DNA from: Bacteroidota bacterium
GTDB lineage: Bacteria > Bacteroidota > Bacteroidia > Cytophagales > Cyclobacteriaceae
Direction: 5' to 3'
DNA length: 64,000 nucleotides
NCBI GenBank assembly: GCA_018266055.1
Contig: JAFDYT010000004.1
Coordinates: 112,893-176,892, forward strand
A program made the translations under genes and the position numbers. Below, piece by piece: positions 1 through 64,000 of this stretch. Every line of letters begins with the position of its first letter. Within the stretch, counting starts at the first letter, position 1. The notes under the pieces were generated by a model, which saw only the letters and a list, made by a program, of their open reading frames with translations, was not told the DNA's origin and searched no databases.

Positions 1-848
1 TACAAGTTGATTTTAGCTTTTGAAATTCTAAACAGGTTAATGATCAATAAGAGTATGGGTACCCACACACCTAGGATAATCAGGTTTGGAAAAATGAGCA
101 GGTAATAAGGTGCTTTCGAAGGCGGTGACCACAAGGTGCGTTCATCAAAAGTTGATTGATCGACAATGGGTGTGCCAATGGGCGCAGTAACCAATGCCTT
201 TACTGTGCCATACGTTTCGCTTTCATTGAGCACTACCTCAAACGTCAATTCACTATTGATACCCGGCATGGGTGCATCTATCGGCACAATGATCGAACCG
301 TTTTCATCGGTCTCATAACTCTCCTCACCGATTGGAAGCGGAGCATACATCCGCTGCAACTGCACTTTCAGTGATTGTTTTGCCAGCGGCTGCCCCAATC
401 CATCGGTAAGCGTTGCACGGATTTGATTGATACTGTCAACCGCTTCAACAGCAGCCGATAGATTTGCATCGGATACTTTTATTTCTACTTCCGAATCTTC
501 ATAGGTAGGTTGGTTTTCTATTTTCACCACGTAAGTAAAAACCGCAGCTTCCGTTGTCTTTGTCAGGCTACTATCGTTCAAAACAAATTTTGTTTTCCCT
601 TCCGGATTCATGGTTGCCGCACCCAGGTAGAAGAGCGAGTCGTCAGGCATTTTTTTGTACACCTGAATCACAAGACCCGAAGCGGGTTCAAATCCGTTTT
701 CGCCTTTGTATTTAGCAGAAAGAGCGATGAAGGTTTCCCGGTTCATAACCTTTGTGTATTGAGCAGACATTCTCGCTTTATGTGTAGGGCTTTGAGCGAA
801 TGCCACATTTGCGAGAAGTAAAAAAAAGTAGATGAAATAAGTTCTCAT
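1..848 (-). CDS. Secreted or membrane-anchored protein of unknown function. Its 3' end runs off the window. Last visible gene of the efflux-redox operon.
   Basis: Absent from the ORF track because it has no stop in the window. Hand translation from ATG 848-846 gives MRTYFIYFFLLLANVAFAQSPTHK (signal peptide). The frame was checked codon by codon and is open to position 3. A hydrophobic helix YYLLIFPNLIILGVWVPILLLIINLF lies near the edge. Track ORFs 156..374 and 510..821 (+) are antisense shadows. Confidence 0.7.
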   Translation of the reverse strand, partial: MRTYFIYFFLLLANVAFAQSPTHKARMSAQYTKVMNRETFIALSAKYKGENGFEPASGLVIQVYKKMPDDSLFYLGAATMNPEGKTKFVLNDSSLTKTTEAAVFTYVVKIENQPTYEDSEVEIKVSDANLSAAVEAVDSINQIRATLTDGLGQPLAKQSLKVQLQRMYAPLPIGEESYETDENGSIIVPIDAPMPGINSELTFEVVLNESETYGTVKALVTAPIGTPIVDQSTFDERTLWSPPSKAPYYLLIFPNLIILGVWVPILLLIINLFRISKAKINL

Positions 849-851
849 GGA

Positions 852-2162
852 TTATATAGGTTCAGACGGTTTTGTCAATCCTCTTTCCTCGGCCGTTTCA
901 TAAATAGGAACAACGGGAAGAAATCGCACCAGCAAGGTGATGATCAGCAATGCACTCGCCAACGTAGCCGCAGTGATAGACCATTCCATCAGTGTGGGTG
1001 TGTAATGATGCCACGACTGAGGCACACCTTCAATGGGAAGGAATGGATGGCTAAGTGTAGGGATTACAATCAGGTAGCGTTTCCACCAGGCACCCAGCAC
1101 GACTGCCAGTGCCACCAGAAACAACGGAAGAGGTTTCCTGCCTTTGCGAAACAACAATATGATCACCGGAAGAATGAGTCCACCGATGATCACCGTCCAG
1201 AACAACCCTGCGTATTCTCCTTTGAATAAACTTTGAAGATGCATGGCCTCTTCTTCGGTGGATTTGTACGTGGGAATCAGGTACTCATTAATATTAAAAT
1301 ACAAATACAGCAGGCATAGCAGTACCAGCACTTTTCCCATTTTATCAAAATGATCGTCTGTGATATAATCCTCAAGGCTGTACAGTTTGCGAAGAACAAA
1401 CATCACCACCACCACTGCGCCAGATCCTGCTACAAATGCACCGGCAATAAAGTAGGGCCCGAAGTTGGTGCTGTCCCATCCCGGTCGGTAGGTAGTTTCA
1501 AACAGCCATGCCGTTACTGTGTGAATGGCAAACGCAACGGGGATGATCATAATAGATAAGGCCTGTAGCGATAGGGCGTGTATGCGAACTTGCTTTTCAT
1601 TGCCCGACCAGTTCAACGAAAGCCTGTCATACCATTTACTTAACCAGCCTTGTTGATCCGCGTGGCGTTTCAAAATGCTGAAATCGGGCAGTAGCGGATA
1701 GTACAACAATAGAAGGCTGATGACCAGGTAAGTTGTAATCACGATAACGTCCCAGAGGATGGGCGACTGAAGTCTGCCATGCAAGAATAAATTCAGAAGC
1801 CTATCAGGTCGGCCCATATCAATGATGATGGTAATGCCCGCCATGATGATGGCAGCGACAGCGATGATTTCTGCAATGCGCGTAAGCGGTGTGCTCCAAT
1901 GTACACCGGACAGTCGCAGGATGGCGGTGATCAACGAACCTACCAAACTCACGGCAACAAAGAAGACAAAATTGGAAATGTAAATGCCCCACAGCGCATA
2001 GTCTCGCATGCACGTTATAACCAATCCAGACTTAAGTTGCTGAACGTAGGAATACATTCCTGCGAGAATAACAACTACAAGAAAGGCAACCCAAGCATTT
2101 CCCTTCCAGCCAAATTTTTTTGGCGCTAGGTCATTGATCAGTTTTTCATAGGCTGTGTTCAT
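852..2162 (-). CDS. NrfD/PsrC-family polytopic membrane anchor (quinone-interacting) subunit
   Basis: 436 aa with about 10 hydrophobic helices. The N-terminal pattern WGIYISNFVFFVAVSLVGSL is typical of NrfD/PsrC. The start overlaps the stop of the upstream FeS gene (ATGA at 2159-2162). Confidence 0.8.
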   Translation of the reverse strand: MNTAYEKLINDLAPKKFGWKGNAWVAFLVVVILAGMYSYVQQLKSGLVITCMRDYALWGIYISNFVFFVAVSLVGSLITAILRLSGVHWSTPLTRIAEIIAVAAIIMAGITIIIDMGRPDRLLNLFLHGRLQSPILWDVIVITTYLVISLLLLYYPLLPDFSILKRHADQQGWLSKWYDRLSLNWSGNEKQVRIHALSLQALSIMIIPVAFAIHTVTAWLFETTYRPGWDSTNFGPYFIAGAFVAGSGAVVVVMFVLRKLYSLEDYITDDHFDKMGKVLVLLCLLYLYFNINEYLIPTYKSTEEEAMHLQSLFKGEYAGLFWTVIIGGLILPVIILLFRKGRKPLPLFLVALAVVLGAWWKRYLIVIPTLSHPFLPIEGVPQSWHHYTPTLMEWSITAATLASALLIITLLVRFLPVVPIYETAEERGLTKPSEPI

Positions 2163-3115
2163 GGCTCTTGTGGTTTATCGACTGATTGAAACTCAGTGTA
2201 ATTCTTCAGGCCTTCTTCGAAGTCAACTACTCTGTCGCTGGGTGGCAAATAATAGACACTCGGTTGCGTGCCCAGGTTTTCCATCAGCCGGTAGCCCGCG
2301 CGGTCTTTTAAAAGTTTACTCAGTTTGAAGGATTGACCGCTGCCGTTGGTCACGGTGTCTTCATACATATCGCCAAAACTGAACACATCATTGGGGCAAG
2401 CGCTCACACAATGCGGCAGCTCACCTTTGTCGATCATGTGTGGGCAGAAGTCACACTTATCTACCGTACCTTTTTGACTGGGTACACCAGCATAGTCAGG
2501 AGTATAGGCTGCTTCTTCAACATCCTTGCCTTGCCATGGCTCAGACCAATTGAACACCCGCACAGAATAAGGACACGCAGCCATGCAGAACCTGCAGCCG
2601 ATACATCGGTTGTTATCAATCAGCACAATGCCATCTCTTCGCTTGAACGTGGCATCCACCGGGCAAACCTTGACACAGGCTGGCTCATCGCAATGCTGAC
2701 ATAACGTAGGTTGCCAATACGGTGCAGACTTTTCAGATTCCTGCATCTTATAGATTTTGATCCACGCATTTTCTCCGGTGATGTAATGGTTTTTGTTGCA
2801 AGAGCTTTGGCACTTCCTGGCGTTTCGGCATTTAGCCAAATCAACCACCATCACAAATTTCCGGTTGGGAAATCCTTCGCGCGGATTGTAAGCCGATTTA
2901 CTTTCATGAGCATGCGAAACAGCCGAGGCCGGCACCTGCATCAACGTGCCATCGGTGGACATCAGCTCAACAGTTTCTGCTGATTCCGTACTTTCCGACT
3001 TTCCAAATACCTTGGTCAACAATGCTCCGCCCGCTGCGGTGAGTAAACCAAATTTCAAACCCTGCTCCACAAAGGTGCGCCTGGATTTCTGATCACTATT
3101 TTTTTCTTTTTCCAT
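2159..3115 (-). CDS. Tat-exported 4x[4Fe-4S] ferredoxin-type subunit (NrfC/PsrB/HybA-like)
   Basis: 318 aa. Twin-arginine leader SRRTFVEQGLKFGLLTAAGG. Cys clusters CRNARKCQSSC, CQHCDEPACVKVCP, CIGCRFCMAACP and CDFCPH...CVSACP. Confidence 0.85.
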   Translation of the reverse strand: MEKEKNSDQKSRRTFVEQGLKFGLLTAAGGALLTKVFGKSESTESAETVELMSTDGTLMQVPASAVSHAHESKSAYNPREGFPNRKFVMVVDLAKCRNARKCQSSCNKNHYITGENAWIKIYKMQESEKSAPYWQPTLCQHCDEPACVKVCPVDATFKRRDGIVLIDNNRCIGCRFCMAACPYSVRVFNWSEPWQGKDVEEAAYTPDYAGVPSQKGTVDKCDFCPHMIDKGELPHCVSACPNDVFSFGDMYEDTVTNGSGQSFKLSKLLKDRAGYRLMENLGTQPSVYYLPPSDRVVDFEEGLKNYTEFQSVDKPQEP

Positions 3116-3121
3116 AGGTTC

Positions 3122-3379
3122 CTATTTTGAAAAAGCTTTTGGTTTTAGCCAACTCAGCAGCGACTGGTTCGACATTTTTTGTTCAACGACCTTCGCATTT
3201 TTCAACTCGCTTGTTCGCACTTTTACAGCCTTGCCCTCTGCGGTAAGCATGGTTGTGAATTCGGTATCCTCCACTTTATCATCGGAAGGATTTGCCGGCA
3301 GTTTCCCTGCAACGCTCAGGAATGGGAGCGTGAGGCCTGCACCTAAAAATTTTCTTCGGGAGAGTGGATCGTTTTTCAT
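3122..3379 (-). CDS. Small Tat-signal protein of unknown function
   Basis: 85 aa. Leader SRRKFLGAGLTLPFLSVAG. The predicted mature part has no Cys or His. It sits 6 nt upstream of the FeS gene. Confidence 0.6.
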   Translation of the reverse strand: MKNDPLSRRKFLGAGLTLPFLSVAGKLPANPSDDKVEDTEFTTMLTAEGKAVKVRTSELKNAKVVEQKMSNQSLLSWLKPKAFSK

Positions 3380-3474
3380 GTGTTAATATTTATTTTTTAA
3401 GGTCACATGGAATGGCCGGATTATCATACCGTTGTGTGAGGAGCATCTTAATGGCCATTTCATGGGATTCATTT

Positions 3475-4314
3475 TTAAAAATTCCAAAGTCGGTTGATGT
3501 TGAATCCAATCAGGAATTGTCTTTCGGAGAGTTTATTTTCATTCAGGAAGTAATTGGCTTGTGGTAAAATGCGATTGTAGTTGCTCACAAAAACCTGAAA
3601 TGCGTGCGAGCCAGTTGACATTTCTATGCCAAGTGCCAGCCCAGGGTTACTCGAAAAATCACCAAAGGGTTGATTATAGTCGATGATGATTGCAGTCTTG
3701 TCGCTGATATTTGCTTTTCCACCCACAGCCAATGCAAACACATTGTTTGAAACGGAAGGATCGACAAGGTTGTAGTGCGCGAAACTGGGAGCAACCTGAA
3801 GTGATATGGCTTGGTTAAATCTTCTCATAATCAACAGTTGACCGAAATAAGAAAAACGATTGGATTCTTTGGGGAAGAAGGAAGCCGATCTTGCATCAAT
3901 GGCCGTGTTGCCATAAAAGGCGATGCTGACCGGTACTTTACCCGACCGCGTCTGGCGGATCAAACCCACTTTGATATTAAAATCCTGCAAGCGATAATCC
4001 TTGGTGGTACCAAACCCGATGGTGATGCGATCGGAAATGGAGTAAGCGAGCGCTAGCCGGATATTGGATGGCCCCCAAAAACCAGCTAAGTCATTGTTGC
4101 CACTGTTGATTAAACCAAAGCGATGTTGAATATCGAACTGCAACGTCTTCTTTGGGTTGAGAACACCCGTGACGTTGTCAATCAACCATGCACTTTGAAA
4201 GGCATTGCGCTGAGGTTTATCTTTTTTTTCTGCCAGTGAGTCGGCTTCCTGTGCAAACAGATTGTGAGACAATACTAAAAGAAGAATGAAAGAAAATGTA
4301 TTGAAGCGTTTCAT
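3475..4314 (-). CDS. Small outer-membrane beta-barrel protein (family not recognised)
   Basis: 279 aa. Signal peptide MKRFNTFSFILLLVLSHNLFAQ, alternating amphipathic strands, and a C-terminal NINRLWNF ending in an aromatic residue. Confidence 0.65.
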   Translation of the reverse strand: MKRFNTFSFILLLVLSHNLFAQEADSLAEKKDKPQRNAFQSAWLIDNVTGVLNPKKTLQFDIQHRFGLINSGNNDLAGFWGPSNIRLALAYSISDRITIGFGTTKDYRLQDFNIKVGLIRQTRSGKVPVSIAFYGNTAIDARSASFFPKESNRFSYFGQLLIMRRFNQAISLQVAPSFAHYNLVDPSVSNNVFALAVGGKANISDKTAIIIDYNQPFGDFSSNPGLALGIEMSTGSHAFQVFVSNYNRILPQANYFLNENKLSERQFLIGFNINRLWNF

Positions 4315-4334
4315 GATTGTATTATTTTAGTTTA

Positions 4335-4775
4335 TTAATTGTTTTGAGCACCTTCATCGATCCACTTTTTAATGAGCCCAATTTGCAAGGGCGAAAGAGG
4401 CATTGCGGGAGGCATATTTTTACCATCCGCGCTTTTCCACTGTAGCATCTCTACAAGTTCACTACCCTCGGAATCGCCCGGAACGATTCCTTTCCCATCG
4501 TCCAATAGAGAACTGAAGGCAACCTCCTTTCGCAAATCGGGGTTTACATTGCCGGGATTGTGACATCCGGCACATTGCCCGCTTAGAATTGGTTGAATGT
4601 CCAAGGCAAAAGAAACATTGTCTTTTACCGGTACTGATAGCTCGGGCGTTATTTTGTCATTGTCACACGCAGTGAGTAAAAAGCCTAAAGCCAGTGCTGA
4701 AGGCAAAATGATTTTGGTTGACGGTTTCATTTGTTTTGTATTTAGATTTATAAATCGTTTTATCGTTGTGTCCAT
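4335..4775 (-). CDS. Lipoprotein with a single c-type haem motif (cytochrome c domain)
   Basis: 146 aa. CAGCH haem-binding motif (SGQCAGCHNPG). Lipobox LLTAC. The likelier start is the internal MKPSTKIILPS at 4730. Confidence 0.7.
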   Translation of the reverse strand: MDTTIKRFINLNTKQMKPSTKIILPSALALGFLLTACDNDKITPELSVPVKDNVSFALDIQPILSGQCAGCHNPGNVNPDLRKEVAFSSLLDDGKGIVPGDSEGSELVEMLQWKSADGKNMPPAMPLSPLQIGLIKKWIDEGAQNN

Positions 4776-4797
4776 GTTTTATATAAGGTGGCGGTTC

Positions 4798-5898
4798 TCA
4801 CATTTTCATCCCACTCATCGCACCGCCACCTTGTTTTACTTTCCATGCGCTGTTTAGCAGAAAACCACCACGGGTCACTATCTTGTCGCCCGGTGATAGT
4901 CCGCTGAGTATTTCCACTTCGCGTTTGTTCTGAATGCCAATGTCCACCATGTGTTGTTCGAACATGCCGTCACTGGTTTCCACCCAAACGATTACGTTGT
5001 TTTCCAAAAGCAAGGCAGACTTGGGAATGACCAGGGTCTCTTTTCGGTTGCGCTTCAAGTACACATACGCCATCAGGCCAGGCTTATAATTTCCTTTCTG
5101 ATTGTTAACTTTGATGCGCATGAGATTGATCTTCGTGTTGTCCTCCAATCGCGGGTTATCGTACACAATCTCACCTTTGATGCGTTCGCCCGGAAAAGCT
5201 TCAAACTCCACTTCAAGTGTTGGTGACTGTCTTAGGTAATTGATTTCACTGCTGTACAATTGGGCTTCGATCCACAAACTACTTAAGTCTGCCAGCCTGA
5301 ACATGGGGCTACCGATCTCAACGTACTCACCCTCGCGCACGAGCAGGTCTGATAAATACCCACTGCGGTTAGAGTAGAAGGTGATCAGTGGAGAAATGCT
5401 TTTCGTCTTTTCAAGCTCGTTGATTTGTTTTTCCGTCAGCGTCCAAAGCTCAAGGCGTCTCCGGGCTGCTTCGACCATTCTTTGGGTAATCTCTTTTTGA
5501 GTAGTAGCTTTTTTATTTTCATCGATGGCCAGCAGGTATTCGTTTTCGTATGACAACAGTTCTTCGCTATAGATACTGTATAGTGGATCTCTGGTTTTTA
5601 CGAATGTGCCAGGGTTGCGCACAAATAGTTTGTCGACTCTGCCCTTTACACGGGAGCTGACTAGGTTGATGTTCCGTTCATCCACCGCTGCGGTGCCAAT
5701 CAAGGTTGTCTCTTCAAAGATTGTTTTGATTTGCGCATTGTCGATCTGAATGTTAGCCACGACTCTTTCCTGATCGGTTAACGAAAGCATCGCTTCATGC
5801 GCATCGCCATGTCCTTCGTGCGACTGTTCTGGTTTCTGTCTACAGGAGGCCGAGAGGGCGAGAATCAATAGGGTTATATAAATCGCATATCGTTGCAT
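4798..5898 (-). CDS. RND efflux periplasmic adaptor (MFP, CusB-like), lipoprotein
   Basis: 366 aa. Lipobox LALSASC, N-terminal HEGHGDAHE, hairpin/lipoyl/beta-barrel adaptor pattern, and a Met-rich tail GGGAMSGMKM. Confidence 0.8.
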   Translation of the reverse strand: MQRYAIYITLLILALSASCRQKPEQSHEGHGDAHEAMLSLTDQERVVANIQIDNAQIKTIFEETTLIGTAAVDERNINLVSSRVKGRVDKLFVRNPGTFVKTRDPLYSIYSEELLSYENEYLLAIDENKKATTQKEITQRMVEAARRRLELWTLTEKQINELEKTKSISPLITFYSNRSGYLSDLLVREGEYVEIGSPMFRLADLSSLWIEAQLYSSEINYLRQSPTLEVEFEAFPGERIKGEIVYDNPRLEDNTKINLMRIKVNNQKGNYKPGLMAYVYLKRNRKETLVIPKSALLLENNVIVWVETSDGMFEQHMVDIGIQNKREVEILSGLSPGDKIVTRGGFLLNSAWKVKQGGGAMSGMKM

Positions 5899-5901
5899 AA
5901 C

Positions 5902-7137
5902 TCACTCGGGTTTAACCAAACTTTCACGATCCATTAAGTAACCGGCATCCAGCGCCACCTCATCATCAGCCTCTAAGCCACTCAGTACAGCTACACGTCC
6001 TAGCGAAACCGGACCAAGCCTCACGAACCTGATTTCCAAAATGTGAGTACCTTCTTCGGTTTGCCCCACTTTTTTCCATACGGCCTGCCTTCCACCCAAA
6101 TACAGAATGCTGGTTGCAGGCAACGTCAACGACTCTTTTGTTTTTGGGTAGATGGTAGCTTCCAATAGCGAATTGATACGGAGGTTTCTATCTCCATTTG
6201 ATAGATACACTCGAACCTGAATGAACTTCTGACCTGTGGCATATTGTGGCTCGATGTATCGCACAATGGTCTTTATCGGTTTGTCAGGAGCCAACTCGCT
6301 CACCATTGTTATACTGTCGTTCATCGCTATTTCATCCTGATGAAGGTTGTCCACGGATAGAATACCCCACACCTCACGAAGGTCATTGATCCAAAAGAGC
6401 GTTTGCCCTGGCGAAACGTATGCTCCTTCACGGACTGGTCCGGACGCTGAAGTTGTAGAAGATGAAGTCTGCTGTTTTTGTTGGGAACCCGAACCCATGC
6501 CACCACCCATTTTACTTCCTGCTGAAGAAGTCATTGCTGTTCCCGTTGGGGGCATTTGGGTTGATGGGGAATAAAAAATATATCCGTCATACAGACTGTA
6601 GATGGAAAGTGTAAAGAGCGTTTTACCCGATTCGATAATTTGTTTTATTTGAGCATCGGTTATTCCAAGCAGTTTAAGTTTGTGAGCTGCATGTTTTGTA
6701 ATTTCACCTTCAGGGTCAACTCTATGTGCATACAGTAGTTCTTCCTGATTGGTGTTAAGGTCGGGGCTGTATAGTTCCAGTATTTTATCGCCTTTGCGCA
6801 CAAATTGATTTTCATATTTTACATAAAGCTTTTCGATGCGGCCACCCACCCGTGCTGCTACTTGGTTACTCCTGCGTTCATCAAGGGCAATAAATCCATA
6901 CGCGTTAACCGGACTTGATTGAAGTTGCTTTACCGGCTTTACTAACGCCTGGCTTGAAATAACTTTCCGGTTAGTTGGTTCCGCTGAAATGGAAAGCGCT
7001 TTTTGGCCTGCTTCATCTTGCGGATGGGTTCCATGTTTGCTGTGCTGATCGGGCGATTCTTTTTTACACCCGTAAAAGAGTATGGATAAACCGACCATTA
7101 TATATAGCGTGATTTTTTTCATGATGTTATTCTTCAA
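5902..7137 (-). CDS. RND efflux periplasmic adaptor (MFP, CusB-like), second paralogue
   Basis: 411 aa. Lipobox ILFYGC. Internal low-complexity insert GSKMGGGMGSGSQQKQQTSSSTTSASG. It overlaps the pump gene by 11 nt. Confidence 0.8.
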   Translation of the reverse strand: MKNNIMKKITLYIMVGLSILFYGCKKESPDQHSKHGTHPQDEAGQKALSISAEPTNRKVISSQALVKPVKQLQSSPVNAYGFIALDERRSNQVAARVGGRIEKLYVKYENQFVRKGDKILELYSPDLNTNQEELLYAHRVDPEGEITKHAAHKLKLLGITDAQIKQIIESGKTLFTLSIYSLYDGYIFYSPSTQMPPTGTAMTSSAGSKMGGGMGSGSQQKQQTSSSTTSASGPVREGAYVSPGQTLFWINDLREVWGILSVDNLHQDEIAMNDSITMVSELAPDKPIKTIVRYIEPQYATGQKFIQVRVYLSNGDRNLRINSLLEATIYPKTKESLTLPATSILYLGGRQAVWKKVGQTEEGTHILEIRFVRLGPVSLGRVAVLSGLEADDEVALDAGYLMDRESLVKPE

Positions 7138-9058
7138 TATCCAATACTTTGAGTGTTCCGGTTTTTTTCAATTCATATTCCCTCACCACCTGGTAGAATA
7201 CCGGCAGCACCACTAGCACGAAAATGGTAGAAGAGACCAAGCCGAACACAAACGGTATGGCAATAGGCTTCATCACATCACTGCCTGTGCCTGTAGAGAT
7301 GAGTATCGGGATTAATCCCAGGATGTTAGCCAGTACGGTCATCAGCAACGGCCTTACGCGTGGCACTGCGCCTTCGAAAATGGAGTCTTGCAAGTTTTGT
7401 CTATTGATGGACTCATTGGCAGCCTTCTTACTTTCCACTAGTCGTTTGATAGAATCATTCATGTAGGCGATCATCAAAACCCCCGTCTCTACAGCTACTC
7501 CGAACAAGGCGATAAATCCCACCGCTACTGCTACAGAAAAGTTTACGTTATAGAAGTACAAAGAGTAAACTCCGCCAACCAAGGCAACCGGTACGCTGAC
7601 AAACACAATGATTACTTCACGAAATGTGTGGAACGTGATGTATAAAATAATTCCGATAACCAACAGCGTAATGGGGATGATGATCATCAATCGTCTTTCG
7701 GCACGCACCTGGTTTTCGTACTGGCCGCTCCATTGGATATAGTAACCTTTGGGGAGTTTTTTAAATTGAGTATCGATTTTTGCTTTTGCTTCATTTACAA
7801 CGCTTCCCATATCGCGGCCCCGCACATTGAACAACACCGTTCCGCGAAGCCTCGTGTTTTCCGAATTGATCATGGGTGGCCCTTCTACTACTGAGATAGT
7901 GGCCAGTGCAGATAGGGGAACAACACCGTACGAGGCTGTTTGCACCGGCACACGCTTGATCTCATCGAGGTCGTTTCTGTAATCTTGTGCGAGTCTGACT
8001 GTAATAGTAAAACGCTCTCGTCCTTCAACTGTGTTTGTGAGGATCATACCACCCAAAGCCATTTCAATAACCATGTTCACATCTTCTATGCTGAGTGCAT
8101 AGCGGGCAATTGCTTCCCGGTTGATTTTTATATTGAGGTATTTCCCACCGGTGAGTTGCTCTAGATAGAGATCGGTTAGTCCGTCAATACCTCTTAGCGC
8201 TTTTTCAATTTCGGCCGTGAGGATGAATAGAGAGTCGAGGTTTGATCCGAATACCTTTACTCCAACATCCGTGCGGATGCCAGTAGAAAGCATGTTGATC
8301 CGGTTTATGATTGGCTGTGTCCATCCCACCACCACCCCGGGAATACGAACGCGCTCGTTCATCTCCGCGATGAGCTTTTCTTTCGTCATCCCTTCTCTCC
8401 ATTTTGATTTTGGTTTGAGCACCACAATGGTTTCAATCATGGACATGGGAGAGTTGTCGGTGGCTGTGTACGCACGGCCTGCCTTGCCCAATACATTTTC
8501 TACTTCGGGGATACTTTTTAATATGCGATCCTGTATTTGTATTATTCGTTTAGCTTCCGCGTTGGAAACATCAGGTAAGGTGACGGGCATCATCAGTAAC
8601 GAACCTTCATCCAGTGGTGGCATGAACTCGGTGCCAAGATTGAGTACAAAAGGAGTGCTGCCAGCAACCAGTACAAAGCAGATTGCGAGTGTTACATACT
8701 TAAATCGCTGGCACAGGCGTATAACCGGTGTATAAATCCTCACAAAGAAGTTCGACACCGGATTGCGGCTCTCCGGTACTAACCGTCCTTTTACAAATAC
8801 CCTCGCCAGCATGGGCGATACGGTGATGGCCAACAAGGCCGCACCCAGCAGCGAAAATGTTTTGGTCAATACCAACGGAGAAAATAATTTGCTTTCTTGG
8901 CCTGTGAGGAAAAGAACCGGGGCAAATGAGACGATCATAATGATCACCGAGAAGAAGATAGATCGTCCAACAGTTTTGGATGACTCTTCTATAATGGCCA
9001 CACGCTCTTCATCAGAAATTTCCCGCGTGTTCCCAATTCGTTGTTTACTTGTTGCCAT
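7127..9058 (-). CDS. cusA: CusA/CzcA-family heavy-metal RND pump, C-terminal fragment (TM5-TM12) of a frameshifted gene
   Basis: 643 aa, collinear with the CusA region that starts at the TM4-TM5 cytoplasmic loop (FFSVIIMIVSFAPVLFLTGQESKLF ... VRPLLMTVLANILGLIPIL). Confidence 0.85.
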   Translation of the reverse strand: MATSKQRIGNTREISDEERVAIIEESSKTVGRSIFFSVIIMIVSFAPVLFLTGQESKLFSPLVLTKTFSLLGAALLAITVSPMLARVFVKGRLVPESRNPVSNFFVRIYTPVIRLCQRFKYVTLAICFVLVAGSTPFVLNLGTEFMPPLDEGSLLMMPVTLPDVSNAEAKRIIQIQDRILKSIPEVENVLGKAGRAYTATDNSPMSMIETIVVLKPKSKWREGMTKEKLIAEMNERVRIPGVVVGWTQPIINRINMLSTGIRTDVGVKVFGSNLDSLFILTAEIEKALRGIDGLTDLYLEQLTGGKYLNIKINREAIARYALSIEDVNMVIEMALGGMILTNTVEGRERFTITVRLAQDYRNDLDEIKRVPVQTASYGVVPLSALATISVVEGPPMINSENTRLRGTVLFNVRGRDMGSVVNEAKAKIDTQFKKLPKGYYIQWSGQYENQVRAERRLMIIIPITLLVIGIILYITFHTFREVIIVFVSVPVALVGGVYSLYFYNVNFSVAVAVGFIALFGVAVETGVLMIAYMNDSIKRLVESKKAANESINRQNLQDSIFEGAVPRVRPLLMTVLANILGLIPILISTGTGSDVMKPIAIPFVFGLVSSTIFVLVVLPVFYQVVREYELKKTGTLKVLDIEE

Positions 9059-10334
9059 CGTTCGGTTGGGTTAGAAGTACTTTGTTTGTTAATGACCGGT
9101 AAGCATTTTCGGCCATTACAATTCCCGGATCAACGACATCGCCAATGGCCAAGGCAATTCCACCCAACGACATAATGTTGGACGTTACTCCAAAAAGCCG
9201 CATGAGTATGAAGCCAATGAGCACCGAGAGCAGAATAGAAGCAATGGCTACCAAGCCGCTTCTGAAATGGAATAGAAAGAGCACTACCGTAACCGATACA
9301 ATTAGGATCTCCTGCCACAATGCTTCTGAAAGAGTATCGATTGAGTCATTGATGAGTCCACTGCGGTCGTATGCAACATGAAACTCAACTCCTTCAGGAA
9401 GGCCCTTCTTAAATTCCTCTATTCTCACCTTCACGCGCTCGATCACATCTTTGGCATTCTCGCCATAGCGCATCACAACAATTCCGCCAACCGCTTCACC
9501 TTCCCCGTTTTCTTCGATGATACCCAATCTTAATTCACCACCCATCTGGATATGGGCAACGTCCTTCAACCGAATTGGTATAGAGCGATACGTTCCAACA
9601 GAAATGTTCTCAATATCTTCTGGTGTTTTGATGTACCCAAGCCCGCGGATCATGTAGCCCATGTCGTTCATCTCAAAGAGACTGCCTCCTACATCACGGT
9701 TATTATTGACAACCGCTTTCGCTACATCCATCAAGGGCACTCCATAATAAATGAGTTTATGCGGGTCAATGGCTACCTGGTATTGTTTTTGAAATCCTCC
9801 GTATGAGGCCACCTCGCTTACCCCTTTTACATTCTGGAGGGCAAACTTTACATACCAGTCCTGCAAGGCTCGCAATTCACCGAGGTTATAGCCATCTCCT
9901 TTTAATGTGTACCAGAATATGTGGCCGATGCCCGTGCCATCGGGGCCAAGGGTAGGGGTGATGCCGGGCGGAAGAAATTTCTGTGCATAGTTCAGTCGTT
10001 CTAATACCCGAGTACGCGACCAATAGATTTCCGCATCGTCCTCGAAAATGACGAAGATGAAACTCATGCCGAACATGGAGGCGGCACGTATGGTTTTTAT
10101 TTTGGGAATGCCCTGCAGGTTGGTAACCAGTGGATACGTGATCTGGTCTTCCATGATCTGCGGGTTGCGCCCCATCCATTCGGTGAACACAATCACCTGG
10201 TTTTCGGACAGATCGGGAATGGCGTCCACCGGGGTTTCTTTGATGGAATAAATTCCACCAATAACAATCATCACAATCCCGATTAAAACCATAAATCGAT
10301 TGTGAATTGCCCAACTGATTATTTTTTCTACCAT
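9045..10334 (-). CDS. cusA: CusA/CzcA-family heavy-metal RND pump, N-terminal fragment (TM1-TM4)
   Basis: 429 aa. MVEKIISWAIHNRFMVLIG start and the conserved TM4 motif GGIALAIGDVVDPGIVMAEN. It ends in a different frame 14 nt inside the next ORF. Confidence 0.85.
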   Translation of the reverse strand: MVEKIISWAIHNRFMVLIGIVMIVIGGIYSIKETPVDAIPDLSENQVIVFTEWMGRNPQIMEDQITYPLVTNLQGIPKIKTIRAASMFGMSFIFVIFEDDAEIYWSRTRVLERLNYAQKFLPPGITPTLGPDGTGIGHIFWYTLKGDGYNLGELRALQDWYVKFALQNVKGVSEVASYGGFQKQYQVAIDPHKLIYYGVPLMDVAKAVVNNNRDVGGSLFEMNDMGYMIRGLGYIKTPEDIENISVGTYRSIPIRLKDVAHIQMGGELRLGIIEENGEGEAVGGIVVMRYGENAKDVIERVKVRIEEFKKGLPEGVEFHVAYDRSGLINDSIDTLSEALWQEILIVSVTVVLFLFHFRSGLVAIASILLSVLIGFILMRLFGVTSNIMSLGGIALAIGDVVDPGIVMAENAYRSLTNKVLLTQPNDGNK

Positions 10335-10383
10335 AACTTAGTTGTAAAAATCGTGTTGTGTGCCCAAGCACTATTAAATAATT

Positions 10384-10413
10384 CTGTCTATTTGTTATAC
10401 TTTACTGTCTATT
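10384..10413 (-). promoter_or_regulatory. Direct repeat CTGTCTATT x2 at 21-bp spacing, between the AraC-HMA gene and cusA
   Basis: Copies at 10384-10392 and 10405-10413 are identical 9-mers. They sit 50-80 nt upstream of the cusA start at 10334. Confidence 0.45.
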
Positions 10414-10428
10414 GCCAAGTCGATGATG

Positions 10429-11211
10429 TTAATGTTGACAGATTAGATAACCTTTGCTTCCTTTCGTATCTTCGATCGTATAGATTGCATTTTGCCCAAG
10501 TGCGTTTGGGCTTTCATCAAATCGGTATACTTCTTTTATGCTCATGCCTTTGGCTTTTTTCATATTGCCGGCCCCAACAATTTTGTTATCATGAATGTCA
10601 AAAGCACGCACATACCCTTTGGCGTGTATTTCTGAGAGCACTTCCATCAGCGATTGGTTGCGATGCTCCGTTCGTTGAAGTTTTTTAAACTCGCGCACCG
10701 AAAAGCCCGTAACCTTTCTGAATTGTGAAGAAAGGTGCTGCACATTGGTGTAGTGTAGCCTGTCCGCAATTTCACTAAGTGTTGATTGACCTTCGCGCAA
10801 TAGTCTTTTTGCTCGTTCAACGCGCTGCCGGATAAGGTATGCCTCAATAGTAATTTTCTCTACTCGCTTAAATAGCTTACTGAGGTTATGGTAATTTCTC
10901 GATAGCCTTTTGCCGAGGTGTACCGAGAATTTCTCTACCCTGTCAAGTCGCTCCAGTTCATCTAGATATCTTTTTGCCTCAAGTTTAATCGCCTCGGTAG
11001 TTTGCTCATCCTTGGTGTGAATGATTTGAAGATTAAATTCATTCAATCTCTTTTCCAGCAAGGGTAGAATATGGTCATTGTCCGATAAAAAGGATACCTG
11101 CCCGAGTTCAATCTTGACGCGTACCACATTGAACTGATTTAAAATCTGCCGCACCACGTAAATGCAGCGATCGCAAAGCATGTTTTTAATATGCAACTTG
11201 AATATTTTCAT
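10429..11211 (-). CDS. AraC-family regulator with an N-terminal HMA-like CxxC domain and an extra C-terminal domain
   Basis: 260 aa. The N-terminus is MKIFKLHIKNMLCDRCIYVVRQIL. The AraC HTH region is LSEIADRLHYTNVQHLSSQFRKVTGFSVREFKK. A further ~75 aa of unknown function follow. Confidence 0.8.
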   Translation of the reverse strand: MKIFKLHIKNMLCDRCIYVVRQILNQFNVVRVKIELGQVSFLSDNDHILPLLEKRLNEFNLQIIHTKDEQTTEAIKLEAKRYLDELERLDRVEKFSVHLGKRLSRNYHNLSKLFKRVEKITIEAYLIRQRVERAKRLLREGQSTLSEIADRLHYTNVQHLSSQFRKVTGFSVREFKKLQRTEHRNQSLMEVLSEIHAKGYVRAFDIHDNKIVGAGNMKKAKGMSIKEVYRFDESPNALGQNAIYTIEDTKGSKGYLICQH

Positions 11212-11349
11212 AACGCAACCCCGATGGGTTTTAGGTACTAAAAAAAAATGAATGGAAATTTTTGTTATCCCCTCAGAACTTGAGAATAGGACACAAACAT
11301 GCAGTGCTTGCTAAGACTCGTAGCAAGTAGAGGCAAAGAGTTGAATGAC

Positions 11350-11877
11350 TTAAATAAGAAACGTACAGAGAAGAATACGGAGATATTGGCCAGTGTGCAA
11401 TAGTCCAGGTGGGCCATTTGCATGATTATTGTTTGGAGAAAATCTTGTAAGGTTATCAAGTAAGTTCTCATTCAAAACACATGGAAGCATGAATATCTTG
11501 ATGAGCCGCAATTCCAACGAGTGACCCAAACTATTTAATGTAGAAGGCGCATTGGCTAGGGTAGAATAGAACGCCCGAGTCAGATCATCACAGCAGCCTC
11601 CGTCTTTGTCGGTTGCGTTATGATCATGCTTGCCGGTACCGTGATCGTGCGATGGGTGGCTCTCGGCCTTATTCTGATGATGATGATTGGTATGTTTTTT
11701 ATCAGAATGACTATGGGCTGTGGATTTTGATATGCGTGAAGGCCGAACCGTTTGAAAAGAAATTAACCCCACATCGCAGAGAAAGTCACAACTCAAAACC
11801 GATACCATGGACAAAATGACAATCCCTGCCAAGGAACACCTAAACTTCCGTATGGTTTTGAGGCTTATCATTTCCAA
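11350..11877 (-). CDS. His/Cys-rich membrane-anchored putative metal-binding protein
   Basis: 175 aa. TM helix LAGIVILSMVSVLS, then CDFLCD, then HSHSDKKHTNHHHQNKAESHPSHDHGTGKHDH and GGCCDD. The start may be the MISLK methionine at 11871. Confidence 0.5.
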   Translation of the reverse strand: MEMISLKTIRKFRCSLAGIVILSMVSVLSCDFLCDVGLISFQTVRPSRISKSTAHSHSDKKHTNHHHQNKAESHPSHDHGTGKHDHNATDKDGGCCDDLTRAFYSTLANAPSTLNSLGHSLELRLIKIFMLPCVLNENLLDNLTRFSPNNNHANGPPGLLHTGQYLRILLCTFLI

Positions 11878-12101
11878 TTCTTAGAACAAAAGAACGATGC
11901 TAAACCAAAACAAATTATGACAGTCGTTTTATCAAAACATGATTAAAGTCATGAAATAAGGTTACGTTTGACTAAATGTACAAAAAAGTTGTTAGAGATT
12001 TCAATTCTGCGGATTACTAACAAGGTGCAGCGGTATCAGTCGTAACCATGAATACAATATCTCCAGCTAAACTTTTCAAAGGCTCTTCTTTTTTGACTCA
12101 T

Positions 12102-13133
12102 CTATTTAAACTCAATCTTCTTAAGTAGATTGGTGCCTTTAAAATAGTACGCTTCGTAGTAGTTTTCATCAAAAGTGTAAACAGTTTCAACAATGATTTT
12201 ATCGGCATTGCCCTGCCCTGCGATTACCATTTGCTGCTGTTGAAGGGTCAGTTCAGAAAAAGGGATTACTTGTTCAAATTCAAAGCCTTCATCATACGTA
12301 AATTCAAGCGCATAGTTGGCGTTTTGCCATTGCAGTTTTGACTCTACGCCTTTTGACAGAAAACCATACGTTATTGAACCCTTATTTGCATCCAACAAGC
12401 TATTGCCCGATTGGGCGAGCATAAACACACCCGAAACAACCATTGCCCAATATCCAATTTTTTTGAAAACGAACTCGCTTAGCTTGGGTAATATCCATCT
12501 CATTGAAACTGTTGATAGGATGGCCGATGTTGCAACCACCAAGCCGATTGTAATGACATTGGCGTTTATCAAGCCGAAGAGTGCGTAAAGAACAATCTTA
12601 ATCAAATGCAGGGTCACTTCATTTGCCGCCCGTGTAGCCACAATTTCTTCTTTGGTCAAGCCATGCCGCAAGTAAAAACTATTAAAAAGTAAACCTACAA
12701 CACCCGTAATCCCCGATAAGAACCCAGCAAAAAAGCCAATGAGAATAAATTGAAAATGTGATAACTTGTTGCCCTGTTGTTCAATTTTTCTTTTTCTTAA
12801 TGCAAAAGGAAGGTTGGCAACTAAAAAAACACCCATTGCAATCTCCAAGTAGATTGGATTGATAAACCGCAACAACCATGCACCCAGCCACACAGCGGGC
12901 AAAGCAGCGGGAACAAAGTATTTGACAATTGACCAATCGATGTTTTTATAGAATGCTACAAACCGTGATGATGAACTCGTAAAAGTACCAATGGATAAAG
13001 CCGATGGGACTTGATTGATGGGTAAAAGATTGCCTAGGATAGGCATCAGAATAAGCCCGGCACCGCCACCACAAATCGTACTTAATGAAAAGGCTATGTA
13101 GCTACAAACAAATATTAAAAATAGTGTGGACAT
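12102..13133 (-). CDS. TSUP (TauE/SafE) family anion exporter with a ~100-aa C-terminal soluble extension
   Basis: 343 aa. ICGGGAGLILMPILG motif and 7-8 TM helices. The hydrophilic tail runs ANKGSITYGFLSKG...KKIEFK. Confidence 0.75.
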   Translation of the reverse strand: MSTLFLIFVCSYIAFSLSTICGGGAGLILMPILGNLLPINQVPSALSIGTFTSSSSRFVAFYKNIDWSIVKYFVPAALPAVWLGAWLLRFINPIYLEIAMGVFLVANLPFALRKRKIEQQGNKLSHFQFILIGFFAGFLSGITGVVGLLFNSFYLRHGLTKEEIVATRAANEVTLHLIKIVLYALFGLINANVITIGLVVATSAILSTVSMRWILPKLSEFVFKKIGYWAMVVSGVFMLAQSGNSLLDANKGSITYGFLSKGVESKLQWQNANYALEFTYDEGFEFEQVIPFSELTLQQQQMVIAGQGNADKIIVETVYTFDENYYEAYYFKGTNLLKKIEFK

Positions 13134-13159
13134 ATTATTTGTCTAAATAAAATGAAATA

Positions 13160-13184
13160 GCGGAAGGAACTGAGTTCCTTCCGC
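13160..13184 (-). terminator. Rho-independent terminator after the PepSY-like gene
   Basis: Perfect 11-bp stem GCGGAAGGAAC/GTTCCTTCCGC with loop TGA. A T-rich tract follows on the minus strand. Confidence 0.6.
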
Positions 13185-13196
13185 TTGACTACATGA

Positions 13197-13616
13197 CTAT
13201 TTTACTTCTGTGCCGTTGGCTGAGTAAAAAACTTCATCCGTCTTGATTCCGTTTTTAAATTCAATCTCATATTTGACTGCGCCTTTTGAAGTGTCAATCT
13301 TGGCCACTGCTACGATGGTAGCCTTTTTGTGAGTTGAGTTAAAAACCTCCGTTACCCGCTCGGGCAAATCAGTAAACGATAAAGGGCTCTCGGTTTCGAG
13401 CCACTCACCTGTATCTGAGAAATTGGCCGAACACTTTTTGCCGTTCCAATCAAACCCCGCTTCGTATTCATGCTTACCCTCTTTGTCCCACTTAACGTTT
13501 AGGGCATCTGGAAACTTGGCATGAAACGCATCTGTAACTGACTGGGGTGCTTTTGACTGAGCAAAGCCTGTGATGGCCACCAAAGCAGCCGCCACAATTG
13601 AAAATATTTTTTTCAT
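13197..13616 (-). CDS. PepSY-like (DUF2874-type) periplasmic protein
   Basis: 139 aa. Signal peptide MKKIFSIVAAALVAITGFAQ. Repeated beta-hairpin pattern VKWDKEGKHEYEAGF / VKYEIEFKNG. Confidence 0.6.
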   Translation of the reverse strand: MKKIFSIVAAALVAITGFAQSKAPQSVTDAFHAKFPDALNVKWDKEGKHEYEAGFDWNGKKCSANFSDTGEWLETESPLSFTDLPERVTEVFNSTHKKATIVAVAKIDTSKGAVKYEIEFKNGIKTDEVFYSANGTEVK

Positions 13617-13658
13617 TGTGATTATAATTTTAAAATAGTTGAAAAAAAAAATTGACGC

Positions 13659-14132
13659 CTACATGGATGGAAGGCCGTAAGCTGAACTGATAAGTGACGG
13701 TGGTTTAAAAACTTCGGATAGATAGCCATCTCTAATAAAACTAACCCCACTTGCCGACTTTTTGATTTCGGTTATGTAGGGTTTGGCTATTGAAAATGTA
13801 AGGCAAGTGGAAAATGAGACAAATGAAACAGAGCGATGTTGAACTGGATGGCTTTTATGTGGCCTTTGGTCATCTCCGTTCTGATGTTTGTCAAATAGGC
13901 CGTCAATGTTTACAAGGTGGTCGGTGATGAAGTCAAACGCATTCATATCTGCATGCTCGGTAGATTGGCAACTTCGATACATCTGCGGAATTTCGGACAA
14001 GAACGAAAAATCCCCTAAAGGCAAAAGCAACGTGCCGAGTGAATAAAACCCGATAAGGAAATGACAAATTAACTTGTTCACAGGTTGATGAACGGCATTT
14101 TTGGGTTTAAGTTTCTCCACAGGACATTTCAT
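13659..14132 (-). CDS. Hypothetical membrane-anchored protein
   Basis: 157 aa. One TM helix followed by LLLPLGDFSFLSEIPQMYRSC and a His/Asp-rich stretch DKHQNGDDQRPHKSHPVQH. The start is uncertain. Confidence 0.4.
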   Translation of the reverse strand: MKCPVEKLKPKNAVHQPVNKLICHFLIGFYSLGTLLLPLGDFSFLSEIPQMYRSCQSTEHADMNAFDFITDHLVNIDGLFDKHQNGDDQRPHKSHPVQHRSVSFVSFSTCLTFSIAKPYITEIKKSASGVSFIRDGYLSEVFKPPSLISSAYGLPSM

Positions 14133-14242
14133 GGTTCTGTATCAGCTAATGATTTTGAATTATTTGGGCGATTTTTCGCAAACGGCTCTGCTCCTAAGTC
14201 TCACAACCCCCAAATTTCTCTTGATAGTAATTTCATATTACC

Positions 14243-15865
14243 TCAGTACCTGCTATTCTTACTATTCATTGCCCGCTTCCAAATTTGAGATCGGTAGAAC
14301 GGCCCAAGGTATCCACGTACTTTCAAAGTATCAGAATCAATCAACCACAAGGATGATGTATAAACATTCCCATTTCCCGGATCAAGTATTTTTCCACTCA
14401 CCCACTTATCACCTTCTTTTTTGAAGTCCCAGATAATTTTCATCCCGACCACTTTTGTATTCTTTAACTCGCCATCACATCCTGTGCATACGGGGTCAGT
14501 GCCTTCATGTGGCAACAAGAATATTTTGCGAATGAACCCTTTCAATTCTCCGTCTATATTCTTGATTTCAACTATGGATTTCACTTTGTTCCAATTGTCG
14601 TCAATCGTTTGCCAGATGCCCGCAGGGGTTTTCTCATCTATAACTCCTTCACGTTTCCAAGTCTGTGTTCTGTAAAACAAGTTGAGGGGCCCGGCATAGC
14701 CTCTGACTTGTAACGTGTTCGCATCATTCATCCAAATTTTGCTTGTGTAAATCTCCCCGCTCTCTGGATCGAGAATTTTTCCTAATCCCCATGAATTGTC
14801 ATTCTGCTTAAATCCCCAAAAGAAATTCATTCCAACAACCTTTTTATCTTTCCGTTCACCTGTGCATTTGGTACAAACGGGATCTTCTCCCTGAAAGGGT
14901 TCCAACAAGATTTGTGACACTTTCCCCTCGATAGAATTTCCCGATTTTACAATTTCAATTACGGATAATGGAGAGCCTGTTTGCTCATTGTAAGTAGTCC
15001 ATCTTCCCTCGACCGACTGGCCAAGCAAAGCTGTTGAACTCATTAAGATCAAAATAGCAGCAGCTATTGATTTCCTGCTCTTTACTTTTAGCTTGCATGC
15101 CTTTGGCCTTGATGTAACCTCATCAAAAGCTTCGTGATACTTCGCGTTCTCTGTTTTCATCAACTTATCCCACCAAGTAAAGTATAATCCGTAGTTACTG
15201 TGGAAGTGTTCGTGGTGCATATTGTGATGGGTGATGGCAGTGTTCCAATTCAGCAATTTATTTTTAGTGAACCCCTTGGGTAAAATTTCAAATCCCAGGT
15301 GACCGATCACATTTCGAACGATCATATAAGTAAGGAATAAAAAGATAGTTAGGGGATGCAACGGAAGAGCAAACACCATGATGGGAAGTACCACCGCTTG
15401 TACAAACGCTTCCCACGGATGGAAAGAGTAAGCTGCCCAGGGTGAAGGATTGGTTGACTCATGATGAACACGATGAACGTACTTAAATAGTTTTTTGTGG
15501 TGCATTAATCGGTGCGTCCAGTAGAAGTAGAGATCATGGAATACCAGTGTAACAATGAAACTGAAGATCATGTATGCCACACCATAGTCGTTGATGTTAT
15601 AATAGATTAATGTTATGCCGGCTTTCTCCGCAGAATAAATGCAGAAGCCAACCAGTGAAAAGATAATCACTGTACTCATGGAATAGGCAAACTCCTTCCA
15701 CAGTTGTTTGGATTTCGGAAAGTTCACCTGTATGAAAAGGTGTCCCCACCAATTCTTGCCAATCATCCAAAAAAGCACGAAGGCAATACTGGCCGGGATC
15801 AGGTAACGCAGCAAGTCAAACAGGTAAATGTTTGGCCATACATCAATAAAGTTTTTCGCTTCCAT
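14243..15865 (-). CDS. Fatty-acid hydroxylase/sterol-desaturase-family membrane domain fused to two DUF2147-like domains
   Basis: 540 aa. His boxes HRLMHH, HRVHHES and HHNMHHEHFH. An internal signal-peptide-like segment KSIAAAILILMSSTALLGQS is followed by two repeats (GRWTT...VRGY...TQTWKR and GIWQT...VRGY...SQIWKR). Confidence 0.75.
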   Translation of the reverse strand: MEAKNFIDVWPNIYLFDLLRYLIPASIAFVLFWMIGKNWWGHLFIQVNFPKSKQLWKEFAYSMSTVIIFSLVGFCIYSAEKAGITLIYYNINDYGVAYMIFSFIVTLVFHDLYFYWTHRLMHHKKLFKYVHRVHHESTNPSPWAAYSFHPWEAFVQAVVLPIMVFALPLHPLTIFLFLTYMIVRNVIGHLGFEILPKGFTKNKLLNWNTAITHHNMHHEHFHSNYGLYFTWWDKLMKTENAKYHEAFDEVTSRPKACKLKVKSRKSIAAAILILMSSTALLGQSVEGRWTTYNEQTGSPLSVIEIVKSGNSIEGKVSQILLEPFQGEDPVCTKCTGERKDKKVVGMNFFWGFKQNDNSWGLGKILDPESGEIYTSKIWMNDANTLQVRGYAGPLNLFYRTQTWKREGVIDEKTPAGIWQTIDDNWNKVKSIVEIKNIDGELKGFIRKIFLLPHEGTDPVCTGCDGELKNTKVVGMKIIWDFKKEGDKWVSGKILDPGNGNVYTSSLWLIDSDTLKVRGYLGPFYRSQIWKRAMNSKNSRY

Positions 15866-15962
15866 AGTTTAAAATTTATGGGGGCGAACTTATCACTGGC
15901 GTGATTGAAAGTCTCTTTGATTGTGAAAAATCCTTACTGATTTCAAAATCAGCATGAAAAAG

Positions 15963-16988
15963 TCAGTTTACCTGGCTTTTGCGGTAGGCCGTTGGAGTAG
16001 TTCCTTTCAAATCTTTGAACGCTTTGTTGAAAGGGCCAATGGATTGATAGCCCAAATCATACGCTATTTCCAGAATTGTTTTTCGTGTTTGAGCAGGGTC
16101 GGACAAGATTTCACAGGCTTCATTAACCCGGTATTGATTCAGGTAGTCATTAAAATTCCGAAACCCAAGTTGACCGTTAATTAATCGTCTCAGCCTGTAT
16201 TCTTGCTCGTTCATTAACTCGGCTAACGCCCCGATGGTAAGTCCTTCATTCTTATAAACCTTTTGTTCCTCCATCAGAGACTGAAGCTTTGCACTGAGTT
16301 GAGGGTCATCCACGGAAGGAGTTTTTGGTTTTGGAATCTCTTTAAAGAAAAACCCTGGGCGCATCCCAAAATTGCTTAACAGGAAATAAAGTGTGATGGC
16401 GAAAATGGCAAATCGTTGAAGTACTTGAAGAACGATGATTGTTTCTTGTTCGATAGGAATTGCCTCAACAATCAATGTTACACCGATAAGTGCTGCCGTT
16501 CCGACAAGAAAAATATTTCGGAACCTGATGCGCGAATCAACCAAATCGCCCTGCTTTGTCTTCAAAGCTGTGTAGAGTCCGGCCAATACAAATCCAAATG
16601 AAGTTAAACTTGCCACTATCCGGGAGACTTGACGAAAGCCCGACCATGGGATAAAGTCACTAACAAAGAAATTCATGTGTGGAATGAGAAGAACGAGAAT
16701 CCAAATCAGCAAAGACCAACGGAACCTAAAATGGTCATCAAAAATTGAACGAGCTAAAAGCCAGAATAAAACAGGAATGCTAATGGCACCAATGGGTACG
16801 ATGATCCGGAGAATTAATACGGATTGTACCAGATCCGACTCAACTATGATGTAACAGAAAATGCTGATTGTAAGTCCAATGCCTGTCCACGTATTCAGAC
16901 CACTTCGTGAATGCCGTGCAAGCAAAATGCACACCAGCCCCAGCAAGGTGGCCGTAGCAATCTGAACAATGAAATGAATCTCTTGCAT
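15963..16988 (-). CDS. Membrane-embedded AraC-family transcriptional regulator
   Basis: 341 aa. About 6-7 N-terminal TM helices and a C-terminal AraC HTH (ILEIAYDLGYQSIGPFNKAFKDLKGTTPTAYRK). Confidence 0.75.
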   Translation of the reverse strand: MQEIHFIVQIATATLLGLVCILLARHSRSGLNTWTGIGLTISIFCYIIVESDLVQSVLILRIIVPIGAISIPVLFWLLARSIFDDHFRFRWSLLIWILVLLIPHMNFFVSDFIPWSGFRQVSRIVASLTSFGFVLAGLYTALKTKQGDLVDSRIRFRNIFLVGTAALIGVTLIVEAIPIEQETIIVLQVLQRFAIFAITLYFLLSNFGMRPGFFFKEIPKPKTPSVDDPQLSAKLQSLMEEQKVYKNEGLTIGALAELMNEQEYRLRRLINGQLGFRNFNDYLNQYRVNEACEILSDPAQTRKTILEIAYDLGYQSIGPFNKAFKDLKGTTPTAYRKSQVN

Positions 16989-17038
16989 TTTAAAATACCG
17001 AATAATGTCTAAAAATAGCGTTTTTAAACGGTTTTAAA

Positions 17039-17062
17039 CTATTCAATAAATTTATTGAATAG
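17039..17062. promoter_or_regulatory. Perfect 24-bp palindrome, candidate ArsR/SmtB-type operator
   Basis: CTATTCAATAAATTTATTGAATAG. It lies 50 nt upstream of the likely ArsR start at 17112. Confidence 0.6.
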
Positions 17063-17111
17063 ATGGAACCAACTGTTTTTCTTTGTGGTTGAAGGACTAT
17101 TAAGACAGACT

Positions 17112-17780
17112 ATGAACAAACGTCAATTCAAGGACAAGGTATATAGTGAGCTGGCCAAGATCACCAAATCAATGGCCAATCCTCACCGGATGGAAATTAT
17201 CGAGCTGCTTTCACAAGGTGAGTTTTCAGTGGAACAGATAGCGGATCAGATCAGTCTTACCATCGCCAATGCCTCTCAGCATTTACAAGTATTAAAAACT
17301 GCTCAACTGGTTGAGATCAATCGACAAGGTAATTTCATTTTCTATCGGCTTTCCAACGGCAATGTGTTTAAAGCCTGGAAATCATTGCGCGAGCTGGGTG
17401 TTGAACGAATTGCTGCCATTGAAAAAGTGGTGAAAGAGTTTCGGGAGTCAAAGTTTGATTTGGAAATGGTGACCATTGATCAGTTGATTGAAAAGTTAGC
17501 GTCTGGCAAGGTCACAATCCTCGATGTTCGATCCGAATCCGAATTTAAGCAAGGACACATTGCCAACGCAATCTCAATACCAATCGAAGAACTATCTAAG
17601 CGATTGAAAGAATTACCGAAACGCACGGAGATTGTCGCGTATTGTCGCGGGCCATTTTGTGTGTATGCCGATGAAGCAGTTGCCATGTTGACCAAAGCAG
17701 GCTACAAAGCAACACGCTTAGAAGAAGGGTTCCCTGATTGGAAACTGCAAGACCTACCCATAGAAGTTTCAATGAACTAA
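17112..17780 (+). CDS. ArsR/SmtB-family repressor fused to a rhodanese domain
   Basis: Winged HTH: NPHRMEIIELLSQGEFSVEQIADQISLTIANASQHLQVLK. Rhodanese: ILDVRSESEFKQGHI...IVAYCRGPFC. The track start at 17055 lies inside the palindrome, so I chose ATG 17112. Confidence 0.8.
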   Translation: MNKRQFKDKVYSELAKITKSMANPHRMEIIELLSQGEFSVEQIADQISLTIANASQHLQVLKTAQLVEINRQGNFIFYRLSNGNVFKAWKSLRELGVERIAAIEKVVKEFRESKFDLEMVTIDQLIEKLASGKVTILDVRSESEFKQGHIANAISIPIEELSKRLKELPKRTEIVAYCRGPFCVYADEAVAMLTKAGYKATRLEEGFPDWKLQDLPIEVSMN

Positions 17781-17791
17781 CAACATTTACA

Positions 17792-18901
17792 ATGACAACC
17801 GAAGAATCAAAAATTGACATCTCGATATTATCCTCCTGGCTTGAAAAGAAAAAACCTGTTACTGTTTTAGATGTAAGACCAAAAACAGAAAGAGAGGAAT
17901 GGTCGATTCCTGGAAGCGTTCATGCTGACGTCTATGACAAATTGAAAGCCGGAGATACAAATGCGCTTGACCACATTGAATTAAATATAGGCATACCCGT
18001 TGTAACCGTATGTGCAGCAGGTAAGACAAGCTTGAAGGCGGCAGAATTGCTGAAGGACAAAGGATTTGAAGTCTATTCACTCGAAGGTGGAATGAAGGCT
18101 TGGAACTTCGCCTGGAGTACGGCTGAGGTTGTATTGAATGATGTAAAGATTATCCAGATAAGACGATCATCGAAAGGAGTCCTGTCTTATATTATCGGAT
18201 CAGATGATGAGGCCATTGTAATTGATGCGGCCCTTGATTCACACGTTTATCTTGATCTTGCCAACAAAAATGGCTGGACGATCAAGTATGTAACCGATAC
18301 CCACATCCATGCGGATTACCTCTCGCGTACAAGAGAACTGGCAAAGGCAAGTATTGCCACACATGTACTTATTGATGCGGCCAATGTTGAATATGGTTAT
18401 TCACCTGTTAGCAATGGTGATTATTTACATTTTGGAAAAGCAGCACTGGAAGTAATCTACACACCGGGGCATACAATGGAGAGCACTTCATTCCGGCTCG
18501 GTGATGATGCAATATTTACGGGAGATACACTATTTGTAGATGGTGTCGGCAGACCAGACCTGAAAGCCGATCAGGATGAAGCAATCAAGAGGTCAAGACT
18601 CTTGTATGCATCACTCCAACGTTTGCTTACGCTCAATCCAAAAACGTTTGTGCTACCGGCTCACCTGGCAACGGCTGTACCGTTTGATGGTAAACTCATT
18701 TCAGAAACTATCGAAAACCTAAAAGATAAATTAGACATGCTCAAGCTAAAAGAGAGCGAATTTGTGAAGTACACTACCTCACGAATTCCGCCAACTCCTC
18801 CTAATTATTTAACGATAGCAAGCCTGAACAAACAAGGTTCGTATGATGGCCATATTCCGGCTGACCTCGAAGCGGGTGCGAATCGTTGTGCTATTGCTTA
18901 A
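17792..18901 (+). CDS. Rhodanese-MBL-fold fusion (persulfide dioxygenase-like, Blh/ETHE1 type)
   Basis: N-terminal rhodanese (VLDVRPKTEREEWSIPGS...CAAGKTS). MBL motif VTDTHIHADY and YTPGHTMES. I chose ATG 17792, after the upstream stop at 17780. Confidence 0.75.
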   Translation: MTTEESKIDISILSSWLEKKKPVTVLDVRPKTEREEWSIPGSVHADVYDKLKAGDTNALDHIELNIGIPVVTVCAAGKTSLKAAELLKDKGFEVYSLEGGMKAWNFAWSTAEVVLNDVKIIQIRRSSKGVLSYIIGSDDEAIVIDAALDSHVYLDLANKNGWTIKYVTDTHIHADYLSRTRELAKASIATHVLIDAANVEYGYSPVSNGDYLHFGKAALEVIYTPGHTMESTSFRLGDDAIFTGDTLFVDGVGRPDLKADQDEAIKRSRLLYASLQRLLTLNPKTFVLPAHLATAVPFDGKLISETIENLKDKLDMLKLKESEFVKYTTSRIPPTPPNYLTIASLNKQGSYDGHIPADLEAGANRCAIA

Positions 18902-18911
18902 TTAATTTAGT

Positions 18912-20159
18912 ATGGACGTAAGGCTGGGGCTAAAAGAAAACTGGAAGCAATTTACCTTGTTGGTGATTGTCAATGCCTTTGTTGGGGGTATGATTGGTTT
19001 AGAGCGTACCATCATTCCACAAATTGCAGAGGCGGATTTTGGCTTAGCTGCTAAAACTGCGATCCTTTCTTTCATTGTGGTCTTTGGTGTAACAAAGGCG
19101 ATAACCAATTACTACACAGGCACGCTTGCGAATCGGTTTGGCAGAAAAAATCTTTTAGTAGCGGGTTGGATTCTTGCCTTACCCGTTCCTTTACTTCTCA
19201 TTTATGCTCCAAGTTGGAACTGGATTATTGCAGCAAATATTTTCTTGGGAATCAGCCAGGGACTCACCTGGTCGAGTACGGTTGTTATGAAAATTGATCT
19301 GGTCGGAGAAAAGGACAGAGGCTTTGCAATGGGACTCAATGAGTTTGCCGGATACATTGCGCTTGCAGTCATTGCTTTTTTAACCGGATGGATCGCCAGT
19401 AATTACGGGCTTCGTCCATATCCTTTTTACATTGGAATTGCTTTAGGGATTGTTGGATTGTTGATGAGTTGGCTTCTGATCAAAGACACACAACGTCATG
19501 TAAAGCTCGAATCTGTTTCCAGCACTATTCCACTATTGAAGAATGTTTTTTGGGACACCACCTGGAGGCACAAAAACCTAGGGTCTATTACGCAAGCTGG
19601 TTTGGTTAATAACCTTAATGATGGAATGGTATGGGGACTTTTTCCGCTGCTTCTTGTCTCGAAAGGATTTGATCTTCACGAAACCGGAATCATCGTTGCC
19701 ACCTATCCGGCAGTGTGGGGCTTAGGTCAGATTTACACGGGAAAGCTTGCGGACAAATACTGTAAAAAGACCTTACTCTTTATCGGGATGTTTATGCAGG
19801 GGATTGCACTGTTAGGCATGATACACGCAAACACATTCCTTTGGTTCATTGTATTGTCGTCTTTACTCGGCATTGGTACGGCTATCGTTTATCCAACTTT
19901 TTTGGCCGCGATCTCTGATTATACACATCCTGATCAACGACCCAAGAGCATTGGCGTATTCCGCTTGTGGCGTGATCTCGGCTATGCGTTCGGTGCTATC
20001 CTCACCGGATTAATTGCAGACAGCTTTGGATTAGTAGCTCCGATTCTTGCTATCGGATTACTCACCGTGCTTTCATCGTTGATTGTAAAATTCAGGATGA
20101 GTTGTGCCAATAAGCAACTAGCTACACCCGGTTTAAAACTTCAACTATCACCTAATTAA
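18912..20159 (+). CDS. MFS transporter
   Basis: 415 aa with about 12 TM helices. An MFS signature-like motif GTLANRFGRKN lies after TM2. Confidence 0.75.
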   Translation: MDVRLGLKENWKQFTLLVIVNAFVGGMIGLERTIIPQIAEADFGLAAKTAILSFIVVFGVTKAITNYYTGTLANRFGRKNLLVAGWILALPVPLLLIYAPSWNWIIAANIFLGISQGLTWSSTVVMKIDLVGEKDRGFAMGLNEFAGYIALAVIAFLTGWIASNYGLRPYPFYIGIALGIVGLLMSWLLIKDTQRHVKLESVSSTIPLLKNVFWDTTWRHKNLGSITQAGLVNNLNDGMVWGLFPLLLVSKGFDLHETGIIVATYPAVWGLGQIYTGKLADKYCKKTLLFIGMFMQGIALLGMIHANTFLWFIVLSSLLGIGTAIVYPTFLAAISDYTHPDQRPKSIGVFRLWRDLGYAFGAILTGLIADSFGLVAPILAIGLLTVLSSLIVKFRMSCANKQLATPGLKLQLSPN

Positions 20160-20167
20160 ACCTAACC

Positions 20168-20515
20168 ATGAAAATACTTTTCCTCCTCAACGATGCTCCC
20201 TATGGCAGTGACAAGAATTATAATGCACTTCGAACAGCTATCCAACTTCAAAAGCAAGACCAGAATATCAAGATTTGGGTTTACCTCATGAGCGATTCGG
20301 TTACCGGGGCATTATCAGGCCAAAAAGAAAAAACAGGCCAATACAACATTGGCGAAATGCTTACCATTATCATTAAGAATGGTGGCGAAGTAAGGTTGTG
20401 TACCTCCTGTGCTGAAACACGAGGTGTCAGCTCATTGATACCAGGAGCCAATCTTGGAACGTTGGCAGACCTTACGAAATGGATTGTTGAATCAGATAAG
20501 GCTTTAACTTTCTAA
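20168..20515 (+). CDS. DsrE/DsrF-like sulfur-relay family protein
   Basis: 115 aa. MKILFLLNDAPYGSDKNYNALR with a conserved Cys in RLCTSCAETRG. Confidence 0.65.
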   Translation: MKILFLLNDAPYGSDKNYNALRTAIQLQKQDQNIKIWVYLMSDSVTGALSGQKEKTGQYNIGEMLTIIIKNGGEVRLCTSCAETRGVSSLIPGANLGTLADLTKWIVESDKALTF

Positions 20516-20517
20516 CC

Positions 20518-21315
20518 ATGAGCAGCAGTCCGATCTTAAGTCAAAAATATTACGAGGTGCCGTCCGTATTTCAACCGGAGAATCTGCTGCGAGAAGCACG
20601 AAGGCAAAAAGAAATAACCGAACTCGTAATTCCTGAAATCTGTATTCTTGATCCCGATGGAGATATTGAAGAGTTTGTCATTGAAAGATGCCATGCGAAA
20701 CGCAATGATGCATGGGCTTGTTGTCATACCAAACTTTTTGAATTTGAGCATGAAGGCCAAAAGATTGGAATTATAGGTAGAGCGGTAGGAGCATCTTTTG
20801 CAGTGCTATTGGCTGAACAACTTTTTGCATCTGGCTGTAAACTCTTATTGAGTATGACTTCATCAGGCCAGTTGGTGCAACCAATGGAACCTCCTTATTT
20901 TATTCTTATTGAAAAGTCTGTTCGGGACGAAGGAACAAGTTATCACTATTTAGCTCCATCGCAGTTTAGCTTTCTGAATGCTGATATGAAAGAAAAACTA
21001 AACAATGCTTTCAATGATCCTGCCATCAAAATATTTACCGGCTCAACATGGACTACCGATGCACCTTACCGGGAAACGGCAGAAGCGATTGAACACTATA
21101 AATCAATCGGAATCCATGCAGTAGAAATGGAAGCAGCCGCTCTGTATGCTTTTGCCGAAGCCAGGAATAAAAATGTGATTAGCTTCGCTCATGTAACGAA
21201 CCAGATGGCAAGCGTGGAGGGAGATTTTGAAAAGGGAGAACATAATGGTAGCAAAGACGCATTACATGTTTTGTTTAAAGTAATCGATACAATTTCAATT
21301 AAAACCCATACCTAA
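20518..21315 (+). CDS. Nucleoside phosphorylase superfamily (PNP/UDP-1-like) protein
   Basis: 265 aa. The C-terminal motif IHAVEMEAAALYAFAEARN is typical of the family. It starts 3 nt after the DsrE-like gene. Confidence 0.6.
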   Translation: MSSSPILSQKYYEVPSVFQPENLLREARRQKEITELVIPEICILDPDGDIEEFVIERCHAKRNDAWACCHTKLFEFEHEGQKIGIIGRAVGASFAVLLAEQLFASGCKLLLSMTSSGQLVQPMEPPYFILIEKSVRDEGTSYHYLAPSQFSFLNADMKEKLNNAFNDPAIKIFTGSTWTTDAPYRETAEAIEHYKSIGIHAVEMEAAALYAFAEARNKNVISFAHVTNQMASVEGDFEKGEHNGSKDALHVLFKVIDTISIKTHT

Positions 21316-21335
21316 TTGAAATAAAGTGATCTCCC

Positions 21336-23348
21336 TTAAAACCTCATCCGCTGAATTCTCACCGCATTCAATATTGCCAGCAAAGCTACGCCCACATCGG
21401 CAAACACAGCTTCCCACATGGTGGCCAGGCCACCAGCACCGAGTATTAAGACTGCTGCTTTTACAACAAAGGCAAGTGTAATGTTTTGCCAAACAATGCG
21501 CTTGGTGGTTTTGCCTATGTTGATGGCCATCGGAATCTTTGATGGCCTATCATCTTGGATTACTATATCAGCCGTTTCAATGGTGGCATCGCTGCCAAGC
21601 CCGCCCATCGCTATGCCTGCATCGCTCAATGCCACTACAGGCGCATCGTTTACGCCATCGCCCACAAAGGCAACGCTTTCGCCTCGTGCTTTTATTTCTT
21701 TTACCTTGTTCACTTTGTCTTCGGGCAGTAAGTCGCCAAAGGCATTGTCGATGCTCAGTTCTTTGGCAACAAAATTCACCACGGAACTTTTATCGCCACT
21801 GAGCATGGTTGTCTTCACGCCCAAGCGATGGAGTTGTTCGATGGCCGTTTTTGCATCTTCTTTTATTTGGTCGGCAATGGTGATGTAGCCTGCAAATTTT
21901 TTATCGTAGGCCATCGCGATGATGGTGTAAACGATGCTGCTTACATCTACATCGTGCTTGATGCCGAACTTGCTCATGAGTTTGAAATTGCCCACCAGCA
22001 ATTCTTTTCCGTTCACTGCGGCTTTCAATCCATGTCCCGCTATTTCTTCCACGCCCGTCAATTCGATTTTGGAATTTACATCGCCCACATATTGGTGAAT
22101 AGCGGTGGCAACGGGATGTGTGCTTTTGCTTTCCAATGCGTTGACCAATTCCAATATTTCCTTTTCATCAAATCCAGACTGAATATTTACTTGTTGCACT
22201 TTAAAAACTCCCTCGGTGAGTGTGCCTGTTTTGTCCATCACCACATTTTTGATGGATGCCACGATGTCCAAATAATTACTGCCTTTGAAGAGGATGCCGT
22301 TGCGCGAAGAAGCACCAATGCCACCAAAGTAGCCGAGTGGTATCGAAATCACCAATGCGCAGGGACAAGAAATAACTAAGAACACGAGCGAGCGGTAGAG
22401 CCAGTCTCGGAACTGATAATCTGAAACAAAGAAATAAGGCAACACACAAATCAGCAATGCAAGCACCACCACCACAGGTGTATAGTACTTGGCAAAAGTG
22501 CGTATGAACAATTCTGTTTTTGCTTTTTGGGCAGTTGCATTCTGAACCAAATCTAAAATTTTTGAAAGCTTGCTATCGGTATAGGCCGTTGTGACTTTCA
22601 CCAACGAAACGGTGTTGAGGTTAATCATGCCTGCCAATACGGTCTCCTCTTTTTGTTTTGTATCAGGTTTGCTTTCGCCCGTGAGCGCGGCCGTATTGAA
22701 AGAGGCCGAATCGGATAGCAACACACCATCCAACGCTAATTTCTCGCCCGGCTTTAATTGAATGATATTTCCGATAGAAACAGATTCCGCTTTCACGGTG
22801 CGTACGTTGCCTTCTTCCACAACAGTAACTTCATCAGGCCGCTGGTCGAGCAATGCTTTGATGTTCCCTTTGGCTCTCTTTACAGCTAATGTTTGAAAAA
22901 CTTCTCCGATCGCATAGAACAACATCACGGCCACACCCTCAGGGTATTCGCCTATGGAAAATGCACCGATGGTGGCAATGCTCATCAATAAAAATTCGGT
23001 GAAGAATTCTTTTTTGACAATTGCCTTCCATGCTTCTTTTATTACAGGAAAGCCTACGGGCAGATAGGCGAGCAGATACCACGCCAATCTAACCCAGCCC
23101 TTAAAAAAAGAAGGCTGCCAATAATTATCGAAAGCAATCGCGATAAGCAGCAACGCCAAACTTATCAATGATGGCGTAAACATTTGAAACGTGCTTTGCG
23201 CTTTTGGAGAATGGTCGTGGCCGTCCGATTCGGTGTGCCTATCGGTTTTGCCTGAAGTTTTGGCATTAATTTTTTCCTCCAACGAACAACAAGTCATGTG
23301 GCCGTGTTCATCGTAGGTGTGCTTGTGGTGGGGGTCTGTGCTAGTCAT
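21336..23348 (-). CDS. P1B-type heavy-metal ATPase, Zn/Cd/Pb-like (His-rich N-terminus, no classical HMA domain)
   Basis: 670 aa. Motifs SCPCALVISIP, DKTGTLT and GDGVNDAP. The last TM carries FADVGVALL, the Asp-type motif seen in ZntA-like pumps. The N-terminus reads HHKHTYDEHGHMTCC...DGHDH. Confidence 0.85.
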   Translation of the reverse strand: MTSTDPHHKHTYDEHGHMTCCSLEEKINAKTSGKTDRHTESDGHDHSPKAQSTFQMFTPSLISLALLLIAIAFDNYWQPSFFKGWVRLAWYLLAYLPVGFPVIKEAWKAIVKKEFFTEFLLMSIATIGAFSIGEYPEGVAVMLFYAIGEVFQTLAVKRAKGNIKALLDQRPDEVTVVEEGNVRTVKAESVSIGNIIQLKPGEKLALDGVLLSDSASFNTAALTGESKPDTKQKEETVLAGMINLNTVSLVKVTTAYTDSKLSKILDLVQNATAQKAKTELFIRTFAKYYTPVVVVLALLICVLPYFFVSDYQFRDWLYRSLVFLVISCPCALVISIPLGYFGGIGASSRNGILFKGSNYLDIVASIKNVVMDKTGTLTEGVFKVQQVNIQSGFDEKEILELVNALESKSTHPVATAIHQYVGDVNSKIELTGVEEIAGHGLKAAVNGKELLVGNFKLMSKFGIKHDVDVSSIVYTIIAMAYDKKFAGYITIADQIKEDAKTAIEQLHRLGVKTTMLSGDKSSVVNFVAKELSIDNAFGDLLPEDKVNKVKEIKARGESVAFVGDGVNDAPVVALSDAGIAMGGLGSDATIETADIVIQDDRPSKIPMAINIGKTTKRIVWQNITLAFVVKAAVLILGAGGLATMWEAVFADVGVALLAILNAVRIQRMRF

Positions 23349-23368
23349 AATGGAGGTTTCTAATTACA

Positions 23369-24574
23369 TTACTCTTCTTCTTCCGAGTTTTTCATTTTAG
23401 AGAGAATGGCATACGCATTCTTCACTACCACCTGATTGTCTGCGTTAAAATCAGGCGGAAGGATTACTTCAGTATAGCCCATTTCACTGTTTCCTACTTG
23501 TATTTCCATCATTGTAAAATGAAACTCGCTGGCGTGTTGCTCTTTGCTTTCGTCTTTTAATGCGCTGTGGGGCTGCTCTTTCAATTGGTAGAAAATGTAT
23601 TTTTTCCCTTGATAGTCAATGATGGCTTTATCCGGCAAGGCTGGCACTTCGATGCCGCCCGTTTCAACAACAGCCTTCAGGTACATGCCCGGCAGCAAGT
23701 TGGTATCTTCTCTATCAATGTGGCAGTGAACACGTATGGTGCGATCAAGTCCGATTTGGCGACCCAACAAATACACGGTGGCCATTCTTTCCTTGGTTTC
23801 GTTGGCAAGAGTGAACCGAACTTTTTGTCCGATCTTCAGTTTGGGCACATCTTTCTCGAATACAGTAAGTTCAGCGTGCAAGTGCTCGGTATCAACAATT
23901 TCGAACAGGATGTCACTGGGGTTTACAAATTTGCCGATGTTGACGTTCACCTGCGTGACGTAACCATTGATGGGCGAGTAGAGTTGGATGGTGCTTGAAA
24001 TTTTCCCCTCATTTAAGGAGGAGAGGTTAATGTTTATCATTTTCAATTTTTCGGCAAGGCCGTTAGCTTTTGCTTGCCAACTTGCGTACGTTGTTTTGGC
24101 TTGTTGCAATGTCTTTTGGGCATTCACGTTTTCTTTCGCCAAATCTAGTTGCCGATCGTAATCCACTTTAGCAAAGTCAGATTGATTTTTAGCTTCTATG
24201 TAATCTTGTTGCATTTGTATGAAATCAAGATTTTCCATAGTTGCAATCGCCTGGCCTACCTTTACTCTTGATCCTTGCAGCAACGGTGTACTTTTTAAAA
24301 ATCCTCCCAGCGGAACGGAAATGCTGACCATCTGCTGAGGGGGCACATCCAGTTTGCCATTTACTTTTACCGTGCCGCTGATTTGTTTGCTTTCAATTTT
24401 GCCCAATTCAATGCCGGCCGTTTTGTATTGAGCTTCGGTGAACTCCACGGTATTCGCTTCTTCGCTGTGATGCTCTTCGGTGGTCGCCTCTTTTGCGCTC
24501 TTGCTTCCGCACGACATAGTTAAAGCTACTCCAATAAAAATGGAGAGTATAGAAATTGATTTAGATGTAGTCAT
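23369..24574 (-). CDS. czcB: RND efflux periplasmic adaptor (CzcB-like)
   Basis: 401 aa. Lipobox LTMSC, N-terminal EEHHSEE, and adaptor hairpin and barrel regions. Confidence 0.8.
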   Translation of the reverse strand: MTTSKSISILSIFIGVALTMSCGSKSAKEATTEEHHSEEANTVEFTEAQYKTAGIELGKIESKQISGTVKVNGKLDVPPQQMVSISVPLGGFLKSTPLLQGSRVKVGQAIATMENLDFIQMQQDYIEAKNQSDFAKVDYDRQLDLAKENVNAQKTLQQAKTTYASWQAKANGLAEKLKMININLSSLNEGKISSTIQLYSPINGYVTQVNVNIGKFVNPSDILFEIVDTEHLHAELTVFEKDVPKLKIGQKVRFTLANETKERMATVYLLGRQIGLDRTIRVHCHIDREDTNLLPGMYLKAVVETGGIEVPALPDKAIIDYQGKKYIFYQLKEQPHSALKDESKEQHASEFHFTMMEIQVGNSEMGYTEVILPPDFNADNQVVVKNAYAILSKMKNSEEEE

Positions 24575-24582
24575 GGTCGATC

Positions 24583-25809
24583 TTATTTAGTGCCTGATAA
24601 AAATTGAATGTAAATAATGCTTTGGTTGTAGTCGTTTAAGGTTTGTAAATAACCTTCCTTAATGGCAATGGCATTTCGTACCCCCAGCAGATATACGGCA
24701 AAGTCAATTTCGCCCTCGCGAAAGGCAACTTGCGATTGCTTCAGTATCAGTTCTGCATTTGGTAAAGCGGAAGTGCGGTAATACTCCAAACTGTTTCGAT
24801 TCTTTCCATACAGTTGCGCAGCCTGTTGTGATTGTCCCTGTATGATTTTCTGCTGATTGGCGTAATTACTTTCCGCAGCCTGACGGGTAAAGGCTGCGGC
24901 CTTCACTCTGCCCTGATACGGAACAAACCACAGTGGAATGGAGATACCTGCGAAGAACCCGGAGAACCTGGTGTTGTCGTTAGCCACTGTTCCGTTCTCA
25001 ACGTTGATCGTATTGATCAGTGTTTGATTGAAATACCCGATCATTAAATCGGGGGCGAACTTTGCCGTTTCCACTTTCTTCAGGCTTTTCGCTACGTCTA
25101 CTTGCTGCCGCACATACGACAGAAAAGGGTTTGTGAGTATCGTTGTGTCTTGCGATGCATCGAATGGAATCTCGGTTAGCTCATCTTCCGAAATGTCCGG
25201 AAGTTGCTCACTGTTGAGTAGCGTCTGCAATTGCGTACGCAAAATGGTGGCCGTTGATTCATTTTGGCGAAGTTGATTTCTCACCTCATTACGTTGTGTT
25301 TCAGCGGTGGTTTGCTCCAATAGTTTGCTTTCACCCGTCTTGTAGCGTAATGAAGCCGACTTTAAGAACCCTTCGTAAATGCTGTCTTGCTGAAGCAAGA
25401 GTTGATGTCGCGCTTTTACAAAGGCAAGTTGATAGTAAACTTGCTTTACCTGATAAACCAAGTCGTTTTCAGTAAATGCTTTTTTCAATTCAGATGAAGC
25501 AAGCAACGATCGGTTCAGGGAGGCTTGGCTGCCTAAAATGGTAAGAGGAATACTTTGTGTAATGGAAATGTTGTTATCATTTTTAGCAAAGCTATTATAC
25601 TGCCCATACTGCAACGACACATTCGTCTTGGGCAGATCAAATCCTGTTTTCTTCAATTGCCTTTGCGATTCCACTTCATAAGCTACCGCCCTGATGCCCG
25701 CGTTATTTTTTAAAGCGACATCAATGGCTTGTTGAACTGTTAACTTGGTGGACTGGCCAAGCCCCGCAAAAGAGAAACTAGTAATGGTGATGATGATTAA
25801 TATTCTCAT
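24583..25809 (-). CDS. czcC: TolC-family outer-membrane efflux factor (CzcC-like)
   Basis: 408 aa. Signal peptide and a two-fold repeated coiled-coil/beta pattern. It overlaps the pump gene by 4 nt. Confidence 0.8.
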   Translation of the reverse strand: MRILIIITITSFSFAGLGQSTKLTVQQAIDVALKNNAGIRAVAYEVESQRQLKKTGFDLPKTNVSLQYGQYNSFAKNDNNISITQSIPLTILGSQASLNRSLLASSELKKAFTENDLVYQVKQVYYQLAFVKARHQLLLQQDSIYEGFLKSASLRYKTGESKLLEQTTAETQRNEVRNQLRQNESTATILRTQLQTLLNSEQLPDISEDELTEIPFDASQDTTILTNPFLSYVRQQVDVAKSLKKVETAKFAPDLMIGYFNQTLINTINVENGTVANDNTRFSGFFAGISIPLWFVPYQGRVKAAAFTRQAAESNYANQQKIIQGQSQQAAQLYGKNRNSLEYYRTSALPNAELILKQSQVAFREGEIDFAVYLLGVRNAIAIKEGYLQTLNDYNQSIIYIQFLSGTK

Positions 25810-28800
25810 ATCGAAGGCGTATTTATTTTCTTAGAACCAATTTTTTCAAAATAGATAAACAGGCAAGGCAGTACGATCAGGGTAAGAAGTGTTGAGCTGA
25901 TCAACCCTCCGATCACCACGGTGGCCAAGGGTTTTTGCACTTCAGCTCCTGCGCTGGTCGCCAATGCCATCGGCAAAAAACCAAGCGAGGCAACCGCGGC
26001 CGTCATTAACACGGGGCGAAGGCGCACGGAAGTTGCCTTTAATATGATGTCATGCAAATCGGTTATGCCATCTTTTTTCAAGCGGTTGAACTCAGCGATG
26101 AGTACAATTCCGTTCAACACGGCTACCCCGAAAAGTGCGATAAAGCCTATGCCTGCAGAAATACTGAACGGCATGCCACGAAAAAGCAGCGCGAAGATTC
26201 CCCCAATCGCTGACATAGGAATAGCGGTGAGGATAAGGACGGATTGCTTTAGCGAACCAAACGTGAAGAACAGCAGCATTAAAATAAGCAACAGCGCAAC
26301 GGGTACTGCTATCGACAACCGTGCCTTTGCTTCTTTCAGGTTTTCAAATTGCCCACCGTAGGTCGGAAAATACCCTGGCGGAAAATCAACCTGGTTTGTA
26401 ATTTTCTGCTGCAACTCTTCAACAATGCTCTCCACATCGCGTCCTCGCACATTAAAACCTACAATTATTCTTCGCTTTGCATCTTCACGTTGAATCTGAT
26501 TCGGCCCGATTTTGAATTCGACATCGGCTAACTGTTTCAAGGGAATCTGCTCGCCCTTCGGGGAAGAAATGAATAAGTTGCGCACATCTTCAATACTTTG
26601 GCGGCTTTGTGAACTGAGACGAACGGTGAGGTCATATCTTCTTTCGCCTTCGAACACCAACCCGGCTGCTTGCCCTGCAAAGGCTGTATTAATAACCTGG
26701 TTAATATCAGCGATGTTCAGACCATACTTGGCTACCTCATCGCGGTTTATAGTGATTACGATTTGCGGCAAGCCGGTAACTTTCTCTACATATAGGTCGC
26801 GCGCACCCGCTACACTTCCTGCAATTTTTCCAATCCGTTCTGATAGATCGGTAAGGACATTAAGGTCTTCGCCAAAAATTTTAATTGCAACATCTTGTCG
26901 CACGCCTGTCATCAGCTCATTGAATCGCATTTGAATGGGCTGTTGGAATCCAAACGTTACCCCAGGAATTTCTTCTAATGCCTCTCCCATTTTATCGGCA
27001 AGTTCTACTCTGTCAGCGGCTTTTTTCCATTCACTTTTATCTTTTAGGATTACCATCATATCGCAGGCCTCAATAGGCATAGGGTCGGTAGGAATTTCGG
27101 ATGAACCAATTTTGCCGACTACTTCTTTTACCTCGTCAGGAAACTCACGCAACAAAATTTGTGCACCCTTGGAGGCAGTCTCTATAGTATACGACAAACT
27201 ACTTCCGGTAAGTGCTCTGGTTTCTACGGCAAAGTTCCCTTCTTCCAATGTGGGAAGAAATTCGCCCCCCATTCTCATAAAGAAAATGAGGCTTACCAAG
27301 AAGAGGATAACAGATGAAATGACTACAACAAACTTGTGCTTTAGTGCTCTATTGATTATTGGTTCATACACTCGATGAAAAAAGTCCATCATTCTATCAG
27401 AGAAATTGCGTCTATGCTCAGTGTTCTTGCTCAGAAAAAGAGCCGACATCATCGGCACATAAGTAAGTGACAGAAGGAATGCGCCAAGGATAGCAAAGCT
27501 AACGGTCTGGGCCATCGGCTTAAACATTTTACCCTCAATGCCAACCAGCGCAAGAATGGGCAGGTAAACGATCAGAATGATAATCTCACCAAAAGCTGCC
27601 GATGTCCTTATTTTAGAAGCTGATTGGTAAACTTCCAAATCCATTTCTTCTTTCGTCAAGCGGATGGCTCCTCGTAAGCTTAGGTGATGCATCGTAGCTT
27701 CTACAATAATTACGGCCCCATCCACAATCAAACCAAAATCAATAGCACCCAAACTCATCAAGTTGCCGGATACACCAAAGACATGCATGAGAGATACCGC
27801 AAACAGCATGGCCAATGGAATGACGGAAGACACTATCAAGCCCGCTCGCAGATTGCCAAGGAATAAAACCAGAACGAAAATTACAATTAGAGCACCCTCA
27901 ATTAAATTCTTTTCAACAGTGCCCACAGCGCGGTTCACCAATGCGCTCCGGTCAAGAAAGGCTTCAATGGTTACACCTTCGGGCAATGTTTTTTTGATTT
28001 GCTCCATCTTTTGTTTTACGCGATTCACAACAGCGTTGGAGTTTGCACCTTTCAGCATTAAGGCGGTAGCACCTACTACTTCACCTTCTTTGTTATAGGT
28101 CATGGCTCCATAGCGGTTGGCAAACCCAAAGTGCACCTCCGCCACATTGCGTATAAGAACGGGGATACCGGCTGCCGTATTTTTAACTACAATCTTTCCG
28201 ATGTCATCTACGGAATTGATAAGCCCTTCGCTGCGGATAAACCAGGCGTTTGGGTTCCTATCTATGTAAGCGCCCCCTGTATTTTGATTGTTCTTTTCGA
28301 GTGCAGTGAAAATGTCTGCGATGCCCAGATCATAGCTGCGAAGTTTATCGGGGTCAAGCGCTATTTCATATTGCTTTAAAAGGCCCCCAAAGCTTGCGAC
28401 ATCAGCTACACCTGGTGTGCCCAGCAACTGCCTACGCACGATCCAATCTTGGATGCTACGAAGTTCCATCGCGCTGAACTTGTCCTCATAACCTTTCTTT
28501 GGTCGAATGATGTATTGATAAATCTCGCCAAGCCCTGTACTTATTGGAGCCAGTTCGGGAGAGCCCATGCCCGGTGGGATTTGCTTTGCTGCTACCGTCA
28601 ATCTTTCGCTGACTTGCTGACGCGCCCAGTAAACATCAATGTTGTCATGAAAAACAATTGTGACAACTGAAAGGCCGAACCTCGAAAAGCTCCGCATCTC
28701 TTTAATATCTGAAATGGTTGACATTGTTAGCTCTACGGGAAAGGTTACGAGCCGCTCAATATCCAGCGCGGATTGAGAGGGAGCTATCGTGATGATCTGT

Positions 28801-28940
28801 ACCTGGTTGTTGGTGATGTCAGGCACGGCATCAATGGGGAGTTGGGTTATCGAATAACTTCCCCAGGCAATCAGGCCCAGCGTAAACAGGCCGATGATCA
28901 GTTTATTTTGTATTGAGTAATGAATGATTTTATCTAACAT
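25806..28940 (-). CDS. czcA: CzcA/CusA-family heavy-metal RND efflux pump (intact)
   Basis: 1044 aa with 12 TM helices. MLDKIIHYSIQNKLIIGLF start and TM4 motif GAIDFGLIVDGAVIIVE. Confidence 0.9.
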   Translation of the reverse strand: MLDKIIHYSIQNKLIIGLFTLGLIAWGSYSITQLPIDAVPDITNNQVQIITIAPSQSALDIERLVTFPVELTMSTISDIKEMRSFSRFGLSVVTIVFHDNIDVYWARQQVSERLTVAAKQIPPGMGSPELAPISTGLGEIYQYIIRPKKGYEDKFSAMELRSIQDWIVRRQLLGTPGVADVASFGGLLKQYEIALDPDKLRSYDLGIADIFTALEKNNQNTGGAYIDRNPNAWFIRSEGLINSVDDIGKIVVKNTAAGIPVLIRNVAEVHFGFANRYGAMTYNKEGEVVGATALMLKGANSNAVVNRVKQKMEQIKKTLPEGVTIEAFLDRSALVNRAVGTVEKNLIEGALIVIFVLVLFLGNLRAGLIVSSVIPLAMLFAVSLMHVFGVSGNLMSLGAIDFGLIVDGAVIIVEATMHHLSLRGAIRLTKEEMDLEVYQSASKIRTSAAFGEIIILIVYLPILALVGIEGKMFKPMAQTVSFAILGAFLLSLTYVPMMSALFLSKNTEHRRNFSDRMMDFFHRVYEPIINRALKHKFVVVISSVILFLVSLIFFMRMGGEFLPTLEEGNFAVETRALTGSSLSYTIETASKGAQILLREFPDEVKEVVGKIGSSEIPTDPMPIEACDMMVILKDKSEWKKAADRVELADKMGEALEEIPGVTFGFQQPIQMRFNELMTGVRQDVAIKIFGEDLNVLTDLSERIGKIAGSVAGARDLYVEKVTGLPQIVITINRDEVAKYGLNIADINQVINTAFAGQAAGLVFEGERRYDLTVRLSSQSRQSIEDVRNLFISSPKGEQIPLKQLADVEFKIGPNQIQREDAKRRIIVGFNVRGRDVESIVEELQQKITNQVDFPPGYFPTYGGQFENLKEAKARLSIAVPVALLLILMLLFFTFGSLKQSVLILTAIPMSAIGGIFALLFRGMPFSISAGIGFIALFGVAVLNGIVLIAEFNRLKKDGITDLHDIILKATSVRLRPVLMTAAVASLGFLPMALATSAGAEVQKPLATVVIGGLISSTLLTLIVLPCLFIYFEKIGSKKINTPSI

Positions 28941-29179
28941 ATAGGTCAGTGATTAAAATTTAGATTTGGAAGGACTGTTGCTATGATGAACAAGAATAAA
29001 AGAAGCAAGCCCAAGAGTATCCACAAAGCGTAATGGATAATCACTGTGAGAATACTTTTCTTTTGTTGCTTTTTCCGCTTTCTCCGATTGTTCATAATAA
29101 GCCCTAACCATCTTAACCAAGGCTACCGTTGCCTCGGGAAGAAATTTATCGTCATGGAGACGATTGATACTGTAGGAGC

Positions 29180-29500
29180 TTAAATTTTGGGCGGTTGCCA
29201 GATATGGCTATAATCAGACAATACCTGTTTTTCGATGTAGGGTATTGTTTCTTTGGTGTTATGGATAACACCGGCAAAGTCTATAGAAGACGCGTAAGAA
29301 ATTCTAATGTGCGTGGCGCAACATGCGCAAATGCAGAAAGGTGTACATAAATCTTCTTCGTTAGCGGAGTGTGGATGTTGTGATGCGTTTGCAATCTGTT
29401 CTCCTATTCGTTTTTCATCGGTACACGTATTTGCATCGCTGCATGGATAGACCGAGAGTGCTGTTACATACAGTGCCAATATGAAATAGAGTACTTTCAC
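29180..29500 (-). CDS. Small Cys-rich membrane peptide (DUF6660-like) upstream of czcA
   Basis: I chose GTG 29500 (VKVLYFILALYVTALSVYPCSD), because the track start at 29611 overlaps the upstream gene by 59 nt. Motifs are PCSDANTCTD, HPHS and DLCTPFCICACC. Confidence 0.55.
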   Translation of the reverse strand: MKVLYFILALYVTALSVYPCSDANTCTDEKRIGEQIANASQHPHSANEEDLCTPFCICACCATHIRISYASSIDFAGVIHNTKETIPYIEKQVLSDYSHIWQPPKI

Positions 29501-29552
29501 GGTGTAAAGATAAGTTAAAAAATGATGCAATGAAGTTGCAACAAAAATGAGT

Positions 29553-30779
29553 TTAAAAATAACTCGAAAACCCAAACTGAAAGCCAGCTGTTTTTGAGGG
29601 TGGGTTGCCAAGGATATCCGTTATCCAATTGTACCGATAGTTAAGCCTTAGCACCGTGAGGGGAGTCGGCCTCCAGCTAATGCCGGGCACAATGGAAACA
29701 AAATCTTCGCTCATGTTCCCGCTCGTCTCTTTAAAAGTACCCACGTTCCAATCTACATACTCGAAACGGCAGACAACATTGACCACCGACTTATTGAAGT
29801 TAAAAATATTTGTTCTGATAACAGGCTGAACAACATCAAGAAATCCACCCGATTGTTTGTTCCCATATTGCTGCGTGTAGGTATCGGGCACATCTACATT
29901 TACAAAAGCCCATTCACCAACAAGGTATGTTTTTAAAATCGGTAGCTCTGTGTTGAAATCCAACGCCCACACATCCACTCTTCTTTTTTTATCCAATGTA
30001 AAACCGTCCATTTGAAATTTGTTGTACACTCCGCCCATGTACGAAATACCCAGTTCGCCCACCTTCTTATTGCGCAAAGCGATTTTGGCTGTGATGAGTG
30101 GCTCGCCATTAAAACTTTCTTCAAATCGGTCACGGTTCAGTTTGGTGGCGGGCAAATACGTTTTGTTTTGTGCGTTGGAAATGATTTGGTCGTCAAAGCC
30201 ATTGGTGAGATAAAGTTCGTAGGCGTAGGCCCAATTCTTACTATACTTTTTTCCATAGATGCCAAAGCCCACGTTACTCCACGTGGCGGGCAACAGTTGT
30301 GTGGCCGATGTGGGGCGGTCTATAAATTCCCATTTGGGGCCATCGTGATTTTGATTGAATGCTCCGATGGGGTTCATCACTACTCCACCTCTGAAGTTTA
30401 GCAATGGATGAAATTCAAAATCAATGGAAGCAAATTCGATATTGATTTCTTTGGTGCCACCTTCAAACTCAATCTCCGACAAGAATTTTATCCTTCTCGA
30501 TATGCCCGAAGCGACAAACAACGTAAGCCGCTTCATCTGGAATTGATGGCCTTCTGTCAAACCATCAGTGCCCAAGTGCTGCCAGTTGGCCTCCACATAC
30601 CCACCCAAGGCAACGGGTGTTTTACCCACCGAAAGAAACGGACGGTTGTAAACGGCATCCATGTTCAACAGCAGTTTTGAAGTGTCTTTGTTCACCCTCC
30701 TAAACAACGTTGAATCAACCTGCGACCATAGCGGTGTGATGACAAATACAAACAGCAATAATGTCAATAAACCTTTCAT
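29553..30779 (-). CDS. Outer-membrane beta-barrel (porin-like) protein
   Basis: 408 aa. Signal peptide MKGLLTLLLFVFVITPLWSQ and terminal GFQFGFSSYF. Its start overlaps the Rieske gene stop (ATGA). Confidence 0.65.
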   Translation of the reverse strand: MKGLLTLLLFVFVITPLWSQVDSTLFRRVNKDTSKLLLNMDAVYNRPFLSVGKTPVALGGYVEANWQHLGTDGLTEGHQFQMKRLTLFVASGISRRIKFLSEIEFEGGTKEINIEFASIDFEFHPLLNFRGGVVMNPIGAFNQNHDGPKWEFIDRPTSATQLLPATWSNVGFGIYGKKYSKNWAYAYELYLTNGFDDQIISNAQNKTYLPATKLNRDRFEESFNGEPLITAKIALRNKKVGELGISYMGGVYNKFQMDGFTLDKKRRVDVWALDFNTELPILKTYLVGEWAFVNVDVPDTYTQQYGNKQSGGFLDVVQPVIRTNIFNFNKSVVNVVCRFEYVDWNVGTFKETSGNMSEDFVSIVPGISWRPTPLTVLRLNYRYNWITDILGNPPSKTAGFQFGFSSYF

Positions 30780-31240
30780 GATAGTCGTAAGTCAATTATT
30801 ATCTTGTCACCCAAAATGGAGGTAGGAAATGAGCGTAGGTTTTTTTCGGCTGGCCCGTGATTAACGATTCCTTTATTGGTGAATTCGCTACCGTGGCTGG
30901 GGCATTGTAAATGGTCGCCCACAGCCTGCAACTCGGCACCTTGGTGCGAACACTTCATCCAAAGTGCACTGTATTCATTTTCTGAAATGCGGTAGAGATA
31001 AATGGGGAATTCAAGTTTGTCGTTCTGCACGATGATGTATTGGCGCATTTCTGTTTTCCCTTTCTTCACAAATGCAAATTCTGATATCGCAACTTCTAAA
31101 CCATTGGAGGCGATTGTTCCGTCAACATAGTGTGTAGCCTGGCAACTTTCAAGCATCATTGGCAGGGCGGTAGCACCTACGCAAAAAATGCAACCTTGCC
31201 GTAAAAATTTTTTTCTATCCATACTATCACAAACTTTCAA
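30776..31240 (-). CDS. Rieske [2Fe-2S] domain protein with a Tat-like leader
   Basis: Rieske ligands CSHQG...CPSHGSEF. The leader is DRKKFLRQGCIFCVGATAL. The start may be 31222. Confidence 0.75.
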   Translation of the reverse strand: MKVCDSMDRKKFLRQGCIFCVGATALPMMLESCQATHYVDGTIASNGLEVAISEFAFVKKGKTEMRQYIIVQNDKLEFPIYLYRISENEYSALWMKCSHQGAELQAVGDHLQCPSHGSEFTNKGIVNHGPAEKNLRSFPTSILGDKIIIDLRLS

Positions 31241-32423
31241 GAAAGCTGATTAGTTTTTTCCTTTCGTTCGCTGGCAACGATTCAAATGACTCTTTGCTTT
31301 TCGTGCCTTCTCCACCGTGCAGGCGAATGGCCTCTTCTATACTCTTTGCACGACCGTCATGCAATAGAAAATACTCACCGCCTTGCGAGTTTTTAGAAAG
31401 CCCCAAGCCCCATAAGGGAGGCGTTCTCCATTCAGATGTTTTTGCTGAACCTTCTGTATAACCATCATCCAAACCACTGCCCATATCATGCAGCAATAAA
31501 TCCGTATATGGATAGAATACTTTATTGCTCAATGATTGGATAGTAGTGCTTGCTGTTTTCATTTCAGGGCGATGACAGCCTCCACACCCAAGATTTAAGA
31601 ATAACTGTTTACCTGAAAGAACATCGCTATCCTCTTGTCGCTGAATGGGGGCTTTAAGCGTTTTCAAATAAAAAACCACGTCTTGAATTTCTTGGTTGGA
31701 AATCTCAGGGTCAATTTCGACTCCTGAATAAGTATCGGTTGGTTCAAAGGTGGATGTGATACCGATGTCTTGGTTGTATGCTTGTGCCGTTTGTTGCAAG
31801 AGATTGTAGGTAGCTGCCTTCTTGCCAAACCTGCCGATGTACTTTCCGTTTTGCACAACGCTTCCATCGCGTGGCATTACATATGCTTTCAACTCAACCC
31901 AATTAGGCACACCGCTAATGCCATCGCCATTTAAATCATCAAGGTCAGAGAACAATAAAATATCACTGTCGCTTACGGCATCTAAAAAACCCAGCCCCGT
32001 ATTGGCGGGCGGTGTGAATTGAGAGAAGGTTGCATCTGCTGGAATTTGTTCGGGAGTAAACCCTGGAATGGAGCGATGCTGCAATTGGGGCCCACCTAAT
32101 TTCAAGAACTGATTCCCTGTTTCGTTGATTTGACCGAACCGCGTCAGTGTTGTAAACGGATGACCTTTGCCATCGCCCGGATGTCAGCTACCGCAGGACG
32201 TGGAAACAAACAACGGCCCAAGGCCATTTGAAGAGTTGAATACTTGGTCGTTGAATGATACATCGCCTCTTAAGAATTGAATGTTTTCGGCTGCCGATAA
32301 GTCGGCAACGGGGCCATCTAATAGTGCTGAGTCATCCAAGGCAACGGGTTCAAATGTTTCACATGATAGTACGCAAAACAAAGCGACAATGCACAGAAAT
32401 AGTATGGGGCTAATCTTCTTCAT
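31227..32423 (-). pseudogene. DUF1111-type di-haem c lipoprotein (putative peroxidase or thiol oxidoreductase) interrupted by one in-frame TGA
   Basis: Track ORFs 32184..32423 and 31227..32105 share a frame (81 nt apart) with only TGA 32184-32186 between them. The translation reads GLGPLFVSTSCGS-TGA-HPGDGKGHP. A second motif, CGGCH, is intact. The lipobox is VLSC. Confidence 0.7.
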
Positions 32424-32451
32424 TCAAATTTAAGATTGCCAAAATTAAAAA

Positions 32452-32467
32452 GTTAGACTATTCTAAC
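32452..32467. promoter_or_regulatory. Inverted repeat GTTAGA-N4-TCTAAC, candidate DtxR/MntR-family box
   Basis: It lies in the 100-bp divergent spacer between the di-haem gene and the DtxR-like gene. The core resembles the TTAG...CTAA half-sites of DtxR-family operators. Confidence 0.4.
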
Positions 32468-32523
32468 AAATTAATTTGATGAATATACTTCGCAATCATT
32501 ATTTTTGAACTAAAACTGAGGGC

Positions 32524-33174
32524 ATGGACTCACTCACGGAAGAAAACTACATTAAATCCATTTATGCGTTGTCACTGGCTACGGGGGAGGTCTTTGTTTC
32601 GGAATTGGCTAAAAAGCTGAACATAAAACAGCCTTCGGTGAACAGCATGATGAAACGATTGGCAACTAAAAAGGTAGTTGCCTATGCCCCTTATAAAGGT
32701 ATCCGCTTGACGGAAAAGGGAAAAAAAGAGGCGTTGTCAATCATCAGAAGGCATCGGTTGGCTGAGTTGTTCTTGGTGAAAGTAATGGAACTCGGCTGGG
32801 AAGAGGTGCACGACATAGCCGAGCAACTGGAACATGTTGACTCCAAGCGTTTTTATAGCCGCATGGACGAGATGCTTAACTTTCCCAAGTTTGACCCGCA
32901 TGGAGAGCCTATACCAGATAGCAACGGAAAAATTTACACACAAAAGCGTACTGCGCTCAGCGACCTTGTAGAAGGATTAACCGCTACCATTGCAGCGGTT
33001 GGTGAGGACGAAAAATCATTCCTCGACCACTTGAACGCCAAAGGATTGCAAATTGGAGATACTGTGACTCTTAAGAAAAGAGAACTGTTCGATGGTTCCG
33101 TTACCTTGCAGCACAAGTCGAAAAAAGAAATACTGCTTACGCATCAAGTGGCGGAAAGGATTTGGGTGGAATGA
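32524..33174 (+). CDS. DtxR/MntR-family metal-dependent repressor with a C-terminal FeoA/SH3-like domain
   Basis: 216 aa. EENYIKSIYAL, HTH VSELAKKLNIKQPSVNSMMKRL, and metal-site region RRHRLAELFL...EEVHDIAEQLEH. Confidence 0.8.
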   Translation: MDSLTEENYIKSIYALSLATGEVFVSELAKKLNIKQPSVNSMMKRLATKKVVAYAPYKGIRLTEKGKKEALSIIRRHRLAELFLVKVMELGWEEVHDIAEQLEHVDSKRFYSRMDEMLNFPKFDPHGEPIPDSNGKIYTQKRTALSDLVEGLTATIAAVGEDEKSFLDHLNAKGLQIGDTVTLKKRELFDGSVTLQHKSKKEILLTHQVAERIWVE

Positions 33175-33195
33175 GATGACCACCCATAAATTACA

Positions 33196-33402
33196 CTAGG
33201 CTTTTTCTGCTTTGTATCCGGCCTTCTTCACCGCTTCAACAATCTTCTCTTCGCTTACCTCATTGACAACCGTGAGCACTTTTGAGGGATTGTTGATATC
33301 CACTTCCCAATTGTCTTCGCCCACGGCTTCGTTTAAGAAAGGTGTTACTTTGGCTATACAGCCAGCACACTTAATGTTGGTATTGAATTTTACTGCTTCC
33401 AT
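33196..33402 (-). CDS. copZ: HMA-domain metallochaperone (CopZ-like)
   Basis: 68 aa with a CAGC metal-binding motif in a ferredoxin-like beta-alpha-beta-beta-alpha-beta pattern. Confidence 0.8.
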   Translation of the reverse strand: MEAVKFNTNIKCAGCIAKVTPFLNEAVGEDNWEVDINNPSKVLTVVNEVSEEKIVEAVKKAGYKAEKA

Positions 33403-33507
33403 ACAATTTTAGTTTGAAGTTTCTATACTGGAATGATATACAAATTAATGTGGTTACACGTGGAAGATAATTACACAATAGCCACAAAGTTTTACATGAT
33501 TTCCGGT

Positions 33508-35745
33508 CTATATTTTTGAGGCCCTAAGCCGTAAGCTATTCCCGACAACACTCACCGAACTCAACGCCATGGCTGCACCGGCAATCATCGGGTCGAGCAA
33601 AAAACCATTTACAGGATAGAGTACACCTGCGGCCAACGGAATGCCAATCACATTATATATAAACGCCCAGAACAAGTTCTGTCTGATACCTCTGACCGTT
33701 TTTCTGGAAAGGTTAAATGCTTTGGGCAGCAACTGAAGATCGGACGTAATCAAAGTTATCTTAGCTACGTCTATCGCTATGTCCGAACCCTTACCCATTG
33801 CCACACTAACATCGGCTTGCGCCAACGCATGAGAGTCGTTGATGCCATCGCCCACCATCGCTACTACTTTGCTTTGCTCTTGCAATTCTTTCACGAACGA
33901 AGCCTTGCCGCTGGGTAGTACTTCTGCCTGGTAGTGCTTTAAATTCAATTGCGATGCAACGGCCTTAGCCGTTTGTTCATTGTCGCCCGTGAGCATATAC
34001 ACTTCAATGCCTTTGTCTTGAAGCGCAGCAATAGCAGCTTTTGATGTAGCTTTTATTTTATCCGCAATAGAGATAACGGCCAGCACTGTTTTGTCATTGG
34101 TGAAGAAGACAACTGTTTTTGCTTCACTCTGCCAACTTGTTGCCAGTTGCTCGGTAGCATCTGTTAAATTGATGTGATTTTCATGAAGAAGGTTTTTGTT
34201 GCCAATAAAGTAGACAGTATGATCAACTATGGCCCGAACACCACGACCCGTAAGGCTTTCAAAATCGGTCATCGCTACGTTGTTGATGAAGTCTTTCTTC
34301 AACTCATTCACAACAGCCTCTGCTAAGGGATGCTCCGATTTTGATTCCAATGCATAAAGGATGTTCTTCATTTCAGGCAAATCATTTTCTACTTGCCAAC
34401 TCAGATTCGTTACTACGGGCTTGCCTTCGGTGATGGTTCCTGTTTTGTCCAAGATAACCGCATTTACCTTATGCGCCAGTTCAAGACTTTCTGCGTCCTT
34501 AATCAAAATGTTATTTTCAGCACCTTTACCTACACCTACCATGATGGCGGTTGGAGTTGCAAGTCCAAGCGCACATGGACAAGCAATCACAAGCACCGTG
34601 ACAGAAGTAAGTAGTGCATGAGTAAACGCGTTATCACCGCCAAACAACATCCATACGGCAAATGTGAGGATGGCAATACCAATTACAACCGGCACGAAAA
34701 CACCTGCGATTTTATCTACCAACTTTTGAACAGGCGCTTTGCTGCCTTGCGCCTGCTGCACCATCTTAATGATTTGTGCCAAAATGGTATCTCCTCCAAC
34801 CTTCAGTGCTTCAAACTGAAAGCTGCCTTTTTGGTTTACTGTACCCGCAAATACTTTCTCACCAGCTATTTTTTCCACAGGAACTGGTTCCCCTGAAATC
34901 ATACTTTCATCTACATACGATGCACCATTTCTCACTATGCCATCCACGGGGATTTTCTCTCCGGGCTTTACCACGATAACGTTACCAACCTTTACTGATG
35001 CTATTGGTATTTCCTGTTCCACTTCATCAACCATCACACGCACCGTTTTGGGCTGCAAGCCCATCAGCTTTTTGATGGCCGATGAGGTGCTGGATTTAGC
35101 CCGCTCTTCCAACAACTTCCCTAACGATATAAAAGCTATCACCACGGCTGCCGCTTCGAAGTAAACGTGCGCGTGCAAACCACGCTGGTGCCAGAATTCA
35201 GGAGAGAACGTATTGAATGTGCTAAAGATAAAAGCGATGCCTGTTGAAAGTGCTACCAGCGTATCCATATTCGCTTTACCGTGTCTGGCCTGCTTCCAGG
35301 CATTCACATAAAAGTTTCTGCCAAACCAGAAAACCACTGGTGCGGCAAGCAACATAGAGATATAATTGCCATAAGGCATATCCATAAAAAACATACCGAT
35401 AACTACTACAGGCACGGATAAGATAGAAGACCAAAGTGTGCGGCTCTTAACTTCCTTATAATGCTTGCGTTGTGCTTCTTCCTGAACGGCTTGCGGGTCT
35501 TCCACATTCACCACCAAATCATAACCGATAGAGCGAACGGTATTTTGAAGGTCAGTGGGTTGAGAAATGGAACTATCATACTCTACCCAAGCAGATTGAT
35601 TGGCGAAATTCACACCTGCATCTTTCACACCAGTAGCTTTCTTAAGAATGGACTCCACGCTTACGGCACAGGCTGCACATGTCATTTCCAATACCGGAAA
35701 AGTTTCGCGTTTAACTGCTGGAGTTCTGTTTTTGGACGTTGTCAA
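33508..35745 (-). CDS. copA: Cu(I)-translocating P1B-1 ATPase
   Basis: 745 aa. HMA domain [11 protein letters not shown]. Motifs [38 protein letters not shown] and [15 protein letters not shown]. Confidence 0.9.
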
Positions 35746-35884
35746 TGTTCTACTCTTTTGAACTACAAAAATCGATTACATCCCATCAGAAAGTATTATA
35801 CTATACCCGAAAAGAATTATAGAATTTCTGAACTTCTCAAGTAAAAATTTATGCTTTTGACATTCTTCCAAGTATTTATAAGAT

Positions 35885-36112
35885 ATGAATACTATTGAAA
35901 TGAAGAGGTTGCTTAGGGAAGCCTTAAGTCCTCATTTGAAGAATCTTAGAATAATCAAAGTGAAAGTGTCTCACAAAGAATTTGCTGATTTGATCGAGGA
36001 GTTCAAACACCGCCTTATGGCTAATCCAGAGGAATACTTGAAAGGGATTGAAAACACGTTCGATGTTAAACTTATGATCGAGAGCATCATTGATGAAATC
36101 GTAGAGAATTAG
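35885..36112 (+). CDS. Hypothetical small protein
   Basis: 75 aa ORF, helical and acidic, with no recognisable motif. Confidence 0.35.
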   Translation: MNTIEMKRLLREALSPHLKNLRIIKVKVSHKEFADLIEEFKHRLMANPEEYLKGIENTFDVKLMIESIIDEIVEN

Positions 36113-36120
36113 GAGCAGAG

Positions 36121-36696
36121 TTAATTGATATTGTCCAGGGGTTTTCGCTTCTGGTCAATATCTCTTGATTTCTTTAACTCTGAAGGCGTAAAACCTGTCA
36201 CTTTTTTAAACTGTGCTGAGAGATGAGCTACGCTGCTATAGCCCAAACGGTTGGCAATTTCGCTGAAGTTTAGTTCATCATAGAATATCAACTCCTTTAC
36301 GCGTTCAATTTTCTGGCGGATAATGAATTGTTCTAACGTGATGCCTTCTACCGAAGAAAAGAGACTGCTGAGTGCATTATAGTCCACTTTCAATTCTTCG
36401 GCAAGTACTGTTGACCAATTGAATTTTAAGTTGACAGCGTCCGCGTGATGAATTTTTTGAATCACCCGGTTTTTGACTGATTCAATCAGCCTCGCCTTGC
36501 GGTCGTCAATCCGTTCGAAACCCAAGGCAACCAGGGAAGTATCCAAGCGGCTTAACTGTGCTTCGTTAAGTTGATTTTCTTCCAGGATAACCTCTCCCAA
36601 TGATACCTTTTGTGGATGAAACCCTTGCTTTTCCAATTCCTGCCGAACCACCATAATACAGCGGTTGCAAACCATGTTTTTGATGTAGAGGGTCAT
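36121..36696 (-). CDS. AraC-family regulator with an N-terminal HMA-like CxxC domain (short form)
   Basis: 191 aa. The N-terminus is MTLYIKNMVCNRCIMVVRQELEKQG. The AraC HTH region is FSEIANRLGYSSVAHLSAQFKKVTGFTPSELKK. Confidence 0.8.
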   Translation of the reverse strand: MTLYIKNMVCNRCIMVVRQELEKQGFHPQKVSLGEVILEENQLNEAQLSRLDTSLVALGFERIDDRKARLIESVKNRVIQKIHHADAVNLKFNWSTVLAEELKVDYNALSSLFSSVEGITLEQFIIRQKIERVKELIFYDELNFSEIANRLGYSSVAHLSAQFKKVTGFTPSELKKSRDIDQKRKPLDNIN

Positions 36697-36745
36697 GTGC
36701 TAATCTACTCAGTACGAAGTGAAAATATTTTATCAAAGATACAAA

Positions 36746-38005
36746 CTATGGTGAAGTTGAAATTTGTTGTAATTGCGAGCCGCCTTGAGCCATTTTCGCC
36801 CTGAGAAGTTCCATATCCTTGCTGATTTTCTTCTGAACAATCTTTCCATAAATCTGAGTAGTTCGAATGTCCGTATGACCCAACAGTTCCATCGTAGTCT
36901 CCATGGGCACATCATTCGTAAGCAGCACAGTGGTAGCAAATGTATGTCGAGCCGTATGGCTGGTAAGGTTCTTTTTGATGCCACATATATCTGCCACCTC
37001 TTTTAAATAACCATTGTAACGTTGGTTGCTGTTCAGTGGCAGCAGTTTGCGATTAGCTTTACAGTAAGGATGATTTTTATATTTATCAATAATCTCAAGA
37101 GGAATGGGCAACAATGGAATATTCTCTGTCGTATCCGTTTTTTGTCTATCCCGGATGATCCATTTGCGGCCATCAATTCCAACAGCTATATGATCAGGTC
37201 CCAAGGCTTCGGCATCGGAGTAAGAGTAACCTGTATAGCAAACAAATATGTAACAGTCACGCACCTCTTCCAATCGCGCAATGGGCATTGATTTTTCATA
37301 CATCAACTCCAACTCCTGTTCATCAAGAAACTCCCGCTTGGTCCGTTTGTAGGTGCACTTAAAATTTGTAAACTTATTGGAAGGCACATACTCCAGGGTC
37401 ACTGCATACTCCATTACTTGCTTCAAGTCCTTTGCGTATTTCATCGCGGTATTATGACCGATTTTTTCGGCCGTCCGTAAATACTGCTGAAACTCGGTAA
37501 TGAAGTTGATCTTTGCTTCACTGACTTCAATGTCTGACTTTTTTAGTTTGAGTTTAAGAAACGAAACGCATTTGCCTTTTAATATTTCAAATCGATTATA
37601 GCGTGTGGCTTTGATATCGCCTACTTCCACTTTGTCGTCCATGTGTTCCATGAATTGGTCAAACACCTGAAGAAAAGTCTTCTGTTTAGGTTTGATTCCT
37701 TTATAAGATTTTTTTACCTCTTCAGGGGTAACATACTCTTGGGTAGCAGCCAATACATTATAGTGCTTCGTGATTTCTGCTTCAACCAACACAAGATGCT
37801 TGTTGATCTCTTTGGCACTTGGGCATTCCTTTGCAACACAATTGTTTTCTGCATCCCAATACTCAAGCATCACTTGTTTCATCGCGGAACACTCCGCGAT
37901 TTTTCCATCGATGGTAATGCGCGCCCAGATAGGTACGAGCCCTTGGCTGTTTACTTTTCTTTTGTTCAGCCAAAAGCGAACGGTGAATTTTTGATTGAGG
38001 TTCAT
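36746..38005 (-). CDS. int: Tyrosine site-specific recombinase/integrase (host-like GC)
   Basis: 419 aa. The N-terminal arm-type domain is FWLNKRKVNSQGLVPIWARITIDG. The catalytic C-terminus is HTARHTFATTVLL...LLGHTDIRTTQIYGKIV. Confidence 0.85.
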   Translation of the reverse strand: MNLNQKFTVRFWLNKRKVNSQGLVPIWARITIDGKIAECSAMKQVMLEYWDAENNCVAKECPSAKEINKHLVLVEAEITKHYNVLAATQEYVTPEEVKKSYKGIKPKQKTFLQVFDQFMEHMDDKVEVGDIKATRYNRFEILKGKCVSFLKLKLKKSDIEVSEAKINFITEFQQYLRTAEKIGHNTAMKYAKDLKQVMEYAVTLEYVPSNKFTNFKCTYKRTKREFLDEQELELMYEKSMPIARLEEVRDCYIFVCYTGYSYSDAEALGPDHIAVGIDGRKWIIRDRQKTDTTENIPLLPIPLEIIDKYKNHPYCKANRKLLPLNSNQRYNGYLKEVADICGIKKNLTSHTARHTFATTVLLTNDVPMETTMELLGHTDIRTTQIYGKIVQKKISKDMELLRAKMAQGGSQLQQISTSP

Positions 38006-38077
38006 AACAGTATGAGTTAAGGTTACCTCGTTCCTAAGCGGAGCAGTAAATCAATCGAAAGACCTTACGTAAGATTC

Positions 38078-38122
38078 TGTGACCAATATACCTGATAGGC
38101 ATTGGTCACAGGATTGGTCACA
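38078..38122. repeat. 10-mer ATTGGTCACA in three copies (one inverted, two direct) upstream of the integrase
   Basis: TGTGACCAAT at 38078-38087, then 13 nt, then ATTGGTCACA at 38101-38110, then GG, then ATTGGTCACA at 38113-38122. Confidence 0.6.
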
Positions 38123-38194
38123 AATCAGATGGTTTTGTTTGTTGTTTTATGAGTTCGCCACCTTTGAAATTGAGCGAAAACATAAGGTGTGAAA

Positions 38195-38221
38195 TGAAAA
38201 AGGGGCGGATGTTCGCCCCTT
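38195..38221 (-). terminator. Orphan rho-independent terminator hairpin in the junction
   Basis: Stem AAGGGGCG/CGCCCCTT with a 6-nt loop (38200-38221). The T-run is present only on the minus strand (A-run 38197-38201 on +). Confidence 0.5.
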
Positions 38222-38417
38222 AGTGATCCCGCTGGGAGGTAAACCTTGAGCTATGTTAGGACATTAATTCAATTTCTGCTACATAGAACAACTTTTTAAG
38301 CCATCTTGAAACACTTAAATCTAACGTAATCTAACAATCCGTGCAATAAACTGTGCAATAAGATGTCCTCGTGATACAACCTTTGATAAAATAGCACAAT
38401 AACGAAAAAGCTATTTT

Positions 38418-39599
38418 ATGAAATCGAGATTAGTACACCACCAAGGAGCCGTTCAGGCTTACTTGGCCTACAAGGGCAAACGCCTTTACTACAACACCGG
38501 AGTCAAAGCGCCATCGGCGGCGCTGGACAAAGACAACTTCGTCAAGCCGACTTTCGTCGAGTACGCGAACAAGCTGAACGAAACCATCATGACGAAGAAG
38601 GCCGAGTTCGACGACGCGATATTGAAAGACCTCAAAGCGAACGGCGACGTCGACCTGTTGCGCGTCAAATCGATCTTATACGCCACAAACGTCGAGATCA
38701 AGAAAACAGTCGACAAAGATTCGCTGACGCTCGACGAGGTATTGAATGAATTCACTTCGTCGCTGATCAAGTTGAACCGCGGGCGAAAGTGGCGCTACGA
38801 ACTTCTTCACAAGATTTTGAAAAAGCATAGAAGGCCGGCCAAAGAGGTGTCGAAAAAAGAGGTCGCCGAAATCTACGACGAGTTCAAAACCGGCGTCAAC
38901 GCGAACACCGCGCACACGAGATTGAAGGACTTCAAGAAATTCTACAAGTGGGCGCGCGAAGAAGGGTACGCTTTGCCGCGCGTCGACTGGGACGAGATCG
39001 CGCCGAAGACGTTCAAACCCGACTTCGTTTACTTGGACGACGCCAAGCTGCAACAGCTGAAAGAACACGTCGGGTCGACGCCGCACTTGGAGCGCGTGCG
39101 CCAGATATTCATGGTGCTCTGTCACACCGCCATGAGGTATTCCGAATATCACTCGTTGAAAAAAGAAGAGGTGATAATCAAGGGCGAAGAGATGTACGTC
39201 GACAAGGTCAGCCACAAAACCAAGACGCGGTTCATCGTGCCGGTGACCGACGAACAAGTGCAAAAGATTTTAAAGAACCCGCCCAAGATGGTCGGAGCGG
39301 TTTTCAACCGGAGCGTTCGCGAGCTTGGCAAAGAGCTGAAGTGGGAAGAGGTCGTTCGCTTTCGCACCGACACCGCCAAATACGAGTCGGATCACTTTTA
39401 CAATTTCCTGTGCTCGAGCGTGGGGCGCCACACCGCGGCGACGAGCTGGGCGATTCGCGGCGCCGACGAGTACGACGCGATGCAGTGGGCGGGCTGGAGC
39501 ACGCCGACCATGTTCAGGTATTATCAGAATAGGTTTGACATCACAAACAGCTTTAAGAAGATGAAGGAGCTGATACAACCCGTAATGAAAATCGCATGA
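38418..39599 (+). CDS. int: Phage tyrosine integrase
   Basis: 393 aa. Catalytic region CHTAMRYSEY...VGRHTAATSWAIRG...WAGWSTPTMFRYYQ. It is the first gene of the GC-rich block. Confidence 0.8.
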   Translation: MKSRLVHHQGAVQAYLAYKGKRLYYNTGVKAPSAALDKDNFVKPTFVEYANKLNETIMTKKAEFDDAILKDLKANGDVDLLRVKSILYATNVEIKKTVDKDSLTLDEVLNEFTSSLIKLNRGRKWRYELLHKILKKHRRPAKEVSKKEVAEIYDEFKTGVNANTAHTRLKDFKKFYKWAREEGYALPRVDWDEIAPKTFKPDFVYLDDAKLQQLKEHVGSTPHLERVRQIFMVLCHTAMRYSEYHSLKKEEVIIKGEEMYVDKVSHKTKTRFIVPVTDEQVQKILKNPPKMVGAVFNRSVRELGKELKWEEVVRFRTDTAKYESDHFYNFLCSSVGRHTAATSWAIRGADEYDAMQWAGWSTPTMFRYYQNRFDITNSFKKMKELIQPVMKIA

Positions 39600-40018
39600 G
39601 CTACTATCCCGACAAGGCGATACCGCTCGCAGTCTCCACTTTAGAAGAGGTGACGAAGCTGATCGTTAAGAAAGACGACAAGGCGAGCGACGAATCGCTC
39701 GAAGCGATCTTCGTAGAAATGTTTCGTGACGAAACTCTAAAGCGCGAAGAAATCGACGAGATGTTTTTCAGACTTCATGCGGCGTGCTCGTCGGCGGTGA
39801 GGTTCATGAAATCGGAAAACTTCAAAACTGTAATGATCGAAAAAGAAATGGCCAAAGAACTTTCATACGAAGAAGTCGGCGAAGAGCTCGGCGTCTCGTA
39901 TTCGCAAGTGAAGAAGTTAGTCAAGGAAGGCAAACTGAACACCATAAAATATTCGCAAAGAACGGTGCGGATAACGTACGGCGAGATCGAACGTTACAGA
40001 AGGGAGGAATCGGTATGA
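39596..40018 (+). CDS. Excisionase-like HTH DNA-binding protein
   Basis: 140 aa. The C-terminal region LSYEEVGEELGVSYSQVKKLVKEGKLNTIKYSQRTVRITYGEIERY resembles MerR/Xis-type HTH proteins. It overlaps the int stop by 4 nt. Confidence 0.5.
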   Translation: MSYYPDKAIPLAVSTLEEVTKLIVKKDDKASDESLEAIFVEMFRDETLKREEIDEMFFRLHAACSSAVRFMKSENFKTVMIEKEMAKELSYEEVGEELGVSYSQVKKLVKEGKLNTIKYSQRTVRITYGEIERYRREESV

Positions 40019-40251
40019 AATACAAAGTGATCATTGTCCCATCTTCCGACGACGAAAAGCTTTACCAACGGTTGTGCGACACGTTCGACGAGGCTTATGA
40101 AATCATGAAGCGGCGGAACTCTAAAGGCAAGAACGATACCGCGCAGCTTTTCGAGTTTGAGACACAAGCCGAACGACAGGCTTTTCTAAAGGGCGTCGAG
40201 GTGATGGCGGGGTACTTCGGCGACGGCTTGGCGTACCAGAACACTCTATAA
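40015..40251 (+). CDS. Hypothetical phage protein
   Basis: 78 aa from ATG 40015 (ATGA overlap with the upstream stop). The longer track ORF 39784..40251 overlaps the upstream gene in another frame. Confidence 0.5.
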   Translation: MKYKVIIVPSSDDEKLYQRLCDTFDEAYEIMKRRNSKGKNDTAQLFEFETQAERQAFLKGVEVMAGYFGDGLAYQNTL

Positions 40252-40274
40252 TATAGAGTGAAACCGGTGCAAGT

Positions 40275-40298
40275 AAGGGCTCCATTTGAGCCCTTTTT
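40275..40298 (+). terminator. Rho-independent terminator
   Basis: Stem AAGGGCTC/GAGCCCTT, loop CATTT, followed by a T-run. Confidence 0.65.
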
Positions 40299-40568
40299 CT
40301 TTGCCAAATATTATTCGGTTTTTTTGAAAATAAGTTGCATAAAATTTTACTACATGGCTATTATTGGTTTCCTTAGCACTGTTGCAACGGTCTGACAGAC
40401 AGCGCATTCGCTAAGATTTCGAGTCTAACGAAGCATGGGATCAGATCAAAAAAAGGGTACACATTTTTGTTAGTCCTTCTTTTGAAGCCTCCCTTAAAAA
40501 GGCTTGAAAACGAAACAAGGGGGTTTGGAAAATCCAAGCCCGACAATTTCTAACCTCAAATTTCTGTT

Positions 40569-40817
40569 ATGAAAAATTTGAAAGAACTTTTGAAGCTGAA
40601 AGGCGAAAAGGTCAAACACATCGTAATCGGCGACGACGGCAAAATCGCGCCGCTGACAACCGGCGCCAAAGGCACCGTGTCGGACTTGGACGATTCGATC
40701 CTTAAAGAAGTCTTCGGCGAGTTTCCTTTGAGCGACGGTAACGTCAACAACTTCAAGCTGTTGAAGTCGGTGAAGCTGAGCCAAGAGAAAAAGGCGAAGA
40801 AGGAAAAAGCGAAATAA
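40569..40817 (+). CDS. Small Lys-rich phage protein immediately upstream of terL (small terminase candidate, unproven)
   Basis: 82 aa with a basic tail SQEKKAKKEKAK. The call rests on position only. Confidence 0.4.
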   Translation: MKNLKELLKLKGEKVKHIVIGDDGKIAPLTTGAKGTVSDLDDSILKEVFGEFPLSDGNVNNFKLLKSVKLSQEKKAKKEKAK

Positions 40818-40837
40818 AGATTTCGCAACGAAAAAAG

Positions 40838-40862
40838 AGCGGGATGACTTCCCGCTTTTTTT
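40838..40862 (+). terminator. Hairpin with T-run between the small gene and terL
   Basis: Stem AGCGGGA/TCCCGCT, loop TGACT, T-run 40856-40862. Confidence 0.5.
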
Positions 40863-40879
40863 ATGTGAATAGATAGTCA

Positions 40880-42256
40880 ATGACTATCGACTTAGAAAAA
40901 CAGGTACTTCCCGTTTACAGAGATTTCTTCTACGACAAATCTTACTTCTCAATCATCTGGGGCTCACGCGGGTCGGGCAAGACTCGCGCCGTCGCGCAGA
41001 AGATAATGTTTCGCGCATTGTCCGAAAGGAACCATTTGTTCGTCGTCATCCGCAACAAGATGATCGACCACGCCAACAGCACTTATCGCGAGTTGAAGAC
41101 TGTCGCCGACCAATGGGGCGTCTACTCGCAGTGCGACTTCATGCGCGCGCCGTTGTCGATACGTCTGCCCGAGAACAACTGTGAAATACTTTTCCTCGGG
41201 TTAGACGACCCGCAGCGTTTGAAAGGCTTAAGTGGCGTCACCGGCCTTTGGTTCGAGGAAGTATCGGAGGTCGACAAGATGGAAAGCTTCGACGAGGTCA
41301 TGTCCGGCTTTCGTCCCGACCGCGGTTTGTACGAACAGGTCATCATGACGTTCAACCCGATCTCGAAAGACCACTGGTTGAAGAAAAGGTTCTTCGACGA
41401 GAACCCGGACGAAAGCAGGACTTATAAAATACATACGACGTGGCAGGACAACCCATTTCTGAACCGCAACACGGTGCAGACATATTTGAACTTGCGCTTC
41501 ACGAACGAAAGGCTTTACCGCGTCAACACGCTCGGCGAGTGGGGCAGCGAGAATGACGAGAAGCAATTTTATAAAATGTTCCGGTACAGCCAGCACGTCG
41601 ACACCGAAGGCAAGTGCGTTTACAACCCGGAAAAGACGTTGCACGTCAGCTGGGATTTCAATTTGCAGCCCGGGATGACGATGGTGATGTTCCAGGTCTA
41701 CGGCCGGGAAGTGAGAGTCATCGACGAGATGCTGGCCGAGAGCCCGCACAATACGGTGTACGGCGCGTGTCAGCTGTTCATGGCAAAGTACCCCGACCAC
41801 CAAGACGGGCTTTACATATATGCCGACCCTGCCGGCAAAGAACGATCGCAGGTCGTACACTCTAACCAAAGCAACATCGAAAGGATCGCGTACGACTTGG
41901 CCGACTATCATCCGGTGTTCAATTTGCACAAGGCGCACCCGCGCGTGCCGATACGAGGTCAATGGATCAACCTGATTTTGTCACAACACTATGACATCAA
42001 AGTGTTGATCAACCCGAAATGCAAAAACCTGATATCGGACTTCGCCGAAGTGCAGGAGGACGCCGAGGGCAAGAAGGTCAAAGAGATGACGCGCACCAAG
42101 ACCGCTTCATATCAGAGAAATGGCCACGCCAGCGATGCATTCGACTATTTCATCACTTACTATTTCAAAAAAGAATGGGAGAAGTTTAGTAAGCCGCGCA
42201 ACGGTTTGACCAACATGCAGGTTGTGCAGCGACTCCCATTAAAATATGGCTATTGA
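40880..42256 (+). CDS. terL: Terminase large subunit (PBSX/Terminase_3-6-like)
   Basis: 458 aa. Walker A WGSRGSGKTRA and Walker B-like GLWFEEVSE. The C-terminal nuclease region carries DFNLQPG, YADPAG and HASDAFDY. Confidence 0.85.
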   Translation: MTIDLEKQVLPVYRDFFYDKSYFSIIWGSRGSGKTRAVAQKIMFRALSERNHLFVVIRNKMIDHANSTYRELKTVADQWGVYSQCDFMRAPLSIRLPENNCEILFLGLDDPQRLKGLSGVTGLWFEEVSEVDKMESFDEVMSGFRPDRGLYEQVIMTFNPISKDHWLKKRFFDENPDESRTYKIHTTWQDNPFLNRNTVQTYLNLRFTNERLYRVNTLGEWGSENDEKQFYKMFRYSQHVDTEGKCVYNPEKTLHVSWDFNLQPGMTMVMFQVYGREVRVIDEMLAESPHNTVYGACQLFMAKYPDHQDGLYIYADPAGKERSQVVHSNQSNIERIAYDLADYHPVFNLHKAHPRVPIRGQWINLILSQHYDIKVLINPKCKNLISDFAEVQEDAEGKKVKEMTRTKTASYQRNGHASDAFDYFITYYFKKEWEKFSKPRNGLTNMQVVQRLPLKYGY

Positions 42257-42260
42257 AAAA

Positions 42261-42286
42261 GGCGCAACTATCGTCGCGCCTTTTTA
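42261..42286 (+). terminator. Rho-independent terminator after terL
   Basis: Stem GGCGCAAC/GTCGCGCC (7 of 8 bp), loop TATC, then TTTTT. Confidence 0.6.
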
Positions 42287-42296
42287 TAAATACCTC

Positions 42297-42584
42297 ATGA
42301 CCAAGGACGAATTTCGCAAATCCTTCTACACCGAGCACGACGCTTGGGAGCAGACGTTCCAAGCGTGGCGCGAGATATACAAGTTCGACGTAACGCCGAC
42401 CGACGACATGTTCCGCCGCGCGCTGGTCGCCCGGTTAGATTACGTGATCAAGCACAAAGGCAACACCTCCGACTTGTTCGAACTGGCCATATCGGACTTG
42501 CAGTCCCCGAACATGGCGTTGAAGCACCGCATCGTCTTCTTAAACGGCCATGACAACCGTTCGAAGGTCATCTCAAAGAGATAA
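42297..42584 (+). CDS. Hypothetical phage protein
   Basis: 95 aa from MTKDEFRK. The track start at 42246 lies inside the terL terminator. Confidence 0.45.
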   Translation: MTKDEFRKSFYTEHDAWEQTFQAWREIYKFDVTPTDDMFRRALVARLDYVIKHKGNTSDLFELAISDLQSPNMALKHRIVFLNGHDNRSKVISKR

Positions 42585-42906
42585 GCTTTTTGTTTTCGAA
42601 AACCGCCGTCAGCTTGATCGGGGACGCCTGATTGGCTTTCCATATCACCGTGTCACTCGGCAGCGAAAAGCAGAAGTCGGTCGGCTTGCCCGCAGGCTTA
42701 CACGCTTCGAAAGCTTCGATCGTCACGCGATGCGTGGCCGAACCGTTGATCGTCTTGTGCCCGGTCTTCTGACACCGGAACTTGAAGTAAGCCGCGTCGA
42801 ACAACGCGGCTTGTATTTTGAAAACGGTGACGAACACTTTATTATCGTTCTGGCTGCCGTAGCCGGCGCGATCTCTCGCCTCGGCTTTCGCGATGTCTAT
42901 TTCCAT
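42568..42906 (-). CDS. Hypothetical protein (minus-strand cassette, gene 2)
   Basis: 112 aa with no recognisable motif. It starts 4 nt after the upstream minus-strand gene. Confidence 0.45.
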   Translation of the reverse strand: MEIDIAKAEARDRAGYGSQNDNKVFVTVFKIQAALFDAAYFKFRCQKTGHKTINGSATHRVTIEAFEACKPAGKPTDFCFSLPSDTVIWKANQASPIKLTAVFENKKLISLR

Positions 42907-42909
42907 TTT

Positions 42910-43593
42910 TTAAAGTTTCAAATCCACCTGATTGTACAATTTCGCCCCGTGGGACTTTAAAACCTTTACCACTTTTTCTAAGTCTTGCGCCTCGTACAAA
43001 CTTCGCATCGTCAAGGTTGCGCCGTCTGCGTCGATGAAACGGTGCAGAATGTAGTTCACCGTCGCGTACTGCTTCAACGCTCGGTTGATGTGGTAAAACG
43101 GGTAGTCAGGGTAAAGGAAATGCAAGTCGCCGGTTTCGTACGGCTTGTAAAACTTCAACCGCAGTTCGCCGTGGGCCAAGCTCAAATTGCGCAACGTCTC
43201 GGCCTCGTCAAGCGGCGCGTCATAGAACGTGACGCAGGTGTCGTCGCCCGCGTATCGGTCGTGCGTAAGCGACGTCTGACTTTTGTCGAAATACGAGTCG
43301 CGGAACTCGGGCGTCGAGATTAAAATGTGCGACTTGGCGTACACCGAGCTGAACAGGCTCTCTTTGCGATGGAGCTCTTCGACCTGTATGTCGTGCAGCC
43401 GCTTCGAGCGCTCGCAGCGTTTGGCGTGCAACTTCAACAGGTGTTTCAGCTGTCGCTCGCCGCGACGCTCGACGATGCGCAACAGCTCATTCAACTTATC
43501 ATTTGAGTCGGTTTCCTTGAAACCTTCTCCTATCTGTAATGTGGATTCCATAGAACGACAGACGCGATTCGAACGCATCGAAAATCTAACCAT
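42910..43593 (-). CDS. Hypothetical protein (minus-strand cassette, gene 1)
   Basis: 227 aa. The N-terminus is basic and helical, and the C-terminus is alpha/beta-like. The likelier start is MESTLQ at 43551. Confidence 0.5.
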   Translation of the reverse strand: MVRFSMRSNRVCRSMESTLQIGEGFKETDSNDKLNELLRIVERRGERQLKHLLKLHAKRCERSKRLHDIQVEELHRKESLFSSVYAKSHILISTPEFRDSYFDKSQTSLTHDRYAGDDTCVTFYDAPLDEAETLRNLSLAHGELRLKFYKPYETGDLHFLYPDYPFYHINRALKQYATVNYILHRFIDADGATLTMRSLYEAQDLEKVVKVLKSHGAKLYNQVDLKL

Positions 43594-43941
43594 TGTGTCG
43601 CTTGGAATCGAGGGGCCACTTTCGCGAAGGGAAGCATTAAATGCACGTCTTGCGTTTTACGGGCAACGGGATTTCGTTACACAAAGATACCATGAGAGAT
43701 GCCGGATTTAAAAAACATTTCAGGAAAATATTTTCAAAACGGCAAAAGTTGGAAAGCTAAAAATTCTTAAATCTCTAAGCATCATTTTGACTTTTCACAA
43801 AAAGCTTTAAAAAACGCATATAGTATACCGTTGAAAAAACGCGACTACTTTAAGTAATCGGCGACCGGTCAAAAAAAATCTTTTAAGTAATTAAACAATC
43901 CAAACTATGAATACTATAAATAGTTAAACAACTACATCAAT

Positions 43942-44136
43942 ATGAAAATGACAAAAGAAGAGCTAAACGTTAAGAACGAAGAAGCCGGCGTGAAGATTCG
44001 CACAATTAAAGTATCGCAATCGGCTTACGAGGCTTTGACATTAATGAAAGCGGAGCTGACGAAAGCGAAAGGCAGGCACATAACCTTTTCGGAGGTAATA
44101 GAAGCGATGCCGGCTAACGCGTTCCGCACAATATGA
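43942..44136 (+). CDS. Small ribbon-helix-helix-like protein
   Basis: 64 aa. IKVSQSAYEALTLMKAEL...ITFSEVIEAM fits a strand-helix-helix pattern. Confidence 0.45.
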   Translation: MKMTKEELNVKNEEAGVKIRTIKVSQSAYEALTLMKAELTKAKGRHITFSEVIEAMPANAFRTI

Positions 44137-44169
44137 AACGCAATAGGCTTTTAGAACCTGATCGGCGAG

Positions 44170-44466
44170 ATGAAGCGTGGCGATGTAAATTTGAACCACA
44201 TCATAACCGGATATTACAATTACATCGGGTATGTCGAAAAAGAAAACAAACGCAAGGCTAAAGCGGTGAAGCCTGTAGCTATCAAACCCGAAAAACGCGA
44301 GAAAAAAATTAAACAGTTACGCGTCGATCGCTTGACGATTTTGAAAAGGAACTTGATGAAATACCACGGCTTGGAAGAGCTGACGGCGGCGTATTACGAA
44401 ACTCGCGATTTCGCCAAATACAAAGAGCAATTGAAAGCTGACGTTTGGGAAAGGCGGCGAAAGTGA
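44170..44466 (+). CDS. Hypothetical basic phage protein
   Basis: 98 aa, Lys/Arg-rich. Confidence 0.4.
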   Translation: MKRGDVNLNHIITGYYNYIGYVEKENKRKAKAVKPVAIKPEKREKKIKQLRVDRLTILKRNLMKYHGLEELTAAYYETRDFAKYKEQLKADVWERRRK

Positions 44467-44613
44467 AATTCAAAAATCAGGAAATTTTGGGCGGGACATT
44501 GAGAGCGTGATGTCCATGGCTCAGAAAATAACACCATTGCCTCGTGTAATGATCCGTGTAATAAGAAGCTCAACATGCTTTCATTCATCACGTCTTGAAG
44601 CATTGTATGAAAA

Positions 44614-45030
44614 CTAATTGGACTTGAACCCAGACCTGTCCGCTATCACGATCTGAATCGGCTCGATGTTCGATTCGGGCAACACATGTGTTTGTATGTC
44701 GGACGGTGGCAGTTCTTTCTTATCCGACGACGGCAATGTGAAGTTGATAGAGAGCCCATTAGACTTATCGCCATCTTTGCGTACAGACTTCGGTGAGACG
44801 TACTCGCCTAATGCAGAGAACGCTTGCAGGAACGCTTTGGGGTCGGACTGTTGCAGCTCCATCAAGGTGACGATGGCCATCTTCCAACCGACCTCGTCCA
44901 TCCACGCTTTGAAGACTTCTTTGCCCACGCCTTTCTTGGTCAGACCGATGGCCTGCCACTGGGTTTCGATGCGGGTTAAAGTTTCCTCAAGGGAAGGTGG
45001 CATTTTCTTTGAAAGAGCGTTCGAACTCAT
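44614..45030 (-). CDS. Hypothetical phage protein diverging from the replication module
   Basis: 138 aa with no recognisable motif. It faces the repeat-rich 350-bp spacer. Confidence 0.45.
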   Translation of the reverse strand: MSSNALSKKMPPSLEETLTRIETQWQAIGLTKKGVGKEVFKAWMDEVGWKMAIVTLMELQQSDPKAFLQAFSALGEYVSPKSVRKDGDKSNGLSINFTLPSSDKKELPPSDIQTHVLPESNIEPIQIVIADRSGFKSN

Positions 45031-45379
45031 GAGAGAAGCGATTATCTAAATTTCAATTATCTATTCGATTTCGAAATCGGAAACCAAATCACATCGTTGT
45101 GAACCGTGTAACATTGAAACATCAATAAACTGCCGCCGGAGACTTGCTATAGAGAATAGCTTAATCTATTATAATAATAATTTTTTCTATAGAGATCTCT
45201 AAGGTTAATATTATCTGTTACTGTATTACATCTGCCATCGAATCGGCCCGGCTAACGACGGCCGGTAATGATTTTACAAGCAGTGTAACATAGTGGCTCG
45301 AATTTTTTTGTTACGCGAACGCCGAAACTCGCCAGCGCATTCGCATATATAGGTTAACAAAAAACAAACCAACGATTAC

Positions 45380-47701
45380 ATGATTACAGTTTCCCAAATA
45401 GACAACGTCGTCTTTTTCAGCAAATACGCCAACGCCAAGGCCCCGGCGCCGGTTGGCAAAATTTCTTTAACAGATTTGAAAAACATTATGACGTCGGATC
45501 AAACCGTTTTAGATAAGGTGGCTCAATTGAGGCAGCTCAAATCGACCTTAGATTTATCGAGGCCGGACGACAAACGAAAGTACCAAGAGTTTAAATTATC
45601 CAACTTCGGCGGCTTCACGCCATCGGGCGAGTTCGAGTATCGCGACGAAAACGGGTTATCAGATTATTCAAAGATCGTCCACGTCGACTTGGACAACTTG
45701 CCGGGCAACCTTTTGATAAAGACCTTTGACGATGTTTGCAAACAGCGCGGAGTGTTCGCCAGCGTCGTCTTCGCTATGGTCTCGCCGGGCGGCGACGGTT
45801 TGAAAATATTTCACGCCGTATCGTCGCCGACGCAGCTGCCCGACGCGGTTCAGTTCCATTATCATTCCTACGACCGTTTGACATCTGATTATGTAAGCCA
45901 CGACCCAGCTCTTAAAAGCCACATCGACTTCGGCTGTCACGACATCTCAAGGCTGTGTTACTTCTCGCACGACGCGTCGTTTTTCTTATCTCAATCGTTC
46001 ACACCGGCCGACGTCGATTACGAAAGCTTTTTAAAGAAAAACGAAAGGCACAAACGCTTTCTGTCGTGCTACGAAATGTGGCACGTCGAACAGCCGGTCG
46101 AATTCGATGACGCGACGTCGGTGCTCGACGAGCTGTTGCATTATTTGACGGACAAAAAGCTTAGCATCACCAAGACCTACGACCAGTGGTATCGCGTGCT
46201 GTTTGCGTTGCGCGCCTCTTTGCCCGAGCAATCGGCCTACAGTTACGCGCGAAAGTTCAGCCAATTGGACCCCAACTTCAACGAGGCCGAGTTTGAGATC
46301 AAGATCAACAGCATGCGACGCAAGTTCAAGCGCGACGTATCTCCGACCATCGGGACCATCTTGCACTACGCCGCGCAGGTCGGCTTTCGCAGCAAATTGA
46401 AAAACCGCCTCGCCATCGCAGCGCGCTTCGATTCGGTGGTACACATGCTTTGCAAATACGACGTGACCATGCGCTATAACACTTTCACCAAGCGTTACGA
46501 ATTTCTTGAGGACGGCAAATACGTCGACTTCGACGATCGCCGTCTGGACTGGATTCACACCAATGTTCTGTCGCAGTCGATGAAACGTAACGACGTCAGC
46601 TCTTTTCTGCACGCGCGAGCTCCGAAGCACGACCCGGTCAAGGAGTTCGTGGCATCGATGCCGGCGTGGGACAACGTCGACCGGTTGCACTCTTTGATCG
46701 AGACGTTGAACCCGCGCAGTTACGTCGACCGCGAGTTCATGGCGAAGCTGTTCAAGCTGTGGTGCGTCAACTTTTTCAAACAGGCGTTGGACAACCAGGC
46801 CAACGAGTACATGGTCGTGTTGCAGGGCGCGCAGGGAGTCGGCAAGACCCGATGGGTGAAGAAGCTGTTCAAGGACTTCTTCGACCAGTATTACGAAATC
46901 TTCTTCACGACGAAGAACTTGGACCCGAAGAAGAAGGATGACCTTTTCATCTTGTCGGAAAAGTTGGTCGTCTTCAACGACGAGCTGGCCGAAGTTCTGC
47001 GCGACTATAATGACAGTGCCGCTTTGAAGTCGGCCTTATCGAACGAGTCGAACACTTTGCGGCAGGCTTACGGCCGCTACAACACCGACAACCGTCGCAC
47101 CGCCAGCATGCTGGGCGCCGTCAACGACGCACAGCTGATCAAGGACGACACCGGCGCGAGGAGGTTCTGGGTGATCGAGTGCGGCGACATCGATTACCAG
47201 CACAACGTCGACGTCAAACAGTTCTGGGCGCAGATGTATTCGATCTATTTGACAAAGGAAGAGCTTTACGTCGACAGCGCCGAGAACAAGACTTTAAGCG
47301 ACATCAACTCACGCTTCGACATCTCGACGCAGGAGGAGGACGTGATCCGCGAGCATCTGGTCGCCGACATGGAGACCGGTCAGCCGTTGACGCCATTGCA
47401 GGCTTACACGATCTTGTGCGAGGCTTACAAAGAGTACGGCTTGAAGATCAACTATCAAACCTTCTCACGGAAAATGAGCAAGGTCTTCGGCCCGACCAGC
47501 GACAACGACGTGAAGCGCCTTTCGCGTCGCGCGACCGGCAAGCCGACGTGGGTCTACTTTGTCTCGTGGGTCGACGGCGGCATGAAGGTCAACGCGCCCG
47601 TCGCCCGCACCGACGACATGCCTCGGCACGGAATCTTTCGCAACATCAAACAGATGACATCATCGGCTCTCGAAGAAAGCTTATTAAAACAGATCAAATA
47701 A
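45380..47701 (+). CDS. VirE-family primase-helicase (BT4734-like N-terminal domain plus P-loop NTPase)
   Basis: 773 aa. The N-terminus (VFFSKYANAKAP...IVHVDLDNL) is typical of VirE_N/BT4734-like domains of Bacteroidota mobile elements. Walker A is LQGAQGVGKTRW and Walker B is VVFNDEL. Confidence 0.75.
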   Translation: MITVSQIDNVVFFSKYANAKAPAPVGKISLTDLKNIMTSDQTVLDKVAQLRQLKSTLDLSRPDDKRKYQEFKLSNFGGFTPSGEFEYRDENGLSDYSKIVHVDLDNLPGNLLIKTFDDVCKQRGVFASVVFAMVSPGGDGLKIFHAVSSPTQLPDAVQFHYHSYDRLTSDYVSHDPALKSHIDFGCHDISRLCYFSHDASFFLSQSFTPADVDYESFLKKNERHKRFLSCYEMWHVEQPVEFDDATSVLDELLHYLTDKKLSITKTYDQWYRVLFALRASLPEQSAYSYARKFSQLDPNFNEAEFEIKINSMRRKFKRDVSPTIGTILHYAAQVGFRSKLKNRLAIAARFDSVVHMLCKYDVTMRYNTFTKRYEFLEDGKYVDFDDRRLDWIHTNVLSQSMKRNDVSSFLHARAPKHDPVKEFVASMPAWDNVDRLHSLIETLNPRSYVDREFMAKLFKLWCVNFFKQALDNQANEYMVVLQGAQGVGKTRWVKKLFKDFFDQYYEIFFTTKNLDPKKKDDLFILSEKLVVFNDELAEVLRDYNDSAALKSALSNESNTLRQAYGRYNTDNRRTASMLGAVNDAQLIKDDTGARRFWVIECGDIDYQHNVDVKQFWAQMYSIYLTKEELYVDSAENKTLSDINSRFDISTQEEDVIREHLVADMETGQPLTPLQAYTILCEAYKEYGLKINYQTFSRKMSKVFGPTSDNDVKRLSRRATGKPTWVYFVSWVDGGMKVNAPVARTDDMPRHGIFRNIKQMTSSALEESLLKQIK

Positions 47702-47706
47702 TTTTT

Positions 47707-48051
47707 ATGAAACTATTTTACAGCAACTACATCGACGGCAGACTGCATTTCTTTCTTCCGAACACAACCGGTGTCAAATCGGTTGCCAGACAGGCTAACG
47801 TCAAGCTAAGCAATTTGCGCAAGCAAAAGCGCTTCGCCGAAAAGGTGGTGATTTACATCAACGAGCGCGATCGCTTTTTCAACACCGCCATCGAGCCGTT
47901 GGATTATTGCATCAACTCCTGTAACGACTTGAACCACTTGAAGCGTCGTGACAGGCCCGAACCCTTGGAGCGTTTCGATTTGGTCGAGTTCACGCCGGCG
48001 CAGATGCCGACCGTCGAGCAGATAGAGAAAAGCATCAAGTTCGTCTTATGA
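47707..48051 (+). CDS. Hypothetical phage protein
   Basis: 114 aa from ATG 47707. The 5' two-thirds of track ORF 47179..48051 is an Arg-rich shadow of the primase gene. Confidence 0.5.
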   Translation: MKLFYSNYIDGRLHFFLPNTTGVKSVARQANVKLSNLRKQKRFAEKVVIYINERDRFFNTAIEPLDYCINSCNDLNHLKRRDRPEPLERFDLVEFTPAQMPTVEQIEKSIKFVL

Positions 48052-48178
48052 GAAAAATATATTTTAGCGATTGATTGCAACTATTTGAAATGGCTTGCTA
48101 AAAGGCATATAATCATTACGATATATAAATCTACCGGCGGACACAATCACCGGATACAAAATTTTCATAAACACAATT

Positions 48179-48826
48179 ATGAATCACTTAGACAAAAACG
48201 GGATCGACGTGGACGCGCTTTTCAGCGACGCGCCGGTTGTAAAAAAGAACTTCCCCGAGCCGATCTGGTGCGAGGGCAGCAACGGCAAGCCGGACAACGG
48301 CCGCTTCATCGTCACGATCAAGCTGAAGCCGACGCTGATCGAGCACGTCAAAGACGGCCGCATCTCCTTCACGGTGTTGAAGAGGAAAAAAGTCGGCGAG
48401 TTCGGCGCGACCCACGCAATCTGCGTCAACCAGAACGAGTGGCCCGAGGTCAAACAGGTCAATTCAATCTTCTTGACGATCGCCAAAGTTGAGAACGAGC
48501 ACGCGACCTCGTTCACGCTGACGACCGCACAGCTCAACAGCCTCGCGTACACGCCGAAGGGCGGCACCGGCAAATCGATCAAGCTCGAATTCGTCGACAA
48601 CGGCTTGCAAGTCGGAGTGTTCCGTTACTTGCAGGACACGCCGAAGGAGGCGACCGGGTTCAAAGCGGCGCAGAAGATTTTAAGCGTGCAAAATGCCGGC
48701 GGTTCGTATGAATCTTCGTTCGAAGATAAATTGGCCAACACGTTGAAAAATGTCGCGACGCTCACGGCACAAAATTCGGCGAACGTCGCCAACCAAGCGG
48801 TCGACGACTTTTTAAGCGGACTATAA
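48179..48826 (+). CDS. Hypothetical phage protein
   Basis: 215 aa with no recognisable motif. Confidence 0.5.
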   Translation: MNHLDKNGIDVDALFSDAPVVKKNFPEPIWCEGSNGKPDNGRFIVTIKLKPTLIEHVKDGRISFTVLKRKKVGEFGATHAICVNQNEWPEVKQVNSIFLTIAKVENEHATSFTLTTAQLNSLAYTPKGGTGKSIKLEFVDNGLQVGVFRYLQDTPKEATGFKAAQKILSVQNAGGSYESSFEDKLANTLKNVATLTAQNSANVANQAVDDFLSGL

Positions 48827-48829
48827 AAG

Positions 48830-49012
48830 ATGAAACCGAAACGAGGCAGGCCGTTTGTGGCGGAAAAAGACAAAGAGCAGACCAAACTGTTGTTGGTCGC
48901 GCTGAGCTTGGACCGTCACAGGGCGTTGAAAAAGTACAGCAAAGAGCATCGCATGACGATGCGCAAAGTGATACAGGCCGCCTTGGATTTATTTTTTAAG
49001 GGGAAATGCTGA
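48830..49012 (+). CDS. Ribbon-helix-helix (CopG/Arc-like) protein
   Basis: 60 aa. KLLLVALSLDRHRALKKYSKEHRMTMRKVIQAALDLFF. Confidence 0.55.
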   Translation: MKPKRGRPFVAEKDKEQTKLLLVALSLDRHRALKKYSKEHRMTMRKVIQAALDLFFKGKC

Positions 49013-49198
49013 CGCGGGAGACCCGCGTACGGACGATGTAGATGTTCATGTTAGATGCTTACGTCCTTTGAAACATCCCCACCTTATTAAAGGGACATGG
49101 TGCCGGCGGAGATCGCCGGACGAGCTTCTTTTGGTTTAGACAATTCCACGAGGTCAAAGCTTTTGAAACATCCCTTTCTTAAAAACTGATGAAGTGCA

Positions 49199-49435
49199 AT
49201 GATTGAAAAAAAGATAAAATTCAATAAACCGATGCCCGACGAAATTCTCGAAGAAATGTACCTATTGAATATCGTCAAAGCGGTTAGACGCGACGCGATC
49301 GACCCGCACGTGAAAGTTCATGTTAGCTCAAAGGATGAGCTTACTGATGTCGTGAAAATGATCAATGACATCATCAAAAAACACGGCGGCCTAAAACAAG
49401 GTTTGATGATTTACGATGATCAAAATAACTTTTGA
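49199..49435 (+). CDS. Hypothetical phage protein
   Basis: 78 aa ORF in a low-GC patch. Confidence 0.4.
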   Translation: MIEKKIKFNKPMPDEILEEMYLLNIVKAVRRDAIDPHVKVHVSSKDELTDVVKMINDIIKKHGGLKQGLMIYDDQNNF

Positions 49436-49766
49436 CGCCCCCATCGACCAAGCGTTCTGTAAACACTTGGCCGATCAGACGCATTACGCGACGATGCTCA
49501 AGGAGGGCAGCGTAATCTTTTTGACCGACTATTACGACGACCAAAGCTTCGCTTACTCGATACAACTATTGGTCGAAAGACAGTATAAGGTCTTAAAAGT
49601 AAATGACAAAGAATATGTACAACCAGATTTCGAAACAATCGACGACGACACAGAACAGCTTGCGGTCGAACATGATACGCGATCTACAACAACAGCTTCA
49701 ACAGTTGTTGTCACAGAACTCACTAAATCCAAAGGTGGTAGAAAAAATAGAAAACGTGCGCGCTGA
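49416..49766 (+). CDS. Hypothetical acidic phage protein
   Basis: 116 aa. The 3' part overlaps the alternative ORF 49603..49803, and I cannot tell which frame is real there. Confidence 0.35.
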   Translation: MIKITFDAPIDQAFCKHLADQTHYATMLKEGSVIFLTDYYDDQSFAYSIQLLVERQYKVLKVNDKEYVQPDFETIDDDTEQLAVEHDTRSTTTASTVVVTELTKSKGGRKNRKRAR

Positions 49767-49836
49767 TTTGTATTTCTGGACGCACGAGGAAATGCAACGC
49801 TAACCGACGTTTCGGTTTAAAAAACAAAATTTCTTT

Positions 49837-50103
49837 ATGATTACTTTATTAACAATTGTCATCGCATTGATCGCCGCCATTTTGGTGATTAAAAAATATG
49901 TGGGAAAAATTCCAGATCGGGTTGTCAAAACTGTCGCTTGCAAAGTATCTCGCATCGAAAACGACACGTTATTTTTAGATAGCCCGGTTGGAGTTTTAGA
50001 TTTTTTCATGAGCGAACGTTTAAAAACCTTCAATCTTGCGATCGGCGATGACGTCATCGTTGAACACTATGACAACGGATTAAAAAGTGTAAAGCGTGTA
50101 TGA
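49837..50103 (+). CDS. Hypothetical membrane-anchored phage protein
   Basis: 88 aa with an N-terminal TM helix MITLLTIVIALIAAILVI. Confidence 0.45.
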   Translation: MITLLTIVIALIAAILVIKKYVGKIPDRVVKTVACKVSRIENDTLFLDSPVGVLDFFMSERLKTFNLAIGDDVIVEHYDNGLKSVKRV

Positions 50104-50522
50104 AAGAAACGATGGGCAACAAAAGCAGGCCGAAGCAAGACAAGCAATTGTCGATCCACGTCACCGACTTTCAAAAGCTTTTGCAGATGCAACTGTGGCG
50201 CGAATACGACAGCGACGCCGAGATGATTCGCGAAAGCATTTCTATCGCGACGCAATATTTCAAAAGGCAAAAGGAGCGCGGGCCGATGCCGGAGTTCTAT
50301 GACGATTTCCACACAGTGGCCTTCAGGTCGGACGCCGAATGCGACGACAATTTGAAGTGGCTATTGGAGCACCGGCATTTCAAAAGCCCGCAGAAGGCCG
50401 TGAAGACGGCGATCCGCATGGCGTACCAGATTTTGGAAAAACGTTACGGTTATGTGCCGCTTGATAAGATGCCGAAGCCGAACCGCAAGAAGAAGGCCAG
50501 AAAAAATATAGAAGAAAAATGA
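50100..50522 (+). CDS. Hypothetical phage protein
   Basis: 140 aa. ATGA overlap with the upstream gene. Confidence 0.45.
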   Translation: MKETMGNKSRPKQDKQLSIHVTDFQKLLQMQLWREYDSDAEMIRESISIATQYFKRQKERGPMPEFYDDFHTVAFRSDAECDDNLKWLLEHRHFKSPQKAVKTAIRMAYQILEKRYGYVPLDKMPKPNRKKKARKNIEEK

Positions 50523-50641
50523 TCGAAGCACTTTTCACAAGCGTAATGCTGTTCACATTATCGAGCTTCAGCTTCATGTTTGGCATAATTTTCACATTGT
50601 TCGTGCAAGCGTTTATTAAAGGGAGGAAGAAACAATGTTAG
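50519..50641 (+). CDS. Unannotated 40-aa single-TM peptide
   Basis: Hand translation gives MIEALFTSVMLFTLSSFSFMFGIIFTLFVQAFIKGRKKQC. Its ATG overlaps the upstream TGA (ATGA at 50519-50522), and its stop at 50639-50641 overlaps the next ATG at 50635. It is below the track size cutoff. Confidence 0.45.
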   Translation: MIEALFTSVMLFTLSSFSFMFGIIFTLFVQAFIKGRKKQC

Positions 50642-50901
50642 TAACTGTTTACGTAGATTCGCTTATCCAAGCTGAAGCGTTGCGCAATTTTCAGCGAATA
50701 GATGTCAAACATGTTGGAGAAACCGCGTCAACATTTTACTCGGTTTCATATCAAAATGCGCCTCCCGATTTAACGGATTTCTTAAAAGACGAATTGATGC
50801 ATAACCCGCCGATTGAACTCGTATATCAAATTTCAAACACTGAGATGACTCTTTTGAAAGATTTGCAATTGGTTTATGGATTTGAAATTCAGGAACCGTA
50901 A
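50635..50901 (+). CDS. Hypothetical phage protein
   Basis: 88 aa ORF. Confidence 0.4.
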   Translation: MLVTVYVDSLIQAEALRNFQRIDVKHVGETASTFYSVSYQNAPPDLTDFLKDELMHNPPIELVYQISNTEMTLLKDLQLVYGFEIQEP

Positions 50902-50910
50902 AGCAAAGCG

Positions 50911-51174
50911 ATGTTGATATTAACGACTTCCAAAGCGGCCGAACATTTAAGGCTCGTCGGCAAAGACGTATCGGACAATTATGTGATGTCCGATGCCAAG
51001 AATCTTTCAGCCGGCTCTTTTGGCTCTTTTGAACATAAGGTTGAGCTGAAGCTTTTTGAAGTCGACACCGCTGACACAGACTTAGAAACATTGATCAATC
51101 TATCGATCGCGTTCAATTTCAAATTTGAAATTTATCGGAACAATAGGTTCTATCGTCCGTTCTATTCTCCATAG
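50911..51174 (+). CDS. Hypothetical phage protein
   Basis: 87 aa ORF, the last + strand gene. It converges with the tail module (13-nt overlap). Confidence 0.4.
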   Translation: MLILTTSKAAEHLRLVGKDVSDNYVMSDAKNLSAGSFGSFEHKVELKLFEVDTADTDLETLINLSIAFNFKFEIYRNNRFYRPFYSP

Positions 51175-51410
51175 AACAAATCCCTGAAATCCTTACGCAC
51201 TCTCGCTTCGGGAAAGTGATCGTACAAGTTGTCGGTGGCATTTGCTATGTACTCGCTATAAGAGATCGATTTGTCAAGGTTGTAAGCGAGGTAATCGCAA
51301 TAACGTATCACCTTTGACAGTTCGTTCTGCAACGCTTCGATCTGTAAGCTTTGCACTTCAGTCAGCTTCTCAAGCTTCTTGCACTTCAATTTCAGCATCT
51401 CGTATTCCAT
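51162..51410 (-). CDS. Small coiled-coil protein after the tail fibre gene (fibre-assembly chaperone position)
   Basis: 82 aa with heptad-like LKLKCKKLEKLTEVQSLQIEALQNEL. The call rests on position only. Confidence 0.4.
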   Translation of the reverse strand: MEYEMLKLKCKKLEKLTEVQSLQIEALQNELSKVIRYCDYLAYNLDKSISYSEYIANATDNLYDHFPEARVRKDFRDLFYGE

Positions 51411-51418
51411 AGCTTAGA

Positions 51419-52867
51419 TTAAGAGCCAGTCACAGGCGAAGGTGTGCGTCTAACCCATTGCACTTCGAAGCTCGGTTTCGAGAAGTACCAGTTGACCGAC
51501 GCCGAGTAGCCCGAGTACTGCGACGTGTTGTTGCCGTCGAAAGACGTCTTGTAATTGATGTTCGACCCGCTGGTCGGATAGTTCGTGTCGCAGAACGTGA
51601 ACGTGTGGCTGATCCTTGCGCCGTTCGAGTTGTGGTTGATCGACCTATAGGCGACCAACGTGGTGTTGTTGCGGTAAAGGTAAACGGTGTTGACGCCGTT
51701 GTTGTCGTTCTCCTGTACGATGAACGTTATCGTGATCTTCGGAAAGAAGTTCGGGTCGCCGCTGAAGGCCGTCGTGATGAAGCCGCCCGTGCCGTTCAAC
51801 GTGATGTCGTTGGCCGTGTTGGTGCTGCGCAGGTAATAGAAGCTGGCGCCGAGGTCGTGCGGGCAGTAGTTCATGTAACCGTTCAACGGCGTAATCTGTG
51901 CCGTCAAAACCGCGTCGGCCGCCGACCTTGTCGACGCCTCGAAGTTGATGTTGTTCTGCAAAGTCGTATCGGCCGAAGATCGCGCCGCCGATTCGGAGTT
52001 GATGCTGTTCTGCAAAGCGGTGTCGGCGTTGGTGCGGTTGGTCACCTCGGTCGTCACCTGGGACTGCAACGAGTCGGTAATCACGGTGCGGTTGGAAATC
52101 TCGTTGTTCAAGCCGGTGTTGATCGTCGCGTCGGCGTTGATGCGGTTTGTCGTCTCCGTGCTAAGCGCCGACGACACCGCCGACAACTGCCCGAACGTCG
52201 CCGCGTCCTGCGCCGACACTCCGTTCGACAGGTTGATGATGCCGTGACCCGTCATGCTTAAAGTGTTGCCCAACGTCGTGGCGCCGCTTACAGTCAATGT
52301 CCCGCCGCCGGTCAAGTTGACGTTGCCGTTGGCGTTGACGCTGAACGCGCCGCTGAATGTGTTGCTGTTCGTGAAGTTGTTGGCACCGCTGAAAGTCCCG
52401 TTGCCGGTGAAGGTCTTGTTGCCGCCGACGGTCTGCGTGCCCGTTACGAAGACCCAAGCCGACTGCGACTGCTGCCATGACCGGCCGCCGCCCGTTGTGA
52501 TCGTGACGTACTGGCCCGAACCCGGAATGGTATCGCCGCCGGTCGCGCCGTAGAACTGTCGCGTCGCTCTCGATACTCCGTCTTCGTACGGCAGATATTC
52601 CTGAAGCACTGGCGCCGCGCTGTATAAGTAGTACGGAAGCGAAACCCCCGTCACGCCGTTGAAGCTTAAGAAGTTGTCGTCGCAAAAGATCAGGCCGCTT
52701 GATATGTTATATAAGCCGCCGACGAACGAGACGTTGCAACCGTAGACGACCATCGCGCCGTTGTTGGTGAAGAGCCCCTTCATCGCGTTTTGGAATTCTG
52801 ACTGAAGCGTCAATAGGTCGTCGACCTTTCGTGGGCGTCCGCCGGTTTCCGCGTATAAGTTTAGCAT
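51419..52867 (-). CDS. Tail fibre protein
   Basis: 482 aa. Gly/Thr/Asn-rich beta repeats (GNKTFTGNGTFSGANNFTNSNTFSGAFSVNANGNVNLTGGGTLTVSG). A fibre-type repeat tract follows: ETTNRINADATINTGLNNEISNRT...NRTNADTALQNSINSESAARSSADTTLQNNINFEASTRSAADAVL. Confidence 0.75.
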   Translation of the reverse strand: MLNLYAETGGRPRKVDDLLTLQSEFQNAMKGLFTNNGAMVVYGCNVSFVGGLYNISSGLIFCDDNFLSFNGVTGVSLPYYLYSAAPVLQEYLPYEDGVSRATRQFYGATGGDTIPGSGQYVTITTGGGRSWQQSQSAWVFVTGTQTVGGNKTFTGNGTFSGANNFTNSNTFSGAFSVNANGNVNLTGGGTLTVSGATTLGNTLSMTGHGIINLSNGVSAQDAATFGQLSAVSSALSTETTNRINADATINTGLNNEISNRTVITDSLQSQVTTEVTNRTNADTALQNSINSESAARSSADTTLQNNINFEASTRSAADAVLTAQITPLNGYMNYCPHDLGASFYYLRSTNTANDITLNGTGGFITTAFSGDPNFFPKITITFIVQENDNNGVNTVYLYRNNTTLVAYRSINHNSNGARISHTFTFCDTNYPTSGSNINYKTSFDGNNTSQYSGYSASVNWYFSKPSFEVQWVRRTPSPVTGS

Positions 52868-52892
52868 TCTGTTTCTATATTTTTTTTATCTA

Positions 52893-53441
52893 TCAGTTGT
52901 ACAAGATGGTATATCGTCTGGCCGCCGCCTTGTACTTCTCGACGTACCCCTTCATCTGCGAATCTTGAGATGACAGGCTTGACGGCGCGATGATCTCGAA
53001 ATCGTACGACGTCCCGCTTGTGCCGTTAGTGCCGTGCAACAAATTGGGGTTCTCGCCGATGAAGTATAAAAAGCCTTCCGACGCAACGTGACCGGACGTC
53101 CCGGCGGTGCCGTGAGACACTTCGCCGATGAAGTAATCGAAATCGGCGACTTGGTTTTCGGAAATCAACCAGTCGACCTCATTGAAAAGTTGTTGGTTCA
53201 AAATGTAAATGCGGCGCAAAGTCGGGTCGAAGTTGTCGTTCAAGACGTTTTCAAGCGCAAACGTCTGCCCGTTATATGAGAGCTCGACCAACTTCTGCAA
53301 CCTGTACGCGTTGGCGTTGTCGATCGTGTATGTCAACGGGTCGAGCAAAGACTCTATCCAAGCCAAAGTACGCGGGGTGCGCAGCTTCGGTCGTATGTGT
53401 CGCGTTACGAACTTTTGGAAATCAATCGAATACTGCGTCAT
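52893..53441 (-). CDS. Baseplate/tail-fibre-proximal protein (P2 gpI-like position)
   Basis: 182 aa. ATGA overlap with the upstream gene. The call rests on position. Confidence 0.4.
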   Translation of the reverse strand: MTQYSIDFQKFVTRHIRPKLRTPRTLAWIESLLDPLTYTIDNANAYRLQKLVELSYNGQTFALENVLNDNFDPTLRRIYILNQQLFNEVDWLISENQVADFDYFIGEVSHGTAGTSGHVASEGFLYFIGENPNLLHGTNGTSGTSYDFEIIAPSSLSSQDSQMKGYVEKYKAAARRYTILYN

Positions 53442-54247
53442 GAGTTAACCTGCGGCACGAATGAAATTGTTTCGAGAAATGTGTTGCCCGTGCCCGTCGC
53501 TTGCGTGATGTAGCCGGCGAAAGTCTCGTACTCCCGCGTTACGGTATATGTGTTGACGCCGACGATGGCTGTCATGTCACTAATGTAGAAATCGTAAACG
53601 CCCTGCACTTTTAAAACTTCCTCGATAAGCTGGTTGACCAAAAGATTTCCGTTGAAGGTCAAACCGTTCGCCAAGTAATTGTTCAACGCGTTGATGACCG
53701 ATGTTTGCATGTCCGACATCGCATAGATGCCGTTGAAGTAAACTGTGCCGGTGATTTTGATCTGGTCGGCGTTCAATGAAATGATGTTCAACGCCGTGCC
53801 CGCAAACTTGATCTTTTGCATGTAGGTCGAAAATTGCGTCAACTCTTGGTTGCTCAACGCGCTTTCCGAACCGATCGAGCCTTTCGCGACCTTGATCGTC
53901 AAACTGCCGTCGTTGATGTCGACGACTGCGCATCTTGATATGATCTGTTTGGTAGCGTCCAGTGTCGCATAAGTACCGTCGGCTTGCAACGTGTCGCCGA
54001 GTTGGAATTCCAAACACTTCGTTTGGTACCACGGAGAAGTGCCAGAGATTTGTGAATTGATCTTGGCGTTGATTTCTGCCTCGGCCGAGTCGAACAATGT
54101 CTCGACGGTGCGTATGCCGTCCGACACGATGCCGATGATCAGATTGGCCACGCCGACCGCCGACGCGAGGCTGATCGCGTTGAGCTGCGGGAAAGTCCGC
54201 ATCTTCGTGACGATGCCGTTATAGATTGTGGTTAAGTCCCTTGCCAT
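53438..54247 (-). CDS. Baseplate wedge protein (gpJ-like position)
   Basis: 269 aa. Assigned from its position in a V-W-J-I-H-G-like order, with no motif proof. Confidence 0.4.
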   Translation of the reverse strand: MARDLTTIYNGIVTKMRTFPQLNAISLASAVGVANLIIGIVSDGIRTVETLFDSAEAEINAKINSQISGTSPWYQTKCLEFQLGDTLQADGTYATLDATKQIISRCAVVDINDGSLTIKVAKGSIGSESALSNQELTQFSTYMQKIKFAGTALNIISLNADQIKITGTVYFNGIYAMSDMQTSVINALNNYLANGLTFNGNLLVNQLIEEVLKVQGVYDFYISDMTAIVGVNTYTVTREYETFAGYITQATGTGNTFLETISFVPQVNS

Positions 54248-54329
54248 TAAGGTTGAATGGTTTGGACTTATATATTAAAGGCGACTTACATTTTGCCCGT
54301 TCCTAAATCTTGAAAAAAATTCTTGCGAT

Positions 54330-57227
54330 TTAGAAAGTGCTAAGAGCGACTCGCTTCCATGTGTTGGTCGCGGTGCAGATGTACAAGTAGCCGCTATCGA
54401 AACGAATCTCGCCAATGGTGCCGGTGCTGCTCGACGTCGACGGAGCCGAAGAAGTCGTTATGCCCGTCACAGCCGACGCTTGTGATATTACAAAAGCTTT
54501 GTCGACCAACGATCGATCGGTGTAATTTGCAGAATAATCTGAACCATACTCAATACCAGATTGGTTAGTTCCGGTTCGAGTGTCGTTGAAGTAAATCGAG
54601 CTTGCTGTATCAGACCCGATGAAGAGCGATCCACCCAAACCCTGAATCTGTAAATTGGCAATCACATTGTTTATCGTCATGCCATAACTTGAGCTTCCGG
54701 TGTCTATGTAACTCCCGCCGCCGCCTTGCAAATGAACTGCGCCTGTAGACAAGCTTTGAATTGTGATGGCATCCGCCGCATAAAGACCGATTGTGTTAAG
54801 GTTTGTAGTATATCCCAGTGAGAAATTGACGCTGCCGTCAAGCGCTATGTCTCCGGTCAAAGTGCCGCCCAACTGCACGTCGGTGCTGCCGACCATCGTC
54901 AAGCCGTTCGACGCGGTGTAAGTCAAGCCGCCGCTCGTCAGATCGTAAACCGTCGATCCGACTTTGTACTTCAGCTTGTGAGAATCGCTGCCGTCGGAGT
55001 ACATCAACCCCCCGTTGCCCGACACTGCCGTTGAAGGCAGAGTCACGGCATCGCTGACGAAAGTTGCTCCGACCGCGCTACCGAAGTCGGTCGAGCTGCC
55101 GAACATTTTAAGGTTCTGTCCCGTCAATGTCAAATATTTCGAACCGACGGTGCCGCCTTCCGCCGACAGTTGGACTTCGCCGGAATCGGCGGTGCTGCCC
55201 AGATAAAAATAGTTCGGGCCAAGCCGCGCCATCTGGTTCAACGTCCCACCCTCGTCCATCTTGAAGATGAATTCGCCGTATCCGCCCAAGACCGGCGTGA
55301 GGTAGCGACAGTCGATCACGCCCGCCGTTATCTCAGTGTTGAACTGCGATGACAAATTGAAGTCGATGCCGACTCCGTAGTACGGGCCGCTCGACGCGGC
55401 CGATCCCGACGACATCAGGTTTGAAAGCTGCAACACCGAGTTGGTGCTCATTGACGTGACGATGTTTTTGATCTTGTGAACGCCCGTCAAAACTGCTCCG
55501 TTGGAGTCGACGGTGTAGCCCGCGTTCTGGGTATTCGAATACAATGAGAATGAATCGGCGTTGACCCCGAAAGCGCTCAGCTCGGTGCTGAGCCCGATCC
55601 CCAAAAGCTGGTGGCCGTCGATGAAAGTCGGGCTTGTTATTGTCCCGCCCAACGAGACGGTTCCGCTTGATTCTGTCAAGCCGTTGGCGAAAGTGTAGGA
55701 CGAGCCGCCGCCCACGGACGACAAGTTCACGTATTCGATTTTGCCGTTCGACGAATCGCGCACCAACACTTGCGTGCCGTTGGTTCCTGCCAACGCCGGA
55801 GTAGATGCAATGTTCAAATTAGGGACATAGACTTGATCGGGTTCGCCCGCCCTTGCCTTGATCGCGTTGCCGCCCAAGACGATCGACCGTGGTGAGTCCG
55901 TTGGTATGTTGTGGTCTTGACCGCCGATGATGGCCGAATATGCGCCAAGCGCGCCGTGTCCCGACGTAGATTGGTTGATAGAGTTGTGAGAGATGTTGAT
56001 GGCGTTGCCGGCCGCGATGACATAGCGATAATTGCTAAGGTTGTCGCGAGTCGAACCGCCGATCGACGGGACGCCGTCGATGCCGATGGCTACGCCGCCT
56101 TCTCCGCCTGTGCCCAAAACACGCGCGCCCTCGCCGCCGACGAAACTGTTGATCGCGAAGTTGTCGTTGAAAGTGCCGTATGTGAAAGTGCTGGAGCCCG
56201 AGAACCAATTGACGTTGTCGCCGATGATGTGACCGAAGCCGACCATCGCCGAATCGGTGACGGTGCCGCCGCCCGCCGGGTTGCCGTAGATTTCCATTTT
56301 CTCCCCGAAGACAAAGACGTTGTTGATGTAGTTCAAGCTGTCGTGAACCGTCGGGTTGGTCTGCGTCATCACGACCAAGACGTTGTCATTGCCGGTGTAC
56401 GTCGAATTCGGCGCGCCGATGCTCGTGCCGGTGCCGAAAACGAAATCATTGGACGGTATGTTGGTCGTCAGATGGTAAGCGTTGCTTGAGTTGGTCGCCC
56501 AGCCCGCGGTTCCGTTAGATACTTTGGTATCGACGTAATTTTTATCAACCAATGAACGCGAAGTGTAATTGGTTGAATAATCTGCGGCGTATTCGACGCC
56601 GCTTCTGTTTGAACCCGTTCTTGAGTCGGTGATCAACAACGAGTGCGCGCTGTCGAGCCCGACGTCGATTTGTGTTTTCGTATTCGCGCCGTCCGGGTTG
56701 CCGCCGTAAAGGTGGACGCCCGTCGAAGTCAACTCGGTTCGAGCCTGCAATGTGCCCGACGGATATAACGACATCCTGATCGTGTTGCCCTGCATCCTGA
56801 AATCGGAAAACGCGGAATAATCTGATGCACCCGCCGCGAAGTCAATGAAGCTCATCGGCGCGACGTTCGAACCGAGCTCGAATTGAAAGTTGCCCTCGAT
56901 GTCGACGTCCTGAGTCAGCGTCCCGCCCAACGTTATCACGTCGGCAGTGTTTGTCAACCCGTTTTGGAAGACGTAAGTCGCGACGCCGTTGGTTCCGCCT
57001 CCGCCCCCGGTGCCTTTAGCCACTAAGTCAGAATTGGTCACGCCGTTGGCGAACCAATATTCGACGCCGGTGATGTTGACCGTCAAGCCCTGATAACGTA
57101 AAGGCCCCGCGATCGTCGTCAACACTTCCGACAATGAGCCGTAAGGGACGCCCGCCGCGTTGAAATATTTCGAATCGATCGGTTTGCCCGCGTTGATTTG
57201 AAGATTGTCATTTAGAACTATAGCCAT
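54330..57227 (-). CDS. Large tail fibre or receptor-binding protein with internally repeated modules
   Basis: 965 aa, Gly/Ser/Thr/Asn-rich. Three NGLT...LGGTLT modules and two copies of a TRTG(S/T)N(R/Q)SG(V/I)EY..DYS.NYT.RSLVDK segment. Confidence 0.75.
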   Translation of the reverse strand: MAIVLNDNLQINAGKPIDSKYFNAAGVPYGSLSEVLTTIAGPLRYQGLTVNITGVEYWFANGVTNSDLVAKGTGGGGGTNGVATYVFQNGLTNTADVITLGGTLTQDVDIEGNFQFELGSNVAPMSFIDFAAGASDYSAFSDFRMQGNTIRMSLYPSGTLQARTELTSTGVHLYGGNPDGANTKTQIDVGLDSAHSLLITDSRTGSNRSGVEYAADYSTNYTSRSLVDKNYVDTKVSNGTAGWATNSSNAYHLTTNIPSNDFVFGTGTSIGAPNSTYTGNDNVLVVMTQTNPTVHDSLNYINNVFVFGEKMEIYGNPAGGGTVTDSAMVGFGHIIGDNVNWFSGSSTFTYGTFNDNFAINSFVGGEGARVLGTGGEGGVAIGIDGVPSIGGSTRDNLSNYRYVIAAGNAINISHNSINQSTSGHGALGAYSAIIGGQDHNIPTDSPRSIVLGGNAIKARAGEPDQVYVPNLNIASTPALAGTNGTQVLVRDSSNGKIEYVNLSSVGGGSSYTFANGLTESSGTVSLGGTITSPTFIDGHQLLGIGLSTELSAFGVNADSFSLYSNTQNAGYTVDSNGAVLTGVHKIKNIVTSMSTNSVLQLSNLMSSGSAASSGPYYGVGIDFNLSSQFNTEITAGVIDCRYLTPVLGGYGEFIFKMDEGGTLNQMARLGPNYFYLGSTADSGEVQLSAEGGTVGSKYLTLTGQNLKMFGSSTDFGSAVGATFVSDAVTLPSTAVSGNGGLMYSDGSDSHKLKYKVGSTVYDLTSGGLTYTASNGLTMVGSTDVQLGGTLTGDIALDGSVNFSLGYTTNLNTIGLYAADAITIQSLSTGAVHLQGGGGSYIDTGSSSYGMTINNVIANLQIQGLGGSLFIGSDTASSIYFNDTRTGTNQSGIEYGSDYSANYTDRSLVDKAFVISQASAVTGITTSSAPSTSSSTGTIGEIRFDSGYLYICTATNTWKRVALSTF

Positions 57228-57243
57228 TTAGTGTGTGAATATT

Positions 57244-58512
57244 TTATGACAGCGTCATCGCGCTGCTTACAGCCGTCTGATAATTGCTGATGTATATTTT
57301 GTAACTGACGCCGCTCCACAAAGAGGACGGCGAATTGATCGTCACCGTCACTGGATCGGGGAACAAATTTCCGCCCGACGAAACCGCGCCGCCGATCGCG
57401 CCGTTGTTCAATGCGGTTATGAACCAAGTCGACCTGTTCGCCGACGTCGACGGTATTGCGAACCACAAGAAATCTGAGCTGCCGCTTGCGAAGCTGACGC
57501 TGATCGCGCCGCTCGACGATGATACCACTTTAGTTCCGCCGTTGATCAACGCTTGGTTCGCCGTTGGACGTACACCGGTCGACTTGCCGTAGAAGAACGG
57601 GTACAATGATGACACCGTGAACGATGACGAATTGAAAGAACCGCTTTGCGTATTGGTGCCTTCCGCTCTCCACGATTGCGAGATCGGGGAAGTGTTACTG
57701 ATAGTGCCGATCGAAACGGTGTCGGTTCCGGTGTTGGCAGCACCGGTATCGATCAATGTGTTGGTGTGTTGGTCCCTGATATTAATAGAGTTGACGGCGA
57801 CGTTGCTTGAATTGCTGGTCGACCAGTTGAAAGTCTTGCTGCCGCTTAGCGCGACACCGACCTCTATCAATGCGGGCTGCCCCACTATTGAAAAGCTTGT
57901 GAACGATGGGGCGAGATAAGTGACAAGCATGCTTTCCAATATTTGTGACACCGTCTTGCCGCTCAAAGCAGAGCCCGCCGCCAATGCGCCGACCGTCACG
58001 TTAGAAGGCGACGCGCCGGTGTAATACATGTTGGCGCTTGTGCCGGAGCCTCCGCCTAAAGAGTTTATCGTGATGCTGTCAGACGCGACGTCGATCGTCA
58101 CGTTTGTCCCGGGCTTTATCGATTTCAGTTGCACGACGTTCGACAACGTCGAAGCGTAAAGCCCATCGCCCGTTCCGATATTAGCCACGTCAGCTATCGT
58201 GGGCGTGCGATAAACGCCATCGCCGCTTAAGAAAGTATCGCTGCCTTGGCTCGTGCTAAGCAGATTGATCAACGACAGCTCCGACGCCGATACGAACTTG
58301 TGAACCGTTGACGTATCGTTCAGATCGTCGGGCGTCAAGACCACGTCGCCGACTTTGGTGTTGACCGACGTGACCGGGCCGGACAAAGCGGCGATGCTGA
58401 CGGCCGTCGCCGATCTGTATTCGTTGATGCCGTCGTCGATCAGCAAAAAATAATTTGCCGATGACGGGTCGGGTTGTAAGTCGTACTGTGTTATGATTTT
58501 GTTTCCTGCCAT
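57244..58512 (-). CDS. Tail fibre/structural protein
   Basis: 422 aa, Ser/Thr/Gly-rich with beta-rich composition, lying between the fibre genes. Confidence 0.55.
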   Translation of the reverse strand: MAGNKIITQYDLQPDPSSANYFLLIDDGINEYRSATAVSIAALSGPVTSVNTKVGDVVLTPDDLNDTSTVHKFVSASELSLINLLSTSQGSDTFLSGDGVYRTPTIADVANIGTGDGLYASTLSNVVQLKSIKPGTNVTIDVASDSITINSLGGGSGTSANMYYTGASPSNVTVGALAAGSALSGKTVSQILESMLVTYLAPSFTSFSIVGQPALIEVGVALSGSKTFNWSTSNSSNVAVNSINIRDQHTNTLIDTGAANTGTDTVSIGTISNTSPISQSWRAEGTNTQSGSFNSSSFTVSSLYPFFYGKSTGVRPTANQALINGGTKVVSSSSGAISVSFASGSSDFLWFAIPSTSANRSTWFITALNNGAIGGAVSSGGNLFPDPVTVTINSPSSLWSGVSYKIYISNYQTAVSSAMTLS

Positions 58513-58531
58513 TTTCTTATTTATAGTTTTT

Positions 58532-59359
58532 TCAATCGGCGATAATGAAAGCGCCTTCGTGATCGCGCACAGGCAAACCGGCGTGATCGATTATGTAATA
58601 CTCGACGTACGTGAAATTGATGTCGACCGTCACGGTGGCCGTTGTCAAAATTGAATCGGTGACGACCAATGTGTAAGCGCCGCTGCTTACGCCGTTCAAG
58701 TTCTGCGTCGTCGCTCCGTTCGACCAATTATAAGAGTACGGCAATACTCCGCCTTTGACCTGCACCATCGCAAAGCCGTTCGACGTGCCGGTGTCGTCGC
58801 CGATCGATAACACGATTATCCTGAGATCGCCGGTGTAGAAATCGACGTAGTCGGAATTGTTGATCACGTAATTGTCGACCGGCATGTTGACGATGGTCGT
58901 GTCGATCTTCACCACCTGTCCCGACGTTAAAGAATCGTCGATGGTCAAACCGTTGTCGGTTAAAAATTTCTGAACGTAAGATATGTCGTGATAAAACTGT
59001 AACACTACGTCGAATATCGACTGGCCGGATTGCACGACCCAAGTGTCGGAGACCTTTCGCGGGTCCGATTGTACGATCGGCGCTTTCACACCGCCGATTA
59101 TTTTGACGCTCGGGTTGATCGACTTCTTGATGAAGTCGAAGTTGTTGACGGTCGAGTCGTTCTTTTCGAAAAACGATACGGTCGAGTTACTCGTCGCGTC
59201 GCCCGACGCCGACCGCACTTTTAAAACCTGACCGGCCTTCAGATCGCTATCGATCGACAAATCGTTGTCTTGCAACAATATGTCGACGCCCGTCACGCTG
59301 CCGTAATAACGCAACGCGATGTCGTAAATGGATTGGCCGTCCTGTACAACTATCGTCAT
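58532..59359 (-). CDS. Tail-module protein with two LysM-like domains and a SprB-type repeat
   Basis: 275 aa. LysM-like segments are VQDGQSIYDIALRYYGS...LKAGQVLKV and VQSGQSIFDVVLQFYHD...LTSGQVVKI. The SprB-like segment is VKGGVLPYSYNWSNGATTQNLNGVSSGAYTLVVTD. Confidence 0.65.
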   Translation of the reverse strand: MTIVVQDGQSIYDIALRYYGSVTGVDILLQDNDLSIDSDLKAGQVLKVRSASGDATSNSTVSFFEKNDSTVNNFDFIKKSINPSVKIIGGVKAPIVQSDPRKVSDTWVVQSGQSIFDVVLQFYHDISYVQKFLTDNGLTIDDSLTSGQVVKIDTTIVNMPVDNYVINNSDYVDFYTGDLRIIVLSIGDDTGTSNGFAMVQVKGGVLPYSYNWSNGATTQNLNGVSSGAYTLVVTDSILTTATVTVDINFTYVEYYIIDHAGLPVRDHEGAFIIAD

Positions 59360-59691
59360 GGGCGGTATGCTTCGACGTTTAATACGAAGTTGTCGTTGAG
59401 TATCAACTGCGTTTGCAATTCTTCCTGATTGACGTTGAACCGAATGTCCTCGTATCCGTCGCGTTTCAATTGCTGCTGCACAAGCGTCTCAAGCTGCGAG
59501 ACCGAGATGTTGCCGTTTAAGAATCGGTTGACGCCGACGCCGACCAACGGCGACATGAACCACCCGCCCGGAGCCGAGTCGATGATCTGTTCGATGTTCT
59601 GATTGTCCGACAAACCGACGACCCAGTCACCGTTTTGCACCATGAGGTCGGACGTGTCGTCCAATAAAATGTCTGATAAAAATGTAGCCAT
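59356..59691 (-). CDS. Small baseplate protein (gp25/gpW-like position)
   Basis: 111 aa. Assigned from size and position. NIEQIIDSAPGGWFMSPLVGVG loosely resembles the gp25-family core. Confidence 0.35.
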   Translation of the reverse strand: MATFLSDILLDDTSDLMVQNGDWVVGLSDNQNIEQIIDSAPGGWFMSPLVGVGVNRFLNGNISVSQLETLVQQQLKRDGYEDIRFNVNQEELQTQLILNDNFVLNVEAYRP

Positions 59692-59895
59692 GTTGCTTAT
59701 ATATTATAGCGTGGAAACAAAACATGGATTTAGGATAGAATCCTAATGGCAGAAGTGCCGGAACACAAATGAAAACTGAAGACGTCAAAATCGATATATT
59801 GGTCGAGGCGGCCTGTGCCGTACACGACGAGCGAATATCTTTAGAGCCTTTCACGGGCTGGGTCTTAGAATGGATCGTGAAACGCCGCGAGGAAA

Positions 59896-60135
59896 TCAGC
59901 TTAGCCCGCCGATCACGACTCCCGGAGCCGACTGCGTCTGCGTTGTCGGAGAGCCCGCAGTTATAATGGTGCCGATTGGAATTGTTAACGTTGCCGATTT
60001 GATCGCGTTCTCTAATGCGGTCGCAAGTCCATCGGCGAATTGAGATTTAACAACGTTGGGATCGCTCGAATTGGCAAAGCTTTGGTTCAATACCGTTAAT
60101 ATTTCCGCTTTAATTGTTGCGTGAACTAAACTCAT
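59896..60135 (-). CDS. Hypothetical tail-module protein
   Basis: 79 aa. Overlaps the upstream gene by 4 nt. Confidence 0.4.
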   Translation of the reverse strand: MSLVHATIKAEILTVLNQSFANSSDPNVVKSQFADGLATALENAIKSATLTIPIGTIITAGSPTTQTQSAPGVVIGGLS

Positions 60136-60731
60136 TGATATACACTTAAGATTTTTGTAAACGCATTCAACGCGTCTGTGTAAGCATTTGTGATGTCTGC
60201 AATATTTATTGGTACACTTGATGCACCTGTCGATGTCATCACTGTTAAATTCTCCATTGCAGATTTAATTTCGCTATTGGCGTTTTTCAAATCGGTGATT
60301 GCATCCTTTAAACTTTGTCCATCAACAACTAACTTCATTCCATTCGGCAAAACGTCGAACTCGACGTGCGCGTTTGAATCGACGATCTGAAACTTTGTGT
60401 CGATCGTGGTTATCACTTCGGGCGACGTCACATATAATTGCGTAAGTTGTCCCGTCAACGCGACGAACGAATTCAATTTGTCATATTGAACCACTGTGAC
60501 TATGCTGTCGATTTCCGGGATCGGCACGACGCTTTTGTTGACGCCAAGTTGCGTGACAAGCGGTACCTCGTAATGCACTTTGCCGGTCGCCTGACCGACG
60601 CAGTCGATTGTGAAATTGGTGATGTCGACCGCGAACACGACGCAGTTCTCGGCCCCGAGCTGCGGTGCAGAGTTCTGTTGCACAAACTTTTTGAGGTTCT
60701 CATTTATGACGTGTAAGTTTTCCATCGTCAT
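60132..60731 (-). CDS. Baseplate spike/hub-associated protein (gpV-like position)
   Basis: 199 aa. An N-terminal beta-rich part is followed by a helical tail. The call rests on position. Confidence 0.35.
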   Translation of the reverse strand: MTMENLHVINENLKKFVQQNSAPQLGAENCVVFAVDITNFTIDCVGQATGKVHYEVPLVTQLGVNKSVVPIPEIDSIVTVVQYDKLNSFVALTGQLTQLYVTSPEVITTIDTKFQIVDSNAHVEFDVLPNGMKLVVDGQSLKDAITDLKNANSEIKSAMENLTVMTSTGASSVPINIADITNAYTDALNAFTKILSVYQ

Positions 60732-60896
60732 TATCTATTAAGAATTGCGATCGGAACTACTTTAAGCCACGTTACCGAATGTAAAAAGAGCCACGAAAAA
60801 AGATCCAGATAATGATATAGTATAAGTTATAATTATAAATTTCTTCTCCGCGAAATTTTAAAAAGTCGGAAAGGCCGATTTCAAAAAAATGACTTC

Positions 60897-62231
60897 TTAA
60901 ACTCTTCGCCCGATGTATATCTTTTGACGGTAGCTCGCGCCGTCGGCGTTGAACTCCCTTTCGACCGCTTTGACGAGGTAAGACGATTGGCTCTGCCCGC
61001 CGCGCGACGGGGCGTCCGGGTCGTACAATGTCACGATGTCGCCGGAGTAAACGGCGGGCGCGCCGAACGTGGTGAAGGAACCGGCGTAGCCGTCATACTT
61101 GTAGCGTAACAATTCCTGTTGCGCCAAGTCCTCAAGTTGAGATTGCGAGTCGGGCGACGTGGTGTCGTAGTTGTAGACGAACAGCTTCTTCACCTCGCCC
61201 TCGGCGTCGCCGAAGTATTCGAGCTGCCCGTTGTTCAACGTCTGCGTGTTGGTCACCTTCGTCTTGTACTTGTTGTTGACGATCTTGGTCTGCACGTTGT
61301 TCTTGATGTTGATGACCTCGATGCGGTACTTGACGCTTTTCGCCGATTGAAAGTACAAGCTCGAACTGTCGATGATGTTCTGTTTGAACGCGAACAAATG
61401 CTCTTTCTGAAATATCGCCCACGACTGCGGGCCGATGTAAATTTTCCCGCCGCGGAAGTAGGCGAGGATGCCCGCGTAATCCTTGAGGTCGTCGAATATC
61501 TGTGCCAATGAAAACGCGCCGTCCGATTTGTAGCCCGGCAATTCGACCGAGACCGTGGTCACGTTAGATTTGTCGAAAGAGTCACCGACGATCGGCAACG
61601 TCGTGTCGTACAGGTACACTTTCAAAATGTCATCGAGCGAAGTCTTCTTCGGCAGATAGGAATTCACGGAGCCGAGCGTGACGCCGAGCGAGCCGTCGTC
61701 CTTGACGATCGGGTTTGCTGGAACGACTTTGTTGTTGATCTTCCTGCCCGTCAGAAAGTCGTCGGGGAAAAGTCGGTTGTTGCGTTTCAACGCCCACATC
61801 TCGTTCTCGCAGCGTAACACTATCGGCACGCCTATCTGCACGTCGGCGATATAACCGGTGAAGTACGCCGTGTAATCGGGCTTCGAGTTCGTTTGCTGCG
61901 CGACGGCGGGATTCGAAGTGTTGATGATCGGCACCGTGTACCACATTTTTAAACTGACGTAATCGCCGATTTGGAAAAGCAAATCGGGAGTGACCGAAAC
62001 GTCGACGCCGGTGTCGGTCGTGTAACGGAACTTCAAGCCTTTTGCCAACGCTATTTCGCAAGTGTTGACGAGGTTCTCGTTGCTCTCCGACGTCTTTATG
62101 CCGACGACTTCGTCGAAGTTGAAATTCTGGTTGGCGCGCATCACGATCGGCGTGCCGTCCTGAGTGTTGCCGACGGTTCGGCTTTCTCCGGTCGTTATGT
62201 CGATCTCGCAATGTAGTTCTAAGTACGCCAT
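60897..62231 (-). CDS. Baseplate hub / late-control-D-like tail protein
   Basis: 444 aa. It is the second gene after the tape measure. Assigned from size and position. Confidence 0.4.
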   Translation of the reverse strand: MAYLELHCEIDITTGESRTVGNTQDGTPIVMRANQNFNFDEVVGIKTSESNENLVNTCEIALAKGLKFRYTTDTGVDVSVTPDLLFQIGDYVSLKMWYTVPIINTSNPAVAQQTNSKPDYTAYFTGYIADVQIGVPIVLRCENEMWALKRNNRLFPDDFLTGRKINNKVVPANPIVKDDGSLGVTLGSVNSYLPKKTSLDDILKVYLYDTTLPIVGDSFDKSNVTTVSVELPGYKSDGAFSLAQIFDDLKDYAGILAYFRGGKIYIGPQSWAIFQKEHLFAFKQNIIDSSSLYFQSAKSVKYRIEVINIKNNVQTKIVNNKYKTKVTNTQTLNNGQLEYFGDAEGEVKKLFVYNYDTTSPDSQSQLEDLAQQELLRYKYDGYAGSFTTFGAPAVYSGDIVTLYDPDAPSRGGQSQSSYLVKAVEREFNADGASYRQKIYIGRRV

Positions 62232-62232
62232 A

Positions 62233-62922
62233 TCAATGACCCAGCACCGTGTCGTTGTTGGTCGGAATCTGCGCGTCGATGGTGTCTTCGTTTGAGATCG
62301 CGATGGCCGTGAAAAATCCCGCCTGCTGGTTGACGTAGCCCGCGCGCTGCGGCATCGAGTAATCCAATATGACGATGCGGTCGATGTTGAAGAAGTTTAA
62401 AAAGCGACACGAGACCGTCAAAGGCTCTTTGCTTTCCAAAATCTTGATCATCTTCCTTATCGGCGCTTCGGGCATGACGTTCTCCCAGCTGGACGCGATG
62501 TTGAAGTTTGCCGTGATCTTATAACTGCCTTTGGCGAGGTACTCGACGACCATGTCGTCGCGTCCCGCGATCGTCGTCATGTTCATCACCTTCGCCAGGT
62601 CGACCCGAAGGATGCACTCTTGCAGGCGGATCGAATCCGGGTCGCCGCTTAGAAAGTTTTCTTCGCTGATGTTGTTTGCTGTGCGCTGAATCTGCGTCGC
62701 AAGCTGGTTGCCTAATGAGACGGTCGAGCCGCCGACGTTGACGCTGCCGCTTATGTCGACCGAACCGATGTCGGGTCGCAGCGATAGTATCACGTCCGAG
62801 TAGACCCAAGTGCCGAAGCGCGACAGGGACGCCTTGCCGAGGTACTTGTCGTCGGGGACGATCGGCGCGTTGATCCCGGAGCCGCCGAGCTTGTTTTGAA
62901 GAAATGATCCTAAGCCTGCCAT
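62233..62922 (-). CDS. Tail assembly protein following the tape measure
   Basis: 229 aa. Its stop at 62233 sits 1 nt before the start (62231) of the next gene. Confidence 0.4.
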   Translation of the reverse strand: MAGLGSFLQNKLGGSGINAPIVPDDKYLGKASLSRFGTWVYSDVILSLRPDIGSVDISGSVNVGGSTVSLGNQLATQIQRTANNISEENFLSGDPDSIRLQECILRVDLAKVMNMTTIAGRDDMVVEYLAKGSYKITANFNIASSWENVMPEAPIRKMIKILESKEPLTVSCRFLNFFNIDRIVILDYSMPQRAGYVNQQAGFFTAIAISNEDTIDAQIPTNNDTVLGH

Positions 62923-62939
62923 TCATTATTTGATATTTT

Positions 62940-64000
62940 TTACTTGAAGCTGTGCTGCGTCATGTTGCCGATACTTGCCAAGATGCGCGCGAATTCGTGT
63001 TCGACCGACGTCTGGCTTTCGACGACTGAGTTCACTTCGTAGTGGAAGCTGTCCTTGTTGAAGTGTAAGTTGACCGTCACGCTTTGTGGCGCCGATCCAA
63101 CTCGCACGGCCGCGTCTTTAAGGTGGCCCGTTGCGCCTGTCGCATGTCCGGTGCCGCCCGACGATAAAGTCGGCGTGACCGTTTCGTTGCCCTTCTGCAC
63201 GTTGCCGAAGCCCTTGTTCAGTTCTTCCAATTTCTTCTTCGCCTCCGCTTCGCGCTTCTCGCGCAATAACTTCGACTTGGTGTTGTTGAATACTTCGTCG
63301 GCGCCCGTCCCTTTGAAGATGTCGCCCGTCACGGTTTCGTAAATCAATCTTTGCGGTATCGTGGCAGACAATAAAAGACCCTTGCCGGCAAGCTTGGCCG
63401 CCTCACCGTAGTCACCGCGTTTGAAAGCGTCGATCGCTTCGAAGAACGGCTTGAAAGTGTCGGTGAAAAATTTCGCGATGTTCGACAACACCTTCGGGAT
63501 GAATGTGCCGAGGTTGGTGAATGCGTACTTGGCCGCCTCCCAAAATGCAAGTATGCCCTCTTTGAAACCCTCGATCTCGTTCCACGCGTAGACGAACGCG
63601 CCGACCAATGCGCCGATCGCGACGATGACGATGCCGATCGGGTTGGCGGTCAATGCCGCGTTAAGAAGCCACTGCGCCGCCGTCACTATTTTCGTGACTG
63701 CCGCGACCGCGAGCGACGCTGTCTGAAACGCGACGTAAGCGCCGAGCACCGAATAGACGATGACTTTGTATTCCGACAAAACGTCGGCGACGAACTTGAT
63801 ACTGTCGGCGACAAGCTTCGCGGCCGGCACCACGTAAGTGTTCAACGCGTTGGCGAAATTTTGAGCGACCGTCGCGCCGTTTAATCCCTCTTTTGTCCAA
63901 AGCCCGAAGGCGATTCCCAATTCGTTGATCGCATCGCCTATCGGGGACAGCGCCGTGAAAAGGTTCCCAAAAGCCTCCTTGACCGGTTGGATGTTGTCGA
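62940..64000 (-). CDS. Tail tape measure protein, C-terminal part (5' end beyond the window)
   Basis: The frame stays open upstream of the track TTG start at 63920, all the way to position 64000 (DNIQPVKEAFGNLFTALSPIGDAINELGIAFG). Long hydrophobic/Ala/Gly helices (IVYSVLGAYVAFQTASLAVAAVTKIV...IGIVIVAIGALVGAFVYAW) are typical of tape measures. Confidence 0.65.
   Translation of the reverse strand, partial: DNIQPVKEAFGNLFTALSPIGDAINELGIAFGLWTKEGLNGATVAQNFANALNTYVVPAAKLVADSIKFVADVLSEYKVIVYSVLGAYVAFQTASLAVAAVTKIVTAAQWLLNAALTANPIGIVIVAIGALVGAFVYAWNEIEGFKEGILAFWEAAKYAFTNLGTFIPKVLSNIAKFFTDTFKPFFEAIDAFKRGDYGEAAKLAGKGLLLSATIPQRLIYETVTGDIFKGTGADEVFNNTKSKLLREKREAEAKKKLEELNKGFGNVQKGNETVTPTLSSGGTGHATGATGHLKDAAVRVGSAPQSVTVNLHFNKDSFHYEVNSVVESQTSVEHEFARILASIGNMTQHSFK

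Follow-up and report, generated by a model that had tools for sequence, protein, structure and literature searches.

Adjacent, probably separately controlled metal-related units in a Bacteroidota genome: a DHOR-Rieske-porin cassette and a czc-type efflux operon

We analysed a window of 64,000 nucleotides from a genome of the Cyclobacteriaceae (Bacteroidota), in which genes for a di-haem lipoprotein of the DHOR (DUF1111) type, a Rieske lipoprotein and an outer-membrane barrel run directly into a metal efflux operon. On balance, we favor the view that these are two adjacent units that are switched separately, a Mn-type uptake cassette that is disabled in this genome and an ordinary efflux operon. 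The cassette (Unit 1) is invariant in composition and of an uncharacterised kind, and its linkage to the czc genes (Unit 2) is frequent but facultative.

Composition of the run and the state of its first gene

The initial annotation described a co-directional run on the minus strand from 32423 down to 21336, and all the genes it named are there; their identities (DHOR, Rieske protein, 408-aa barrel, Cys-rich protein, czcA, outer-membrane factor, membrane-fusion protein and ATPase) were confirmed by Pfam and NCBIfam matches and by a structure model. The run is made up of two units. Unit 1 comprises the DHOR, Rieske and porin genes (the trio):

31227..32423, minus strand: DHOR (PF06537/DUF1111) di-haem lipoprotein gene, 398 codons, with TGA at codon 80
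32184..32186, minus strand: premature stop codon (TGA) in place of the second Cys in haem motif 1, C-G-S-TGA-H, read from the sequence
30776..31222, minus strand: Rieske [2Fe-2S] lipoprotein, 148 aa, with a Tat-type signal (PF00355, 3.6e-12)
29553..30779, minus strand: 408-aa outer-membrane 16-strand porin of an unnamed family (AF2 and Foldseek)

The di-haem lipoprotein had been taken for an open gene, but an in-frame TGA splits it into an N-terminal piece of 79 aa and a C-terminal ORF of 292 aa. PF06537 is matched by the C-terminal piece at 1.6e-58 (198.8 bits) and by the read-through translation at 2.1e-65 (221.5 bits; cut-off 22). DHOR relatives carry a lipobox (...VLSC) and two CxxCH motifs, both of them intact in 43/43 aligned sequences, and the window gene does not hold two intact CxxCH motifs in one open frame. 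All 71 relatives that cover the position of the TGA have TGT or TGC there, and none has TGA. Three independent metagenome runs (X5, X6 and X9), in which the DNA is otherwise identical, also have TGT, and a possible source run (X1) has TGA at a depth of 30.5. A T-to-A change has turned the codon for the haem-binding Cys80 into TGA, and Unit 1 is freshly disabled in this genome. That the TGA instead encodes selenocysteine, giving a Cys-x-x-Sec-His haem site, has next to no probability and was rejected: its position is exactly that of a functional Cys codon and the genome has selD (433 bits), but selA is absent from this 100% complete genome, as are selB (the best match, 190 bits against a cut-off of 242, resembles EF-Tu) and tRNA-Sec (the best ARAGORN candidates are tRNA-Ser and tRNA-Leu), and both the 71 homologues, with TGY throughout, and the three otherwise identical populations, with TGT, encode Cys. 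The gene should be annotated here as a pseudogene and not as a selenoprotein.

The Rieske protein matches PF00355 with 46.5 bits (cut-off 20.3), and C91-x-H93, C107-x-x-H110 and the lipobox Cys27 are invariant in 40/40 sequences, with RK in the signal of the window protein and RR in most relatives. We rejected a high-potential Rieske protein of the bc1/b6f type; the motifs are CSHQGA and CPSHGS, without the disulfide pair of CxHxGC ... CxCH, and the curated PetC model gave 30 bits against a cut-off of 250. Judged by its homologues, the protein starts at ATG 31222 (MDRKKF...) and not at TTG 31240, and the spacing between DHOR and Rieske is therefore 4 nt, without overlap. Thus, the stop/start overlaps reported initially hold for Rieske/porin and for czcA/OEP, each with ATGA, but not for DHOR/Rieske.

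The 408-aa protein matched 0 Pfam and 0 NCBIfam families. Its AF2 model (pLDDT 90.1, pTM 0.86) has 16 strands and a loop (136-167) with two short helices, as in a 16-strand barrel with an inward loop 3, and this loop is highly conserved (N142..H145-D146..P148). Foldseek returned 235 matches at E<=0.001, headed by the porins OmpM1, Omp-Pst2, OprO/OprP and OmpF, with E values of 1e-11 to 1e-9 and a TMq of up to 0.59 to OprP/OprO. The family has 5773 homologues in 1477 clusters at 50% identity and was found in 54 of 401 sampled Bacteroidota genomes, and Porin_O_P (PF07396) was matched by 4 of its 47 distant members. Going by the predicted fold, this "hypothetical protein" can be named a porin.

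Unit 2 consists of the following genes:

29180..29500, minus strand: first czc-unit gene, for a Cys-rich, membrane-anchored DUF6660 protein of 106 aa with a GTG start (PF20365, 1.3e-10)
28946..29095, minus strand: 49-aa ORF with a basic N-terminus, one TM helix and the C-terminal ...NLNFNH
25806..28940, minus strand: CzcA/CusA-family HME-RND pump (TIGR00914, 1177.9 bits; cut-off 701)
24583..25809, minus strand: outer-membrane efflux factor, OEP/TolC-like (PF02321, 2e-26, 93 bits; cut-off 22)
23369..24574, minus strand: RND membrane-fusion adaptor, CzcB-like (PF16576, 3e-28; TIGR01730, 124 bits; cut-off 94.9)
21336..23348, minus strand: CPC-type P1B ATPase with a His-rich N-terminus and D-x-G-x7-N (TIGR01512, 482 bits; cut-off 313)

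A CzcA-family pump, an adaptor and an outer-membrane factor are thus encoded in one operon, as expected of CzcCBA. The CPC and D-x-G-x7-N of the ATPase are the signature of the Zn/Cd/Pb type; the ZntA equivalog model NF033775 scored 420 bits on this protein, below its cut-off of 1240. The gap between porin and DUF6660 is 52 nt, and that between DUF6660 and czcA is 239 nt, with the 49-aa ORF inside. DUF6660 directly precedes czcA in 25 loci, and ORFs of similar design, judged by eye, occupy the position of the 49-aa ORF in related loci. The two units also differ in their closest relatives: the trio is nearest to loci L020 and L021 (92-94%), and the window czcA to L037 (96%, compared with 83% in L020), indicating modules with different histories.

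Candidate promoters, the palindrome and its regulon

Conserved motifs suggest that Units 1 and 2 are switched separately. The elements and the regulator gene on which this view depends are:

32524..33174, plus strand: DtxR/MntR-family regulator, 216 aa, divergent from the trio (PF02742, 6.2e-29; PF01325; PF04023)
32453..32466, no strand: palindrome TTAGA-N4-TCTAA, candidate operator between the regulator gene and DHOR, identified by conservation
32440..32447, minus strand: -7 box match TAATTTTG, 5 nt past the palindrome, with 16 nt between it and the DHOR ATG
29526..29542, minus strand: between porin and DUF6660, inverted repeat GTTGCAAC-N4-TTGCA with a T-run and a -7-like box after it

The consensus of the Bacteroidetes -7 promoter box is TAnnTTTG, and such a box follows the palindrome in many of the aligned intergenic regions upstream of DHOR. 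The general form of the palindrome, TTAG-N6-CTAA, is at a fixed place in 48/48 divergent intergenic regions, and in 64 of 72 loci it lies no more than 200 nt upstream of DHOR. The trio therefore appears to have a promoter of its own, overlapped by a DtxR/MntR-type palindrome. Between porin and czcA, TTAG-N6-CTAA was found in none of 25 loci, and a strict TAnnTTTG box of the czc unit was present in 18 of 26 porin-DUF6660 gaps. The inverted repeat in this gap has a single match in the window, occurs in its strict form in 12 of the 26 gaps, and could be either a weak terminator of the trio or an operator/promoter of the czc unit. We read Unit 2 as an ordinary operon for Zn/Cd/Co efflux, driven from a promoter of its own, and annotation should draw the czc operon from DUF6660 onward. 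Transcripts of the trio may read through into czc, because the hairpin 3' of the porin gene is weak (5-bp stem).

The regulator has a helix-turn-helix, a dimerisation/metal domain and an FeoA/SH3-like domain, all three supported by Pfam, and is divergent from the trio in 44 of the 67 loci with enough upstream DNA. Its best NCBIfam match is the Thermus-type MntR NF047407 (153 bits, below the cut-off of 350). It carries an E-x-x-E-H pattern, with Glu at the position of DtxR Cys102 and Asn at that of DtxR Met10, residues that presumably serve as metal ligands. Exact copies of the palindrome number only 3 in the 4.79-Mb genome, and these precede the trio, a DtxR paralog with Nramp-Usp genes, and a TonB receptor with an M28 peptidase. 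Scored with a PWM, the trio copy is the top match in the genome (24.3 bits), and 4 of the 5 matches above 14 bits are intergenic and just upstream of genes; the fifth-ranked site (15.1 bits) precedes a nitroreductase-OsmC-CDGSH operon. In other genomes, the palindrome precedes a DtxR paralog and Nramp (G002), occurs twice before a DtxR paralog and a ZnuA-family protein (G003), and lies 4 nt before a TonB receptor (G001). A candidate operator before both Mn importers and the regulator's own gene, as in MntR regulons, is thus found in this genome, G002 and G003. The palindrome is not enriched genome-wide (3 copies here, with 7.6 expected; 6 vs 6, 6 vs 2 and 9 vs 9 against a reversed-pattern control in three other genomes), and the regulon is assigned by placement rather than by counts. 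Since the palindrome is common to the trio, Nramp/ZnuA-type operons and TonB receptors, we take it to mark a metal-starvation regulon of the Mn type.

The initial annotation had seen the same theme in the cus operon of the window. The parts are real (a mono-haem lipoprotein at 4775..4335, a DUF5777 barrel, and a 4Fe-4S and NrfD pair, with cusA in two pieces), but the redox set lies downstream of the pump and not ahead of it. The parallel is loose, because the redox parts follow the pump and TTAG-N6-CTAA is absent from the first 32 kb of the window.

Linkage to efflux genes and the role of the cassette

To place the trio in its genome context, 80 related loci were fetched. DHOR, Rieske and porin genes occur together in all 71 that had at least 2 kb upstream. 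Linkage was counted in the 46 loci whose flanks extended 9 kb or more to either side of the trio, and a czc gene or Zn-type ATPase was within 10 kb in 26 and in none of the other 20. The linkage takes three architectures, and it switches state at least 12 times on the porin tree; the association thus recurs. The initial proposal that the adjacency goes beyond chance is therefore upheld by recurrent synteny elsewhere. The evidence speaks against the functional link in its strong form, one machine of electron transfer, channel and efflux: the neighborhood does recur, but the trio has a candidate promoter of its own and a palindrome of the importer kind, and 20/46 loci lack an efflux gene nearby. 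In loci without czc, the trio is often beside TonB receptors (L022, L028, L035, L085), and in L020 a TonB receptor and a PepSY_TM protein lie between porin and DUF6660. Czc linkage was found in 24 of 31 loci with the local regulator and in 2 of 15 without it (raw Fisher 6.6e-5); only 3 phylogenetically independent pairs stand behind this difference, and by these it is not significant. This regulator-linked association is left unexplained by a simple view of two unrelated modules.

The favored role of Unit 1 would be as follows. The cassette would be repressed through the DtxR/MntR-type operator over its promoter, and this position, with a regulon that includes Nramp/ZnuA-type importers and TonB receptors, suggests that it is made under metal scarcity. 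The scarce divalent metal, we infer, is most likely Mn(II). The porin, with the conserved His-Asp of its inward loop, would admit the metal species to the periplasm, and at the porin's inner mouth the two lipoproteins would pass electrons along a short chain, from the Rieske center through a His/Met haem to the catalytic haem of DHOR. This chain might keep or make the metal reduced and importable, or remove peroxide that would oxidise it, and MntH-type carriers would then import the metal. Structure prediction for the porin with DHOR and Rieske weakly supports this reading: the complex score was 0.55 (best of 3 controls 0.00), a mark that 116 of 157 solved complexes attained but so did 2 of 215 mismatches; among those that passed, only 18 of the 157 solved complexes, together with both mismatches, scored 0.60 or less. 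The runs agree in at least 84% of contacts, with partner pLDDT of at least 86. Zn/Cd excess starves cells of Mn, as seen in streptococcal work, and Units 1 and 2, which seem to travel together in integrase-bearing metal islands, may be neighbors in about half of the loci because both serve one homeostasis problem. The link is better read as that of an uptake module and an efflux module in one metal-homeostasis neighborhood.

A bolder version, which we think possible but unlikely, is that DHOR, Rieske and porin form a physical redox complex of the outer envelope, a "porin-cytochrome" unit of minimal size. Produced only when cells are starved of Mn, such a complex would supply MntH by reducing Mn(III/IV) in oxidised or ligand-bound form, or Fe(III), either at the outer membrane or through it, and the cassette would stay next to Zn/Cd pumps because cells under Zn/Cd stress become starved of Mn. 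If true, this would amount to a new class of manganese acquisition by reduction, found in about one in seven sampled Bacteroidota genomes.

Two further readings seem to us doubtful, and to a like degree. By one, the cassette is a periplasmic peroxide defence, switched on when Mn-dependent antioxidant defences fail, with the Rieske protein feeding DHOR, a peroxidase like CcpA, and with an incidental porin. The Pfam label for DHOR is "putative peroxidase", and the candidate operator before the nitroreductase-OsmC-CDGSH operon fits peroxide defence as well as uptake. Yet that site is the weakest of the intergenic PWM matches, the other regulon members are transporters, and the porin is tied to DHOR and Rieske in 71/71 loci and overlaps the Rieske gene by ATGA, which is hard to reconcile with an incidental porin. 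By the other, the cassette and its logic are as proposed but the metal is iron, with IdeR-like DtxR-family proteins and a DHOR acting as in imelysin-DUF1111 clusters. Nramp carriers can transport Fe(II), and the Nramp gene, like the neighboring TonB receptors and PepSY_TM protein, would fit iron too; moreover, the MntR model was matched below its cut-off. Against iron stand the Glu and Asn that replace DtxR Cys102 and Met10 in the regulator, whose roles we take from DtxR, the identity of its best curated match (MntR), the one Fur homologue in the genome, and the ZnuA/MntC-type binding proteins in the G003 regulon. The literature on DUF1111 does tie it to iron uptake (PMC3143127; bioRxiv 10.1101/072470), but no match to the palindrome occurs at the genome's canonical imelysin-DHOR cluster.

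Still less probable is that the trio is a working part of efflux, with electron transfer and an extra barrel conditioning or releasing metal for CzcCBA and the ATPase from one operon. This would account for the tight co-directional run, with its gaps of only 52 and 239 nt, for the efflux genes in 26/46 loci and their recurrence in three architectures, for the co-occurrence of the local regulator with efflux genes, and for loci L025, L033 and L050, in which a ZntA-type ATPase lies 15-237 nt after the porin. However, the operator of the trio is one common to importers, and its position suggests repression by a metal-bound regulator, the opposite of efflux logic; the czc unit has its own -7 box and lacks the palindrome in all 25 loci; and efflux genes are missing within 10 kb in 20/46. 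CzcCBA, in addition, already owns an OEP, and in Chitinophagaceae a convergent regulator gene separates the efflux genes from the trio, which makes co-transcription impossible there.

Relation to known systems

Unit 2 resembles CzcCBA and ZntA/CadA determinants, with curated cut-offs passed for the HME-RND pump, the adaptor, the OEP and the Cd-family P1B ATPase with CPC; it differs in its A-C-B order, in having DUF6660 and the 49-aa peptide ahead, and in having no adjacent czcRS or czcD. For Unit 1, a porin-cytochrome conduit of the MtrAB/PioAB type was considered and rejected. Such conduits thread a cytochrome of about 10 haems through a barrel of at least 20 strands, and the trio has two haem motifs and 16 strands.

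The nearest relatives of the cassette by design are imelysin (EfeO-like)-DUF1111/DHOR clusters (IrpA/IcmP type; PA4370-4373), for which iron uptake has been proposed (PMC3143127; bioRxiv 10.1101/072470). Like the trio, they place a DHOR di-haem lipoprotein beside an outer-membrane transporter under metal-starvation control. The genome also holds a canonical TonB receptor-imelysin-DHOR cluster (G000:C16:2778-7631), and an outer-membrane channel with a DHOR is thus a repeated design. The trio differs in having no imelysin and no DUF1513, its partners being a Tat-Rieske protein and a 16-strand porin; among the window genes and the scanned neighbors no imelysin (Peptidase_M75) partner was found, M75 occurring only at the canonical cluster. 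The window DHOR is shorter than the canonical copy (398 vs 460 aa; 35% identical), and is preceded by the DtxR/MntR-type palindrome that the canonical cluster lacks.

DHOR is also like di-haem cytochrome c peroxidases and MauG in having two c-type haems and a small dedicated redox partner encoded alongside, although here a Rieske protein, and not a cytochrome or cupredoxin, would be the donor. Compared with solved CCP/MauG proteins, it gave no match at the sequence level, only short cytochrome c matches; to judge from its conserved Met314 and Trp residues, one haem would transfer electrons and the other would be catalytic. The regulatory side recalls the MntR/SloR/TroR regulons, with an SH3-like domain in the regulator, an autoregulated regulator gene, importer operons (Nramp, ZnuA/TroA-type) and a palindromic operator over the promoter, and adds to them the haem-Rieske-porin cassette and TonB receptors. 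The operator TTAGA-N4-TCTAA is distinct from the DtxR/IdeR box. The recurrent, optional docking to Zn/Cd efflux operons leads to the hypothesis that Zn/Cd resistance and Mn supply influence each other in environmental Bacteroidota.

MnoP of Bradyrhizobium japonicum is under the control of Mur and not of a DtxR-family protein. According to the account of Hohle et al. 2011 given in PMC6011978, it is a Mn(II)-specific outer-membrane channel and, like the trio porin, a porin-like protein co-regulated with an Nramp importer under Mn limitation; the likeness is one of description, and redox partners are not part of that description. Passage of Mn across the bacterial outer membrane is known from very few cases, with MnoP as the textbook one, and the cassette, with three genes, a clear operator and cultured carriers such as Chryseolinea serpens DSM 24574, offers a compact and testable case for a role of DUF1111/DHOR in metal uptake.

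The minus-strand gene run and its interrupted haem gene

The co-directional gene set described in the initial annotation is real; gene calls and Pfam/NCBIfam assignments place it on the minus strand between 32423 and 21336, starting with a DHOR (DUF1111/PF06537) and ending with a P1B ATPase. Below, DHOR, the Rieske gene and the 408-aa porin gene are referred to as the trio, and the genes from DUF6660 to the ATPase as the czc unit.

Features of the gene run
32423 to 21336, minus strand: in order, DHOR/DUF1111 di-haem lipoprotein, Rieske, 408-aa gene, DUF6660, 49-aa ORF, czcA, OEP, RND adaptor, P1B ATPase
32524..33174, divergent from the trio: DtxR-family regulator whose third domain is FeoA-like
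GTG start at 29500, minus strand: DUF6660 Cys-rich protein, 106 aa
28946-29095, minus strand, between DUF6660 and czcA: 49-aa ORF with one TM helix, a basic N-terminus and NLNFNH at its C-terminus

ATGA overlaps occur at two junctions (Rieske/408-aa gene and czcA/OEP), and the Rieske start assigned by homology is the ATG at 31222, with the DHOR stop 4 nt before it; the spacing between porin and DUF6660 is 52 nt, and that between DUF6660 and czcA is 239 nt. The ATPase has an N-terminus rich in His and carries CPC and D-x-G-x7-N, a signature that we take to mark the Zn/Cd/Pb type. The Rieske protein carries a Tat signal and all four cluster ligands but no disulfide pair, and the genome holds one copy each of the Rieske and porin genes. 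Its twin arginine is R-K in the window genome and some Chitinophagaceae. Residues 11-14 form a C-x-x-C in the hydrophobic part of the signal, before lipobox Cys27, and are invariant in 40/40 homologues, which is odd if the signal is merely cleaved away. Small TM ORFs with His-bearing tails occupy the position of the 49-aa ORF in related loci (e.g., L046, ...RHIILHHF). A PNP_UDP_1 (phosphorylase superfamily) gene also recurs beside the module, adjoining the ATPase in the window (20518-21315, plus strand) and immediately preceding the trio in two loci lacking czc (L045:7448-8209 and L061:7395-8084).

The first haem motif of DHOR reads C-G-S-TGA-H, with the in-frame TGA at 32186..32184; the genuine stop codon is likewise TGA. 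Among the best 80 of 346 related loci, all 71 that cover the site have TGT or TGC there, and 4 more with a DHOR match were left out of the count because the site was not covered. Contigs from four public sequencing runs were compared with window 29000-33300. A contig built independently from X1, a possible source of the window DNA, carries the TGA at a depth of 30.5, which rules out assembly error. In X5, X6 and X9, which come from other studies, plus-strand base 32184 is A, giving TGT (Cys), and elsewhere each of their pieces has 0-1 differences from the window (e.g., 1 in 1273 bases). The relatives' codons, the TGA in X1 and the TGT in the other three runs together indicate that the stop is real, recent and confined to one population, and it is predicted to truncate the protein ahead of the catalytic haem. 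The sole other DHOR in the genome is a paralog with 35% identity.

Selenocysteine at the TGA was ruled out by the relatives' TGY in 71/71 loci, by the TGT in X5, X6 and X9, and by missing Sec machinery. In the genome, which is 100% complete, selA was not found, the best selB match (190 bits against a cut-off of 242) was an EF-Tu-like 400-aa frame, and the best tRNA-Sec candidates were tRNA-Ser and tRNA-Leu. The genome does contain selD (433 bits, G000:C18:85151-86071), suggesting that selenium is used otherwise than as selenocysteine.

Near-identical DNA, 1-2 bases apart over 29000-33300, was found in runs labelled sludge and bioreactor metagenomes (X5, X9) and in a third study (X6), and the label of X1 is hot spring / microbial mat. 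This distribution would reflect either a cosmopolitan strain or recent spread of the island.

Linkage of the trio to efflux genes

A porin scan taking one genome per species yielded 346 relatives, of which the best 80 loci were kept and the window proteins mapped onto them by tblastn. Among these best 80 of 346, DHOR, Rieske and porin occurred in that order in 71/71 loci having at least 2 kb upstream, the remaining 9 being too short to score. Of the 67 loci having at least 2.7 kb upstream, 44 have a divergent DtxR-like gene, 6 a co-directional one and 17 none. The proposed synteny between trio and efflux genes is present elsewhere: in 26 of the 46 loci (of the same best 80) flanked by at least 9 kb on each side, no more than 10 kb separates the trio from czc or a Zn-type ATPase. 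These genes were downstream of the trio in 20/46, mostly as DUF6660-czcA-OEP-MFP-ATPase beginning 60-125 nt past the porin, and upstream, past a convergent regulator gene, in 6/46, chiefly Chitinophagaceae; the other 20/46 had none within 10 kb. A lone ZntA-type ATPase starts 237 nt past the porin in L025, and in L033 and L050, which have shorter flanks, such an ATPase lies 15 and 29 nt past it.

On a tree of the porins from these loci and the window, the linkage state changed at least 12 times, with 5-6 changes forced by well-supported branches, and with the three states taken together 0/200 shuffles were as low. Among the best 80 of 346 loci, the closest relatives of the window trio were L020 and L021 (92-94%), and the closest to its czcA was L037 (96%). 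L021 lacks czc within 10 kb, and in L020 a TonB-dependent receptor and a PepSY_TM gene (L020:11575-15119) intervene between porin and DUF6660-czc. The locus survey, the state changes and the differing nearest relatives lead us to regard the linkage as recurrent, labile and modular. Efflux linkage was seen in 24/31 loci with a local divergent regulator and 2/15 without one (raw Fisher 6.6e-5; best 80 of 346), and correlated evolution of the two, assessed with only 3 phylogenetically independent contrasts, was not significant.

The initial annotation also saw the redox and barrel theme repeated in the cus operon. Pfam confirmed the parts (a mono-haem lipoprotein, a DUF5777 barrel, and a DsrO/DsrP-like FeS and NrfD pair), but they come after the pump and not before it. 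In addition, no MntR-type palindrome was found near this operon, and cusA (7127-10334, minus strand) is split into two overlapping ORFs of 429 aa (ACR_tran 1-415) and 643 aa (418-1021), in what looks like a frameshift; a recurring theme therefore gives at most weak support. The island holds two broken genes, the split cusA and the DHOR interrupted by a nonsense codon.

The trio and czc share this island with an integrase (36746..38005, 419 aa), and L020 and L021 carry the Int-AraC-CopA-HMA-DtxR-trio block with 90-100% conservation. Within it, the integrase, HTH_18/AraC regulator, CopA-type ATPase and HMA chaperone at 33196-38005 are 94-100% conserved, with order kept, upstream of the trio in both loci. 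GC content is about 0.41-0.46 up to about 38 kb and 0.49-0.55 beyond it, where a second integrase and a phage terminase lie at 38418-42256. The metal island looks mobile.

Candidate operators and promoters of the two units

Candidate regulatory features
32466..32453, between the regulator gene and DHOR: palindrome TTAGAATAGTCTAA
29542..29526, porin-DUF6660 gap: inverted repeat with a T-run afterwards
G000:C20:142735-145318 (L101, in the window's own genome): second DtxR-family gene and an Nramp with a C-terminal universal-stress-protein domain (627 aa)

The palindrome TTAG-N6-CTAA was present at a fixed position in 48/48 regulator-DHOR intergenic regions (47 loci and the window). Among the best 80 of 346 loci, it lay no more than 200 nt ahead of DHOR in 64/72, including some without an adjacent regulator, and 6 of the 8 loci without it have a regulator paralog upstream, co-directional. 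In the window, TAATTTTG, a match to the Bacteroidetes -7 box, begins 5 nt past the palindrome and 16 nt ahead of the DHOR ATG, an arrangement that would fit repression.

The exact form TTAGA-N4-TCTAA occurs 3 times in the window genome, where base composition predicts about 7.6: upstream of the trio; 25 nt ahead of the second DtxR-family gene, which is followed by the Nramp-Usp fusion (PF01566, 4e-134); and ahead of a TonB-dependent receptor (814 aa) followed by an M28 peptidase. When a weight matrix built from other loci's palindromes was scanned over this genome, 5 matches exceeded 14 bits, 4 of them intergenic and immediately ahead of genes. The fourth, a weaker match of 15.1 bits, directly precedes a nitroreductase-OsmC-Fer4_19/CDGSH operon (G000:C14:453925-454558, L120), which may form a branch of the regulon for oxidative stress. 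In three other genomes the palindrome stands ahead of a DtxR paralog and Nramp (G002), twice ahead of a DtxR paralog and a ZnuA-family binding protein (G003), and 4 nt ahead of a TonB receptor (G001). Its frequency in these three was not above a reversed-pattern control, so only placements were weighed as evidence.

The regulator's best curated match was a Thermus-type MntR, under the cut-off, and Glu and Asn stand at the positions of DtxR Cys102 and Met10. The genome also encodes one Fur homologue. From this sequence evidence we conclude that the palindrome probably marks a Mn-type starvation regulon. The metal sensed may instead be iron or zinc.

The czc unit presents a different picture. 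No TTAG-N6-CTAA occurred between porin and czcA (0/25 loci), and the only other copy in the window is at 54330. The porin-DUF6660 gap contains a TAnnTTTG box (strict in 18/26 gaps, relaxed in 7 more) and an inverted repeat, TGCAAY-N3-5-TTGCA (strict in 12/26, relaxed in 6 more); because a T-run follows the window copy, the repeat may terminate transcription weakly, act as an operator, or do both. This pattern has 6 matches in the window genome, of which the window's alone adjoins czc, and a czcA paralog on contig C18 has another upstream gene, with neither DUF6660 nor the repeat. An Rfam search matched no family, riboswitches included, anywhere in the window, and within 28800-33600 nothing reached E<=1. 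A sigma-70 promoter and terminator scan, whose model does not cover Bacteroidetes promoters, equalled shuffles (22 vs 21.5; 14 vs 14.2). Contigs of X6, a single study that is only guessed to be RNA, break near gene borders, and these breaks were given no weight as transcript evidence. The conserved boxes in the gaps and the lack of the palindrome suggest that DUF6660-czc has its own promoter, although transcription from the trio may also read through into these genes.

The porin and a proposed role for the trio

The 408-aa protein matched no family in Pfam or NCBIfam. A first AF2 model from 20 close sequences was poor (pLDDT 50.1, unusable) and was replaced by one from 47 sequences down to 23% identity, which has 16 strands (pLDDT 90.1, pTM 0.86). 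Foldseek searches of the PDB with it returned porins at all top ranks (OmpM1, Omp-Pst2, OmpT, OprO/OprP, PorB, OmpF), with TMq 0.59 to OprO/OprP and 235 matches at E<=0.001; among distant family members, Pfam Porin_O_P was matched by 4/47 and BBP2 by 4/47. Family-wide conservation is highest in the long strand 5-6 loop (P137, G139, N142, H145, D146, P148, R155, P156) and at E102 and E104, and by analogy this loop would be the constriction. The family comprises 5773 homologues (1477 clusters at 50% identity) and is present in 54/401 sampled genomes of the phylum and 33/179 genera.

The Rieske protein is the obvious partner of DHOR. A three-chain prediction of the porin against DHOR and Rieske scored 0.55, compared with 0.00 for the best of three controls, and the score was lost when DHOR was replaced; at least 84% of contacts were common to runs, and partner pLDDT was at least 86. 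The score mark was passed by 116/157 solved complexes and 2/215 mismatches, and scores of 0.60 or less comprise just 18 of those solved complexes together with both passing mismatches, so the model lends weak support to a porin-DHOR-Rieske complex.

Building on the anatomy, conservation, shared operator placements and fold, which these data establish, we propose that when Mn is scarce the repressor would leave its operator and the porin and two lipoproteins would be made; metal would enter via the porin, a redox step would take place at its periplasmic mouth, and MntH-type importers would act next. We infer a role on the uptake side. Zn/Cd excess brings on Mn starvation in streptococci, so a Mn-supply cassette would be useful cargo beside Zn/Cd pumps.

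A main rival is that the metal handled by the trio is iron. DUF1111 is tied to imelysin/EfeO-type iron uptake in passages of PMC3143127 and bioRxiv 10.1101/072470, and the paralogous DHOR (460 aa) lies in a canonical TonB receptor-imelysin-DHOR cluster (L119, G000:C16:2778-7631) on the same contig, with a beta-propeller gene nearby; a search of that cluster for the palindrome gave no match. The other main rival is that the trio is a peroxide-defence unit. In literature outside subscription journals, we found no paper joining DUF1111 and Rieske, on PF06537 or on DUF6660, nor one joining Bacteroidetes, MntR, porin, Rieske and peroxidase.

For the Mn-uptake role, the channel for comparison is MnoP, as described in PMC6011978. 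PDB sequence searches with DHOR gave short cytochrome c matches only and no solved relative. Among DHOR relatives, Met314 is conserved at the C-terminal haem and the N-terminal haem falls within the most conserved block, features reminiscent, respectively, of the electron-transferring and the catalytic haem in di-haem peroxidases.
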